Part shown: positions 1 through 53,195 of the stretch, piece by piece | Position numbering within the stretch: the stretch's first letter is position 1 | How the letters are laid out: every line of letters starts with the position of its first letter | NCBI GenBank assembly: GCA_964473025.1 | Contig: CAYYMZ010000004.1 | Span: forward strand, 1 to 53,195 | DNA from: an uncultured Candidatus Saccharibacteria bacterium | Lineage (GTDB): Bacteria; Patescibacteriota; UBA1384; DTJR01 | DNA: 53,195 bases | Reading direction: 5' to 3' | Translations under genes and position numbers: made by a program | Notes under the pieces: generated by a model | Databases searched by the model: none | What the model was told of the DNA's origin: nothing | The model's input: the letters and a program-made list of their open reading frames with translations, nothing else

Positions 1-46
1 ATATCATTTGTCTCCGTCTTTAATTATATCAGCTAAATAGCCAAAA

Positions 47-122
47 TGGTGGACCAAGGCGGATTCGAACCGCCGACCTCTTGAATGCGAATCAAGCGCT
101 CTACCAGCTGAGCTATTGGCCC
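47..122 (-). tRNA. tRNA-Ala(CGC)
   Basis: Reverse complement GGGCCAATAGCTCAGCTGGTAGAGCG...CTTGA-TTCGCAT-TCAAG...GGTTCGAATCC...TTGGTCCACCA; 76 nt, G3:U70 pair, encoded CCA. Confidence 0.95.
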
Positions 123-174
123 ATCGTCTCATTTTATCTTTACTTATCAGATTTCTCAAGTTATATTATAAGCA

Positions 175-735
175 ATGCAAATAGTTTTGAGTGAAAATAG
201 CAAGCATATGGTCATCGATCGCGCGGTGGCCATTTTAGCTCGTGGGGGAATCTTAGTTTACCCCTCTGATACAGTTTATGGTTTGGCTGTGGACGCAACA
301 AATTCCAGTGCGATTGACAAGATTAACAAACTTAAAAACAGGAGGGATGATCAAAAATATTCATTCAATTTTTCAGACATCGAAATGATAAAAAAATTTT
401 CCAACATTACACCCGAACAAGAAAAAATTCTTAGAAAATATCTACCAGGACCTTACACGTTTGTTCTAACAGAGGATGTGGCTGTTAGAATTCCGAGAAA
501 CAATATTATTGTGGATATTGCAAGGGCGTTTGGGAAACCAATCACAGCAACCAGCGCTAATGTTACCGGCAAATCACCGGCTATAAGTACGAAAAATCTA
601 GACCCAAAGATATATCTGGCTTCGGATTTAATTATTGAAACTCCCGATTTTAAGCCAAGTTCACCGTCTACGATTGTCGACATTTCATCACCCGATCACA
701 AGGTAACAAGGCAAGGAGCATTTAAATTTCCCTGA
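175..735 (+). CDS. tsaC: Threonylcarbamoyl-AMP synthase (TsaC/Sua5/YrdC family)
   Basis: YPSDTVYGL, LPGPYTF, VRIP, PITATSAN and PSTIVD motifs. Confidence 0.9.
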   Translation: MQIVLSENSKHMVIDRAVAILARGGILVYPSDTVYGLAVDATNSSAIDKINKLKNRRDDQKYSFNFSDIEMIKKFSNITPEQEKILRKYLPGPYTFVLTEDVAVRIPRNNIIVDIARAFGKPITATSANVTGKSPAISTKNLDPKIYLASDLIIETPDFKPSSPSTIVDISSPDHKVTRQGAFKFP

Positions 736-760
736 ATTTCTGCTATAATTTTCTCAATTT

Positions 761-847
761 GGGCAAGTGGCGGAACTGGTATACGCGTAGGTCTCAAAAA
801 CCTATGGCCGCAAGGCCTTGTGGGTTCGATTCCCACCTTGCCCACCA
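761..847 (+). tRNA. tRNA-Leu(CAA)
   Basis: GGGCAAG acceptor, TAGGT-CTCAAAA-ACCTA anticodon arm, long variable arm GGCC-GCAA-GGCC, GGTTCGATTCCC T arm, encoded CCA. Confidence 0.95.
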
Positions 848-990
848 TCGAGATGGCCACTTCGTGGCCATTTTTCGATGGTGTGTGGGAATCGAAAGCC
901 GGAGCGAGCGAAGGCGAGCGAGGCGGGGTCGCGCAAAAATTCAGCGGAATTTTATGTGTGACCGATTCCATCATCAAACCTTGCCCACCA
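835..990 (+). repeat. Direct repeat of the tRNA-Leu 3' end enclosing a structured insert
   Basis: ACCTTGCCCACCA at 835-847 and 978-990, with several hairpins between. Confidence 0.8.
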
Positions 991-991
991 G

Positions 992-1026
992 AACAAAATA
1001 ATTCACATTCACGTGAATTATTTGTT
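992..1026 (+). terminator. AT-rich hairpin, probable terminator
   Basis: AACAAAATAATTCAC / GTGAATTATTTGTT imperfect inverted repeat. Confidence 0.5.
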
Positions 1027-1071
1027 ATTAACAGATAGCTCTAGTGTTTTTAATCTGATATTATAAGGCAT

Positions 1072-1929
1072 ATGGAGCAAGACCAAAATAAACCTAAGGT
1101 GAACGCTGATCCCATTTCGACATCTCCGTCCAATCCAGTCCAAACAAAGCCTAAAAAAAACCACTGTTTGTTAATCGCACTAATTAGCGGTTTCGTTTTT
1201 GTCGTCCTGATGTTTTTTGTTATTTTGCCATTTATTTTAACGCGCCTTGACGCCTATATGAGTATTGTCGCTTCTTCTGTTTCTACAAAAACACCATCAA
1301 TTGTCGCCACCCCCAAGACAAAGGCGACCAAAAAAGCGACGACGTCTGCAAATTATGAAGTTACTCCCTGCGAACAGGTCCAAACCTCAAATCCCGAACC
1401 GCTAAATATAAGCACTGATAACCCTGTGTTAAAACAAGAGTCGTCAGATGCCTACTATCAAATATATGGCCTAGTACTTAACGACATAACCAGACAACTA
1501 GGGTCTTGCGGGCCTAAGTATGAGGGGGAGTCGTTTGCGGGAATGACCACGGATTATATTAATTGGGCATATCTAATGCGATTTGACGCATCTGGTAATT
1601 GCCGCGTTGATAACGCCGCTGTCGGGGTAAACGTCAGAATATATTACCCGAAATGGGATGCCCCGGAGGGAGCGTCCTCCTCCACTAAAGAGCGCTGGGA
1701 TAATATGATCAGTAATTTACGAGTTCACGAAGAGGGGCATAGGCAGATTGATTACGATGGTGGCGCAAAAATATTTAGTAACATCTCTTCAATTAGTGCC
1801 TCGTCTTGCAACGAAGTCGAATCAAAAGTTACAAGCGAAACAAGAAGTATTCTAGATGAGGTTTCCCAGAGCAACATTAATTACGATGCACAGACAAATC
1901 ACGGCGAAACACAGGGTGCGCATTTCTAG
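1072..1929 (+). CDS. Membrane-anchored DUF922-like putative Zn protease
   Basis: N-terminal TM helix, S/T/P-rich linker, YYPKW and LRVHEEGH (HExxH). Confidence 0.7.
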   Translation: MEQDQNKPKVNADPISTSPSNPVQTKPKKNHCLLIALISGFVFVVLMFFVILPFILTRLDAYMSIVASSVSTKTPSIVATPKTKATKKATTSANYEVTPCEQVQTSNPEPLNISTDNPVLKQESSDAYYQIYGLVLNDITRQLGSCGPKYEGESFAGMTTDYINWAYLMRFDASGNCRVDNAAVGVNVRIYYPKWDAPEGASSSTKERWDNMISNLRVHEEGHRQIDYDGGAKIFSNISSISASSCNEVESKVTSETRSILDEVSQSNINYDAQTNHGETQGAHF

Positions 1930-1968
1930 CAGTTTAAAACTCTTACATTTTAAGCCGAGTGTAATATA

Positions 1969-3306
1969 ATGACCGAGGGTGTATTGATGAGAAAAACGGC
2001 AGTAAAAATTGTTAAAAATCTCCAGGACGAGGGTTTTGAGGCCTATTTTGCGGGTGGGTATGTGCGCGATATGCTTCTTGGTATTGAATCAAAGGATATT
2101 GATATTGTCACATCGGCAACACCCGATCAGGTTGAAAAAATCTTTACAAAGACAGTGCCGATTGGAAAACAATTCGGCATTATTTTGGTAGTACAGGATG
2201 AGAAGAAATACGAAGTAGCCACATTCCGTAGAGAAAGCGATTATCTTGATAGACGGCGTCCTTCAAAAATCACTTTTTCGGATGCCAAAACAGACGCCAC
2301 GAGGCGCGACTTTACAATCAATGGTCTTTTCTTCGACCCAGTATCAAATAAAGTTATTGATTTTGTTTCGGGTGCGGATGACATAAAGCGTAAAACGATT
2401 CGCTTTATCGGAAATCCGCAGGAGAGAATAAGCGAAGATAATTTACGTCTTGTCAGGGCGATAAGGTTAAAAATAACTCTGGGCTTTCAATATGCGCCTG
2501 ATACTTTCGAGGCAGTCCGCAAGAATTCTCATTTGATCAAGAATGTATCAGCCGAAAGATTACGAGACGAATTAAACCGGATCATGGCCAGCCCAAACCG
2601 TCACCAAGCCCTTGTGGAACTATCAGAAAGCTCGCTTCTTAAATTCATTATTCCCGAAATAGAAGCTCTTAAGGGCGTCCCGCAACCCATACAATATCAT
2701 CACGAGGGCGATGTATTTACCCACACCTACCTTGCACTAAAATCCTTAAACGATCGTACGCCCTCTCATCTAGCTTGGGCCGTTTTGCTCCACGACATCG
2801 CCAAACCATTAACTTTGACTCATATAAAAAACAAAATAGTTTTTCACAACCACGCCGAAATCTCGGCCGAGCTTGCAAAGAAAATATTGGAACGCCTCAA
2901 ATTTCCGAGATTTGAAATATTTGATATTTGCTGGTTAATTGAAAATCATATGAAAATCGGCATTATTGAAAAGATGCGCCCAGGCAAACGTCTCAACTTT
3001 GTTTTGGACCCAAAATTTAATGATTTGATAGAACTTGCCAGGGCAGATTCAAGTGGTACTTATCCGGTTAACCTAGATATAGTCAAACGCTTAGAGCAAG
3101 CCGTTAAATCCGCTCTCTTGTGGCGCGATAAAACAAGCAGCCGCCACGAAAAAGCACTGATAACCGGCGACGATCTCATTGAATTAGGGTTTGAGCCTGG
3201 GAGTAAATTCAAAGAGATATTGGAGGGGGTTGATGATTTGCACCTTAGCGGTGAATTATCTTCTAAAAAAGAGGCTCTAGATTATATCATAGGTAAATTC
3301 AAATGA
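1969..3306 (+). CDS. cca: CCA tRNA nucleotidyltransferase (class II) with HD domain
   Basis: GGYVRD..DIDI, EVATFR, RRDFTING, EDNLRLVRAIR, HHEGDVFTHT, LLHDIAK. Confidence 0.9.
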   Translation: MTEGVLMRKTAVKIVKNLQDEGFEAYFAGGYVRDMLLGIESKDIDIVTSATPDQVEKIFTKTVPIGKQFGIILVVQDEKKYEVATFRRESDYLDRRRPSKITFSDAKTDATRRDFTINGLFFDPVSNKVIDFVSGADDIKRKTIRFIGNPQERISEDNLRLVRAIRLKITLGFQYAPDTFEAVRKNSHLIKNVSAERLRDELNRIMASPNRHQALVELSESSLLKFIIPEIEALKGVPQPIQYHHEGDVFTHTYLALKSLNDRTPSHLAWAVLLHDIAKPLTLTHIKNKIVFHNHAEISAELAKKILERLKFPRFEIFDICWLIENHMKIGIIEKMRPGKRLNFVLDPKFNDLIELARADSSGTYPVNLDIVKRLEQAVKSALLWRDKTSSRHEKALITGDDLIELGFEPGSKFKEILEGVDDLHLSGELSSKKEALDYIIGKFK

Positions 3307-4148
3307 ATAAAATTTCACGTCAGGATCTTGAGCAGTTATTTGAAAAAAAAGGTGAAAGGGATGATAAAAATTCTATACCCGAGGAAAGGGTTACAATCCA
3401 TAAAACCAAAAAGAACTCCTCCGATGAACTAGTTTTAAAGTCCGTAAGACATAAGATTCACAAAATTTCACAAAAAGAGAAGGGGCGGGGATTTGATACT
3501 TGGGACTCGATTTTAAGATTTATCGCTGTTGCTGGGTTTTCGGGCTTCATCGTATTTGTGGTCTTGAGTTTTCCAGCATATTTAAATCAGCTTAAATGGT
3601 TTTATTACGTAGATTATCTTGGAGAGAATATTCCCACCCAACCAGATAAAACCACGACACCCACACCGTTGCCGACTGCAAAAAACCAGCTCCAGCTACC
3701 CAATCTCGAACTAAAAAATGCTTCCCGCGAATCCATTCTTAAAATCCCCAAAATTGCAATTGAAGCTCCGGTAATCTGGGATGTTGAGGAATCAAACATT
3801 CTCGATCAGCTAAAATCAGGCGTAGTCCATTATCAGGGGACTGCACACCCCGGAGAAGATGGAAATATTTTTATTGTTGGACATTCCTCGAACTATTTTT
3901 GGGTAAATAGCGATTATAATAATATATTTTCATTGCTTGATAAATTGTCGGTAGGAGATAGAATCGAAATTCAGAAAGACGGCAAATCCTATTTTTATGA
4001 CGTTTTCGGCAAGAAGCAAATTGGACCGCAAGACGTTGAGGTTCTAAAATCACCAAATCAAATCCTAACCCTTATGACCTGCTGGCCGGTGGGTACTTCT
4101 CTAAACCGCCTCATAGTTCAGGCAAATTTTGCATATATGGCAAACTGA
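3303..4148 (+). CDS. Sortase
   Basis: TM anchor, IPKIAI, GVVHY, VGHSS (His), TLMTCWP (Cys), NRLIV (Arg). Confidence 0.9.
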   Translation: MNKISRQDLEQLFEKKGERDDKNSIPEERVTIHKTKKNSSDELVLKSVRHKIHKISQKEKGRGFDTWDSILRFIAVAGFSGFIVFVVLSFPAYLNQLKWFYYVDYLGENIPTQPDKTTTPTPLPTAKNQLQLPNLELKNASRESILKIPKIAIEAPVIWDVEESNILDQLKSGVVHYQGTAHPGEDGNIFIVGHSSNYFWVNSDYNNIFSLLDKLSVGDRIEIQKDGKSYFYDVFGKKQIGPQDVEVLKSPNQILTLMTCWPVGTSLNRLIVQANFAYMAN

Positions 4149-4163
4149 ACAAATTATGATTTT

Positions 4164-5279
4164 TTAAACCAAGGAAGATAAAACCTCAAGTGTTTCCTTG
4201 GCACACTTTGTCCAATCGAAGTTTTTAGATCTAAGCAGGCCTTTGTTGGTTAAATCTTGCTTTAAATTATCGTCTTTAATGATTTTAGAAATAGCAATCG
4301 AAAACTGCTCGGGGCTTTCCGGATCGCAAAGAATCCCTGCATTATCCATAATTTCAGGGATAGAAGTGGTATTCGAACCAACGACTGGAACCCCAGAGGC
4401 CATGGCTTCAACAAGAGGCATTCCGAAACCTTCAAAATAACTCGGGAAAAAGAATATCGCGGCATTGCGCATCAACTGCCCAACCTTGTCGTCTGGTACG
4501 TAACCTAGCTCGATTACATCGCGCTTAACCTCTTGGGGTAATTTATCAATTTCATTTTTAATTTCCTCATAGAGGTAACCGCTCCGACCAGCGAGAACCA
4601 ATTTATGCTTAATTGTTTTATCTTCGCGCAAAAGGCCGAATGCTTTAATCATGTTTTTGACGTTTTTTTTGGCCTCGAGCCGTCCGATAAAAAATATGTA
4701 GGGCGTAAGACGTAAGATATCGCCCGGGACAACTTCTGATTTCGGCTGTTTATAATATTTTTGCTTGTCAAACCCGTGATAGATTACCCTGATTTTCTTT
4801 TCATCAGCATTATAAATTTTGATCAAATCTTTTTTTGTGGCGTTTGAGATAGCGATGATTTTTGTTGCATGCTTGATTGAGTGTCTCATCGAAAAATCGT
4901 GGTAATAGCGCTCAAGTGGAGTGTAAAGTTCGGGAAAGTACTTGAACCCGACATCGTGCAGGGTCACAACCGTATTTTTGGGATGGATGATCGGAATCGT
5001 GTGAGCAGGTTCAAAAAGGACTGCGGGTGGGTGAGATAACATCTCGGACGAAAGTCTTATCTGACTCCATAACCGCGGAAACCTCATCACCTTCACCTCG
5101 ACGTTTTTTTTGTTTGGAATATAGTCGAGTGGTTCCTTGGCATAAAGCCTAAATGCGAAACTGTCATTTAATACTAAATTCCTGATTAGCTCGTACGAAT
5201 AATACTCCGTACCCGTTTTCTGCTTCATTGAGGAGCGGCTGGCATCAATACCGATTAAATTATTTATTTTGATTGCCAT
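4164..5279 (-). CDS. Glycosyltransferase family 4
   Basis: TLHD, FIGRLEAKKN, FPSYFEGFGMPLVEAMASGVPV. Confidence 0.9.
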   Translation of the reverse strand: MAIKINNLIGIDASRSSMKQKTGTEYYSYELIRNLVLNDSFAFRLYAKEPLDYIPNKKNVEVKVMRFPRLWSQIRLSSEMLSHPPAVLFEPAHTIPIIHPKNTVVTLHDVGFKYFPELYTPLERYYHDFSMRHSIKHATKIIAISNATKKDLIKIYNADEKKIRVIYHGFDKQKYYKQPKSEVVPGDILRLTPYIFFIGRLEAKKNVKNMIKAFGLLREDKTIKHKLVLAGRSGYLYEEIKNEIDKLPQEVKRDVIELGYVPDDKVGQLMRNAAIFFFPSYFEGFGMPLVEAMASGVPVVGSNTTSIPEIMDNAGILCDPESPEQFSIAISKIIKDDNLKQDLTNKGLLRSKNFDWTKCAKETLEVLSSLV

Positions 5280-6271
5280 ATTAATGAATTAATAAAGTCA
5301 TCAAAATTATCTGTGGCAATTTTTATACCCATGATAGTGCAAAGCTGTGGTTCTTCGGCAATCTGGCAGGGGACCCCTGTAATCTTAGTCAGCATGTTGT
5401 CAAAATTTCTTAATTTGGCTGCCCCTCCGGCGATCACAATGCCTTTATCCATTACATCGCTTGAAAGCTCGGGAGGGGTTTTTTGTAAGACCTGCTTAAC
5501 TGCTAAGATAATTTCATTCAATACAGGTTTAACTGCCTGGGCAATATCTCCAGAATGAATAAAAATGCTTTCCGGCAGACCGGTGATTGTATTTGACCCG
5601 GAAACCTCTTCTTTTAGATCTTTTTTTAACGGCATGGCCGAGCCGATATTTATTTTTACTTGCTCTGCTGACTGCTCACCAATTACCAAATTGTATTTTT
5701 TCCTGGTGTAATCGATGATCGCCTCATCCATTTTTTTACCGCCGTATCGCACGGACGTGTACGAGACAATGTCGCCGAGAGAAATTACAGCAATTTCTGC
5801 TTTACCGCCTCCCACATCAATTATTATATTTCCCGAACTAGAGGACGTGTCGATTCCCGCACCTAAGGCGGCTGCGATTGGCGATTTAATCAGAAAAACC
5901 TTTTTTGCCCCGATACTCTCAACCACGTCTAAAACCGCTTTTTTTTCCGTTGATGTTGCCCCGACCGGGACATTCACTACAACCTCCGGTTTTAAGAGCC
6001 GGATCCTGCCTAAAATACGGTTAAAATATATCTGAAGGATTTGCTTGGTCATTTTATAGCTGGCGATAACACCATCGGAAAAAGGATAAGAAGCAATAAT
6101 TGTTTCTGGAGTGCGCCCAAGCATAAGTTTAGCTGCGTTTCCAACCTCAATAACCTTCTGCGTTGAAGCATCGAGAGCCGCTACGTTTGGGTCGTTAACG
6201 ACGATTCCTTTTTGAGGAACATAAATTCGTAGATTCGATGTTCCCAGATCAATCCCTATTTTTCTTATCAT
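5264..6271 (-). CDS. mreB: MreB/Mbl-family actin-like protein (divergent)
   Basis: IGIDLGTSN, MLGRTP, DGVIA, AAALGAG, DVGGG, TPPELSSD, AGGAAKL; several active-site deviations. Confidence 0.85.
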   Translation of the reverse strand: MIRKIGIDLGTSNLRIYVPQKGIVVNDPNVAALDASTQKVIEVGNAAKLMLGRTPETIIASYPFSDGVIASYKMTKQILQIYFNRILGRIRLLKPEVVVNVPVGATSTEKKAVLDVVESIGAKKVFLIKSPIAAALGAGIDTSSSSGNIIIDVGGGKAEIAVISLGDIVSYTSVRYGGKKMDEAIIDYTRKKYNLVIGEQSAEQVKINIGSAMPLKKDLKEEVSGSNTITGLPESIFIHSGDIAQAVKPVLNEIILAVKQVLQKTPPELSSDVMDKGIVIAGGAAKLRNFDNMLTKITGVPCQIAEEPQLCTIMGIKIATDNFDDFINSLIWQSK

Positions 6272-7521
6272 GAGATTCGTTTTATCTTGGCGCCAAGACG
6301 CGCCAACTTATCTTCTATATTTTCATAGCCCCTGTCAATAATCTGAGCATCCTCGATAGTTGTTTCCCCATCAGCCATCAATCCGGCAATAAGCAGTGTT
6401 ATTCCCGATCTTAAATCAAGCGAATGAATAGTGGTTGAACGAAGATGAACCGGGCCTGCGACATCGGCCCGATGCAATCCGTGAAACTCAACGTTTAGGC
6501 CCATCTTTTGCAATTCCTTCAAATACCCCAGGCGATTCTCATACATCGTCTCTTCAATATGGGACACACCTTTTGCGCGCGAAGCGAGCAGAGACATTGG
6601 GGATTGCAAGTCAGTCGGAAAGCCGGGGTAGGGTAAGGTTGAAATTGAAAATGGTTTTAGATCTTCGCTTTTAAGCACTTTCGCCGAATTACCGCTAATT
6701 TCAATTTTTACATTACATTTTTTAAGAACGTCTACGAAGGATTGAAGGTTTTCGCTCGGAAAGGGCGTAACCGTTCCCTCACCACCCGTTGCGGCAAAAG
6801 CGATCGCAAATGTGGCCGCTTCTATCCGGTCTACAATTACATCCGCTGAATCAAGATTAAGATCTTTTGATCCCAGGATTTTTAAAGTACGGGTTCCGAT
6901 ACCGGATATGCACGCACCCGATTTTACCATTTCGTTTAAAAGGGCCGAGATTTCCGGTTCTGTCGCACAGTTCTCGATTATAATTTCCTTTTCTTGTGCG
7001 GCCGCATACATTGCAATATTTTCGGTGGCAGTAACGCTTTGTTCGCACAAAATAACTTTATTGTGTTTGGGTTCATCAAGCTTTAAAATTATTTTTTCCT
7101 TATTCTCCGTGATCGTTGCACCAAGTTGCCTGAATGCGTCGATGTGAGTTTCAATTGGACGCTCGCCGATTTGGCATCCGCCGGGCTGCAAAATTACCGC
7201 TTGAGAAAATCTGGATAATAACGGACCGAGATATACCAGAGAGGCCCTTAATTTGTTAGCGGTGCTTTTCGAAATATCAAACTTCTCAATGCTTCTGGCG
7301 TCAAGTTCGATCCCAGATTCGATATTTTTAACTTTACCGCCCAGACACTTAAAAATTTCAAGCTGTCTTTCAATGTCGACAATTTGGGGAATATTTCGAA
7401 TACAAACCGGCTTCTTAAGTAAAACCGCAAAAGCTATGAGTTTTAATGCCTCGTTTTTCGCACCGCTAATCTTAACCTCGCCCCGAAGTTGAACCCCGCC
7501 GTTTATTTTAAAAATAGACAT
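6268..7521 (-). CDS. murA: UDP-N-acetylglucosamine 1-carboxyvinyltransferase
   Basis: SGAKN, LRAS, PGGCQIGERP (catalytic Cys), ATEN, EPEI, DRIEA, PYPGFPTDLQ, DLRSG, IDRGYE. Confidence 0.95.
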   Translation of the reverse strand: MSIFKINGGVQLRGEVKISGAKNEALKLIAFAVLLKKPVCIRNIPQIVDIERQLEIFKCLGGKVKNIESGIELDARSIEKFDISKSTANKLRASLVYLGPLLSRFSQAVILQPGGCQIGERPIETHIDAFRQLGATITENKEKIILKLDEPKHNKVILCEQSVTATENIAMYAAAQEKEIIIENCATEPEISALLNEMVKSGACISGIGTRTLKILGSKDLNLDSADVIVDRIEAATFAIAFAATGGEGTVTPFPSENLQSFVDVLKKCNVKIEISGNSAKVLKSEDLKPFSISTLPYPGFPTDLQSPMSLLASRAKGVSHIEETMYENRLGYLKELQKMGLNVEFHGLHRADVAGPVHLRSTTIHSLDLRSGITLLIAGLMADGETTIEDAQIIDRGYENIEDKLARLGAKIKRIS

Positions 7522-7581
7522 TTAACCTTTAAATTATTTGTTCTTCATAGTATAATGTACCTGTAATAAAATAAAAATTCA

Positions 7582-8265
7582 ATGAATTCAAACAATGCGT
7601 TCGTCCGGTCGCTCGTTTATTTGTTTCTTGTAATTGCTTTTTTAGTTTTAGGTTTTTTTATTGTTACCTACGCGGCCGGCTATACCATCGATTTTAAGAA
7701 TCGGCAGGTTTCGAAAACGGGACTAATCAATTTGACCGTTAGGACTCCCGATACGATGATTTATCTAGATGAGAAATTGGTCGGAAATGGCAGTATGGTT
7801 TTACGCTCGCTGCAACCGGGCAATTTCAAAATTAAAATAAAGAAAGAGGGCTTTCGCGATTGGTCAAAAACGGTTAAATTGCATGAACAAGAGGCCATGA
7901 CACTAAGCAACATTGTCCTTTTCAGGAAAGACCCCCCGATCGAGATGTACGATTCAAAGCTTACAGAACAGGACTTAGCCAATCTTAGCAATTTGGATTC
8001 GATTAATATTATGGGGGGGGAAATTTATCAAAACGACGACCTGGTTACACGGCTGTCAACTGACGTTTTTGGCGCAAGTTGGTACACCGATCACAACCAT
8101 ATTTCCTTTAGTTCAGATGGGTCATTCAGAATTGTTGATATAGACGGTAATAACATGGTAGAGCTTTTTAAAAAAGATTCCCGCTCATACGTAACCTTCG
8201 CATCTTCCGGTAAGTTTGTCATTTTTGAAGATAAGGGCCAGACGTTTCGCGCTCAAATAAGATGA
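7582..8265 (+). CDS. PEGA-domain membrane protein
   Basis: N-terminal TM, YAAGY..D, TGLI, LQPGNFKIKIKKEGFRDWSK. Confidence 0.75.
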   Translation: MNSNNAFVRSLVYLFLVIAFLVLGFFIVTYAAGYTIDFKNRQVSKTGLINLTVRTPDTMIYLDEKLVGNGSMVLRSLQPGNFKIKIKKEGFRDWSKTVKLHEQEAMTLSNIVLFRKDPPIEMYDSKLTEQDLANLSNLDSINIMGGEIYQNDDLVTRLSTDVFGASWYTDHNHISFSSDGSFRIVDIDGNNMVELFKKDSRSYVTFASSGKFVIFEDKGQTFRAQIR

Positions 8266-9014
8266 AATCCTACAAAATACTTTCCGTCAAAGTAAACTCG
8301 TTGAATTATGATGAAATAATAAATTTCATCACGGATACAATTTCGAACAATAAAAAGGGGCGAATTGCAACAGTAAATAACGAATTTATCGTCGAAGCGC
8401 AAAAAAATAGGGAGTTTGCCGCATCATTAAACAACTCTTCGCTATGCTTACCCGACTCAACAGGTATAGTTTGGGCTATCAGAAAATTATATAAAGCAAA
8501 GATTATAAAAACCCCGGGTGCCGACTTATTTGAAAAAATCTGTTATTTATCAAACAAAAAAAAGTTCCGTATTTTTTTACTCGGCGGACGCGAGGGGGTG
8601 GGATCTGCGGCCAAAGAAAAAATACAAAAGAAATATCCAGGATTACGGGTAGCAGGTGCGATTGATGGAATCAACATTAATCCGTTAACCGGCAACGAAG
8701 ATATTGTAAATTCCATCAATCGTGCAAACGCCGATATCGTTTTCGTTGCCCTTGGTGCTCCCAAACAAGAACTTTGGACAACCAATAACATGGGTAAGGT
8801 CAACGCCCATATTTTCATGGGGGTCGGGGGAACGCTCGATTTTATCTCGGGTAAAACGAGAAGGGCTCCTTCGTGGATGAGAAAAGCTAACCTCGAATGG
8901 CTCTTTAGACTTTTTGTCGAACCAAAGCGGATCGGCAGGATTTTTATAGCTTTAATTGTTTTCCCATATCTCGTTTTAGTCAAAAATACTGAGTTAACCA
9001 GCAAAAACAGTTAA
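8262..9014 (+). CDS. WecB/TagA/CpsF family glycosyltransferase
   Basis: TVNNE, PDSTGI, GADL, VALGAPKQE, GVGGTLD, RAP, LEWLFRL..EPKR. Confidence 0.92.
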   Translation: MKSYKILSVKVNSLNYDEIINFITDTISNNKKGRIATVNNEFIVEAQKNREFAASLNNSSLCLPDSTGIVWAIRKLYKAKIIKTPGADLFEKICYLSNKKKFRIFLLGGREGVGSAAKEKIQKKYPGLRVAGAIDGININPLTGNEDIVNSINRANADIVFVALGAPKQELWTTNNMGKVNAHIFMGVGGTLDFISGKTRRAPSWMRKANLEWLFRLFVEPKRIGRIFIALIVFPYLVLVKNTELTSKNS

Positions 9015-9021
9015 CGGGTTA

Positions 9022-9050
9022 TTGACTTTTTTTGCAAAATAGTTTAGAGT
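9022..9050 (+). promoter_or_regulatory. Sigma70-type promoter of nusA
   Basis: TTGACT-17 bp-TAGAGT; leader hairpin AAAGCGGC/GCCGCTTT and AAGGAG SD downstream. Confidence 0.55.
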
Positions 9051-9111
9051 AGAATAAAAGCGGCTATGAATGCCGCTTTAATTTATAACTTTAATTTTAT
9101 AAGGAGAATAT

Positions 9112-10296
9112 ATGCAAGTTACAGAATTCCTAAGCGCAATCAAAATGTTATCCGACGAGAAAGGCCTCTCGGAAGAGGTCATTTTGGAGGCGGTAGAATC
9201 AGCTTTGGCCGCCGCTTATCGTAAGGATTATGGAAAGCCCGGTCAGGTAATCAAGGTAAAAATTAACACCCAGGCCAATGAAATGAAGGTCGCGCGGGTA
9301 TACACGGTTATTGAAAACGATGAAGAACAGGTCAATCCAGAGGCACAACTAACTATCGATCAGGCAAAAAAATTAAAGAAGAATGCAAAAGCCGGTGATG
9401 AAATTGAACTCCCGCTTGAAGAAAAAACCGACTTTGGCCGTGTTGCGGCACAAACAGCCAAGCAGGTAATAATCCAGCGCCTGCGCGAAGCAGAGCGGGA
9501 TATCCTCTATAACGAGTTTAAAGAAAAAGAAAAAGAAATTGTTAACGCTACTGTTCAGCGTTTGGAGGGTCCGAACGTCATCTTGGATATGGGTAAAATC
9601 AACGGCATTATGTTGCCACAAGACCAAATTCCGGGCGAGAGATATTATAATGGTCAGCGGCTCAAAGTGTACGTTGGCGAAGTAGAAGAAACAAACCGAG
9701 GACCGAGAATTCTAGTTTCGAGGTCACGTCCCGAATTTATCATCGGTCTTTTTGCTCAAGAAGTCCCCGAAATCGAATCCGGAGCAATTGAGATTGTTGG
9801 GATTGCCCGGGAGGCAGGATCGAGGACAAAAATTGCCGTTTCAACAAAAGATGAGAATTTGGATCCGGTTGGTTCGGTGGTTGGACAGCGGGGCACAAGA
9901 GTGCAATCCGTACTAACAGAAATACCAAATGAGAAAATCGATATCATACTGTTTGCTGATGATATGGAAACATACATCATCAACGCACTCTCGCCGGCAA
10001 AGATTGATAAAATCAAATTCAATAAGAAGCAGAACAATGCCCGAATATGGGTTCCCGATGATCAACTTTCTCTTGCAATTGGCAAATCGGGACAGAATGT
10101 CCGTCTTGCAAGCAAGCTGTCCGGTTGGACGCTTGATATCGTCAAAGACGAAAAACTTCCAAAGAAGGACGAGGAGCCCAAGGAAAGTAAAACAGCAGAT
10201 GATTCGGAAGAAAAAAAGCCCGAACCAGAAATAAAAACAACGGCAAAGAAATCTAAAGATAAAACGGATAAAAAAGCGGCGGAAAGCAAAAAGTAA
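9112..10296 (+). CDS. nusA: Transcription factor NusA
   Basis: FGRVAAQTAKQVI, S1 domain, EVPEI, AREAGSRTK, DPVGSVVGQRG, LAIGKSGQNVRLA. Confidence 0.97.
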   Translation: MQVTEFLSAIKMLSDEKGLSEEVILEAVESALAAAYRKDYGKPGQVIKVKINTQANEMKVARVYTVIENDEEQVNPEAQLTIDQAKKLKKNAKAGDEIELPLEEKTDFGRVAAQTAKQVIIQRLREAERDILYNEFKEKEKEIVNATVQRLEGPNVILDMGKINGIMLPQDQIPGERYYNGQRLKVYVGEVEETNRGPRILVSRSRPEFIIGLFAQEVPEIESGAIEIVGIAREAGSRTKIAVSTKDENLDPVGSVVGQRGTRVQSVLTEIPNEKIDIILFADDMETYIINALSPAKIDKIKFNKKQNNARIWVPDDQLSLAIGKSGQNVRLASKLSGWTLDIVKDEKLPKKDEEPKESKTADDSEEKKPEPEIKTTAKKSKDKTDKKAAESKK

Positions 10297-10298
10297 AA

Positions 10299-12827
10299 AT
10301 GAGCAATGAAATCTTCGATCGGTTTACGAAGAATGCCCAAACGGTATTAACGGAAGCTCAGAAAATAGCCGATCGGGACAAGCAGCCAATTTCAACCGAG
10401 CATGTACTCTTAAGTATAATTCAGATCCCAGGCACTTTATCTCACGACATTTTACGTGAATATTCCGTTACTTACGACCAGATAAAACTGGTTTTAAGCT
10501 TAAGAATTCAAAGCCCTCGAGAGAAAAAGTTTTTTGCTATGACTAATGATGCACGCGCCTGTCTCAAGATGGCCTTTAAAGTTGCGGCCGACTTCAAACA
10601 TTTTAATGTGGATACTGAACATATCCTCATTGCGCTTCTTTCAAATCACGACTTCGGAAGTTATAAAATGATCGAGAGGGTCGGGATTGATCCGGAGCAG
10701 ATAAAAGACCAGCTTATTAATATTTTTAGCGACTTAGCGCAAATGGATGCCATGATTGGCAGACAGGGTACACCACCGACACCATTTGATATTCCAAACG
10801 AGGCGCCAATTATAAATGAGCAGCAATTCAGGGAAGATGTGCGGGAAGGGGCACCGGGACAAGCGCAACCGTTCTCGCAAACAAAAACAAAAAGTAACAA
10901 AATCCTCGAATACTTCGCGACTAATTTAATCGATAGGTGCAAGGCCGGAAAAATAGATCCAGTTATAGGGCGCGAAAAAGAGATTAACCGCGCCATTCAA
11001 ATTCTGCTTCGAAAATCAAAAAATAACCCTGTGTTTATTGGAGAGCCGGGAGTAGGGAAAACAGCAATTGTCGAAGGATTGGCACAAAAGATTTGCCACC
11101 ACCTTGCGCCCTTGCGTCTTCAGAAAAAAAAGATCTATCAGCTCGATCTGGGACTTCTAGTGGCTGGGACAATGTATCGTGGTCAATTTGAAGATCGCCT
11201 TAAAAAAGTATTATCCGAAATTAAAAATGATCCGGATATAATCGTTTTTATAGATGAGCTTCATTCGATTGTAGGCACAGGCTCAGCAGAGGGCTCAATG
11301 GATGCAGCCAACTTACTGAAGCCGTCTTTAGCCCGCGGTGAAATTCGTTTGATCGGTGCAACAACATACGACGAATATCGCAAGCACATAGAAAAAGATT
11401 CTGCTCTGGAGAGGCGACTGCAACCAATACGTGTCGAAGAACCAACGGTTGACGAAACTATTCAGATTTTAGAGGGAGTAAAATCTGTCTACGAAAAACA
11501 TCATGGGCTCAAAATCGAGAAGAGTGCAATTGAAGCCGCTGCCAACATGAGTGAAAAATATATTACAGATAGGTTTTTGCCCGACAAGGCAATTGATTTG
11601 ATTGATGAAGCGGCCGCCGCGAAGATTTTATTTTCAAGCAGTAAATCCGAAGATAACGCTTGTGATCTCAGGAAGAGAATCGAGGATTTAATTGAAAAAA
11701 AAGAGAGGTTATTTGTCGAAGAAAAATTTGAGGAGGCAGCGCGTTGTTCCGAAGAAGAGCTAAAGCTAAGAAAACTTGAAAATACCCAAAACAAAGAAGG
11801 AGACAATAAAAGCAAAACCACAATTGACGAAAAAGATATTGCGCACCTTGTTGAACAAATTACGGGTGTTCCCGTGGGCGAACTCTCTTCTGGCGAAGCA
11901 GGTAAATTTTTAAAAATCGAAACAGAACTTTCCCGTCACATAGTTTCACAGAAAGAAGCTATCGGCGAAATCGCTAAATCCCTTAGACGCAACCGCTCCG
12001 GATTATCATCGCAGAACAAGCCGATTGGCTCTTTCGTTTTCATGGGACCAAGCGGCGTCGGCAAAACAGAGGTGGCGCGATCCTTGGCAAGACATATTTA
12101 TGGAAGTGAGCAATCCCTGATTAAAATAGATATGAGCGAGTTTATGGAAAGACACAACCTGGCCCGCCTAACCGGCGCCCCACCCGGATATGTTGGCTAT
12201 GATGACGCGGGCAAGTTAACTGAAGCGGTTAGAAAAAAACCGTATTCGATCGTTCTTTTTGACGAGATTGAAAAAGCGCACCCGGACATTTTCAATGTTC
12301 TATTACAAATTCTAGACGAAGGAAAATTAACCGATGCCAAGGGGAGACAGGTTGACTTTAAAAACACAATTATAATCTTGACTTCTAATATCGGCATTGA
12401 GCAGTATCGGAAATTGACAAAAATCGGTTTCGACCTAGACGAACAAAATACAAACCTGGAGGGACTTAAAGAAATAATGTCGAAAAAGTTATTTGATGTT
12501 TTCCGCGCCGAGCTTATCAACCGCCTCGATAAAATCATAATCTTCAATTCTTTGACTAAAGATGACCTTAAAGAAATTGCAAAATTATTGTTGCAGGATC
12601 TGTCGAATCGCTTAAAGGAGAAAAATATTAAAATTACTTTTAACGACAAGGCCATAGACGCTCTTGTTAAATCAAGCTACAATCCGGCTTTCGGCGCCAG
12701 ACCCTTAAAGCGGTCAATCGAAGAAGAGATTGAGGGGCTTTTATCCGACGGGATCTTATCGGGGAAATTTAAAAATAAATCAAAAATAATTTTGGATTAT
12801 AAAAATGGCCGGTTCAGAACCCGATAA
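10299..12827 (+). CDS. clpC: ATP-dependent Clp protease ATPase subunit
   Basis: Clp_N repeats, [14 protein letters not shown] and [18 protein letters not shown] modules, IGF ClpP-docking loop. Confidence 0.93.
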
Positions 12828-14295
12828 ACTCAGGGAAAAATTACTAGCGAAGTGTTCTACTTACATCGAGAATTCGGAGTTGGAAAAAATAAAACTGGCA
12901 ATTTCAATTGCCGAAAAATCACACCTCGGCCAAAAACGCGTTTCGGGAACGGATTTTATTGTCCATCCGCTTCGGATTGCGATGCGCCTTGCCAATATTA
13001 AAATGGATGCTGATGTCATTTCTGCTGCAATCTTGCACGACACTCTTGAGGACACAAACCTAGATCCCGCCATAATTAAAAAGAAAATTGGCTCGGATGT
13101 GCTCGATTTGGTTAAATCTGTTACAAAACTTAGCAAAGTACAGATAAGCAAGAGTTGGTTTCCTTTTAGCCGCGTTCAAGAAACCCAACTGCCAGAATTT
13201 GAGAGGCAGGTGGAAAACCTAAGGAGAATGTTGGTTGCTATTTCAAATGATGCAAGGGTAGTTGTCATAAAACTTGCAGATAAAATCGACAACATGGAAA
13301 CGCTATATTATTTACCGAAAGAAAAACAAGAAAAAATTGCAAAAGAGGTAATTGAGATTTATGCGCCTATCGCTCAGCGTCTCGGAATCGGGGAGTGGAA
13401 GGGAATGCTAGAGGATCTTGCCTTCCCGTACCTATATCCGAAAGAGTATGAATACATCAAAAAACTTTCAATTCCAAAGGTTAAAGACCGCGAACAGTAT
13501 CTAAAAAATATTTCAAAGAAAGTAAAAAGGGTTCTAAGGCAAAATGGCATTGACGCACAAATCGATTCCAGAGCAAAAAAGTTATACAGCTTATACAAGA
13601 AGCTCGAAAAATACGATAATGATATGGGCAAAATTTATGACCTAGTCGCAATCAGAATTACCGTTTCGGACGTCGAGGAGTGCTATAAAACACTGGGAAC
13701 TATCCACGGTTTGTGGAAACCATTATTCTCTAGAATTAAAGATTATATCTCACTGCCTAAACCAAACGGATATCAATCTATTCACACGACAGTTTTTTGC
13801 GATGGAGGTCAGATTGTAGAATTTCAAATCAGAACCTTTAAAATGCACTATCAGGCCGAATTCGGTATTGCTTCGCACTGGATCTATGAGAGCAAAAAGC
13901 TTTCCCGCCTGCCGAGCAAATCAGAACTCCAATGGCTTAGAGATTTTTTTCGCCTGCAAAAAAACACATCGTCACCACAAGAACTTGAAGGGACCTTTAA
14001 ACGCGATTACTTCAAAAATAGAATTTTTGTCTTTACTCCCAAGGGTGATGTCAAGGATTTGCCTTTTGATGCCACGCCAGTAGATTTTGCCTATGCAGTC
14101 CACTCCGGAATCGGAAATCGTTGTGCCGGAGCAAAGGTAAATGCAAAAATTGCTCCGCTTGACTCGCAGTTGGAGAATGGCGATATCGTTGAAATTTTAA
14201 TAAAGAAATCGTCTAAGCCAAAAGCCGATTGGTTAAACTTTGCCAAAACCCATTTGGCTCGCTCGAACATCAGGCGCAACCTCAAAGGATTGTAA
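12805..14295 (+). CDS. RelA/SpoT family (p)ppGpp synthetase/hydrolase (HD + SYNTH + TGS, no ACT)
   Basis: LHDTLEDT, KLAD..NM, YAPIAQRLG, RIKDY, PKPNGYQSIHT, EFQIRT, TPVDFAYAVH. Confidence 0.93.
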   Translation: MAGSEPDKLREKLLAKCSTYIENSELEKIKLAISIAEKSHLGQKRVSGTDFIVHPLRIAMRLANIKMDADVISAAILHDTLEDTNLDPAIIKKKIGSDVLDLVKSVTKLSKVQISKSWFPFSRVQETQLPEFERQVENLRRMLVAISNDARVVVIKLADKIDNMETLYYLPKEKQEKIAKEVIEIYAPIAQRLGIGEWKGMLEDLAFPYLYPKEYEYIKKLSIPKVKDREQYLKNISKKVKRVLRQNGIDAQIDSRAKKLYSLYKKLEKYDNDMGKIYDLVAIRITVSDVEECYKTLGTIHGLWKPLFSRIKDYISLPKPNGYQSIHTTVFCDGGQIVEFQIRTFKMHYQAEFGIASHWIYESKKLSRLPSKSELQWLRDFFRLQKNTSSPQELEGTFKRDYFKNRIFVFTPKGDVKDLPFDATPVDFAYAVHSGIGNRCAGAKVNAKIAPLDSQLENGDIVEILIKKSSKPKADWLNFAKTHLARSNIRRNLKGL

Positions 14296-14324
14296 AAAGG
14301 GGGCTCTGTTGATAGAATAACCGT

Positions 14325-15584
14325 ATGGAAATCATAAAACCACGCGGCACCATCGACCTGATGGGCGAACCGCAGAGAAAAAAATCCAGAGTTATAAAAA
14401 TTTTCGGCACACTGTGTCGATCTTTAGGTTTTGAAGAAATTTCGACACCGATGTTTGAGCAGAAAGATCTTTACGTCCGCTCAGTAGGTGATAACACGGA
14501 CATTGTCGAAAAAGAACTCTTCACCTTAGAGAATAAATCAGAAAGCACATACGCCTTAAGACCCGAATTGACAGCCGGTATTGTTAGGGCGTTGATTGAG
14601 AGCGGTATAAGAGGACGGGTACTGCCGATAATGTATTATTCTGTGGGTGAATTTTTCAGATACGACAAACCCCAGAAGGGGCGTTTTAGACAAGCAAGCC
14701 AGCTCGATGTAGAGATTTTTGGTCTCTCGGACATTGCATCAGATATAATGCTCATTAACTCGATTGCTTTATTTTTTAAAAAGCTAAATGTAAAAGATAA
14801 AATCGTTTTCAACATAAATACACTCGGAAGCGTCGAGACAAAGAAGGCCTTTGGTGAAAAGTTGGTCAAATATCTTAAGGAAAATAAGGACTATCTCTGT
14901 AGCGATTGCCAAAGACGGATAGAAAAAAATCCATTGAGGGCGCTTGATTGCAAGGAGGAACAGTGCAAGAGGATAACGGTTGCTGGTCCAGCAATTTACG
15001 ATTCACTAAGCGATCAGGAAAAGAATGATTTTAAAGAGGTAATTGGAAATCTTGAAAAACTCAAGGTCCCGTTTAATGTTGATCAGAATTTAGTCAGGGG
15101 TTTGGATTACTACACCGGACTAATTTTTGAGGTAAATCTGGCTTACGACCCAGAGAGAAAACTATCTTTGGGTGGTGGTGGAAGATATGACCGTTTGGTT
15201 GAAGAACTAGGTGGCGGCACTCTACCTGCTTGCGGATATGCATTGGGAGTTGAAAGAATAATTGATCTGATGGATTTCGAAGCTGACAAAAAAGAGGATC
15301 AAAATCGTAAAATAATAGTTATACCAACCAGCACCAAGCAGAAGGGGAGGGTGTTATTAGCTCAGAATAAAATTCTGGAAAATTCAGATGTGCAAACCCT
15401 TGCTTATTTAAAGGGTTCGTCGCTAAGTGATGCGCTGGGTTTTGCATCAAAAAACAACTTTAATTTTGCCGTAATTGCCGGAGATGAAGAAGCGACCCAA
15501 AACAAATATATCCTTAAAGATTTAACTAAAAGCTCACAACAAATTCTCGATCTCAAAGAGATTGTAAGTATTGTTTCAAAATAA
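14325..15584 (+). CDS. hisS: Histidine--tRNA ligase
   Basis: PRGT, TDIVEKE, LRPELTA, FRYDKPQKGRFR, LVRGLDYYTG, GGGRYD, GVERI. Confidence 0.95.
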   Translation: MEIIKPRGTIDLMGEPQRKKSRVIKIFGTLCRSLGFEEISTPMFEQKDLYVRSVGDNTDIVEKELFTLENKSESTYALRPELTAGIVRALIESGIRGRVLPIMYYSVGEFFRYDKPQKGRFRQASQLDVEIFGLSDIASDIMLINSIALFFKKLNVKDKIVFNINTLGSVETKKAFGEKLVKYLKENKDYLCSDCQRRIEKNPLRALDCKEEQCKRITVAGPAIYDSLSDQEKNDFKEVIGNLEKLKVPFNVDQNLVRGLDYYTGLIFEVNLAYDPERKLSLGGGGRYDRLVEELGGGTLPACGYALGVERIIDLMDFEADKKEDQNRKIIVIPTSTKQKGRVLLAQNKILENSDVQTLAYLKGSSLSDALGFASKNNFNFAVIAGDEEATQNKYILKDLTKSSQQILDLKEIVSIVSK

Positions 15585-15614
15585 ATAGTTTTTTGGTCGA
15601 AACGCTGGTACTTG

Positions 15615-15678
15615 ACCCCCACACCAAACTGCCAAAAATTTATCATTGACCATATAATATTGAATTTGGTGTGGGGGT
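15615..15678. repeat. 14-bp perfect inverted repeat upstream of lexA
   Basis: ACCCCCACACCAAA (15615-15628) and TTTGGTGTGGGGGT (15665-15678). Confidence 0.85.
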
Positions 15679-15707
15679 TGACACGTTCGTATTTTGTTTG
15701 GTAATCT
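15678..15707 (+). promoter_or_regulatory. lexA promoter with candidate SOS box
   Basis: TTGACA-18 bp-TAATCT; the spacer holds GTTC-N7-GTTT (15685-15699). Confidence 0.6.
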
Positions 15708-15713
15708 AAAAAC

Positions 15714-16319
15714 ATGAAGCAGCAGTTACCATTAACCAAAAGACAGCACGAAATTTTGTCTTTTATCAAAAGCTTTATCGATGAAAATAGCTACGCACCA
15801 AGTTATCGGGAAATCGCAAAAGCACTTCAGCTCTCCTCCGTCGCGACCGTTGCAGAATATGTGAGTGTTATAGAACAAAAGGGGCATCTTTCCAAACAAG
15901 AAGGAAGTGCCCGGTCTATTCAGTTAACTCCCGCATGGGACGAACGCTCATTTGAGGCCCCGCTCGTCGGCATAATCGCGGCCGGACGACCGATTGAAGC
16001 CATAAGAACAAGCGAAACGATAGATATTCCGCGAGACATGATGGGACCAAATGTCTTTGCACTGAAAGTTAGCGGCGACTCCATGACTGAAGACGGCATA
16101 ATGGATGGTGATTACGTCATCATCGAGAAAACGAATACGCCCAAAAACGGCGATATTGTTGTAGCTTTAATCGATCACGACAATATAACCCTTAAGAAAT
16201 TTTACCGCGAAAAAACAAGGATCCGCCTGCAGCCGGCAAACCGGTCATATAAACCAATATTTACCAGAAAAGCTCTCATACAAGGCAGGGTAAAGGGCGT
16301 GGTTCGCAAATTTGCGTAA
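15714..16319 (+). CDS. lexA: SOS repressor LexA
   Basis: LTKRQ, APSYREI wHTH, AAG cleavage site, GDSM (Ser), TLKK (Lys), LQPAN. Confidence 0.96.
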   Translation: MKQQLPLTKRQHEILSFIKSFIDENSYAPSYREIAKALQLSSVATVAEYVSVIEQKGHLSKQEGSARSIQLTPAWDERSFEAPLVGIIAAGRPIEAIRTSETIDIPRDMMGPNVFALKVSGDSMTEDGIMDGDYVIIEKTNTPKNGDIVVALIDHDNITLKKFYREKTRIRLQPANRSYKPIFTRKALIQGRVKGVVRKFA

Positions 16320-16347
16320 GGATTTCAATTCCTTCCTCGGCGAAGTG

Positions 16348-16493
16348 TATTTTACTTTGTGGCCCTCAAGATTCCGAATAGCATGGTTTCTGCCTTAGTA
16401 GAAGAATGAGAGCAAGGTTGAGCGCGATTTTCACGCCACTTCGGGGCACCTTGGGTGCTGGGAAAACCGACGCGGGCCGAAAAGTAAAGATAC
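16348..16493. ncRNA. Candidate structured ncRNA (family unassigned)
   Basis: Ends pair (GTATTTTACTTT..GGCCC / GGGCC..AAAGTAAAGATAC); inner stems TTCTGC/GTAGAA and CAAGGT/ACCTTG; no ORF. Confidence 0.35.
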
Positions 16494-16542
16494 CCTACCA
16501 CTGCTTGACCGCATCCCAACCACTTGTGATATAATATATTTG

Positions 16543-17136
16543 ATGGCTAAATCATTAGATATTATTAACCCAAAGCACGAGCTCAAGGACGAGGAACCCG
16601 AATCTGAGAATTCGAACGATGACTTTGGAATGAAAACCCCGAATAAGAATGAGGGTGGTGGGGTCTTTTATCTGGTGCTCGGAATTATTGCGATTGTTGT
16701 TGCAACTGGCGCCGCATTATATATCTTATACAAAGATTATTTGCCAAATAAGAAAAGTGAATCTGTGCTTTCAACGCAAACTCCCACCGCCTCTACGGTT
16801 GCGGGAAGTGTGAGCGCAACCACTACGTCCTCGGCTGTGTCAACGGCGACTAGTTTTAAATACACAAACGAGAGAATCAGGGTTGTAAACGGGAATGGTA
16901 TTTCAGGTGAAGGTGCAAAAGTTCAAAAAGAACTTGAATCTAAAGGTTTCACTGTTGAATCAGTTGGCAATGCCTCAAAAAACTACTCAGAAACGATTGT
17001 TTATTATAAAACCGGACAGGAAAAATTAGCCGAGGCCTTAAAAGAAGCGATTTCTTCACTGTATAGCGCTACGATTGAGAACTCCGACACCGTAACCGGT
17101 AACTACGATGCTGTCATTGCCTTGGGCTCAAAATAA
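16543..17136 (+). CDS. LytR C-terminal domain membrane protein
   Basis: TM helix, S/T linker, VVNGNGISGEG..LESKGF..VGNA..DAVIALG; ATG 16543 preferred over TTG 16540. Confidence 0.85.
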   Translation: MAKSLDIINPKHELKDEEPESENSNDDFGMKTPNKNEGGGVFYLVLGIIAIVVATGAALYILYKDYLPNKKSESVLSTQTPTASTVAGSVSATTTSSAVSTATSFKYTNERIRVVNGNGISGEGAKVQKELESKGFTVESVGNASKNYSETIVYYKTGQEKLAEALKEAISSLYSATIENSDTVTGNYDAVIALGSK

Positions 17137-17734
17137 CTCTTTAATTTTTTTTATCCTCCTAGTCGCAGCAATCTATTTTTTGAAGGAATTGTTAATTTTA
17201 CAGCTTAGGCGTAAAAGGTTTCTTTTTTATGCTCTATTGTACCCTGGGGTTATCCTGCATGAACTCGGCCACTTAGTGGGATGCAAATTAAGCGGAGCAA
17301 AAGTTTGTTCAGTAAAATTCGTAAGCTCTCAAGGCGGTGAGGTCGTTCACGAAAATTCAAAAATTCCCGTAGTTGGCAATTTTATTATTTCTGTTTTTCC
17401 CCTCGCTTTCGGCATCATATTAATTTATTTTATCGTTCTTCTCGTTAAATCAAATTTCCCTGACTTATCGGGGATGGCTTCTTGGACTGTAAAAATATTG
17501 GGCTACTATTTAATTATCGCGATACTTTTAACAATGTTCCCCAGTTTTCAGGATATTAAAAATGCCTTGCTTATTTATCTCCTTATTATTGCCGGGACAA
17601 TTTTGATTGTTATAAAGACAAACTGGGGGATTCCGCTCTTTCTAAATATAACCTTATATTTTTGCGCGTTCTGCCTAGTCGTGGTAAATTTAATTATGTT
17701 AATATCGCTAACGCTTCAAAGAAAAAAGTATTGA
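17108..17734 (+). CDS. M50-like membrane metalloprotease
   Basis: PGVILHELGH, multiple TM helices, FPSFQD. Confidence 0.7.
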   Translation: MLSLPWAQNNSLIFFILLVAAIYFLKELLILQLRRKRFLFYALLYPGVILHELGHLVGCKLSGAKVCSVKFVSSQGGEVVHENSKIPVVGNFIISVFPLAFGIILIYFIVLLVKSNFPDLSGMASWTVKILGYYLIIAILLTMFPSFQDIKNALLIYLLIIAGTILIVIKTNWGIPLFLNITLYFCAFCLVVVNLIMLISLTLQRKKY

Positions 17735-17735
17735 T

Positions 17736-18128
17736 ATGGATATATTGAGATTAAAAAGGGGCGATCCGGTAATTAAAACGCTTGAGAGCAAAATAAAAAG
17801 TATGCGTAGCGGGCAGGTAATAGGACTTGGTGCCCTCTCGTGGGTGCGTCTCAAGGTTTATGATTTGGAAAAAAAAGAATATAATGAGATAAAGATCGAT
17901 GGTCCGATGGAGCTGGTGAGTTTTACGGCCGTGATCGCGCAAACAACCGAGGGTAAAACCGGCTTACATGCCCATGCAGTTGTGTCGTTAGCGGACTTTT
18001 CAACTAAAGGGGGACATCTAGAAGAAGCCGAGGTTGCAGCTACTTTCGAAGCCATCATTATAGAATCAGAAAAAAAAGTTCAACGTTACTTCGACAGGGA
18101 TATTGGCTTAAATCTAATTAAAAGTTAA
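17736..18128 (+). CDS. PPC/DUF296 domain protein
   Basis: LRLKRGD, GLGAL, ELVS, LHAH, GGHL, TFE. Confidence 0.88.
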   Translation: MDILRLKRGDPVIKTLESKIKSMRSGQVIGLGALSWVRLKVYDLEKKEYNEIKIDGPMELVSFTAVIAQTTEGKTGLHAHAVVSLADFSTKGGHLEEAEVAATFEAIIIESEKKVQRYFDRDIGLNLIKS

Positions 18129-18146
18129 ACTTTAAATTAAAGGAGG

Positions 18147-18279
18147 CCAGGTAGTAGAAATTTGACAAAAAAATATTTTTTAAATAACTCTATAAAATAA
18201 TAATTGGTTTTACGAATTTTTAAACAGAAGAATAAAATAATAAGTGTAGTGAAAAAATAGTCAAATTTTCACTACCTGG
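18147..18279. mobile_element. MITE-like inverted-repeat element, copy 1 (133 bp)
   Basis: CCAGGTAGTAGAAATTTGAC ... GTCAAATTTTCACTACCTGG (18/20 inverted match), GAGG on both sides; second copy at 28251-28381. Confidence 0.6.
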
Positions 18280-18287
18280 GAGGGGCA

Positions 18288-19361
18288 GTGATGAAGTTAA
18301 AGGCTTTGTTTGGTGAAAAGAAATATAGGACTTTATTTATAATTTTAGGCGTATTGGCGGTTTTTATCGTCGTTGGCGCGATTGCCGCCGTCAAATACGG
18401 GCAAAAACCAGTTAAAACGGCTAATAAGTCGGACCAAAAAACCACGCTGGAGGTCTGCCTGTTGGATGGAGCGAGCTACAGTCCGGATCACGCCAAGAGA
18501 CACCCCTTGGCCGTTTCGGTTGAAAATCACCCCGATGCAAGACCTCAGTCGGGATTAATCAAGGCAAGTATTGTCTACGAGGCAATTACGGAAGGCGGAA
18601 TCACTAGATACTTGGCAATTTATGGCCCTCAGGACTCTACCGAGATTGGTCCGATTAGGTCGGCACGTTTGTTTTTTATGGACTGGTTAAAAGAATATGA
18701 CGCATTTTTTGCTCACGCTGGTGGAAATGAGGATGCCTTGGCAAATATCGATAAATACCAGATAAAAAATCTGGACGATGCAAAGGGTTATTTTTACCGA
18801 GACAGCAAAGGTAAAAACGTTGCCTCGGAACATACCCTGTTTTCCTCAACAGAAAAACTGTATGAATATGCCAAGTCCAAGAACTTCGATATAGCCACTT
18901 CAAACTTCACCCCCTTTATCTTCAAAAAGGACGGCCCTGCTCTTGAGGTGGGTGGAAAAGGAGTCGCGATTGATTTTTCAGGTAGTCCGACCTATGCGGT
19001 ACGCTGGAACTATGACCCAAAGGCAAACTCTTACTTAAGGTTCTTATCTGGAACGGAACACAAAGACAGAACGACCGGAGACCAGATTACGGCTAAAAAC
19101 ATCATAATTCAGACGGTTGAGAGAACCTTTCAGCCTACGGGTAGCTACGGCAGTCAAAATTACGTGTTCAAGACAATAGGTGAAGGCAAGGCAACGGTTT
19201 TGCGTGACGGGCAGGTTATCCCTGCAACCTGGAAAAAGGACTCTTTGACCTCTAGAACAAAGTTCTATGATGATACGAACAAAGAAATACAGTTTAACCC
19301 CGGACCGACCTGGTATGAAATTATTAATCCGGACGCCGGTTCTGCTCCTGAATACATATAA
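18288..19361 (+). CDS. DUF3048 domain membrane-anchored protein
   Basis: RHPLAVSVEN, ARPQSGL, VYE..EGGITR, GPIRSAR, HAGG, SEH. Confidence 0.88.
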   Translation: MMKLKALFGEKKYRTLFIILGVLAVFIVVGAIAAVKYGQKPVKTANKSDQKTTLEVCLLDGASYSPDHAKRHPLAVSVENHPDARPQSGLIKASIVYEAITEGGITRYLAIYGPQDSTEIGPIRSARLFFMDWLKEYDAFFAHAGGNEDALANIDKYQIKNLDDAKGYFYRDSKGKNVASEHTLFSSTEKLYEYAKSKNFDIATSNFTPFIFKKDGPALEVGGKGVAIDFSGSPTYAVRWNYDPKANSYLRFLSGTEHKDRTTGDQITAKNIIIQTVERTFQPTGSYGSQNYVFKTIGEGKATVLRDGQVIPATWKKDSLTSRTKFYDDTNKEIQFNPGPTWYEIINPDAGSAPEYI

Positions 19362-19375
19362 ATAGCCACACATTA

Positions 19376-19402
19376 CAAAAACCCCCAAATTGGGGGTTTT
19401 TG
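19376..19402. terminator. Bidirectional intrinsic terminator
   Basis: CAAAAACCCCC-AAATT-GGGGGTTTTTG between convergent genes. Confidence 0.85.
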
Positions 19403-19418
19403 CGTTTATACAGTTCTC

Positions 19419-20030
19419 TTAGATCGAGTTCATGATCGACTTGACCAAATTAACATATGAGGTTGAGTGGTTATAGTTAAAGAGGGCAGAGTCGATATCG
19501 CCTCTGTCGGCACCACCGTTTGCAAGCAGATTAGCGCCTGCAAATACGGCGTCACGCAAGTTACAGATGTCACCACCATCAGAATAAGCTCTGAAGGTTG
19601 AAGGTATAAACTGCATCGGTCCGGTAGCGCCGGAAGGGTTTCTTACACAACCAGAACCCGACTTACCAGTTTCAACCTGGTGAACCGCTTCAATTAGCTT
19701 CCAGTCAATACCATATCTGGCTGCAGCCTCCTGATACAGGGCTCTTAAAGAGGCAAGGTCGGTCGTTTCGGGAGTACTTGTTTGCCTTTCACGAACAACA
19801 ACGTCTCTTGTGCTAACAGCAGATCTGTTGGCATTGTCGCGCTTGGTTGATTCAGATTCGCCAGGAACAATCTCTACCTTTGGTAAATCTCTCTTAATGA
19901 CAAGGTAAGGGTAAACCGTTAACTTAATTGGTTTGACCTGGTCGCTTTGAGCATGCCCGACCCCGGCCGTTAAAGCCAAGGTGGCAACTAGGATCAGCCA
20001 TAAGCTGATCAACCCATATATGTTTTTCAT
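19419..20030 (-). CDS. Secreted lytic transglycosylase (SLT domain)
   Basis: Signal peptide, IDWKLIEAVHQVET, SGATGPMQF, ALFNYNHS..YV. Confidence 0.88.
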   Translation of the reverse strand: MKNIYGLISLWLILVATLALTAGVGHAQSDQVKPIKLTVYPYLVIKRDLPKVEIVPGESESTKRDNANRSAVSTRDVVVRERQTSTPETTDLASLRALYQEAAARYGIDWKLIEAVHQVETGKSGSGCVRNPSGATGPMQFIPSTFRAYSDGGDICNLRDAVFAGANLLANGGADRGDIDSALFNYNHSTSYVNLVKSIMNSI

Positions 20031-20107
20031 TAATTTTCTTTCTCCCTTTATGTCGGGTTTTATTGGTATTTACTCCAATAAAAAAACCCGATTTACGGGA
20101 AGTTCGT

Positions 20108-20135
20108 ATTATAGCACATTTTATTGATTTGTCAA
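20108..20135 (-). promoter_or_regulatory. Promoter of the SLT gene
   Basis: TTGACA-16 bp-TATAAT with extended TG on the minus strand. Confidence 0.65.
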
Positions 20136-20158
20136 GGGTATTATGGTAACATTCTCGT

Positions 20159-20491
20159 ATGGAAGACATATTTTGCCGGATGGTAAAAGGTGAAATACCG
20201 GCAAAAAAGATTTACGAGAACAAGAACATTTTGGTGATTGAGGATATTAATCCAAAGGCAAAAATTCACCTTCTGATATTCCCCAAGCGACACACTGCCT
20301 CCTCGATCAATCAAAACGCCGCAGACCAGGCAGTTGGAGAGGTTTTTGCTGCAACAAGAACTTTAGCTCGAAAATTCAAGGTTGAAAAATCTGGTTACAG
20401 GGTCGTTGTGAACCACGGATCCGATGCGGGACAGAGCGTAAGTCATATTCATTTTCATTTTTTAGCAGGAGAAAAATTAAAAGACATATAG
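20159..20491 (+). CDS. HIT family (histidine triad) protein
   Basis: IFC, DINP, H.LIFPKRH, AGQSVSHIHFHFL. Confidence 0.93.
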   Translation: MEDIFCRMVKGEIPAKKIYENKNILVIEDINPKAKIHLLIFPKRHTASSINQNAADQAVGEVFAATRTLARKFKVEKSGYRVVVNHGSDAGQSVSHIHFHFLAGEKLKDI

Positions 20492-20500
20492 CAGAAAGAG

Positions 20501-20692
20501 GTGAAAGTTTTGATCAAGAGATCCGAAAGTCCAGATGTAACTATCAGAAGATTTTTCAGAGAAGTACAATTAAGCGGTATCCTCACTGAAGCCAAAAAGA
20601 GAAGATATCGCGAAAAAGAACCTTCGAGGCAGAAGAAAAGAGATGCTGCCAAGAGAAAGGCAATTAGAAATGAGTTCAAGCGAGGCTGGTAA
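20501..20692 (+). CDS. rpsU: 30S ribosomal protein S21
   Basis: ES...IRRF...GIL.E.KKRRYREKEPS; basic 63-aa protein in HIT-rpsU-yqeY context. Confidence 0.85.
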   Translation: MKVLIKRSESPDVTIRRFFREVQLSGILTEAKKRRYREKEPSRQKKRDAAKRKAIRNEFKRGW

Positions 20693-20804
20693 AATCAATC
20701 GTATTTTAGCGGTTCTGATTTACGTTGCTGCAATAGTTGCTATTGCAGCAGTAGTTTATTATCTTACGCGACAAAACGTCTCTACGTTTTCAATTAGCAT
20801 GTAA
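20670..20804 (+). CDS. Candidate 44-aa single-TM small protein (below the ORF-track cutoff)
   Basis: MSSSEAGKINRILAVLIYVAAIVAIAAVVYYLTRQNVSTFSISM; overlaps the rpsU end and stops 4 nt before the yqeY ATG. Confidence 0.45.
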   Translation: MSSSEAGKINRILAVLIYVAAIVAIAAVVYYLTRQNVSTFSISM

Positions 20805-20808
20805 AAAT

Positions 20809-21240
20809 ATGATTATAGACAAAATCAATTCTCAAATAATTGACGACTACAAAAGCGGAAACAGTGATCGCAGGGTTCTTCTTCAAACCTTAAAGGCATC
20901 GCTTCTAAACCGTCAAAAAGAGCTAAAGGACGGCTACACCAAGGAGGAAGAGGTTAAGGTCCTTAAGAACGAGCTGAAACAGCGCCAGGAGGCGCTAGAG
21001 CAGTTCGAGAGCGCCGCGCGTGATGATCTGGCACGAAAGAACCAGGCGGAAATAGACGTTATATCTCAGATGCTACCAGAGCTTATGAGCGAAGAAGAGA
21101 TCGACAAAGTTGTTCGGGAGAAAGTCGCTTCCCTTCAAGATAAGTCCTTTGGCAATGCAATGAAAGAAACGATGCAAGAGCTAAAAGGAAGGGCTGACGG
21201 AAAGATCGTCTCTGAATTGGTGAAAAAGTATTTGGTGTAA
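20809..21240 (+). CDS. GatB/YqeY domain protein
   Basis: KQRQEA.EQF..A.R.DLA...E..VI...LPE.MSEEE, MKE...LKGRADGK. Confidence 0.9.
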   Translation: MIIDKINSQIIDDYKSGNSDRRVLLQTLKASLLNRQKELKDGYTKEEEVKVLKNELKQRQEALEQFESAARDDLARKNQAEIDVISQMLPELMSEEEIDKVVREKVASLQDKSFGNAMKETMQELKGRADGKIVSELVKKYLV

Positions 21241-21243
21241 AAA

Positions 21244-22122
21244 GTGAAAGAGCGAAGATTACTTAGAAACATATTTTTGACGGTATTCGTGGTTTTAGTT
21301 TTAACGAATATTGTCTTTTTGGCAATTATTTCCGCAATCGAAAGCACCACTTGGCTCACCCTTTTTCTTTCGATAATGTTTGCCTTACTCGAGACGACCA
21401 TCATAGTTGTTTTAAACACCTACTATAACGATCTTTTAAAAATCGTTGGAAGAAATACGGTCAGGACGATACGACTCGAGAACTTAAATCACCCACTGCT
21501 CTTGAAGCTTTCAAACACCGCGCCGGGTACTTATAATCACTCTTTAAACGTAGCGCAACTCTCAACAAAAGCCGCTAGAAGCATTTCTCTTGATGAAGGT
21601 TTTATTAGAATCGGGGCATATTTCCACGATATTGGAAAATTGAAAAACCCGAGAATTTTTAATGAAAACGCGCCCGGAAATGACTTGAAGACGGATGATC
21701 TAAAGAAAATCTCAAGACAGATTATCGATCACGTTACGTACGGCCAAAAACTCGCTCGAGAATATAACCTACCTGACGAGGTAATCGAATATATCGGTCA
21801 GCACCATGGCAGCTCGGAGATTTACTCCTTGAGAAACAAATTAAACGCTGATAATTTTAACGCCCAATATCCGGGCCCCAAGCCGCTAACACGCCAAAGT
21901 GCAATTTTAATGTTGGCCGATTCTATCGAAGCGCGAGTTAAGGGTTTGAAAGCGATTACAGGCGAGAATATTACCCGTGCAATCGAGAGTGAATTTGCAA
22001 ATAAACTTGGCGGGGGACAGCTTGATTACTCTGGTCTATCGGGGCAGGAAATCAAAAAAATCAAAGAATCGTTTAAAAGCACGATGAATGCAATTTATCA
22101 CAGTAGAAAAATAAAAAAATGA
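21244..22122 (+). CDS. Membrane HD (HDIG) phosphohydrolase, short PgpH-like protein
   Basis: Two TM helices, HPLL..L...APGTYNHS, HDIGK, HHGS, YPGPKP, MLADSIEA. Confidence 0.82.
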   Translation: MKERRLLRNIFLTVFVVLVLTNIVFLAIISAIESTTWLTLFLSIMFALLETTIIVVLNTYYNDLLKIVGRNTVRTIRLENLNHPLLLKLSNTAPGTYNHSLNVAQLSTKAARSISLDEGFIRIGAYFHDIGKLKNPRIFNENAPGNDLKTDDLKKISRQIIDHVTYGQKLAREYNLPDEVIEYIGQHHGSSEIYSLRNKLNADNFNAQYPGPKPLTRQSAILMLADSIEARVKGLKAITGENITRAIESEFANKLGGGQLDYSGLSGQEIKKIKESFKSTMNAIYHSRKIKK

Positions 22123-22496
22123 TAAATTTCCTAGTTAAATCCAAAATAAGCAAACCCGTTTTGAGCATTAAGGAGATTGGTACTGAAATTAGCAAGCACC
22201 TTAAGAGCCGCAAGGTCAAGAACGCATTTGTTGAGGTTGAGATTGTAGGTGGCAGAGCGATGAGGGTTTTGAATTTACATTTTATGAAAAAAGATTATCC
22301 GACGGACGTCTTAAGCTTCCCACTCGTTGAAATTCCAGGGGAAATTTGCTCTAAAGCAAAACATATTGGCACAATTGTATTATGTAATGATATAATAAAA
22401 TCAAACGCGAAAAAAAATGCGAGATTAGAGCGCGATGAATTTATTTTCGTGTTGAAGCACGGTTTAGATCATTTGTTAGGAATTCACCATAACTAG
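22119..22496 (+). CDS. ybeY: rRNA maturation endoribonuclease YbeY
   Basis: LN..F..KDYPTDVLSFP, HGLDHLLGIHH. Confidence 0.88.
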   Translation: MINFLVKSKISKPVLSIKEIGTEISKHLKSRKVKNAFVEVEIVGGRAMRVLNLHFMKKDYPTDVLSFPLVEIPGEICSKAKHIGTIVLCNDIIKSNAKKNARLERDEFIFVLKHGLDHLLGIHHN

Positions 22497-22506
22497 AGGA
22501 GGTTTC

Positions 22507-23751
22507 GTGGAGGTAAGACCAATCGTTGGTTTAGACATCGGAACGACAAAGGTAACTGCTGTTGCTGGTCAAGTGCAGGAAGGCATGATTCAGATAATGG
22601 GAATCGGCAGCGCATCAAACTCAGGACTAAGAAAAGGTGCTGTTGTTGATATCGAAGAAACGGTTTCCTCCATATCTTCCGCAGTTGAGGAAGCAGAAAG
22701 ATCCAGTGGTATTCCCATTGAGACCTGCTACGCCTCGATCTCGGGAAATCAACTGATTTCTCTTGATTCAAAGGGAATAATTGCTGTCTCCCGCGCTGAC
22801 GGAGAGATTGCTGACTCTGACGTCGAAAGGGTCCTGGAGGCGGCTAAATCCGTTGCCCTTCCCCCTAATAATGAAATAATACATATTGTTCCTAAGATGT
22901 ACGTTGTCGATGGCCAGGCGGGCATAAAAGACCCAACTGGCATGTCCGGAATCCGACTTGAGGTACAAGCTCACGTTATTGGCATCTTGACACCGGCATT
23001 AAAAAATTTGAGCAAGGCAATCACCCAGGCCGGATTGGACATTGACGGGATTGTTTATAGCGGGGCGGCCTCTGCTAAAGGGTATTTAAGCAAAAAACAG
23101 AAGGAAATAGGTGTAATTTTAATTGATATCGGCGCTTCAAATACTTCGATCGTTGTTTACGAGGAAGGAACATTAATTCACTCTAAGGTTATTCCGGTCG
23201 GAGCAAACCATATCACCAATGATATTGCCATTGGACTAAAGATCGGATTAGAAGCTGCCGAGAAAATTAAGCTTCGTGAGATTAGCGCAGAAATTGATGA
23301 AATCAAAGAAACAGAAAAGGTTGACTTGTCTAAATATGATAAGAATGAAAAAGAAAAGCCAAACCGACGCTATGTCTGCGAAATTGCCGAAGCGCGCTTA
23401 AACGAGCTGTTTGGGATGATTAAGGATGAATTAAAATTGATTGAACGTGATGAAATGCTGCCGGCCGGTGCGGTTCTAGTCGGTGGCGGCGCCAAGTTGA
23501 ACGGTCTCCCCCAATATGTTAAAAAAACCCTAGGATTACCCGCACAAATCGGGCATCTCGTCTTTGAAGTTTCAGGCATTGTTGACAAAATAGATGATCC
23601 CGAGTACGCTTGTGCCGTTGGCTTAATGTTGTGGGGTATTGACGAAAGTCAAAACATAATGTCTAATAAGGGCAGGCCTAAGATAAGCTTAGGGAAAGTA
23701 GGGGGGGTATTAGATAGAGTCAAAGAAGTATTTAAAAATCTGATCCCTTAA
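22507..23751 (+). CDS. ftsA: Cell division protein FtsA
   Basis: [36 protein letters not shown]-terminal amphipathic helix. Confidence 0.96.
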
Positions 23752-23752
23752 A

Positions 23753-24901
23753 ATGATTAAAGAAGACCTAGAAACATTTGCGACTATCCGAGTCGTCGGA
23801 GTTGGCGGCTCAGGTGGAAACTCAATAGAGCGCATGATTCAAGCCAAGTTAAAGGGCGTTGAATTCATTGCGGTGAATACTGACGCCCAAGCATTGGTCA
23901 ATAACTCGGCTCCGGTTAAGATTCAAATCGGCAAAGAAACAACCAGAGGGCTCGGAGCCGGTTCAAGCGTTGAGGTTGGCAGGAAATCTGTTGAGGAGAA
24001 TAAAGAAGAAATTTACGAGGCCCTTAAGGGGTCTGATATGGTTTTTGTCGGCTATGGTGCCGGTGGCGGAACCGGAACAGGTGCTGGACCAGTTGTAGCA
24101 TCAATTGCTAAAGAGCTGGGTGCTCTAACCGTTGGTATTGCAACCAAGCCATTTAGCTTTGAAGGTATCAGGCGCCGGAAGGTGGCAGAAGAAGGAATTG
24201 AGGAACTTCGCGAAAAGGTTGATACCTTAATTGTCATTCCAAACGACCGTCTTTTACAGGTAATTGATAAAAAAACGTCCTTAACCGATGCATTCTCGGT
24301 TGTTGACGACATTTTGAGACAAGGTGTTCAGGGTATTTCCGACTTGATCACTTTACATGGTATTATCAACGTTGACTTTGCCGACGTTAAAACAATCATG
24401 GCTGATGCCGGATCGGCTTTAATGGGAATCGGCCGCGGATCGGGAGATAACAGGGCTATCGAAGCCGCAAGAGCAGCTATTGAATCGCCGCTACTCGAAC
24501 TCTCAATTGACGGTGCTAAGGGAATATTGTTTAACATCACCGGCGGACCGGATCTTTCAATGTACGAAATTGACGAAGCGGCTAAAATCATCACGGAGGC
24601 CGCTGATCCTGGGGCAAATATTATTTTCGGATCTATTATTGATGAATCGATGGCAGGAGAGGTAAAAATTACTGTCATTGCCACTGGATTTGATGAGGGT
24701 ATCGAACAAAAAAAGATTTCCAAACCACAACCCGTTGAAAACCCCGTTTCACAGCCAAGCTACGTCCGTCCCGAACCAACCGACTATTCGGCATTTATTG
24801 AAAAAGAAGAGCAATCCCAGCCAATGCAACAAGAAGGGGCAGAAGTCGCTGATGCCGATGAGCTTGAAGTACCAGCTTTTATCCGCCGAAAATTAAAGTA
24901 G
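23753..24901 (+). CDS. ftsZ: Cell division protein FtsZ
   Basis: [29 protein letters not shown]-terminal VPAFIRR. Confidence 0.98.
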
Positions 24902-24922
24902 GCAAAAAAAACCAAATGACCA

Positions 24923-24947
24923 AAAACACCCCGATAGGGGGTGTTTT
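24923..24947. terminator. Intrinsic terminator after ftsZ
   Basis: AAAACACCCC / GGGGTGTTTT hairpin. Confidence 0.8.
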
Positions 24948-25005
24948 AGTTCGATAATTGATATTGTCTGTCAAACTCTTTAATATTGAACTAAAAGAGG
25001 AATAA

Positions 25006-25344
25006 ATGGTTGAACAATTAACGCGCACTCCAGAAGAAGAGCACGGTGATGTCCCCAAAGAGGACAGTCGGACGCCAGATCAAAAAAGAGCTGCCTTAGC
25101 TGGTTATAGAATTTTATATCACAACACCGATAAACTTTCGCCGAGTAACTACAGCGACTACATAGCCTTACTAGTAGAAGAACAGAGGGATTTTCAAGCA
25201 AGCGGGCCACTAACGAGTAGTGAATGGGAGGATTATTTAGAGGTATCAAAAAAATCTTCGGGTGGAACAGCGGACGAAAATGAGATTAAGAAGTTTGTAA
25301 CACTGCACAGCAGATTAGAAAAATTTGGAAAGGCCGATAGTTAA
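25006..25344 (+). CDS. Hypothetical protein
   Basis: AGAGG SD before ATG; 112-aa ORF filling the gap; no motif recognised. Confidence 0.6.
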   Translation: MVEQLTRTPEEEHGDVPKEDSRTPDQKRAALAGYRILYHNTDKLSPSNYSDYIALLVEEQRDFQASGPLTSSEWEDYLEVSKKSSGGTADENEIKKFVTLHSRLEKFGKADS

Positions 25345-25354
25345 ATCAATTATC

Positions 25355-27070
25355 CTACCAGCCCCCTCCGCCGCCGCCTCCGCCGCCGCCGCCTGAGAAC
25401 CCCCCTCCGCCACTGCCGGAGCTTGACGGGGATGATGAGATCGTAGATGACATATGCTGCGACATTCCCGTCACCATTGTATTAAACGAACTCTCGTTAA
25501 AAGATGAAATTGCGCCCACGTACCATATAGGATGATATGTGGCAAAGTATTTTTCACCGTAGATGTCTTTCATTTTTTTAATCCAAAGCTCGGTCATGCC
25601 AAACATCATGGCATAAGGTAAAAATTTTTCAAATAGATTTTCTTTTTCAAAAAATCTTTGCCTGTATTTTTCGGCAGTATTTAGATATAGCTTAAAACCC
25701 AAAACCCGATAGTAGAATTTTCCCCCTTTAAGCGACCTCTTTGGCATTAAGAATGAAAATATAATAAAGATGGCAGACGAAAGAAATGCATTTAGAGCCA
25801 AATATCCCGAAATAACAAAAGAAATAAAAATACCCATAAAAAGCAAAACCCCTGCAACGATGAAGAGAATCTGTCCAACACGGCTATAAGGCATCAGGTA
25901 ATCTTTCTCCACCAGGTCGCGTTTAACCATAGATCCCAATCCCGCAATGTTTTTATAAAAATTATTTTTTAAATCTGACATCATAATCTCGTCTTTTGCA
26001 CCAAACAAATCTCCTAGAAGCTTTTCCTCGTCAGCCGTTATGCCCTTTGTTTTGCCTTTGAGACGCGATAGTTTAAAATCTTTTGAGGTAAACACACCTT
26101 TATTATCAATTTCCTCGATTTTTAAAGCATTCTTAACCGCTAGATCAATTATTGACGCGGAAATATATTGTGTTTTTAGAATTCCATCTGAATAAACCAT
26201 ACCCAGTGACATTGGGGAGAGTTTATCTGGAACATCAAATTCCGGGGCAATAGTTGGGTTAACTTTTGGGTCACGGCCAAATTTGCGCCAGATGATGTAA
26301 CAAAATGCGAAGACAAAAATCGTAATCAGAAAATAAAAATACTTCCCGTATATTTCAAAAAACGAGGGCTGATAGGCGGTTACGATACCCTTTGGGAAGG
26401 TGGCAGAAAGGGTTATGCCTTCCCTAGCTTTTAATCTTTCGATAGATTTTACCTGAATTGTCTGGTCGTCGATCCATTTTAATGTCGCGTTACTTGATGA
26501 CTGGCTCCCAAGCAAACCGGAATACAGAGAAGTATTAATATTATTTTGTTTTATACCGTCGGGAAAAGTAATATTAGACGTGAAATTATCAGTTTCAATA
26601 TCCCAATAATTTCCGTTCAGGTTCCAATAAAACTCATCAAAATCCGGGTTATTCGTACGGATACCGTTTGTAATCGAATACTTTATTTCGTAGTTGTTTA
26701 CGCCTTGCACGATTTTGTTGGGATCGCCGATTTTCCATGTAATCGTCTTGTTAATCCGGTCGTTTGAGGCCGTATATTTATAGGATTTACCGTTAAAATC
26801 GGTGATGCTTAAAAGTTTAATGTGAATATCTGTTTGTTTACCGGCTTCAGGAGAGTAAAAGGTAGGCAGAATCCTGAAAATTCCGTGTTTTTCAACGCAT
26901 AGCCCGCAATCGGCCTCTATCTTTTCGTCAATCGTTAAAGATGAATCTCGATTAACCGTTATGTTTGAATCAAAGTTCTTAATATACCAATAATCGACAC
27001 TTTCACGGGCAAATGATTTTAAAGGCAGAAAGAGCGCAAATAGAAACAAAATTAGCAATATCTTTTTCAT
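25355..27070 (-). CDS. DUF2207 family membrane protein
   Basis: Signal peptide, HGIFR, EFYWN, GRDP, GFKLYL, FEKFLPYA, C-terminal GGGFSGGGGGGGGGGGW. Confidence 0.92.
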   Translation of the reverse strand: MKKILLILFLFALFLPLKSFARESVDYWYIKNFDSNITVNRDSSLTIDEKIEADCGLCVEKHGIFRILPTFYSPEAGKQTDIHIKLLSITDFNGKSYKYTASNDRINKTITWKIGDPNKIVQGVNNYEIKYSITNGIRTNNPDFDEFYWNLNGNYWDIETDNFTSNITFPDGIKQNNINTSLYSGLLGSQSSSNATLKWIDDQTIQVKSIERLKAREGITLSATFPKGIVTAYQPSFFEIYGKYFYFLITIFVFAFCYIIWRKFGRDPKVNPTIAPEFDVPDKLSPMSLGMVYSDGILKTQYISASIIDLAVKNALKIEEIDNKGVFTSKDFKLSRLKGKTKGITADEEKLLGDLFGAKDEIMMSDLKNNFYKNIAGLGSMVKRDLVEKDYLMPYSRVGQILFIVAGVLLFMGIFISFVISGYLALNAFLSSAIFIIFSFLMPKRSLKGGKFYYRVLGFKLYLNTAEKYRQRFFEKENLFEKFLPYAMMFGMTELWIKKMKDIYGEKYFATYHPIWYVGAISSFNESSFNTMVTGMSQHMSSTISSSPSSSGSGGGGFSGGGGGGGGGGGW

Positions 27071-27252
27071 ACCTTTATATTAGCACTACCTCAAAAATTT
27101 TGTGATAGAATCAAAAAACGAAAAGCAATCTATTGCGAGAAAGAAAAAATTGCAATCATTTACGAAAAAGGTGACTATCGGATTATGACCTCGTATGATC
27201 CGGATTCAAAAGGCGTAAATTTAACCGTCAAAAATAAGCTCTAAACCTCTTT

Positions 27253-27285
27253 AAAAAGCACAAGGGCCGACGCAAGCGTCGGCCC
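27253..27285 (-). terminator. Intrinsic terminator
   Basis: GGGCCGACGC/GCGTCGGCCC stem with a T tract on the minus strand. Confidence 0.75.
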
Positions 27286-27345
27286 AGGGCAATTCCTCTA
27301 TCCCGAGGAGGGGTGCGACAGATTTTTCTGCGTCTAGATCTCGTC

Positions 27346-27585
27346 TCAGCGACGGAGACCGAGGTGGTTCGCGAGGCGCGCGTGGGCGATGCAGGCAGGC
27401 AGTGTCTGCCCGCCGCTGGTAAGTTCGACGTGAACCACGCCATCCCTCTCCACCGCCATCTGCAGGTCCGAAATACTGCGCCCGACTGGAGCACCCTTGT
27501 CGAACAGTGCCTTTACTGCCGACCCGACGCTCCTGTGCGTCGACGCAACCCGACCATTCAGCGCGAACAACATCTCTGCTGCCAT
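27346..27585 (-). CDS. GC-rich hypothetical protein (79 aa, MAAEMLFALNG...)
   Basis: Own promoter, GGGAGG SD before ATG 27585, own terminator; start revised from the track's 27678. Confidence 0.6.
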   Translation of the reverse strand: MAAEMLFALNGRVASTHRSVGSAVKALFDKGAPVGRSISDLQMAVERDGVVHVELTSGGQTLPACIAHARLANHLGLRR

Positions 27586-27649
27586 TTCTGTAAACCCTCC
27601 CGTGGATCTGATTACTCGACCGTCCTCTACAACTTGGACAGTTCGAAAC

Positions 27650-27678
27650 ATCATAACACAAATTTTAGCAAAAGTCAA
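27650..27678 (-). promoter_or_regulatory. Sigma70-type promoter
   Basis: TTGACT-17 bp-TATGAT with extended TG. Confidence 0.65.
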
Positions 27679-27726
27679 GATTCAAAGCAAAAACATCTGT
27701 GTTTTTTAGCTAAAATGTTAAAACAC

Positions 27727-27777
27727 TTGACAGCACTATATTGTGGTTTATAGTTAAATAAGCACAAGATATGGTGT
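27727..27777 (+). promoter_or_regulatory. nrdR promoter with two tandem NrdR boxes
   Basis: CAGCACTATATTGTGG (27731-27746) and GCACAAGATATGGTGT (27762-27777) fit acaCwAtATaTwGtgt, 31 bp apart, overlapping TTGACA..TATAGT. Confidence 0.85.
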
Positions 27778-27798
27778 TTTTTAATTTACGCTCAAAAT

Positions 27799-28242
27799 AT
27801 GCTTTGTCCCAGATGTAAAAGTAAAAAAGTTCAGGTTATCGACTCGCGCGACGTTGACGACAGAACCATCAGACGCCGACGTGAGTGCGACGAATGCAAG
27901 CATCGCTTTACTTCATATGAGCATTTTGAGCAACCAAAGGTTCAGGTTGAAAAACGAGATGGGACGACAGAACCGTTTGACAGGGAAAAAATAATCCAAG
28001 GCGTAATGATCGCTTCAAACGGCAGAATTACGGACGATAAAATATTTGACATTGCCGACGAAATAGAGCAAAAAGTAATAGAGTCCGCCGAAGCACAAAT
28101 TGCCAGCCGTAAGATTGGCAATATGGTTATTGCTCGTCTAAAAAAGCTAGATAAAGTATCATATATCAGATTTGCCTCAGTTTATAAAAATTTCGAGAAT
28201 CTTGATTCTTTTGAAGAAGAACTGGTAAAACTAAAGAAATAA
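27799..28242 (+). CDS. nrdR: Transcriptional repressor NrdR
   Basis: CPRC, VIDSR, IRRRREC..C, RFTSYE, ATP cone, YIRFASVY. Confidence 0.97.
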   Translation: MLCPRCKSKKVQVIDSRDVDDRTIRRRRECDECKHRFTSYEHFEQPKVQVEKRDGTTEPFDREKIIQGVMIASNGRITDDKIFDIADEIEQKVIESAEAQIASRKIGNMVIARLKKLDKVSYIRFASVYKNFENLDSFEEELVKLKK

Positions 28243-28250
28243 TTTGGAGG

Positions 28251-28381
28251 CCAGGCAGTAGAAATTTGACAAAATATTTATTTTTAAAACGAAGAAAAAA
28301 CATTATCAGAGATTTTATAAAATAAGCAAAACGAAAACAACAATAATTCTAGTGAAAAATAGTCAAATTTTCACTACCTGG
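28251..28381. mobile_element. MITE-like inverted-repeat element, copy 2 (131 bp)
   Basis: CCAGGCAGTAGAAATTTGAC ... GTCAAATTTTCACTACCTGG, GAGG on both sides. Confidence 0.6.
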
Positions 28382-28391
28382 GAGGGGAAAA

Positions 28392-31300
28392 ATGCCACGA
28401 GCCAGTGCAAAACAAGTGATTGCCAAATCATCTGTCGGGAAAAAACAGGGGGTCTTAAAAAGTAAAAAGGTGAAACGGGGTCTGGAAATTAAACGGCACT
28501 TTACGGCCGCGGGCAAAGACCCACTCAGCGATGTTTTATATGAATCCCGTTCTTGTAAGATTGTAAACCCTGACGGCACGGTGGTTTTTGAGGCAAAAGA
28601 TGTTGAGGTCCCAAAAAACTGGTCGCGCGTAGCAACGGACATTTTAATTTCCAAATATTTACGCAAAAGTGGTGTACCACAATTTGATAGCCACGGCGTT
28701 TTAATTAAAGAAAAGGACGGCAAGGCACATCTGGGAGGAGAAAAATCCGTGAAACAGGTGGTAAACCGTTTGGCAAAATGTTGGCGGTGGTGGGGAGAAA
28801 AATATAAATATTTTGCTACCAAGGCGGATGCACAAAATTTTGAGGACGAACTTAAATTTATGCTCGTCAACCAATATGCCGCACCGAATTCACCTCAATG
28901 GTTTAATACCGGATTGGCTATCTCTTACGGGATTAAAGGTTCGCCGCAGGGACACTGGTACGCGGATCCCAAAACTGGAAAACTAAAACAGTCCGAAGAT
29001 TCATATACCCATCCTCAACCGCATGCATGCTTTATCCAATCGGTTAAAGATGACCTTGTAAATCAGGGTGGAATTTTTGATCTTGTAACGCGCGAAGCGA
29101 GGATTTTTAAATACGGGTCCGGCTCGGGTTCTAACTTTTCATCGCTTCGAGGCAAAGGGGAGCCATTATCCGGCGGTGGCACATCCTCTGGACTGATGAG
29201 CTGGCTTTATATTTTTGACCGTTCTGCCGGAGCAATTAAGTCAGGCGGAACGACCAGACGCGCTTCGAAGATGGTAATTTTAAATATTGATCATCCCGAT
29301 ATCGAAGAATTTATCAATTGGAAATACCGTGAAGAACAAAAAGCGGCGGCACTAATCGCCGCCGGTTACAACGGCTCCTACGAAGGAGAGGCTTATCAAA
29401 CCGTGTCAGGGCAGAATTCCAACAATACGGTGCGTGTTGACGATCCATTTATGGAAGCGGTAGAGGCAGACGATGATTGGCACCTGCGCTGGAGAACAGA
29501 TATGAATCATATCGGCAAAACAATTAAGGCAAGGTACCTTTGGGATAAAATTGCCACCGCCGCTTACCACTGCGGCGACCCCGGACTTCAGTTTGACACA
29601 AACGTGAATAGTTGGAATACATGTCTTACGTCCGGACGCATAAACGGATCCAATCCCTGCAGTGAGTTTATGTTTTTGGATGACTCCTCTTGCAACTTAG
29701 CTTCGTTAAATCTCATGAAATTTTATGATTTAAAGGAGAAGAAATTTGATGTTGAGTCATTTTGCCACGCGACACGGCTATGGACAGCCGTGCTTGAAAT
29801 CTCTGTTCTAATGGCACAATTTCCGTCATATGAAATCGCCAAAAAAAGTTATCTCTTCAGACCGCTGGGGCTGGGATATGCAAACCTCGGAGCACTATTG
29901 ATGGTTATGGGACAACCATACGATTCGGATACAGGCAGAAATGCGGCGGCGTGCATTACCGCTATCATGACCGGGGAATCATACGCCACCTCGGCCGAGA
30001 TGGCCAAAGCGCTTTCCCCCTTTAAAGAATATGAAAAAAACAAAAGCGATATGCTTCGTGTTATCAGAAACCATCGCCGCGCTGTATTTAATGCTGCTGA
30101 CACAGAATTCGAAGATTTAAACATCATCCCCTACAAACTGGATGACAAATTATGCGATGATTATTTGCTTCAAGCGGCAAGGCACGCGTGGGACAAAGCA
30201 TTAGTAGAGGGCGGACTTCACGGATTTAGAAATGCCCAAGTCACTCTTTTGGCACCAACCGGAACGATCGGTTTAACGATGGATTGCGATACCACTGGCG
30301 TCGAGCCGGATTACTCTATAGTAAAGTTCAAAAAGCTAGCAGGGGGAGGATTCTTCAAAATCATCAACCAATCGGTACCGATGGCTCTTGATCATCTCGG
30401 TTACACCAAAACCGAAGTTGCTGATATTATCCGCTACGTTATCGGAACGGGAAGCTTGGACTTATCACCCCACATCAACAGAGCGTCACTGGTAAAAAAA
30501 GGATTTGACGATGCAACGATAGAAAAAATCGAAAAAATCCTGCCCGGTGTTTTCGACTTGAGTCAAGCATTTAATCGGGAAAACGTCGGTGAAGAACTTT
30601 TGGATAAAATTGGGATAAAGAAAGAGAAATATAGCGGTCCGGCCTTCGACCTGCTGTCTGCCTTAGAATTTTCTCCCGAACAAATTGAAGAAGCAAAAAA
30701 TCATATCTGCGGAATGATGACCGTAGAAGACGCACCGCGGCTTCACGATGAACACTTGCCAATTTTTGACTGCGCCAACAAGTGCGGCGCATACGGCAAG
30801 AGGTTTATCGAGGCCACGGGGCATGTTGGGATGATGTCCGCAATTCAACCCTACCTTTCAGGGGCAATCTCCAAAACGGTTAATGTTCCGTCTGACGCAA
30901 AAGTCGAGGATATTGAAAAAATTTACTTTGATTCTTGGAAAAAAGGCCTGAAGGCGGTTGCTATCTATCGCGACGGTTCCAAGATGGCCCAACCGTTAAG
31001 TTCACAGGAAGACAAAAAGACGAAGGAAAGAGAAAAGGAAATTGTCATTCAGTACAAACCATTAAGACGCAAAATGCCTAAAGAGAGAATGTCGATTACC
31101 CGTAAGGTGATTATCGGCGGGCACAAACTTTACCTAACGGTTGGATTATACGATGACGGGACACCGGGGGAAATATTTATCACTATGAACCAGCAGGGAA
31201 GCTTCACGGCCGGCATGATTGACTCGTTTGCCAAAATACTTTCAATCGGTTTGCAATACGGCGTTCCCGTGCAAACGATTGTTTCCCAACTACGGCATAT

Positions 31301-31667
31301 GCGTTTTCAGCCAATGGGTTATACTGGTGATCAGGATATCTCCAACACTTCGTCGATTTCAGATTTTGTGGCGCAGTGGCTTGATAAAAAGTTTTTACAG
31401 GGCGGGGTTAAAACGATGATGCTTCCGTTTGAGGAAAACCCCGATAAAAAGAAGACCCCTGGCGAGAAAATAAAAAACGAAACAACTCCGGTAGCAGAGC
31501 AGACCCCGCTTGAAGGAATGGGCTCGATTGAAGAAGATCTGGAATCGAAGAACAAAGAACTCGGTTTTACCGGCGATACCTGCTCTGAGTGCGGGTCGGC
31601 AATGATGGTTCAAAACGGTAAATGCCTAAAGTGCGTTAATTGCGGGGCAACAACAGGGTGCTCATGA
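28392..31667 (+). CDS. nrdJ: Adenosylcobalamin-dependent (class II) ribonucleotide reductase
   Basis: PNSPQWFN, HACFI, SGGTTRRA, NPCSE, CNLAS, APTGTI, AISKTVN, YRDGSK, C-terminal CSEC..CVNC; no small subunit nearby. Confidence 0.95.
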   Translation: MPRASAKQVIAKSSVGKKQGVLKSKKVKRGLEIKRHFTAAGKDPLSDVLYESRSCKIVNPDGTVVFEAKDVEVPKNWSRVATDILISKYLRKSGVPQFDSHGVLIKEKDGKAHLGGEKSVKQVVNRLAKCWRWWGEKYKYFATKADAQNFEDELKFMLVNQYAAPNSPQWFNTGLAISYGIKGSPQGHWYADPKTGKLKQSEDSYTHPQPHACFIQSVKDDLVNQGGIFDLVTREARIFKYGSGSGSNFSSLRGKGEPLSGGGTSSGLMSWLYIFDRSAGAIKSGGTTRRASKMVILNIDHPDIEEFINWKYREEQKAAALIAAGYNGSYEGEAYQTVSGQNSNNTVRVDDPFMEAVEADDDWHLRWRTDMNHIGKTIKARYLWDKIATAAYHCGDPGLQFDTNVNSWNTCLTSGRINGSNPCSEFMFLDDSSCNLASLNLMKFYDLKEKKFDVESFCHATRLWTAVLEISVLMAQFPSYEIAKKSYLFRPLGLGYANLGALLMVMGQPYDSDTGRNAAACITAIMTGESYATSAEMAKALSPFKEYEKNKSDMLRVIRNHRRAVFNAADTEFEDLNIIPYKLDDKLCDDYLLQAARHAWDKALVEGGLHGFRNAQVTLLAPTGTIGLTMDCDTTGVEPDYSIVKFKKLAGGGFFKIINQSVPMALDHLGYTKTEVADIIRYVIGTGSLDLSPHINRASLVKKGFDDATIEKIEKILPGVFDLSQAFNRENVGEELLDKIGIKKEKYSGPAFDLLSALEFSPEQIEEAKNHICGMMTVEDAPRLHDEHLPIFDCANKCGAYGKRFIEATGHVGMMSAIQPYLSGAISKTVNVPSDAKVEDIEKIYFDSWKKGLKAVAIYRDGSKMAQPLSSQEDKKTKEREKEIVIQYKPLRRKMPKERMSITRKVIIGGHKLYLTVGLYDDGTPGEIFITMNQQGSFTAGMIDSFAKILSIGLQYGVPVQTIVSQLRHMRFQPMGYTGDQDISNTSSISDFVAQWLDKKFLQGGVKTMMLPFEENPDKKKTPGEKIKNETTPVAEQTPLEGMGSIEEDLESKNKELGFTGDTCSECGSAMMVQNGKCLKCVNCGATTGCS

Positions 31668-32245
31668 AGAAAAGTAAAAATTCAAAAGTAAAAAGTAAAA
31701 ACTATAAATCAAAAATAAAAGAGCCGAGCAAGGGATTGGTAATTACGTATTATGGAAATGGGAAGGGGAAAACAACCGCCGCACTCGGACTTGCGCTTCG
31801 AGCGTCCGGATACAAGAAAAAAGTTTTAATTATCCAGTTTGTTAAAGGCGACTGGACCTCGGGGGAAGAAAAGGCAGTTGAAAATCTTAAAACCGTAAAG
31901 CTCGTAAAGTCAGGTGCTGGATTTGTCGGTATTTTAGACGACAAAAAACCAATAGGTATTCACCAAGAAGCTGCCCAAAAAGGTTTGAGTTTGGCTCAAA
32001 AATCACTATCTAATCATGAAGTAATAATTCTTGATGAAATCTTGGGAGCTGTAAAAGGCGGTTTGGTTTCGCAAAAGGATGTGCTAGAAATAATTGATCG
32101 CAAACCCCAAAACTCAATATTGGTTTTGACCGGAAGACCGAAAATTAACCCTGTCTTAAAAAAATCCGATTTAATCACCGAGATGCGCTGTATAAAACAT
32201 CCTTTTGACCGCGACATAATGGCCATTAAGGGGATTGACTACTAA
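31664..32245 (+). CDS. btuR: Cob(I)alamin adenosyltransferase (CobA/BtuR type)
   Basis: YGNGKGKTTAALGLALRA, QFVKG, ILDEI, VLTGR, KHPF..GIDY; ATGA overlap with the nrdJ stop. Confidence 0.92.
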   Translation: MKKSKNSKVKSKNYKSKIKEPSKGLVITYYGNGKGKTTAALGLALRASGYKKKVLIIQFVKGDWTSGEEKAVENLKTVKLVKSGAGFVGILDDKKPIGIHQEAAQKGLSLAQKSLSNHEVIILDEILGAVKGGLVSQKDVLEIIDRKPQNSILVLTGRPKINPVLKKSDLITEMRCIKHPFDRDIMAIKGIDY

Positions 32246-32266
32246 CAATCTGCTATAATAAGTGTG

Positions 32267-32842
32267 ATGAAAAGATCCGTATATTTGTTGATTTTGGCTC
32301 TCCCGCTTATGCTGGCTGGGTGTTCTTCAAAAAACACCACCAATACCACTCAGGTGACTCCTACGAGCTCAGGACAGGAAATAAGCGATATCGAGCCCAC
32401 CCTAAAACAAACCGGCTTTGACAGGTTGCAATTAACTGATCCTATTTTATTTAGCTATCTTGAAGCAAGCAATAAGGGCAGCGGAAATTTTCTCTCCGCA
32501 AACAACGCAAGCCAGACAGAATTAGCAAAAATTGGAAAACAGGCCTCATTTGCCAAGAAGCAAAAATATAATATTTCAGGACTGGTTCAGATATTAAGTA
32601 CAACGAAATTGGCGTTTAAATCTTTCTCGTACAACGGATCCTGCGGCACAATCACGATAAATCCAACAATTTCGACAAACATAAAGAACCCGTTTGCTCC
32701 GGTTTATTCAATCCAAGCACCTTTGTCTGGATCCAATTTTGAGGCCGATTTGCCTTCAAACTTGAATCTGCTCCAATTTGACTCGATCAGTATTTTTTGT
32801 TCTAATAAACCTGAAGAGCCCGTCTCTACAGCATTCTTTTAA
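32267..32842 (+). CDS. Lipoprotein with DM13-like C-terminal domain
   Basis: LAGC lipobox; ISGLVQI...FSYNG...LPSNLNLLQFDSISIFC resembles DM13. Confidence 0.6.
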   Translation: MKRSVYLLILALPLMLAGCSSKNTTNTTQVTPTSSGQEISDIEPTLKQTGFDRLQLTDPILFSYLEASNKGSGNFLSANNASQTELAKIGKQASFAKKQKYNISGLVQILSTTKLAFKSFSYNGSCGTITINPTISTNIKNPFAPVYSIQAPLSGSNFEADLPSNLNLLQFDSISIFCSNKPEEPVSTAFF

Positions 32843-32856
32843 CCATATAATCTAAG

Positions 32857-33405
32857 ATGATTTATCTACTTGCCGGCTTAGGTGTCATATCTAGGTTAAT
32901 ACCCCACTGGCCAAATTTTGTACCGATTGGGTCAATTGGCATATTTGCCTCAAACAAAAAAGGCATTTTGACATCGGCCCTAATCGTTTTGGCGGTTATG
33001 GTCATAACCGACATTTTCCTCGGGTTTTCATTCGTTTCTTTCTTCGTCTATACAGGTATGCTATCCTATGTTTTTTGGGGACAGCTCTCAAGACGGGGAA
33101 CCCTTGGAATGCTTGGGGCGCCCATTGGGGGCTCGATTTCATTTTTTATTATTTCGAACTTGGGCGTTTGGCTTGGGCCGTGGTACACGCACGACCTGAC
33201 AGGTTTTATCCGCTGTTTTACCTTGGCGATCCCATTTTATAAATTCACGTTATTTAGTGATATAATTTTCACGGCAGCAATCTTTGCAATTTATGCCTTG
33301 GTAGTCAAATATAAAACAGGTGGTTTGCGGGTGCAGCGCAAGCCTAACGAAAAGGAGATTCGATGGCACAGCAGATTACTGAAAGCCAGTTTGAACAAAA
33401 AGTAA
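32857..33405 (+). CDS. DUF6580-like putative vitamin transporter (ECF S-component-like)
   Basis: RLIPHWPNFVPIG, about 6 TM helices, FFIISNLGVW, CFTLAIPF. Confidence 0.75.
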   Translation: MIYLLAGLGVISRLIPHWPNFVPIGSIGIFASNKKGILTSALIVLAVMVITDIFLGFSFVSFFVYTGMLSYVFWGQLSRRGTLGMLGAPIGGSISFFIISNLGVWLGPWYTHDLTGFIRCFTLAIPFYKFTLFSDIIFTAAIFAIYALVVKYKTGGLRVQRKPNEKEIRWHSRLLKASLNKK

Positions 33406-33671
33406 TCAAGGGGGATTTGCCCGTAATGGTTGATTTTTTTGCCGAGTGGTGTGGGCCATGTAAAATGATAGCTCCCATGATCAAGGAGATATCAAGTGAA
33501 GTTAAAGGGAAAGCGCGCGTTTTTAAAGTTGATATAGATAAGAATCCGGCACTGGCCAATAAATATCAGGTCATGTCCATTCCAACGATTGTGTTTTTTA
33601 AAGACGGAAAAGTTACCAATCAATTAGTTGGAACTGTAAGCAAAGAGGATTTGATAAAAAATCTAATATAA
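33363..33671 (+). CDS. trxA: Thioredoxin
   Basis: VDFFAEWCGPCK, SIPT; AAGGAG SD. Confidence 0.96.
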   Translation: MAQQITESQFEQKVIKGDLPVMVDFFAEWCGPCKMIAPMIKEISSEVKGKARVFKVDIDKNPALANKYQVMSIPTIVFFKDGKVTNQLVGTVSKEDLIKNLI

Positions 33672-36560
33672 GTGAAAGATATTGATTCCCTTGACGATCT
33701 AAATTCTGAACAAAAAAAGGCAGTTACTCATAAAAACGGTCCGTTGCTTTTAATCGCCGGTGCGGGGACAGGAAAAACTACTGTTATCACCCGTAGGATT
33801 GTCCATATCATCTCAAAGAAATGGGCAAAGCCGTCGGAAATATTGGCGCTTACATTCACGGAGAAAGCTGCCGCTGAGATGGAACAGCGCGTCGATGTTC
33901 TGGTCCCTTACGGATATGTTGATATTCAAATTTCAACCTTTCACGCTTTTGGTGACCGCCTACTCCGTGACTACGCTATCAATCTGGGCTTACCCGCAAG
34001 TTTTAAGATTTTAACTCAAATTGAACAGGCAATTTTTATGCGGGAAAACATCTTCGCCTTCGATTTAAAACATTTTCGGCCAATTTCAAACCCACTGGGA
34101 CACATAGAGGCCTTGCTCAAACATTTTTCACGCCTGAAAGACGAACTGGTCTCTCCCGAACATTACCTGCGCTGGGCTCAAACACAAAATTCAAAGCTAA
34201 AAACCAAAAAGAAGACTTCGCAAGAAGTTATTGAAGCAGAAAAAAAACTAGAGCTTGCCGGTGCTTACCAGCAATACAATGATTTGATGATTCAGGCGGG
34301 CAATCTGGATTTTGGCGATCAAATATTTTTAACCTATAAATTGCTAAAGGAAAACAAAAGTGTTTTGAGCGAATGCCGGAAGCGCTATAAATATATTTTG
34401 GTAGATGAATTTCAGGATACAAACTATGCTCAAAATGAAATTGTGAAATTACTTGCTACAAAAGAGGGAAATATAACTGTTGTCGGAGATGACGATCAAT
34501 CAATTTACAGATTCCGGGGAGCGGCTATATCGAATATTCTTGATTTTAAAAAATACTATAAGCAGGTGTCAGAAATTGTACTGAAAAAGAATTACCGGTC
34601 AACTTGTGAAATTTTAAACGCAGCATATCAATTAATTCAAAGCAATAACCCCGACCGTCTTGAATATAGAAATCATATTGATAAAAAATTGACATCCACA
34701 AGGCGGGGGGAGAGCCCCGAGCTTTTGCATTGCGATACGTTATCGTGCGAGGCGGATTCGGTTACTGCCAAAATCCTCGAATTAAAAAAGCGGAAAAAGT
34801 ATGGCAATAACGATTTTGCCATTTTGGTTAGGGCCAACAGCCACGCTGAACCTTTTATCCAATCACTGAAGGTCAATGGCTTGCCTTATGCTTTCTCCGG
34901 CGCGAGCGGTCTTTTTTCAACGGCTGAGATAAAAATGTTAGTCGCGTTTTTAAAAACGCTTGTTTACGACGATGACAATTTAAGCTTTTACTCCCTCGCA
35001 ACCAGCGAACTTTATTCGATTCCGCATGCAGCAATGACGACCTTTTATACGAAAGCACAACGGTCTAACAGGTCTGTGCTCGAAATTGCCACCGCGGCGA
35101 AAGAAGAGGTTGGCCAATACCAAGAGAAGATAACCGAGATTGTTCAAGATATCGAAGAGTTCAGACAAAAAAAGAATGAACCGGTTGGCGAGGTGTTATA
35201 TGAATATTTAGTACAAAAGAAATATCTAAAACAACTGTCTAAAAACGCAACAGTTGAAGATGAAATCAAAGTTTATAATATTGCTAAATTCTTTGACCGG
35301 ATCAGCCAATTCAATCATTCAAGCGTCGACCGCGGCGTAATAGCATTCTTGAATGATTTGGAGCTGATTTTGCAATTAAGCGACGAAATTCAAACAAGCG
35401 ATATCGATCCAGACCTCGACGCGATTAACGTATTGACTGTCCACGCCGCCAAGGGGCTCGAGTGGCCCGTGGTCTTTATCGCCAATTGTGTTTCAGACCG
35501 TTTTCCATCCAGAAACCAAAGCGAGCCAATACCGATTCCACAGGATCTCGTAAAAGAGCGTCTGCCCAAAGGGGATTTTCATCTGCAGGAAGAAAGGCGT
35601 TTATTTTACGTTGGGGCAACCCGAGCCAAAGATTTTCTGTATTTAAGCTCCGCTGATGATTATGGAGGAAAAAGGGTGAAGAAGCTTTCCTTATTTGCCT
35701 TAGAGCTATTAAATGAGCCGGATCAGGAAAAAATCAAACACCGCTTGTCGCCGATGCAAAAAATCGAACGGTTCAAAAAAATCAAAGAGGCAAAAATCAA
35801 TTTATCAAATAGGTTTACAGGTGATATTCTAAAGCTCTCCCGCAATCAGATTGACGATTATTATTCCTGCCCCAAGAAATTTTATTTCGCCCACGTCGTT
35901 AAGATTCCGCTTTTAGAGAATCAAAATTTAATGTACGGTACAGCGATCCATGGCGCTCTTGATCACTATTTCGCCCGCAAAATAAGTGGGGAAAGGCCGG
36001 GTTTGAAACAAATTCTCGAAGATTATAATCAGGCCTTCAAAAACGTCGGGTTCATAACGAGGGAACAGGAAGAAAAAAGGCACGACGAAGGCATCAAAGT
36101 ATTGACCAGATTTTTTGCCGAGGAAAGTCGGGATCCGCTTAAAGTGCAAAAAGTTGAGGAACGCTTCGAATTTTGCGAGGGTAAAGTTAAAATAACCGGC
36201 CGCTATGACCTTATTTGCAAGCATGGGGACTTAGATGAAATTGTTGATTTTAAAACATCAAAGGTAGATGCACAAAAAGATGCTGACAGAAGAATCAAGC
36301 AGTCGTCGCAGATGATGGTCTATGCTTTAGCATGGCGCTCTAAATACGGTAATATTCCCAAAACAACTCTTCATTTCATTGAGTCAGGATTAAAGGGCGA
36401 GATAATATTTAGCGAAAAAGATTTGATTAAAACCAAGGAAATGATCGGAAGCGTCGCGGCCGGTATAAGAGCCGCAGAGCTTAAGGCAACGCCTGGACGT
36501 TTTGAATGCAAGCAGTGTCCGTATAGGGATATTTGCCCGGATAGTGAAAAATCGGCTTAA
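33672..36560 (+). CDS. UvrD/REP-type helicase with C-terminal PD-(D/E)XK nuclease
   Basis: AGAGTGKT, LTFT, DEFQD, GDDDQSIYRFRGA, NYRS, AKGLEW, EERRLFYVGATRA; GRYD..IVDFKT; CPKK...CKQCPYRDIC. Confidence 0.92.
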   Translation: MKDIDSLDDLNSEQKKAVTHKNGPLLLIAGAGTGKTTVITRRIVHIISKKWAKPSEILALTFTEKAAAEMEQRVDVLVPYGYVDIQISTFHAFGDRLLRDYAINLGLPASFKILTQIEQAIFMRENIFAFDLKHFRPISNPLGHIEALLKHFSRLKDELVSPEHYLRWAQTQNSKLKTKKKTSQEVIEAEKKLELAGAYQQYNDLMIQAGNLDFGDQIFLTYKLLKENKSVLSECRKRYKYILVDEFQDTNYAQNEIVKLLATKEGNITVVGDDDQSIYRFRGAAISNILDFKKYYKQVSEIVLKKNYRSTCEILNAAYQLIQSNNPDRLEYRNHIDKKLTSTRRGESPELLHCDTLSCEADSVTAKILELKKRKKYGNNDFAILVRANSHAEPFIQSLKVNGLPYAFSGASGLFSTAEIKMLVAFLKTLVYDDDNLSFYSLATSELYSIPHAAMTTFYTKAQRSNRSVLEIATAAKEEVGQYQEKITEIVQDIEEFRQKKNEPVGEVLYEYLVQKKYLKQLSKNATVEDEIKVYNIAKFFDRISQFNHSSVDRGVIAFLNDLELILQLSDEIQTSDIDPDLDAINVLTVHAAKGLEWPVVFIANCVSDRFPSRNQSEPIPIPQDLVKERLPKGDFHLQEERRLFYVGATRAKDFLYLSSADDYGGKRVKKLSLFALELLNEPDQEKIKHRLSPMQKIERFKKIKEAKINLSNRFTGDILKLSRNQIDDYYSCPKKFYFAHVVKIPLLENQNLMYGTAIHGALDHYFARKISGERPGLKQILEDYNQAFKNVGFITREQEEKRHDEGIKVLTRFFAEESRDPLKVQKVEERFEFCEGKVKITGRYDLICKHGDLDEIVDFKTSKVDAQKDADRRIKQSSQMMVYALAWRSKYGNIPKTTLHFIESGLKGEIIFSEKDLIKTKEMIGSVAAGIRAAELKATPGRFECKQCPYRDICPDSEKSA

Positions 36561-36792
36561 TAACAGAGTTGTTAAAACTTGATAAAAAAGCCAGTATTTA
36601 TTTACAATTAGATTTCGGTTTCTCCTTAGCCAGCCAGATGGCTGCCGATTTTCTACTACCGGGTTTGTCCGGATGCAATTATCTAAAGCTTGATTTTGAC
36701 TCCAATATAGCCCATAATTATAAATAATAAACCAACTAAAGGCGGTTTGTGGACGCAACGCAAACTTAAACCTTAACAAAAAAGGAGGTGGG

Positions 36793-37131
36793 ATGGCGAA
36801 TTTTGGTAGATGGGCTTTTGTGCTTGGGGTTCTAATCGCATTTTTAGCGGGCTTTGTCGAGTGGAGCTGGATGGTCTCCGCACTGGTTGGACTAGGATTG
36901 ATTGTCGGTTTCTTGAATATCTCAACCGAAGAGAGCGAGCGTTTCTTGATCGCGACCGTAGCACTTTTGATTATCGGTACAGCGGGCATTAGTGCCTTGT
37001 TTTCAACCGGTTCATTGGCTGGAACAACACAGGCTATTCTGAATAATTTCGTTTCATTTGTTGCTGCCGCAGCGTTAGTTGTTGCCCTGAAAACAATTTT
37101 GACAATTCAATCTGACGGTAAGAAAAAATAG
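36793..37131 (+). CDS. Small 4-TM membrane protein
   Basis: AAAGGAGGTG SD; hydrophobic helices, GLIVGFLNISTEESERFL. Confidence 0.8.
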   Translation: MANFGRWAFVLGVLIAFLAGFVEWSWMVSALVGLGLIVGFLNISTEESERFLIATVALLIIGTAGISALFSTGSLAGTTQAILNNFVSFVAAAALVVALKTILTIQSDGKKK

Positions 37132-37139
37132 GGGGGAAT

Positions 37140-37712
37140 CTGAGCCACAAAACAGGCGCCATTATTACGTGTTTAGTAATAGCATTTTTAATTGGGATGC
37201 TTGCTTTGTCTTATGTCAGATCAAATGCCCCCGTTTTAAGTTTTTCGCAAAGCAAAAAAACGTTTAATGATATTGCGCTTGGAATGTCATTTAAGTACCC
37301 GCAAAATTTTGAGGTAAGGGAAACGAGAGCGGGAAAAATTACATACATCGATGTTTTTCCGTCCTATCTTCGCAATGAGTTTGAACCGAAGTTCATCGAA
37401 ATAATTGCGATGCCATCCTTGTCAAATGCTCCGCTTGGAGAGATACTACTGGATTCCTATCCGAATATCACAGAGCAGCAGATAACAAAATTATCTAAAA
37501 AGAATGCTGAGGGAGTGCGGATAACGGAAAAGAGTAATATAAATGAAAATTTTATTTTAAGTTATTTGAGATTCGATAAAAAATTATATCTAGCCAAATT
37601 CAACAAGAGCTATTACAATCCAGACAATCCTTTTGTTGCTGTAAACAATTCTTTTTTTGAAAATATCTATATGGGTGTTTTAAACTCCATCACCTTTACC
37701 CCTTCTCAATAA
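37140..37712 (+). CDS. Membrane-anchored hypothetical protein (PsbP-like FKYP motif), probable CTG start
   Basis: Frame stays open 19 codons upstream of ATG 37197, completing a signal anchor after a GGGGGG SD. Confidence 0.55.
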   Translation: MSHKTGAIITCLVIAFLIGMLALSYVRSNAPVLSFSQSKKTFNDIALGMSFKYPQNFEVRETRAGKITYIDVFPSYLRNEFEPKFIEIIAMPSLSNAPLGEILLDSYPNITEQQITKLSKKNAEGVRITEKSNINENFILSYLRFDKKLYLAKFNKSYYNPDNPFVAVNNSFFENIYMGVLNSITFTPSQ

Positions 37713-37713
37713 T

Positions 37714-37742
37714 TTGCATGTTCGTGCTCTGTTCGGTACAAT
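37714..37742 (+). promoter_or_regulatory. rmuC promoter with candidate SOS box
   Basis: TTGCAT-17 bp-TACAAT; the spacer holds GTTC-N7-GTTC (37720-37734). Confidence 0.65.
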
Positions 37743-37776
37743 ACAAAATAGAATTAAGAATTACGAATGATGAATC

Positions 37777-38811
37777 ATGGATAGCCAAACATTAATTATT
37801 TTAATTGTCGCGGTAGGCCTTTTTGCCCTAATGGCAGGAGCAATTATTTTTTATATCAGCCGAAAAATTCAGGAGCTGAAAAATGATAGACAAAATGACC
37901 AGTCGATGCAGATGCTCAATCAAAATATGCAATCTCTACAGAGCACTTTTCAAGATAAACTCGACCGGACCAATTTGGCCATAAACGAGAGGTTGGACAA
38001 CGCCGCCAAGGTAATCGGCCTTGTAAACCGCGAATTAGGTCAGATGTCGCAGATCGGACAGAGCTTACAAAACTTTCAGGAGTTTTTGAAAAGTCCTAAA
38101 ATGCGAGGTGGTTTAGGGGAGCAGGGTTTAAAGGACATGCTGGCGCAAACCTTTCCAAGCGAGCTCTACCAGATGCAGTATAAATTTAGAAACGGGCAAA
38201 CGGTTGATGCCGCAATTAAAATTGAAGCCGGTATTGTTCCCGTAGATGCAAAATTTCCGCTCGAAAATTTCAATCGCATCCTAAACGCTAAGACAGATGA
38301 AGAGAAGGCAGACGCAAGGAGAAAATTCAGATCTGATTTCCGCGTTCATGTTAATGCCATTGCTAAAAAATATATCCTGCCGGACGAAGGGACGGTTGAT
38401 TTCGCTTTAATGTATATCCCGTCCGAAACTGTTTACTACGAGTTAATCTCAAACGAAACCGATCTTCATGATTATGCGGTAAAGGAAAAAATTATTCCAA
38501 CTTCACCGAATACGTTTTTTTATTATTTGCGTTCGATTATGCTGGGGCTTCAAGGTAAAAAGATTTCAGAAATGTCAAGGCAGATTTTATCAACGTTAAA
38601 AATTATCCAGACCGAGACAAAAAAATTTGGTGAAGGACTGGGGGTTTTAAACCGCCATGTTACCAACGCCAAGTCAACAATGGATAAGGTAGATAGTGAC
38701 TTTTCGCGTTTGTCGGGAAAAATAGAGCAGGTCAATTTATTAGAGTCCGAACAAAAAGAGCTTATCGAGGAAACAGTGGAGCCGGTTGTCGAAGATGATG
38801 GAAAAAATTAA
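37777..38811 (+). CDS. rmuC: DNA recombination protein RmuC
   Basis: N-terminal TM, coiled coil, PKMRGGLGE, VDAKFP, KKYI, TVDFALMYIPSE, SP. Confidence 0.92.
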   Translation: MDSQTLIILIVAVGLFALMAGAIIFYISRKIQELKNDRQNDQSMQMLNQNMQSLQSTFQDKLDRTNLAINERLDNAAKVIGLVNRELGQMSQIGQSLQNFQEFLKSPKMRGGLGEQGLKDMLAQTFPSELYQMQYKFRNGQTVDAAIKIEAGIVPVDAKFPLENFNRILNAKTDEEKADARRKFRSDFRVHVNAIAKKYILPDEGTVDFALMYIPSETVYYELISNETDLHDYAVKEKIIPTSPNTFFYYLRSIMLGLQGKKISEMSRQILSTLKIIQTETKKFGEGLGVLNRHVTNAKSTMDKVDSDFSRLSGKIEQVNLLESEQKELIEETVEPVVEDDGKN

Positions 38812-39532
38812 GATTTTACACGAGACACCCGACTATCTGGTTATTTCAAAACCGGTAGGGATTTCGGTGCATCCGGGAGCGGGTGAGCGTGTTGAAACGA
38901 TTTCTGATTGGCTGCAAGAGAAATATCCCGAAATCAAAAAACTGCCGTGGAAAACCACAGAGCGCATTGGCATTGTTCATCGTTTGGACAAAGATACATC
39001 GGGCATTTTGCTTTTGGCCAAGAATCCCGAGGCGCTTGATTTTTTTCAGGATCAATTTAAACAAAGAACTGTCGATAAACATTATCAAACTCTGGTAGTT
39101 GGCAAACCGCCACAGGAGAAGGGCTCAATCAACGCCCTGATTAGGCGCGACCCGAAAGACAGAGAGCGACAAAAGGTGGAGTTTATTGATTTCGGTTTAG
39201 ATTCTGCCGAGCGCAAGGATTCAGCGACAAAATATAAAACAATTCAATCCTACGATTACAAAAATCAAATGCTGACATTGCTTGATATTAAATTAAATAC
39301 CGGCAGAAAGCATCAAATCCGCGTTCACATGAAATACGAAGGTTGTCCGGTTTTAGGCGATCAAAAATATTTCACCAAACCTTCGAGACGACTATCGAAA
39401 GAGTTGGGACTCAATCGGCAATTCTTGCATGCTGTCAGCTTGAAATTCAAATCTTATCCGGACGGGAAGGATATTGAAATAAAAGATAAACTACCCGAAG
39501 ATCTTAACGAGGTATTGAATAAAGTATCATGA
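38786..39532 (+). CDS. RluA family pseudouridine synthase
   Basis: KPVG..VHP, VHRLDKDTSG, TGRKHQIRVH, GDQKY, FLHA. Confidence 0.93.
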   Translation: MSKMMEKIKILHETPDYLVISKPVGISVHPGAGERVETISDWLQEKYPEIKKLPWKTTERIGIVHRLDKDTSGILLLAKNPEALDFFQDQFKQRTVDKHYQTLVVGKPPQEKGSINALIRRDPKDRERQKVEFIDFGLDSAERKDSATKYKTIQSYDYKNQMLTLLDIKLNTGRKHQIRVHMKYEGCPVLGDQKYFTKPSRRLSKELGLNRQFLHAVSLKFKSYPDGKDIEIKDKLPEDLNEVLNKVS

Positions 39533-39576
39533 AGTATGAATCAAGCATAATTCGTAATTCATAAATCATAATTCAA

Positions 39577-40314
39577 ATGCAAAAATGGTTTGCGAAAATC
39601 AAAAAACCGATTATCGGTCTTTCGCCGATGCATCAAGTCACAGATTCCGCTTTTCGTTTAAAGTGCCGCAAAGCGGGAGCTGATGTTGTCTATTCTGAAA
39701 TGATTGCAAGCGAAGCGATCATCCGCGATGTCCCGCAAGCAAAAGAGATGGCGAGCTTTGTTGAAGACGAGAGACCGGTTGTAATTCAAATATTCGGCTC
39801 AGACCCTAAGGTAATGGCGCAAGCAGCCAAAAAACTGGAAGATGAACTATCTCCTGACGGAATCGATATTAATTTTGGCTGTCCGGTACAGAAGGCGGCC
39901 AAACAAGGTTTTGGCGCTTGCCAGTTATTTGAACCGAAGAAGGCAGCCGAAATAGTTAAAGCGGTTAAAAAATCCCTAAAAAAAACACCCTTGAGTGCCA
40001 AATTGAGATTGGCAACCAAAGATGTCAATGACACAATCAAATTTATAAGAGCAATTAAAAAAGCGGGGGTTGATCTCATTTCGATTCATGCCCGTACCGC
40101 CACCCAAAAATACCGTGGCGAAGCGGACTGGAAAAAACTTTACGAAATCAAAGAAAAATTCCCTGATTTGTATATACTCGGCAACGGTGATATTAAATTT
40201 CCTGAAGATATTAAAAGCAAAATAGGCAATTTAGACGGAGTTCTCATCGGTCGCGCGGCCAAATTAAATCCAATAGTTTTTAAAGATCTTATTAAAATCA
40301 AATTTGACAGATAA
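39577..40314 (+). CDS. tRNA-dihydrouridine synthase (short form)
   Basis: LSPM..VTD..FR, YSEM, QIFG, DINFGCP, IHART, GNGDI, IGRAA. Confidence 0.92.
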   Translation: MQKWFAKIKKPIIGLSPMHQVTDSAFRLKCRKAGADVVYSEMIASEAIIRDVPQAKEMASFVEDERPVVIQIFGSDPKVMAQAAKKLEDELSPDGIDINFGCPVQKAAKQGFGACQLFEPKKAAEIVKAVKKSLKKTPLSAKLRLATKDVNDTIKFIRAIKKAGVDLISIHARTATQKYRGEADWKKLYEIKEKFPDLYILGNGDIKFPEDIKSKIGNLDGVLIGRAAKLNPIVFKDLIKIKFDR

Positions 40315-40534
40315 AAAATTATCGGTAAAATAAAAATATGCTTAATTATTGTTCCGCCCAAGATATGATGATGGTCAAAATGATATTTTATCTGGCGGAT
40401 TGATGATGTAGAAAAAAACCAAAACCAAAACTAAAATCAACAACTCCGCCGGATGGCGGAGATATTTGTTTGTAGCCCGGTCTAAGTTTACACAAGTTTG
40501 GACCAGAACTGTAAATAAACAAGGAGGGATTAAG

Positions 40535-40735
40535 ATGAAGTGTGGCCCCATGCCGCAAGTGAAGGATGTAGGGGAAATCTCCGAAGTTCTAGTGGCAGGC
40601 GGGACCGCTGTGGTTGTCTGGATACACACCTATCTTGGACGCCAGTTCGACTGGTTCTGTGCCAACGACTGGCGAAATCAACTTGAGAGGAGAGCAAATG
40701 AGCTGACCATCCTCCACGGTTACCGGGCAATCTAG
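40535..40735 (+). CDS. Hypothetical protein (66 aa, MKCGPMPQV...)
   Basis: AAGGAGG SD before ATG 40535; own terminator; start revised from the track's 40466. Confidence 0.55.
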   Translation: MKCGPMPQVKDVGEISEVLVAGGTAVVVWIHTYLGRQFDWFCANDWRNQLERRANELTILHGYRAI

Positions 40736-40757
40736 AGAGATAGCCCGAGGTTTGACC

Positions 40758-40788
40758 AGGCCGGTTCCCTACGGGGAGTCGGCCTTTT
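40758..40788 (+). terminator. Intrinsic terminator
   Basis: AGGCCGGTTCCC-TACG-GGGAGTCGGCCT-TTT. Confidence 0.8.
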
Positions 40789-40842
40789 AACCTCCTTGTC
40801 TTAAACGAAAAAGAAGCAACTGTCAGATGAAGCGCTTGAAAT

Positions 40843-41460
40843 CTATTGCTTTTTGTAAGCGAGGAATGTGTTCGGAGAATCAAATCTCTGGGCTTCGGAT
40901 CCGCCGGTATTTTCACCATATGATAGGTTGTCTCCCCTAAAACCGTGCCCGAGATACAGCGTGCCGCCCGAAACCTGGTAAATATCATAAATTACCTGAC
41001 CGGCAGGACCTAGCGCATCAGCCATCGTTCCTTCGCCGCTAACATATGTCAGATTAATTTTGCCTGCAGACGGAATAGTGTATTTGTAATTATCGTCATT
41101 GTCCTGTGCGATCGCGGCACAGGAATCACCGCTTGATCTTTTATGATTAGCGGTTCCGTCGCTTTTGAACGTGAAGGTGTGCTGTTCGGCCCAGGGACTA
41201 TTGGGATCGGGAATCAAACAATCGGTTTTCCACGTACCCACAATTGCCGAATCGGAAGTTTCTTTGCCCGTGGCTTTATCTGAAACAGCAGTAGCTGATG
41301 CTAAATTTCCTGATTCTTTTTCTGTGGTCCTCAAAACCCATGCTAAACCAAAATACCCCCCAACAACCAAGATGATTAGTGCAACTGCTACAATAATTCC
41401 GATTACGAGACAGCTGGTATTTTTTTTCGGTGCTTCGGGTGGTTGATTTGATTCTTCCAT
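40843..41460 (-). CDS. Membrane-anchored protein with lipocalin-like beta domain
   Basis: KK + TM helix, AIVGTW, FTFKSDGT; GGGG SD. Confidence 0.65.
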   Translation of the reverse strand: MEESNQPPEAPKKNTSCLVIGIIVAVALIILVVGGYFGLAWVLRTTEKESGNLASATAVSDKATGKETSDSAIVGTWKTDCLIPDPNSPWAEQHTFTFKSDGTANHKRSSGDSCAAIAQDNDDNYKYTIPSAGKINLTYVSGEGTMADALGPAGQVIYDIYQVSGGTLYLGHGFRGDNLSYGENTGGSEAQRFDSPNTFLAYKKQ

Positions 41461-41589
41461 TTTTCCCCCTTTTTATATTTGTAATATAATTATATACCAT
41501 ACGCATATATTAAACAGATGTACTCGCTATAGATTGACTTTTGTTTTAAAGAAGGATAATATTTCACTATTAAAATATTAAAAAAATAT

Positions 41590-43338
41590 ATGAAAAAATT
41601 TTTTGTTATATCAATATTGTTTGCTTTTTTGTCATGTTTGATACTTACTCCTTTTGCGACAAAAGCGGCTGACCCTCAATACGTTAATTATAGTTTTAAA
41701 AATTCGGACAATCTTAGCTATAACCAAACCAGTGTGACTTTTAGAAACGAGAAAGCACAATTGATCCCAAACGGCATACAGCTAGAATGGGCAAAAACAT
41801 GGACGGATCTCGGACTAAACAACGCATGGCGCATTGCAACTGATTTTTCAGGTAACCTCTACACTAAAAGCCATGTCGGGGCAGATCCCCAGAGATTGTA
41901 TGTGGCAAAATTAAACTCTTCTATGCAGAAGGTCTGGGAATATACTGATGATCCGGGCAGCCAGTACGATTACTATGAATACGGCCGGGTTTATGTTGAT
42001 TCAAATAATAATGTTATCACCGGCGGGGTCCTCAAGGACATCAACAGCGGGCAGTGGTATTGGTATGTTATAAAACTCGACAATTCTGGCAACAAGATTG
42101 CCAGCGATATTAGAATATTACCCCAAATTGTCACCGTACCCGGTTATCAAACCGTCCAGTATGGAAGCGTCCCGTATTGGATTCAATACGGCGCTAATGC
42201 TTTTGGCGAAGATGCATCCGGCAATATTTACGCCATGGGAATTTCCGGAAATGAGGTCAACTCTTTACCATATAACCAGCACCTGCGGGTAATAAAATAC
42301 GACGATAATTTAAATATTATTTGGGACAAGTCGGGTGAACAGGAATTAACCCTGCCTATCGAAATAGGTGATACTAACAATCCCCAAAGACAAATTTCAG
42401 GTGGCGGAGCATGGGACGGTAAGGTTGATATGCAAGGCAATATTTACACTACCGGTCCCGGTGTCCTGCTTCCTTGGGCAGGAAGGGGTGAGGATTATGT
42501 CACGACCAAAATCGATGACGACGGTAACTTGCAGTGGGCAAGAGCTTGGTCAAATATCGGCAATCAAATGGATCGGTCAGAAAGTATAACTTTGGATAAA
42601 GTTGGAAATGTTTATGTTGGCGGATTCGCAGACGGCGGCAGTTTGCCAATAACCGTGATGTATAATAATAACGGGGAGCAGATATGGGTAAAAAATGCGT
42701 TCAATACAAACTCAGATCTGGCAAGTACTAGCAAAGGTTCAATTTTGGGAGTTGTTACGGATTATATGGGTAATTATTTCGGCTATGGATATAATAACGA
42801 CAATAGCAGCTTGATTGTTTCTTATGACAGCCATGGAAACCGCACTTATTTTGCCGGCGGCATCACATACCCTTCTGGCAGAAATTCTGGTTGGAATATC
42901 GCGGCAGCCAACGGCTATCTCTATATCACAACCGGTGCCGATGACAGTTTTAATTCCACCGACAGCATTATCAGATATAAATACACTTTTCCTCAATACA
43001 AAAAATTCAGTTTTACGGTTTCCGACCCGAATACTGCAGTCAGCTATCGCAATCTATATTCTTTTTCCGAGCAGGCGAACGGTCCTGGGCAGATTAAATA
43101 TCAACTATCTTTCGACGGTAAAAAGTGGTATTGGTGGAATGGCAAAAAATGGGCGCTTAGCACCACTAAGAAATTTAACGAAGCCAATACTGCCGCTAAG
43201 ATAAATAACCATATCAGTACTTTTCCGAGGCAAGTTAGCATCGGAAAGCTTTATGTACGCGTATTCCTTGATTATAGAAATTATTCGGACTTATCGGGTC
43301 TGACAATCGGCTACGATAACGTGCCAAGAAGCAGATAA
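41590..43338 (+). CDS. Secreted beta-propeller (SBBP-like repeat) protein, paralogue 1
   Basis: Signal peptide, repeated D..GN(I/V)Y..G blades, W-rich C-terminal domain. Confidence 0.75.
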   Translation: MKKFFVISILFAFLSCLILTPFATKAADPQYVNYSFKNSDNLSYNQTSVTFRNEKAQLIPNGIQLEWAKTWTDLGLNNAWRIATDFSGNLYTKSHVGADPQRLYVAKLNSSMQKVWEYTDDPGSQYDYYEYGRVYVDSNNNVITGGVLKDINSGQWYWYVIKLDNSGNKIASDIRILPQIVTVPGYQTVQYGSVPYWIQYGANAFGEDASGNIYAMGISGNEVNSLPYNQHLRVIKYDDNLNIIWDKSGEQELTLPIEIGDTNNPQRQISGGGAWDGKVDMQGNIYTTGPGVLLPWAGRGEDYVTTKIDDDGNLQWARAWSNIGNQMDRSESITLDKVGNVYVGGFADGGSLPITVMYNNNGEQIWVKNAFNTNSDLASTSKGSILGVVTDYMGNYFGYGYNNDNSSLIVSYDSHGNRTYFAGGITYPSGRNSGWNIAAANGYLYITTGADDSFNSTDSIIRYKYTFPQYKKFSFTVSDPNTAVSYRNLYSFSEQANGPGQIKYQLSFDGKKWYWWNGKKWALSTTKKFNEANTAAKINNHISTFPRQVSIGKLYVRVFLDYRNYSDLSGLTIGYDNVPRSR

Positions 43339-43422
43339 GGTCTGTTCCCGATAATCTTCTCTCGGGGCAGAGGTTTCTGGTATAATAGGGTTACTCGTAT
43401 AGTTAAGTGCGGGTCAGATAAG

Positions 43423-45276
43423 ATGAAAATATTTAAAGGCGCTACGTTGTTTTTTGTGGTACTAATTGTTTTTCCTTGTACCATAACTCAAACCTTAGCA
43501 TCTACGTCCACGGATTTTGTATTTGATCTTTCAAACGGAAGCGCATTTATCTACGACGCGAGTAATGTAACCTTTAGAAACCAAAGCGCTGAACTGATCC
43601 CGGATGGTGTAGAATATGACATGGGCAAATTATGGGACGATATCGGCATTGGCGCGTCGTGGCGTGTCACAACCGACCCCAACGGGTTTGTTTATGTTAA
43701 AGGAGGGTTGGGGACAACGCCAAAACGGCTTAATGTCACAAAGCTAGATTCTTCCTTAAGCCAAGTTTGGGCCTATATAGACGACCCGGGAGATAATTAT
43801 GTTTATCATGATTACGGCCGGATTTATTTTGATCCCGTTACAACCAACATTTATACCGGCGGGGGCATTAAGGATATGGATACGGGGCAGTGGTATTGGT
43901 ATGTCTTGGCGCTTGATAGCGACGGCAATAAACTTTGGGATGATATGGAAATCATGCCACTGATAGTAGGCGGAAAAGATTATAATTTCGACACACCGAG
44001 TTATATAGAATATGGTGCAAACGCTTTTGGCACCGATTCACAAGGGAATTTGTATGCATCCGGAATTTCCGGCAATATCGTAAGCTCTCTTTCGTACAAT
44101 TCGCATTTGCGTGCTATAAAGTACGACAGTGAGGGGAATAAAATCTGGGACAATTCGGCCGAACAGGAATGGACTTTTGGCACAGAACCGGACGATACTA
44201 ATGTCCCCAAAAGACAAATCTCGAGTGGAGGCGCTTGGGACGCTAAGGTTGACAGTGATGGCAATGTCTATACTACCGGACCCGGAGTTTTGCTGCCCTG
44301 GCCAGCGCGAGGCGAGGATTATGTCACGACAAAAATCGGCTCTGATGGAAGCCTGCTTTGGGCAAGAGCTTGGTCTGGCGCGGGTCAGAGGATGGATCGA
44401 TCCGAAACGGTCAGTGTCGATGATTTAGGTAATGTATATGTCGGTGGATTTGCGAGTATTACCACCGGAAAACCAATTACTCTTATGTATGATAAAGATG
44501 GCAATACTGGTTGGGCCCGAAATGCCTATAACACCGACAGCACCTTAGAAAGTGCTGCAAACGGTTATGTTCTCGGAAGCGACCTTTGCTATACCGGCGA
44601 TATTTTTATCGGTTTTGGATATTCTGCGGCAGGGGGATTATTTGTATGGTATGACAATGAGGGAAATCGCAAATTTGTATTGCAGGATTTTTGGTATCCT
44701 TCGACAACGACAGCGGGTGGTTGGAATATATCAGGACGGGAAGGTTACCTTTACCTGACTTCAGCCGAAGACGGTGGCAATCCAGCAACTGAAGGTATTT
44801 TTCGCTACAAATATACCTTTCCCCAACAATCTCAAGCCAGTTTAACATTATCTGATCATACCCAAGCCTTTGCGTTTAAACACTTAACTTCGTTTTCAGA
44901 ACAATCTTCTGGTGGCGGGACGGCTAAATATCAGATCTCAAACAACGGAACGGATTGGTATTATTTTGATGGAAACCAATGGTCGGGTGCGACGGACGAT
45001 TCAGCTTATTCAAATACTGCCTCAGTGGTTAATGATAATATCGCCGATTTTCCAAATCAAATTGGCATTGGTAATTTTTATTTTCGGGTTTATATGGATT
45101 CAAGCAACTTCGTTTCGTTGGGTGGCATTACTGTTGGTTACGATAATAATTCAGATTCCACCACATCAGACCAACCCCAAATTAGCATTTTGCCCGAGAC
45201 AGGTAAAAATGGGAGTATGACATTATTGCAGATCATTATTAACTTTATTATAAAACCAGTGAGAGAGCTTTTTTAA
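43423..45276 (+). CDS. Secreted beta-propeller protein, paralogue 2, with LPETG motif
   Basis: Collinear with paralogue 1 (GQWYWYV, YGANAFG, YTTGPGVLLPW..RGEDYVTTKI, RYKYTFPQ); C-terminal LPETG. Confidence 0.75.
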   Translation: MKIFKGATLFFVVLIVFPCTITQTLASTSTDFVFDLSNGSAFIYDASNVTFRNQSAELIPDGVEYDMGKLWDDIGIGASWRVTTDPNGFVYVKGGLGTTPKRLNVTKLDSSLSQVWAYIDDPGDNYVYHDYGRIYFDPVTTNIYTGGGIKDMDTGQWYWYVLALDSDGNKLWDDMEIMPLIVGGKDYNFDTPSYIEYGANAFGTDSQGNLYASGISGNIVSSLSYNSHLRAIKYDSEGNKIWDNSAEQEWTFGTEPDDTNVPKRQISSGGAWDAKVDSDGNVYTTGPGVLLPWPARGEDYVTTKIGSDGSLLWARAWSGAGQRMDRSETVSVDDLGNVYVGGFASITTGKPITLMYDKDGNTGWARNAYNTDSTLESAANGYVLGSDLCYTGDIFIGFGYSAAGGLFVWYDNEGNRKFVLQDFWYPSTTTAGGWNISGREGYLYLTSAEDGGNPATEGIFRYKYTFPQQSQASLTLSDHTQAFAFKHLTSFSEQSSGGGTAKYQISNNGTDWYYFDGNQWSGATDDSAYSNTASVVNDNIADFPNQIGIGNFYFRVYMDSSNFVSLGGITVGYDNNSDSTTSDQPQISILPETGKNGSMTLLQIIINFIIKPVRELF

Positions 45277-45296
45277 CAAATTAAAGAATTGTTAGA

Positions 45297-45866
45297 TTGG
45301 GGTTTATGAATAAAAAAGATCTAAAATTGATTTTCAATCTGAGTATTTGGGGTGCGGTTTTCGCGGTCTTGTTTGGAACGGTTCTGCACTTTTTCTATGG
45401 GTGGAGCGGAAATAACTTCATCGTCGGACTTGTTGCACCAGTAAACGAGAGCCCTTGGGAACATATGAAATTAGTTTTTACCCCGCTGATCTTATTCGCA
45501 TTTGTTGACTATGCGTTTCTTAAATCAAAAGTTAAAGATTATTGTTTTGCGCTGATGAAAGAGATTGGGATTGCAATCTTTTTTATTTTGGCTGTGTTTT
45601 ATATTTACACCACTATTGTTGGACATAGTATACTGGCAATCGATATCTCTTCATTTGTAATCGGTATTATTTTGGCAAAATTGTTCGGTTATAGAATATT
45701 GACGGGAAAATACAAGAATTATGAATTTAATGGATTGAATACGATTGCGTCAATAATATTAGTGACACTCGCAATATTTTTTATTTCGGCAACAATTAAT
45801 CCGCCGCGGGTTGGTTTATTCAAAGATCCGGTTACCGACACTTACGGAATATATCAAAACAATTAA
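45297..45866 (+). CDS. DUF6512-like membrane protein
   Basis: GTVLHFFY, PVNESPWEHMKL, FYIYT, LFKDP. Confidence 0.8.
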   Translation: MGFMNKKDLKLIFNLSIWGAVFAVLFGTVLHFFYGWSGNNFIVGLVAPVNESPWEHMKLVFTPLILFAFVDYAFLKSKVKDYCFALMKEIGIAIFFILAVFYIYTTIVGHSILAIDISSFVIGIILAKLFGYRILTGKYKNYEFNGLNTIASIILVTLAIFFISATINPPRVGLFKDPVTDTYGIYQNN

Positions 45867-47246
45867 ATGGACAACGAGATATCCGAAAATTCGAATCAGT
45901 TGGGTAAACCGCCATCGTTTTTGAAAGCGGTAGGACCAAGTATTATCTTGCTAGGGCTCGGTCTTGGCTCGGGGGAGTTAATTTTGTGGCCTTACCTTGT
46001 CTCTAACTACGGTCTTGGCATTATCTGGGCGGCTGTAGTCGGCATTACCTTTCAATTTTTCATCAATATGGAGATTGAGAGATATTCTCTGTTATACGGC
46101 GAAAGTGTATTTGCTGGATTTTCAAAGCTATCCAGAAAGCTGCCGTATTGGTTTATCTTTTCAACATTCATTGCCTGGATGTGGCCGGGGATTATCGCCA
46201 CCAGCGCCAAAGTTTTTGCCACTGTGTTTCACATCGCAAATTTCGAACTAGTGGCAATTATATTTTTGATCGTAATTGGAGCCATCTTGACCTTGGGTCC
46301 GCGCCTTTATAAAACAGTTGAGACCTTTCAAAAATATCTAATTTTAATTGGCGTGCCGATCATTGCCATAATCACTTTCTTGCTGGCCGAACCAGCTGAT
46401 TTTTCCGCTTTGGCCCGCGGTTTGGTAGGAGTAGGCAACGGATATCTTTTCTTGCCGATTGGCATTCCGCTATTTACATTTTTAGGAGCGATTGCTTACT
46501 CGGGTGCTGGCGGCAATTTAAACTTAGCGCAGTCGTCTTACATTAAAGAAAAGGGTTACGGTATGTGCAAAGGGGCAAAAGGCATTACCAGTGTCCTAAC
46601 CGGCACTGCCAACAAAGTTCAAGTTTACGGCACGGCGGCAGATTTCGACAGTGAAGAGAACTATAGCAATTTCAAAAAATGGTGGCGGCTGACAAACATA
46701 GAACATCTGACTGTTTTTTTGATAACGGGTGCTGTGACTATTCTTCTTTTGGCATTGCTGGCATATTCAACGACACTGGGCATTGCAGGAGGACAGGGGG
46801 TTGATTTTTTGATCGATGAATTTAGACAGATCTCAATGCTCGTAGCGCCTGCGGTTGGAATATTATTTTTGATTCTTGTTACCGCAATGCTTTTTGGAAC
46901 GCAATTAACTGTCTTAGATTCCACCAGCCGCATAATTTCCGAAAACGTAGTTATTTTGCGTGAAAAATTCAATCTTTCAAAAATCTACTATTTTATTTTA
47001 TGGCTTCAGATTGCAGCGGGAATAATTATATTTTTAGCCGGCTACACCGATCCGATCAGTTTGGTTGTTACCGGCGCCGTGTTAAATGCCCTTGCAATGT
47101 TTTTCCATATTGCGGTAACATATTTTTTAAACAAAAAATTTCTACCCGCCAGATATCAAATGGATTCATGGAGAAAAGCAATCATTTTGATTGCATGGCT
47201 CTTCTTCGGGGCCCTCTCCGTCATGGCAATTATTAGAATATTTTAA
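45867..47246 (+). CDS. NRAMP-like (APC fold) transporter
   Basis: GPSIILLGLGLGSGELILWP, EIERY...GES, YSGAGG, 10-11 TM helices. Confidence 0.75.
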   Translation: MDNEISENSNQLGKPPSFLKAVGPSIILLGLGLGSGELILWPYLVSNYGLGIIWAAVVGITFQFFINMEIERYSLLYGESVFAGFSKLSRKLPYWFIFSTFIAWMWPGIIATSAKVFATVFHIANFELVAIIFLIVIGAILTLGPRLYKTVETFQKYLILIGVPIIAIITFLLAEPADFSALARGLVGVGNGYLFLPIGIPLFTFLGAIAYSGAGGNLNLAQSSYIKEKGYGMCKGAKGITSVLTGTANKVQVYGTAADFDSEENYSNFKKWWRLTNIEHLTVFLITGAVTILLLALLAYSTTLGIAGGQGVDFLIDEFRQISMLVAPAVGILFLILVTAMLFGTQLTVLDSTSRIISENVVILREKFNLSKIYYFILWLQIAAGIIIFLAGYTDPISLVVTGAVLNALAMFFHIAVTYFLNKKFLPARYQMDSWRKAIILIAWLFFGALSVMAIIRIF

Positions 47247-47247
47247 A

Positions 47248-47832
47248 ATGAATAAAATAAACCCTGTTAAATATCTTTACGAGAAATATCGAGCATGGCC
47301 TTACAGCAACACGGGGATATTAGCTTTAAGTTTAATTTTACTCTATATCTTCGCGAGGTATCCATTCGTTCAAAGTTTTATTTCTTCAATCGGATCACTT
47401 GGCTATTTTGGAGCTTTTATAACGGGAATATTTTTTGTTTCTACATTTACCGTTGCACCAGCGGCCGTAATTTTATTTGATATCGCTAAAATACTGGATC
47501 CCGTCGCTGTAGCTATTTTAGCCGGTGTAGGCGCAGTCGTTGGTGATTATTTAATTTTCAGGTTTTTAAAAGACAATGTTTTTACCGAATTAAAACCCGT
47601 TTTCGAGAAAATGGGTGGTTCTCTTTTGAAAAAACTTTTCCTAACCCCATATTTCGCGTGGCTAATTCCAATCTTAGGAGCGGTTATAATTGCTTCACCG
47701 CTTCCAGATGAGGCTGGTGTTTCGCTAATGGGCCTTTCTAAGGTCAAAGGGTGGCAGTTCATGCTTGTATGCTTTGGTCTTAACGCTGTAGGTATCTTTA
47801 TCCTCGTATCAATCGCCAGCGTTTATCGTTAG
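47248..47832 (+). CDS. Conserved membrane protein (DedA/VTT-like)
   Basis: GAFITG, FTVAPA, GAVVGDYLIF, IASPLPDE; ATG 2 nt after the upstream stop. Confidence 0.65.
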   Translation: MNKINPVKYLYEKYRAWPYSNTGILALSLILLYIFARYPFVQSFISSIGSLGYFGAFITGIFFVSTFTVAPAAVILFDIAKILDPVAVAILAGVGAVVGDYLIFRFLKDNVFTELKPVFEKMGGSLLKKLFLTPYFAWLIPILGAVIIASPLPDEAGVSLMGLSKVKGWQFMLVCFGLNAVGIFILVSIASVYR

Positions 47833-47888
47833 GTCGCCGGTTTAGAATATAGTATAATAAATAAGACAAATTATTTAACGGAGGAAAA

Positions 47889-48551
47889 ATGAAATTTATA
47901 ACAATTCTACTCGCACTATTTTTTCCGGTTGTTGCTTTAGCGGTCCAGAATCAATACGGACAGGCAACTCAAACTACGCAGGCACAAAATCAAAATACTA
48001 ACCAAAACCAAGCACAAACAAACAATCCAGAAACAGGTGATATGGTTCAGACGCAGGATCAAACTCAAGCAAGGGTACAAAGTCCAACCGCCTCCGAAAC
48101 GCCCCTGCAGGTCAAAGACCAGCTTTCGCAGCGCAGAGGAAACGCTGTTGCCGAAGCAGCTCAAAACCTCGTTCAAGCATCTTATAAAATTTCGAACACG
48201 GGTGTCGGTGATCAGATCAGGACAATCGCCCAAACACAACTTCAGGACACAAACAGAGTTAATCAGTCAATCGACAAAGCCGAGCAGCGAACTTCGTTTG
48301 CCAAGTTTTTCATCGGGCCAAACTATAAAGAGCTGAAGAATGCACGGCAGCTGAGGGAGCAGAACCGCCAGCAAATCATGCAATTAGAACAATTGGCGCT
48401 TCAGCTTACGAACGAATCCGAGGAAACAACAATCGTGAATGCAATTGCAACTCTGCAGGCAGAAAATTCATCACTTGGCGGCCAGATTGATGAATTAAGC
48501 AAAGGATTCTGCTTATTTGGATGGCTAAACCGCTGGATTAACGGTTATTAA
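47889..48551 (+). CDS. Secreted Q/N-rich helical hypothetical protein
   Basis: GGAGG SD, signal peptide, GVGDQIR.IAQ.Q, FFIGPNYK, FCLFGW. Confidence 0.75.
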   Translation: MKFITILLALFFPVVALAVQNQYGQATQTTQAQNQNTNQNQAQTNNPETGDMVQTQDQTQARVQSPTASETPLQVKDQLSQRRGNAVAEAAQNLVQASYKISNTGVGDQIRTIAQTQLQDTNRVNQSIDKAEQRTSFAKFFIGPNYKELKNARQLREQNRQQIMQLEQLALQLTNESEETTIVNAIATLQAENSSLGGQIDELSKGFCLFGWLNRWINGY

Positions 48552-48690
48552 TTTCCCTCTATAGACCCAAGGACTCCTAGATTATCGGAAGCGAGAATAT
48601 TCGCGGTGATTTAATGATGCAATTTTTTAATTCGACTTTCGCCTTGGAATGCATTGAATAAAACAGGCTTACGGAGTAAATTATAAAACA

Positions 48691-49689
48691 ATGTATCGCG
48701 ATTATAAAAACAAAATTAATAAGAAAATTATTTCCGAAGCACTCTCGGTCTATTTTGAAAATGCAAATTTTGCATACGAAAAAATCGAGGCAGGATACGA
48801 AAATGCTAGTTTCTATATCGTTTTAAATGGCCACAAATATGTTCTTCGTATCTATAATGCATTTCAATATGGCGTGCACCCACGGGATGAAGGCAATATC
48901 TTAACCGAACTTGATTTCATCGAGTTTTGCGGCGAAAAAAATATTCCCGTTCCCAAAATTCATAAAACTGTTAATGGAAATTTTTATACGAAAGTATTAA
49001 TCAACGGCACTGCTCATTTTGCCATCCTGACAGATTTTATTGAAGGCAATCAAGTTAAAAAATTATCTCTGAAACAAGTTGAAAATATAGCCGAAATACA
49101 AGCCAAAATGCATCTTACGGCAATTGAATATGGGACGAAAAAAATCCGTCGCGTGGCCGGCCCGTTTGGTGTGCACAAGTGGATTAAAAGCGAGCTCAAA
49201 AAATATAAACCATCGGAAAACAAGAAAGATCTGATTAAGCATGCGATTGATGTCATTGATTTTTTGGGCACAAAAATTAATCCCTCAACGATTAAAAAAT
49301 ACCCACCAATTTTAATTCACGGCGATCTTCATTGTGAAAATTTAAAATTTATCGGGGACAAAATTTCGGGTGTTTTTGATTTTGATGATGTTAAAAAAAG
49401 CATTGCCGCAGACGATATCGGATCGTTTTTGATGGAAATTTTAAAAACCGGTGACAGTAAGCAACTAAGAGAGAAAGCAATTACTTATTTCGATCGGTAT
49501 AAAAAAATACGTCCAATATCAAATGATGAAATCGAACTTTCGATATATTTCGCCGCCCGCAGACGGCTTGTGTTTAAATTGCTGGAGTTTATGGGGATTT
49601 GGGAAGATAGAAAAACGGATACGATACAAAACTTTAGGAAGGTTTTGGAGCAAGTAAGAAGAATTATTGATTTGGCTAAATCAATTTAA
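48691..49689 (+). CDS. APH/homoserine kinase type II-like phosphotransferase
   Basis: GYEN, YVLRIY, ELDF, IPVP, IHGDL...N, FDFDD. Confidence 0.82.
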   Translation: MYRDYKNKINKKIISEALSVYFENANFAYEKIEAGYENASFYIVLNGHKYVLRIYNAFQYGVHPRDEGNILTELDFIEFCGEKNIPVPKIHKTVNGNFYTKVLINGTAHFAILTDFIEGNQVKKLSLKQVENIAEIQAKMHLTAIEYGTKKIRRVAGPFGVHKWIKSELKKYKPSENKKDLIKHAIDVIDFLGTKINPSTIKKYPPILIHGDLHCENLKFIGDKISGVFDFDDVKKSIAADDIGSFLMEILKTGDSKQLREKAITYFDRYKKIRPISNDEIELSIYFAARRRLVFKLLEFMGIWEDRKTDTIQNFRKVLEQVRRIIDLAKSI

Positions 49690-49696
49690 AATTAGA

Positions 49697-50259
49697 TTTT
49701 GGCAAGCTTGGTGCTTGCCGAAATTTGTTAGGGGCAAAATTAATAAGCGAGCCCGCTGGCTCGCGTCTCATCGTAAGGGGTAGGGGCTTCAGTGTCTTGA
49801 TGGCCAGCCCACCCCTTATAAACCCCACCCACGGCCGACGCTCAAAAGCACGGTTTTTTCTTTATTATTTAGGTTTGCGTTCCACCCGCAAACCGCGACA
49901 TGTTTGCGAGGAACTCATATTTATAAGAAAAAACCGTCTTTTGTTAATGGAACCTTCTTGTCGCTTTTTACCACTTGGGCAAAAAGCGAAAACCAAGGCG
50001 AAAATAATATTTGAGCCGGTATAAATAAAACAATAATTTTTTCGGGGCAGTGAGTAGCGCTGCAAACTTGACAGGGAGAGACCTCGCTGGGAAGAAAAAA
50101 TTTGAGCATTCATTGAAGCGAGCAGGGTAGTGGGTGTGCAGAGGGTAGGAGGGGCGCTTCAAGAGTAGGCCTTCCTACCCTCTGCAAAAAACGGCAGGAT
50201 TCATCCTGCCTCACTCGGTAAGCCGCAGGCTTGCCTAAATCATAATATTCACCTTGCCC
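49697..50259. repeat. Non-coding multi-hairpin region, partly repeated at the window end
   Basis: At least nine stem-loops; 49889-49994 recurs inverted at 53090-53195. Confidence 0.75.
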
Positions 50260-50327
50260 AAAGATATTGCTTGACTCTCATGCCTCAAATAGTATTATTG
50301 AATTAAAATAATTGACTGGGGGTCAAA

Positions 50328-51062
50328 ATGAAAAAAGTACTATTCGCCCTAATCGGCTTTTTGTTTGTCTTTGGTATAGTTTTTGTAGGCGGCGCTGATT
50401 CGGCGACAGCCAAAAAAGACGACGTAAAACTTAAGGTCTTTATACATTATCCAAAGGATTACGGTAAGCCGGTCCGCTCATCAGGTTGCACCGTAACCGC
50501 AAACGATCAGATAAACGATTACGGATATGCCGGATGGCAGATGCCAACTGGTGGAATGGATTATAAGATAAATTACACAACCAAACCCGGAAACCTATCT
50601 GCCGCGGGTATTCAAAATGCTGTCGACTTAGGTTTTTCAGCTTGGAGTTCAGCCGACTCAAATCAAATATTCAACTACACCGGCACAACTTCGGCGACAG
50701 GCGCAAAATATGACGGCACCAACGCGGTTTTGTGGGGAAGGGTTTCCGGCAGCGCAATCGCCGTCACATATGTTTGGTATTACACTGCAAGTGAGCAGCT
50801 TGTTGAGGCAGATACGGTGTTCAACAAGAAACTCAAATGGTCTGTGTCTAATTCCACCCTTGGCGATTGTGGTGGTATAGCAACTTCTTATGATGTTCAA
50901 AACATCGGCACGCACGAATTCGGCCACTGGGTTGGTTTAGATGATCTCTACAACAGCGCAGATAAGGATTTGACGATGTACGGTTACGGCACGACGGGGG
51001 AGTTAAAAAAGGATTCTTTGGGACTCGGTGATATTAGCGGCGTAAACGCTATTGCGCCTTAG
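50328..51062 (+). CDS. Secreted matrixin-like (metzincin) metalloprotease
   Basis: Signal peptide, EADTVFN, DVQNIGTHEFGHWVGLDD, Met-turn LTMYG. Confidence 0.85.
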   Translation: MKKVLFALIGFLFVFGIVFVGGADSATAKKDDVKLKVFIHYPKDYGKPVRSSGCTVTANDQINDYGYAGWQMPTGGMDYKINYTTKPGNLSAAGIQNAVDLGFSAWSSADSNQIFNYTGTTSATGAKYDGTNAVLWGRVSGSAIAVTYVWYYTASEQLVEADTVFNKKLKWSVSNSTLGDCGGIATSYDVQNIGTHEFGHWVGLDDLYNSADKDLTMYGYGTTGELKKDSLGLGDISGVNAIAP

Positions 51063-51080
51063 TCGAGAAAACCTCTTTTC

Positions 51081-51108
51081 TTGACACCCCAATCTCATCT
51101 GCTATCTT
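51081..51108 (+). promoter_or_regulatory. Sigma70-type promoter
   Basis: TTGACA-16 bp-TATCTT with extended TG. Confidence 0.55.
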
Positions 51109-51154
51109 GACGGCAGAGCAGTTTGTGCTGAATCCACCCTAGGAGGCGAGTCCA

Positions 51155-51628
51155 TTGATAGCAAGTTCGACAGTACCGAGGATCCCGTATGTCTGCGGCC
51201 CACTGACCGAACTCACACCTGAAGATCAGGCGTGGGTCAAGCCCTTCTACGAAGCCATCGCTGATGTCTGCGAGGAGGTCTTCGGGCAGAGGGCCTTCGT
51301 CCCGCACGAGCACTACGACCCGATCAAACATGCGGACTTCACCCCGCAAGACGTCGACACCAACGAACGCCATCAGGTCTGTGACCTGACCTCCGTCCTG
51401 ATTGTCGTTGCCGTTGCGCCCTCGTGGGGCGGCGGCATCGAAGTAGAGATGTCCAACTGCAGTAAGGTGCCGGTCATCCTGCTCTGCGAGAAGATGAAGC
51501 TCATAGACCGCAAGATTTCGCGGCTGCTGCGGGGCAACCCCGCGGTCATGCGCGTCATTGTCTACGAGGACATAGAAGATGCCCTCAGCCAGCTCAAGAA
51601 CGTGTTGCTGACTCTGAGGGCGATCTAA
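51155..51628 (+). CDS. Nucleoside 2-deoxyribosyltransferase / DNPH1-like N-glycosidase
   Basis: YVCGP, FVPHE, PSWGGGIEV (catalytic Glu), ISRLLRG; AGGAGG SD, TTG start; GC-rich. Confidence 0.78.
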   Translation: MIASSTVPRIPYVCGPLTELTPEDQAWVKPFYEAIADVCEEVFGQRAFVPHEHYDPIKHADFTPQDVDTNERHQVCDLTSVLIVVAVAPSWGGGIEVEMSNCSKVPVILLCEKMKLIDRKISRLLRGNPAVMRVIVYEDIEDALSQLKNVLLTLRAI

Positions 51629-51637
51629 CCTCCGTCC

Positions 51638-51680
51638 AGAGCCCCAGTTTCTGCCGAGCGCAGAGATTGGGGCTCTCTTT
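51638..51680 (+). terminator. Intrinsic terminator
   Basis: AGAGCCCCAGTTTCTGC / GCAGAGATTGGGGCTCT followed by CTTT. Confidence 0.8.
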
Positions 51681-51729
51681 CATACCTCACAAAGATTTAT
51701 CTTGCGCCAATATCTGCTAGAATACAATC

Positions 51730-52137
51730 ATGGACGAAACATCGGAACCACAAACAGGAGATATGGGAGTTCCTATAGAGCCAAAAGAACCTGAATCCGA
51801 TCCTAGTTTTAAAGCCAATATCGATTACTTTCCACAAGACCAACGGGATGAAGCGAGGTCTTACGATAGTATCAACGATAGGGTTATGGCTTCGTTTGAA
51901 CAGGGCCTAGATGCTTACAACGCCATCACTAATTTTTCACATAACCTAATAGCTGAAAAAGGGAGGAGTTATGTCCAAAATTGCAAATTATTTCACATTT
52001 TAATTGGAAGCGGCCTGCCGAGACACAAATGGGAAAATATGCCAATGGATACACCCGACGGAGATTACAAAAGATTTATCGACGAAGAATTAATTCCATT
52101 GCTTGAAGCACTTGAAAAACGGGGTTTCAAAGAATGA
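51730..52137 (+). CDS. Hypothetical protein
   Basis: TGcTAGAAT 6 nt before the ATG; acidic N-terminus. Confidence 0.65.
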   Translation: MDETSEPQTGDMGVPIEPKEPESDPSFKANIDYFPQDQRDEARSYDSINDRVMASFEQGLDAYNAITNFSHNLIAEKGRSYVQNCKLFHILIGSGLPRHKWENMPMDTPDGDYKRFIDEELIPLLEALEKRGFKE

Positions 52138-52322
52138 AAAAAGAAAAATTTCCAAACTGCCCCAGTTGTGACAATCAGCACGACGAGGAGATTTTTATTA
52201 AATGTAAAACCTGTGGGTATACGGCAGAATCCACCAAACGTAAGTGGAAAGCGCCCAATATGGGCAAGCAGAGAAGTCAGCCCAAATGGATTACGGAAAG
52301 TAAGAACAAAAGTTCTAAATAA
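52134..52322 (+). CDS. Small Zn-ribbon protein
   Basis: CPSC...CKTC; ATGA overlap with the upstream ORF. Confidence 0.5.
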   Translation: MKKEKFPNCPSCDNQHDEEIFIKCKTCGYTAESTKRKWKAPNMGKQRSQPKWITESKNKSSK

Positions 52323-52364
52323 GATTTACCTTGCTCCCTTTTCTGCTACAATAAAACCAATCTT

Positions 52365-52706
52365 ATGAAGATTATAAACGAAACAATTACCGTGGCCGAA
52401 CTAGAACAAATGGCCAAAAATATGTTCGATGACTTGGTTAAAGCTGTTGTTGATATTGACAAGAAAATCATAGCCGTTGATGCGCCAATGCATTCGGACG
52501 AAGAAGCTGAATTGATTAAAAACGGATCGAAACAGGATAATCTATGGGGAATTAACCTGTACCCCAAAAAAGAGGGGGAGGAATTTATTGAATTTGATTC
52601 AATGATTAATCTTCGACCAAATCAGAATAACCGGAGCCGAGGTGTTGATGATCCAAGAATAAGAGAAAAAATTATTCAAATCGTTAACGAACGGGTTGCA
52701 AAATGA
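52365..52706 (+). CDS. DUF5674 family protein
   Basis: VKAVVDI, MHSDEE..LI.NGS.Q.NLWGINLYP, EFDSMINLRP..NNRSR. Confidence 0.8.
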   Translation: MKIINETITVAELEQMAKNMFDDLVKAVVDIDKKIIAVDAPMHSDEEAELIKNGSKQDNLWGINLYPKKEGEEFIEFDSMINLRPNQNNRSRGVDDPRIREKIIQIVNERVAK

Positions 52707-53047
52707 AAATTATTTTCCATCGCGGATTAACAGAGAAGCAATGGTTTGAAAAAAGCATTTTTGAACAAATGGCCAATATCGGTTCCGAAGTCGAGAGAAC
52801 AATCAAATGGAGAGGCAAAGATTCAAAATATTCCAAAACAGCATTTGAGAGATGCTTGGAACTAATCGACCTGACCATCGAAGATCCAAAAAATAAAAAC
52901 CGTTTAAAAGAAATTTTGCGTTCTCGGGAAGTTTTGGTTGACTATTTTAATGGCAGAAATATCTATCATTCAACTGACAAATTATGGCAAAATTATTTTT
53001 ATAGCTTTAATTTTGCAGCAAGATTAAATCCCAAACCGACGTCATAA
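52703..53047 (+). CDS. Conserved hypothetical helical protein
   Basis: WF..S..EQMANIGSEVER, ERCLEL.DLT, KE..RSRE; ATGA overlap with the DUF5674 gene. Confidence 0.75.
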   Translation: MKIIFHRGLTEKQWFEKSIFEQMANIGSEVERTIKWRGKDSKYSKTAFERCLELIDLTIEDPKNKNRLKEILRSREVLVDYFNGRNIYHSTDKLWQNYFYSFNFAARLNPKPTS

Positions 53048-53064
53048 AAACACCAATAAGCGTT

Positions 53065-53195
53065 CTATTTGAGGCAAAAGCCGTGACCTGGATTTAGCTT
53101 TTTGCCACTTGGGCAAAAAGCAACAAAAAGATTCCATTAGCAAAAGACGGTTTTTTCTTATAAATATGAGTTCCTCGCAAACATGTCGCGGTTTG
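53065..53195 (-). repeat. Inverted partial copy of the 49.9-kb hairpin element (truncated by the window end)
   Basis: 53141-53195 is the exact reverse complement of 49889-49943; similarity continues to about 53090; 53065-53076 matches 50281-50292. Confidence 0.9.

Follow-up and report, generated by a model that had tools for sequence, protein, structure and literature searches.

Two short elements with inverted ends interrupt the sequence immediately upstream of two genes in the window, that is, the whole 53,195-nucleotide stretch of Candidatus Saccharibacteria DNA analysed here. What are these elements, and how do the genes behind them keep a ribosome-binding site? The original prediction set two readings side by side: MITEs that target GGAGG ribosome-binding sites and regenerate them, or a repeated two-state translational control element. 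We conclude that both elements are very probably non-autonomous, MITE-like copies of a very small inverted-repeat mobile family that extends across the Patescibacteria (CPR).

Both elements lie on the forward strand, belong to subtype A1 and were found exactly where they had been placed. Copy 1 (133 bp) occupies positions 18147–18279, with its left arm at 18147–18166 and its right arm at 18260–18279; copy 2 (131 bp) occupies positions 28251–28381, with arms at 28251–28270 and 28362–28381. Each starts with CCAGGYAGTAGAAATTTGAC and ends with GTCAAATTTTCACTACCTGG, and the arms are imperfect 20-bp terminal inverted repeats that pair-match at 18 of 20 positions. When the arm pattern was searched with up to three mismatches, only these four arms were matched in the window, and none of 100 shuffles gave any match. 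The PCC-domain gene upstream of copy 1 (17736–18128, + strand) stops 18 nt before the element, and the DUF3048-family gene (18288–19361, + strand, with GTG at 18288 or ATG at 18291) starts 8 nt past it. Copy 2 lies between nrdR (27799–28242, + strand), which stops 8 nt before the element, and nrdJ (28392–31667, + strand), encoding a class II (B12-dependent) ribonucleotide reductase, which starts 10 nt past it. As claimed, GAGG stands on either side of both elements, and we read each pair, on the + strand, as a 4-bp target duplication. At copy 1, the upstream GAGG (18143–18146) was the core of the first ribosome-binding site, GGAGG, and is now orphaned; orthologous sites without the element read GGAGGGG. 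The downstream GAGG (18280–18283) joins the terminal GG of the element in GGGAGG, which serves the DUF3048 gene as its working ribosome-binding site. At copy 2, the upstream GAGG lies at 28247–28250, and the downstream one (28382–28385) is the ribosome-binding-site core of nrdJ.

Folding calculations prefer the long terminal stem in both copies (−28.8 kcal/mol for copy 1 and −22.5 kcal/mol for copy 2; z −2.7 and −2.6, respectively). The local hairpin TAGTGAAAA/TTTTCACTA that had been proposed is also present in both: in copy 1, an internal third arm copy, TAGTGAAAA, at 18247–18255 can pair with 18266–18274, and in copy 2 the internal arm copy at 28350–28358 pairs with 28368–28376. This alternative pairing, found in relatives too, is what a two-state switch would use, with the right arm changing its pairing partner between the left arm and the internal copy and so tuning access to the Shine–Dalgarno sequence. 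The two G residues preceding GAGG are paired in the long stem, as such a switch would have it. However, all 11 genome copies that were folded have the long stem as their fold of lowest energy, GAGG is unpaired there, and the predicted accessibility of the Shine–Dalgarno sequence and start codon shows no systematic change with versus without the element at 10 loci. A permissive Rfam scan of the whole window returned only two tRNAs and one chance match, and no match to a cis-regulatory RNA family. The TTGACA noted earlier is indeed located in the left arm, but the promoter scan gave it no −10 partner on the + strand, and promoter-like matches show no excess over shuffles.

The host genome (94% complete, 0.8 Mb, streamlined) carries 12 copies of the element family, 128–138 bp in length. 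All 12 are intergenic, between ORFs on the element's own strand. The copies are not randomly placed: in 10 of the 12, a start codon (one ATT included) lies 5–10 nt past the right end, and the element is followed by GAGG, GAGA or GGAG. A perfect 4-bp duplication flanks six of the 11 two-ended copies (GAGG in five, GGAG in one). Although the inferred empty spacers measure 12–140 nt, it is the ribosome-binding-site core that the insertions occupy; by our own arithmetic, six perfect cases under uniform intergenic insertion have a probability of about 1e-7. The genes downstream are functionally unrelated (two pilins, a dehydrogenase, a dCMP deaminase, DUF3048, nrdJ and small membrane proteins), which argues against a common translational switch.

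Empty alleles exist. In 12 of 12 order-mates with nrdR, no element stands between nrdR and nrdJ, and the empty junction reads stop-GGAGGGG-start (for example, stop-TAAGGAGGGGAT-ATG). The arm core is likewise absent upstream of the DUF3048 gene in all 11 relatives, and a site downstream of tgt is empty in all three relatives of a genome that has a nuclease-bearing copy there. Orthologous genes in relatives work without the element, a further point against the switch. Two tests had been set beforehand for the MITE reading, one on empty alleles or a partner and one on non-random flanks and positions, and both came out in its favor.

Between the interiors of the host-genome copies, the median identity is 0.66 and the highest 0.78, compared with 0.57 ± 0.05 for random pairs, and pairwise comparison of interiors revealed no near-identical copies. 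The arms of these copies show 0–3 mismatches only. Near-perfect arms around drifting interiors suggest that the arms have been kept alike in place, by selection or by gene conversion. Since the 94%-complete genome has neither near-identical copies nor a cognate nuclease gene with these arms, its copies are probably old insertions that are no longer active. Among the contigs of four other samples (contigs only), none skips an element, and no insertion polymorphism was found.

Conserved arms with drifting interiors would suit a two-state switch, as would the element found at the same place in homologous genes of different genera. With the evidence on folding, Rfam, downstream genes and orthologues set against these points, and with the same arms bracketing a nuclease gene, and being flanked by target duplications, elsewhere (see below), the switch found no support, and we consider it highly improbable. 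The same two observations would also be expected of former mobile elements that the host has domesticated, as nuclease sites shaping recombination or DNA uptake or as signals for transcript processing or stability. Domestication would further accord with the constant element length and with the eight paralogous small GIY-YIG genes kept in the host genome, and it is argued for in the Discussion of the paper on Ssn nucleases (PMC11893778). Against it, orthologous sites are empty in close relatives, the arms are patchy (19 of 162 genomes of the class), and the occupied genes have no functional link. We therefore regard domestication as unlikely.

Our preferred reading, a mobile family, gains from copies beyond this genome. 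Records of Patescibacteria contain the arms in at least 119 stretches. Family-wide, 90 of 163 elements have a perfect 4-bp duplication and a further 22 a perfect 3-bp one; random re-pairing of flanks gave 19 on average and 29 at most, and an offset control gave one of 162. The duplicated sequence varies between insertions (ATGA, AAAG, CGTG, CAAG, TTTG and others), as expected of true duplications. The window itself contains a 128-bp copy of a sister family, B, on the − strand (36536–36663; arms CCCGGTAGTAGAAAATCGGC and partner), with a TTTG duplication at 36532–36535 and 36664–36667. It sits in the last codons of a UvrD/PD-(D/E)XK gene (33672–36560), whose stop codon is now within the element.

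The predicted targeting of GGAGG stands for the host's lineage, where the elements land on GAGG, but not for the family as a whole: the commonest target is the TATG start codon, and the Shine–Dalgarno target is confined to some lineages. In one genome (G029), the downstream flank is GAGG and the upstream flank is not, in five of five copies. Ribosome-binding sites account for 511 of 5062 GAGG sites, and selection against in-gene insertions would by itself enrich them among the GAGG sites hit. We infer that GAGG is preferred at insertion, beyond mere survival under selection.

The full-length partner that a MITE family should have was predicted to be a long copy with the same ends around a transposase. 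Long copies do exist, 13 in number and all in other Patescibacteria genomes, but they enclose a GIY-YIG nuclease gene and no recognised transposase. They have the same 20-bp ends and measure 306–327 bp (one is 423 bp). The sole gene in 13 of 13 is an intact ORF for a single-domain GIY-YIG nuclease of 86–91 residues (Pfam GIY-YIG match with an E-value of 1.3e-18 over residues 3–72 of 87). The ORF fills the interior: it is separated from the left arm by 0–12 nt and from the right arm usually by −1 to 3 nt, and it is directed toward the host gene in all 11 long copies that abut a start signal. Judged by sequence comparison, the 13 proteins are under purifying selection; they share 31 invariant columns, and the median non-synonymous difference between their genes is 0.23 vs 0.83 for synonymous difference. 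In a tree of 42 GIY-YIG proteins, the 13 arm-bearing proteins form one clade (support 95/92). Among the homologues listed for the nuclease that was identified first, the best seven all bear the arms, and none of the next 23 loci does. Other GIY-YIG clades have their own, different inverted repeats (for example, G000 C3:38677 and L046). The nearest solved sequences in the PDB are UPF0213 proteins (best, E-value 1.8e-6) and SLX1, and an NCBIfam search with the nuclease gave sub-threshold matches only. Gene-less copies co-occur with long copies in the same genomes (for example, G029, G114, G148 and G151).

Could these be ordinary MITEs whose conventional transposase was missed by draft assemblies, with the GIY-YIG gene a passenger or homing invader? 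A 4-bp duplication with inverted ends is typical of DDE transposons. Many copies occur without a cognate nuclease in three genomes (G000, G002 and G142), and the interior is found in either orientation with respect to the arm types, so arms and ORF are separable. All of this would fit a missed transposase. Nevertheless, the absence of a transposase, first noted for the window, extends to the whole 94%-complete host genome, in which seven transposase Pfam families found no match, and no arm pair among the 163 elements encloses more than 423 bp. The closely fitted nuclease ORF, the single clade of arm-bearing proteins and the different inverted repeats owned by other GIY-YIG clades argue in the same direction. 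We thus think a missed transposase quite unlikely and take the GIY-YIG nuclease as the putative mover of the elements.

The full-length form, some 306–327 bp, consists of two 20-bp arms with almost nothing between them save the gene for the 86–91-residue nuclease. By analogy with its Ssn relatives, this nuclease probably acts on the folded arms in single-stranded DNA. On the mobile-family reading, insertion duplicates 4 bp of the target, sometimes 3 bp, and in the host's lineage this target is the GAGG core of the Shine–Dalgarno sequence. GGGAGG is then rebuilt, from the downstream duplicate and the element's terminal GG, as far from the start codon as the native site was, and the host gene therefore keeps its ribosome-binding site. 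The element travels in the operon transcript, folded into a long hairpin for which no cost is predicted. To our knowledge, GIY-YIG nucleases do not carry out strand transfer, so the chemistry of the 4-bp duplication is unexplained. Taken together, we tentatively suggest, with doubt still somewhat outweighing confidence, that the unit of approximately 310 bp, a GIY-YIG gene between two arms, is an autonomous transposon that moves with an Ssn-like hairpin-recognising nuclease alone, and that sub-lineages are tuned to the host's translation-start signal, which the duplication rebuilds. The element would in this way be invisible to selection.

If this autonomous transposon is real, no smaller self-mobilising element would be known, and its nuclease would be a new class of transposition enzyme, with the sub-lineages hitting GAGG where the Shine–Dalgarno sequence is used and TATG where it is not. 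A GIY-YIG protein that moves elements would open a new enzymatic route to transposition and mark a lower size limit for an autonomous mobile element. The landing sites suggest how a parasite may persist in a streamlined 0.8-Mb genome, by occupying and rebuilding a ribosome-binding site or start codon. The elements also part genes from their apparent upstream signals and create orphan Shine–Dalgarno or ATG copies; therefore, gene callers can be misled in Patescibacteria. Interest also attaches to matched specificities of nuclease and hairpin as a source of tools for single-strand DNA, a case made in the Ssn paper (PMC11893778).

Among known systems, the Correia elements, MITEs of Neisseria, resemble the gene-less copies. 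As described in the relevant parts of PMC3049150, they are short, AT-rich and non-coding, with inverted ends, a highly base-paired fold and target duplications, and their many dispersed copies are intergenic and within operon transcripts, co-transcribed with genes. Set against that description, the elements here target a translation-start signal (GAGG or TATG), which is rebuilt by the duplication, and the full-length partner of approximately 310 bp encodes a GIY-YIG nuclease and no transposase of a known family.

REP/RAYT and IS200/IS605 elements insert without target duplication, whereas the family here makes 4-bp duplications, and the host genome has no match to the Y1 (HUH) transposase family PF01797. 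The likeness to REP/REPIN-RAYT and IS200/IS605, as these are portrayed in PMC11893778, lies in dispersed intergenic hairpin repeats plus a small gene flanked by the same repeats, and in an orientation bias that suggests a strand-specific process.

The closest published system, going by the main text of PMC11893778, is that of the Ssn proteins, single-strand-specific GIY-YIG nucleases with NTS/SRM hairpin repeats (Chenal et al., Nat Commun 2025). Its authors propose that the NTS repeats of Neisseria are former mobile elements kept by the host and remark that the Ssn layout resembles an insertion sequence. The claim of an undescribed system needs correcting here: the pairing of nuclease and hairpin repeat is partly in print there. 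Transposition and start-signal targeting are absent from that text, which reports no target duplications or empty sites and in its main text mentions neither Patescibacteria nor start codons. The NTS motif as printed has no match in the host genome with up to four mismatches. Both systems have a single-domain GIY-YIG protein of approximately 90 residues (94 in Neisseria, 86–91 here), a gene bracketed by inverted hairpin-forming repeats (13 of 13 long copies here), the same repeat scattered genome-wide without the gene, and a repeat of its own for each protein clade. In the published account, however, Ssn repeats are self-contained hairpins of approximately 30 nt, whereas in the present family the 20-nt arms are non-palindromic, and the two pair with each other over the full length of the element.

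Both inverted-repeat elements of the original prediction are real. The first, of 133 bp, occupies positions 18147–18279, after a PCC-domain gene and ahead of a DUF3048 gene. The second, of 131 bp, occupies 28251–28381, between nrdR and the gene for class II ribonucleotide reductase (nrdJ). Both start with CCAGGYAGTAGAAATTTGAC and finish with GTCAAATTTTCACTACCTGG, and GAGG directly flanks both ends of both copies. The 20-bp arms agree at 18 of 20 positions. When up to three mismatches were allowed, the arm pattern matched just these four arms in the 53 kb; 100 shuffles gave no match. As RNA, the plus strand of the two elements is predicted to fold into a long terminal stem (−28.8 and −22.5 kcal/mol, with z of −2.7 and −2.6). 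The arms are asymmetric; the same two adjacent positions differ in all copies, AG in one arm and GA in the other (18155–18158 versus 18268–18271, for example). Because of this difference, the stem is irregular on either strand (G-T plus A-C), a feature conserved across phylum-level groups.

The whole assembly of this genome (G000; 806 kb, 94% complete, with 31 contigs, of which the window is C4) was searched for the arms. Family A, to which the two elements belong, has 12 copies there, one with a degenerate left end, in two subtypes with arms ending in ...TTTGAC or ...TTTGAT. On its own strand, each of the 12 is located between open frames, and in 10 a start codon follows 5–10 nt past the right end. 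One of these is ATT, counted as a start because no ATG, GTG or TTG is present. At this locus (C1:14254–14265), a 376-residue membrane-protein gene lacks those three codons near its ribosome-binding site, and the ATT 8 nt past the element may be its start codon. A perfect 4-bp direct repeat flanks 6 of the 11 two-ended copies (GAGG five times, GGAG once), and two more have abutting 3-bp repeats (GAG on contig C27, GGA at C22:7012). The downstream genes are unrelated: two pilin-like genes, a 2-hydroxyacid dehydrogenase, dCMP deaminase, DUF3048, nrdJ, DUF5652 and small membrane proteins. Judged from the sequences, the copies are not recent. Identity between their interiors is 0.66 at the median and 0.78 at most (random pairs, 0.57±0.05), while the arms have only 0–3 mismatches. 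Arms that stay intact while the interiors drift must therefore be kept in place by selection, gene conversion or repeated copy replacement.

Empty sites were found at orthologous positions. The nrdR–nrdJ junction lacks the element in all 12 other genomes of the same order that have nrdR followed by nrdJ; two further genomes of the order gave no nrdR match and fall outside this set. The empty junctions consist of a stop codon, GGAGGGG or a similar motif, and a start codon. That of a relative, G003, reads TAGTAAGGAGGGGATATG, which is the sequence predicted for our genome after excision of the element plus one GAGG. Upstream of the DUF3048 gene, the arm core was absent within 400 nt in all 11 loci examined (16 were returned), and the loci that retain the PCC-domain neighbour have GGAGGGG ahead of the start. 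In contigs from four other lake-water samples, where rare empty alleles would escape, the elements were present and no contig skipped one; contig joints there connect arms of different copies. Many foreign contigs also end at 34388–34424 in the window. These ends are ordinary, because the stretch codes for the conserved LVDEFQDTN helicase motif of a UvrD-like gene.

The second reading in the original prediction, that the elements form a two-state translational control device, finds no support. A scan of the whole window against Rfam, with E up to 1, returned nothing at the elements. For each of the 11 copies folded, the predicted minimum-energy structure was the long stem, in which GAGG is unpaired. 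In-silico removal of the element at 10 loci caused no systematic change in the predicted accessibility of the ribosome-binding site or start codon. No terminator-like sites were found. The left-arm TTGACA was considered as a mobile promoter and rejected, as it has no −10 partner and promoter-like hits were not above those in shuffles. The elements may well influence transcript stability or translation, and nothing here requires such an effect.

As a check, the original prediction proposed looking for a long copy with the same ends around a transposase. Long copies do exist; the gene that they enclose is a GIY-YIG nuclease. The arms were found in 6 of 61 relatives, where the element again precedes GAGG and a start codon. 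In one of them, G029, a 321-bp copy carries an 87-residue ORF with a Pfam GIY-YIG domain (E 1.3e-18). This copy lies between tgt and the next gene, a site that is empty in all three family-mates having tgt. With the G029 protein as the query, small GIY-YIG genes were found in 121 of 162 genomes of the class, mostly in several copies each. Among the matches listed, the seven best loci (62–100% identity, from seven genomes and four families) are all bracketed by family A arms; none of the next 23 are. An exact-pattern scan for the arms, with one genome per species, gave at least 119 stretches. By title, these come from metagenome-assembled genomes, mostly labelled as Patescibacteria groups.

Pooling the scan with the loci found before it yields 163 non-redundant elements with two arms 60–700 bp apart, unpaired arms having been dropped. 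Their lengths are trimodal: 60–97 bp, 111–155 bp (mode 130–134), and 306–327 bp plus one of 423 bp. Each of the 13 long copies holds a single intact GIY-YIG ORF of 86–91 residues; this class leaves out a 210-bp element whose ORF has 34 residues. The gap between one arm and the ORF start is 0–12 nt, and the ORF end is usually no more than 3 nt from the other arm. When aligned, the 13 proteins have 31 invariant columns, and the median difference between the genes is 0.23 at non-synonymous and 0.83 at synonymous sites. The nuclease gene is therefore under purifying selection. The 20-bp arms are almost unchanged. Among the first seven long copies, the AG and GA versions of the arms flip relative to the nuclease ORF (4 versus 3). 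We also considered expression of the nuclease from a GTG within the arm, using an orphan upstream Shine–Dalgarno sequence. This reading was rejected: only one long copy has the GTG in frame, L022 and L023 have intervening stops, and the distance between the flank and the ATG is about 25 nt.

In a tree of 42 GIY-YIG proteins (13 from long copies, 22 others from the class and 7 from our genome, excluding a locus interrupted by an internal stop and a gene with a frameshift), the 13 long-copy proteins form one clade with a support of 95/92. At least two other GIY-YIG clades carry inverted repeats of their own. Our genome has no nuclease gene bearing family A arms, and a search for seven Pfam transposase families gave no match. 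It has eight other small GIY-YIG loci of 29–51% identity, one of them frameshifted (C7:30198). The gene at C3:38677 has an 18/18 inverted repeat, CCCCAACACCCTTTACAT, and groups with the locus L046, whose repeat is similar. Own inverted repeats are also seen beside other small GIY-YIG genes in a set made up of C3:38677, C7:30198, C6:15769, C12:14370, C2:41284 and C6:8415. The genes at C2:41284 and C12:14370 have flanking direct repeats that resemble duplicated tRNA-gene ends, and the gene at C6:8415 adjoins a tRNA gene.

The flanks of the pooled elements show where the family lands. Identical 4-bp flanks occur in 90 of 163 elements, and 22 more have abutting 3-bp repeats. Randomly re-paired flanks gave 19 matches on average and 29 at most, and an offset control gave 1 of 162. 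In 124 elements, exactly one end has an ORF of 50 or more codons starting within 18 nt; both ends have one in 8 elements and neither end in 31. In 74 of the 124, the element is followed by TATG, the ATG of which is the start codon; in 56 of the 74, TATG also precedes the element. GAGG, with a start codon 5–12 nt on, follows the element in 21. Thus, the Shine–Dalgarno targeting of the original prediction holds in the lineage of our genome, with its GAGG and GGAG repeats, but family-wide the TATG start codon is the commoner target (74 versus 21 of 124). Only 2 of 47 perfect TATG cases have a Shine–Dalgarno-like motif in the 21 nt upstream, and none of the 47 reads through in frame into the host protein. 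Arms with ...TTTGA account for 23 of 27 elements in the ribosome-binding-site class and arms with ...TTCGA for 50 of 78 in the start-codon class, counts that include related genomes and are not independent. The target therefore varies by sub-lineage yet falls on a translation-start signal, which the duplication rebuilds. In the lineage of our genome, the core of the Shine–Dalgarno sequence is where the family inserts, and the duplication rebuilds that core.

Position could also be shaped after insertion. Our genome has 5062 GAGG sites, of which 511 are at ribosome-binding sites, and selection against insertions within genes would alone enrich ribosome-binding sites among them. For this reason, a sequence preference at insertion is something we infer from the register of the repeats. 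The inferred empty spacers at nine loci span 12–140 nt, and other intergenic positions were therefore open to the elements. If intergenic insertion is assumed to be uniform, the calculated chance of the GGAG/GAGG register in the six perfect cases is about 1e-7.

Several loci have further features. GAGG follows the element in all five G029 copies (L006, L009, L012, L015 and L018) but precedes it in none of them; the preceding flank is TCGG (two copies), GACG, AACG or GGAG. AGCGGAG before the element is common to four loci from four genomes. The ribosome-binding site at L005 in G007 (1460–1634, minus strand) carries two elements: a full copy of 134 bp and, 5 nt upstream of it, a mini or remnant element of 36 bp that consists of two arms around a short loop. 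Elsewhere in the family, mini forms 60–97 bp long are common. Elements occupy the same position at homologous genes in different genera, namely a gene for a 54-residue membrane protein (C6:9350 in our genome and L005) and pilin-like genes (C2:64696 and C2:66152 in our genome and L116/L020 in G002). The interiors of such pairs have identities of 0.52–0.66, equal to background except for one close pair, and do not separate descent from re-insertion. Either the occupancy is very old or elements have inserted more than once at favoured genes.

Our genome also has six copies of a sister family, B, with arms CCCGGTAGTAGAAAATCGAC. Five have perfect 4-bp repeats (TCAA, TCAA, TAAG, CAAG and TTTG). The window copy, at 36536–36663 (128 bp), has the TTTG duplication, and the whole spans 36532–36667. 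Its site is within the final codons of a gene for a UvrD/PD-(D/E)XK helicase-nuclease, whose C-terminus is now ...CPDSEKSA, encoded inside the element, in place of an inferred original ...CPDAII. The adjoining target (TCCGGATG) resembles the element's own end (CCCGGATAGTG). By eye, four of the six copies (C8:12789, C1:58685, C3:46531 and C26:813) have the duplicated TTGA on the apparent −35 hexamer of the adjacent gene's promoter, TTGACT-17-TATTCT being one example. At C8:29856, the duplicated TAAG includes the stop codon of a 1166-residue gene. Family B as an occupant of −35 boxes was not retained: the match is by eye in 4 of 6 only, the window copy is inside a gene end and another is on a stop codon.

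The empty orthologous sites, the 4-bp duplications and the long copies with the same arms support the MITE reading of the original prediction. On this evidence, the two window elements belong to a tiny mobile family associated with GIY-YIG nucleases and are copies without the gene. Among solved sequences, those nearest to the long-copy nuclease are UPF0213 proteins and SLX1. We found no paper on these elements, on a GIY-YIG-encoding inverted-repeat transposon or on a MITE targeting Shine–Dalgarno sequences or start codons. Among published systems, the Ssn family of single-strand-specific nucleases comes closest. Their hairpin repeat, the NTS motif, has no match in our genome. The text of the Ssn paper available to us (PMC11893778) describes no duplications, empty sites or movement and no targeting of start signals, and its main text, to that extent, does not mention Patescibacteria; its supplements may list Patescibacteria homologues. 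As that text describes them, the Ssn proteins are 94-residue, single-domain GIY-YIG nucleases whose binding to the hairpin repeat requires single-stranded DNA and whose cuts fall a few nucleotides upstream of it (PMC11893778). Their genes are bracketed by the same repeat, a layout that the authors term identical to that of an insertion sequence (PMC11893778).
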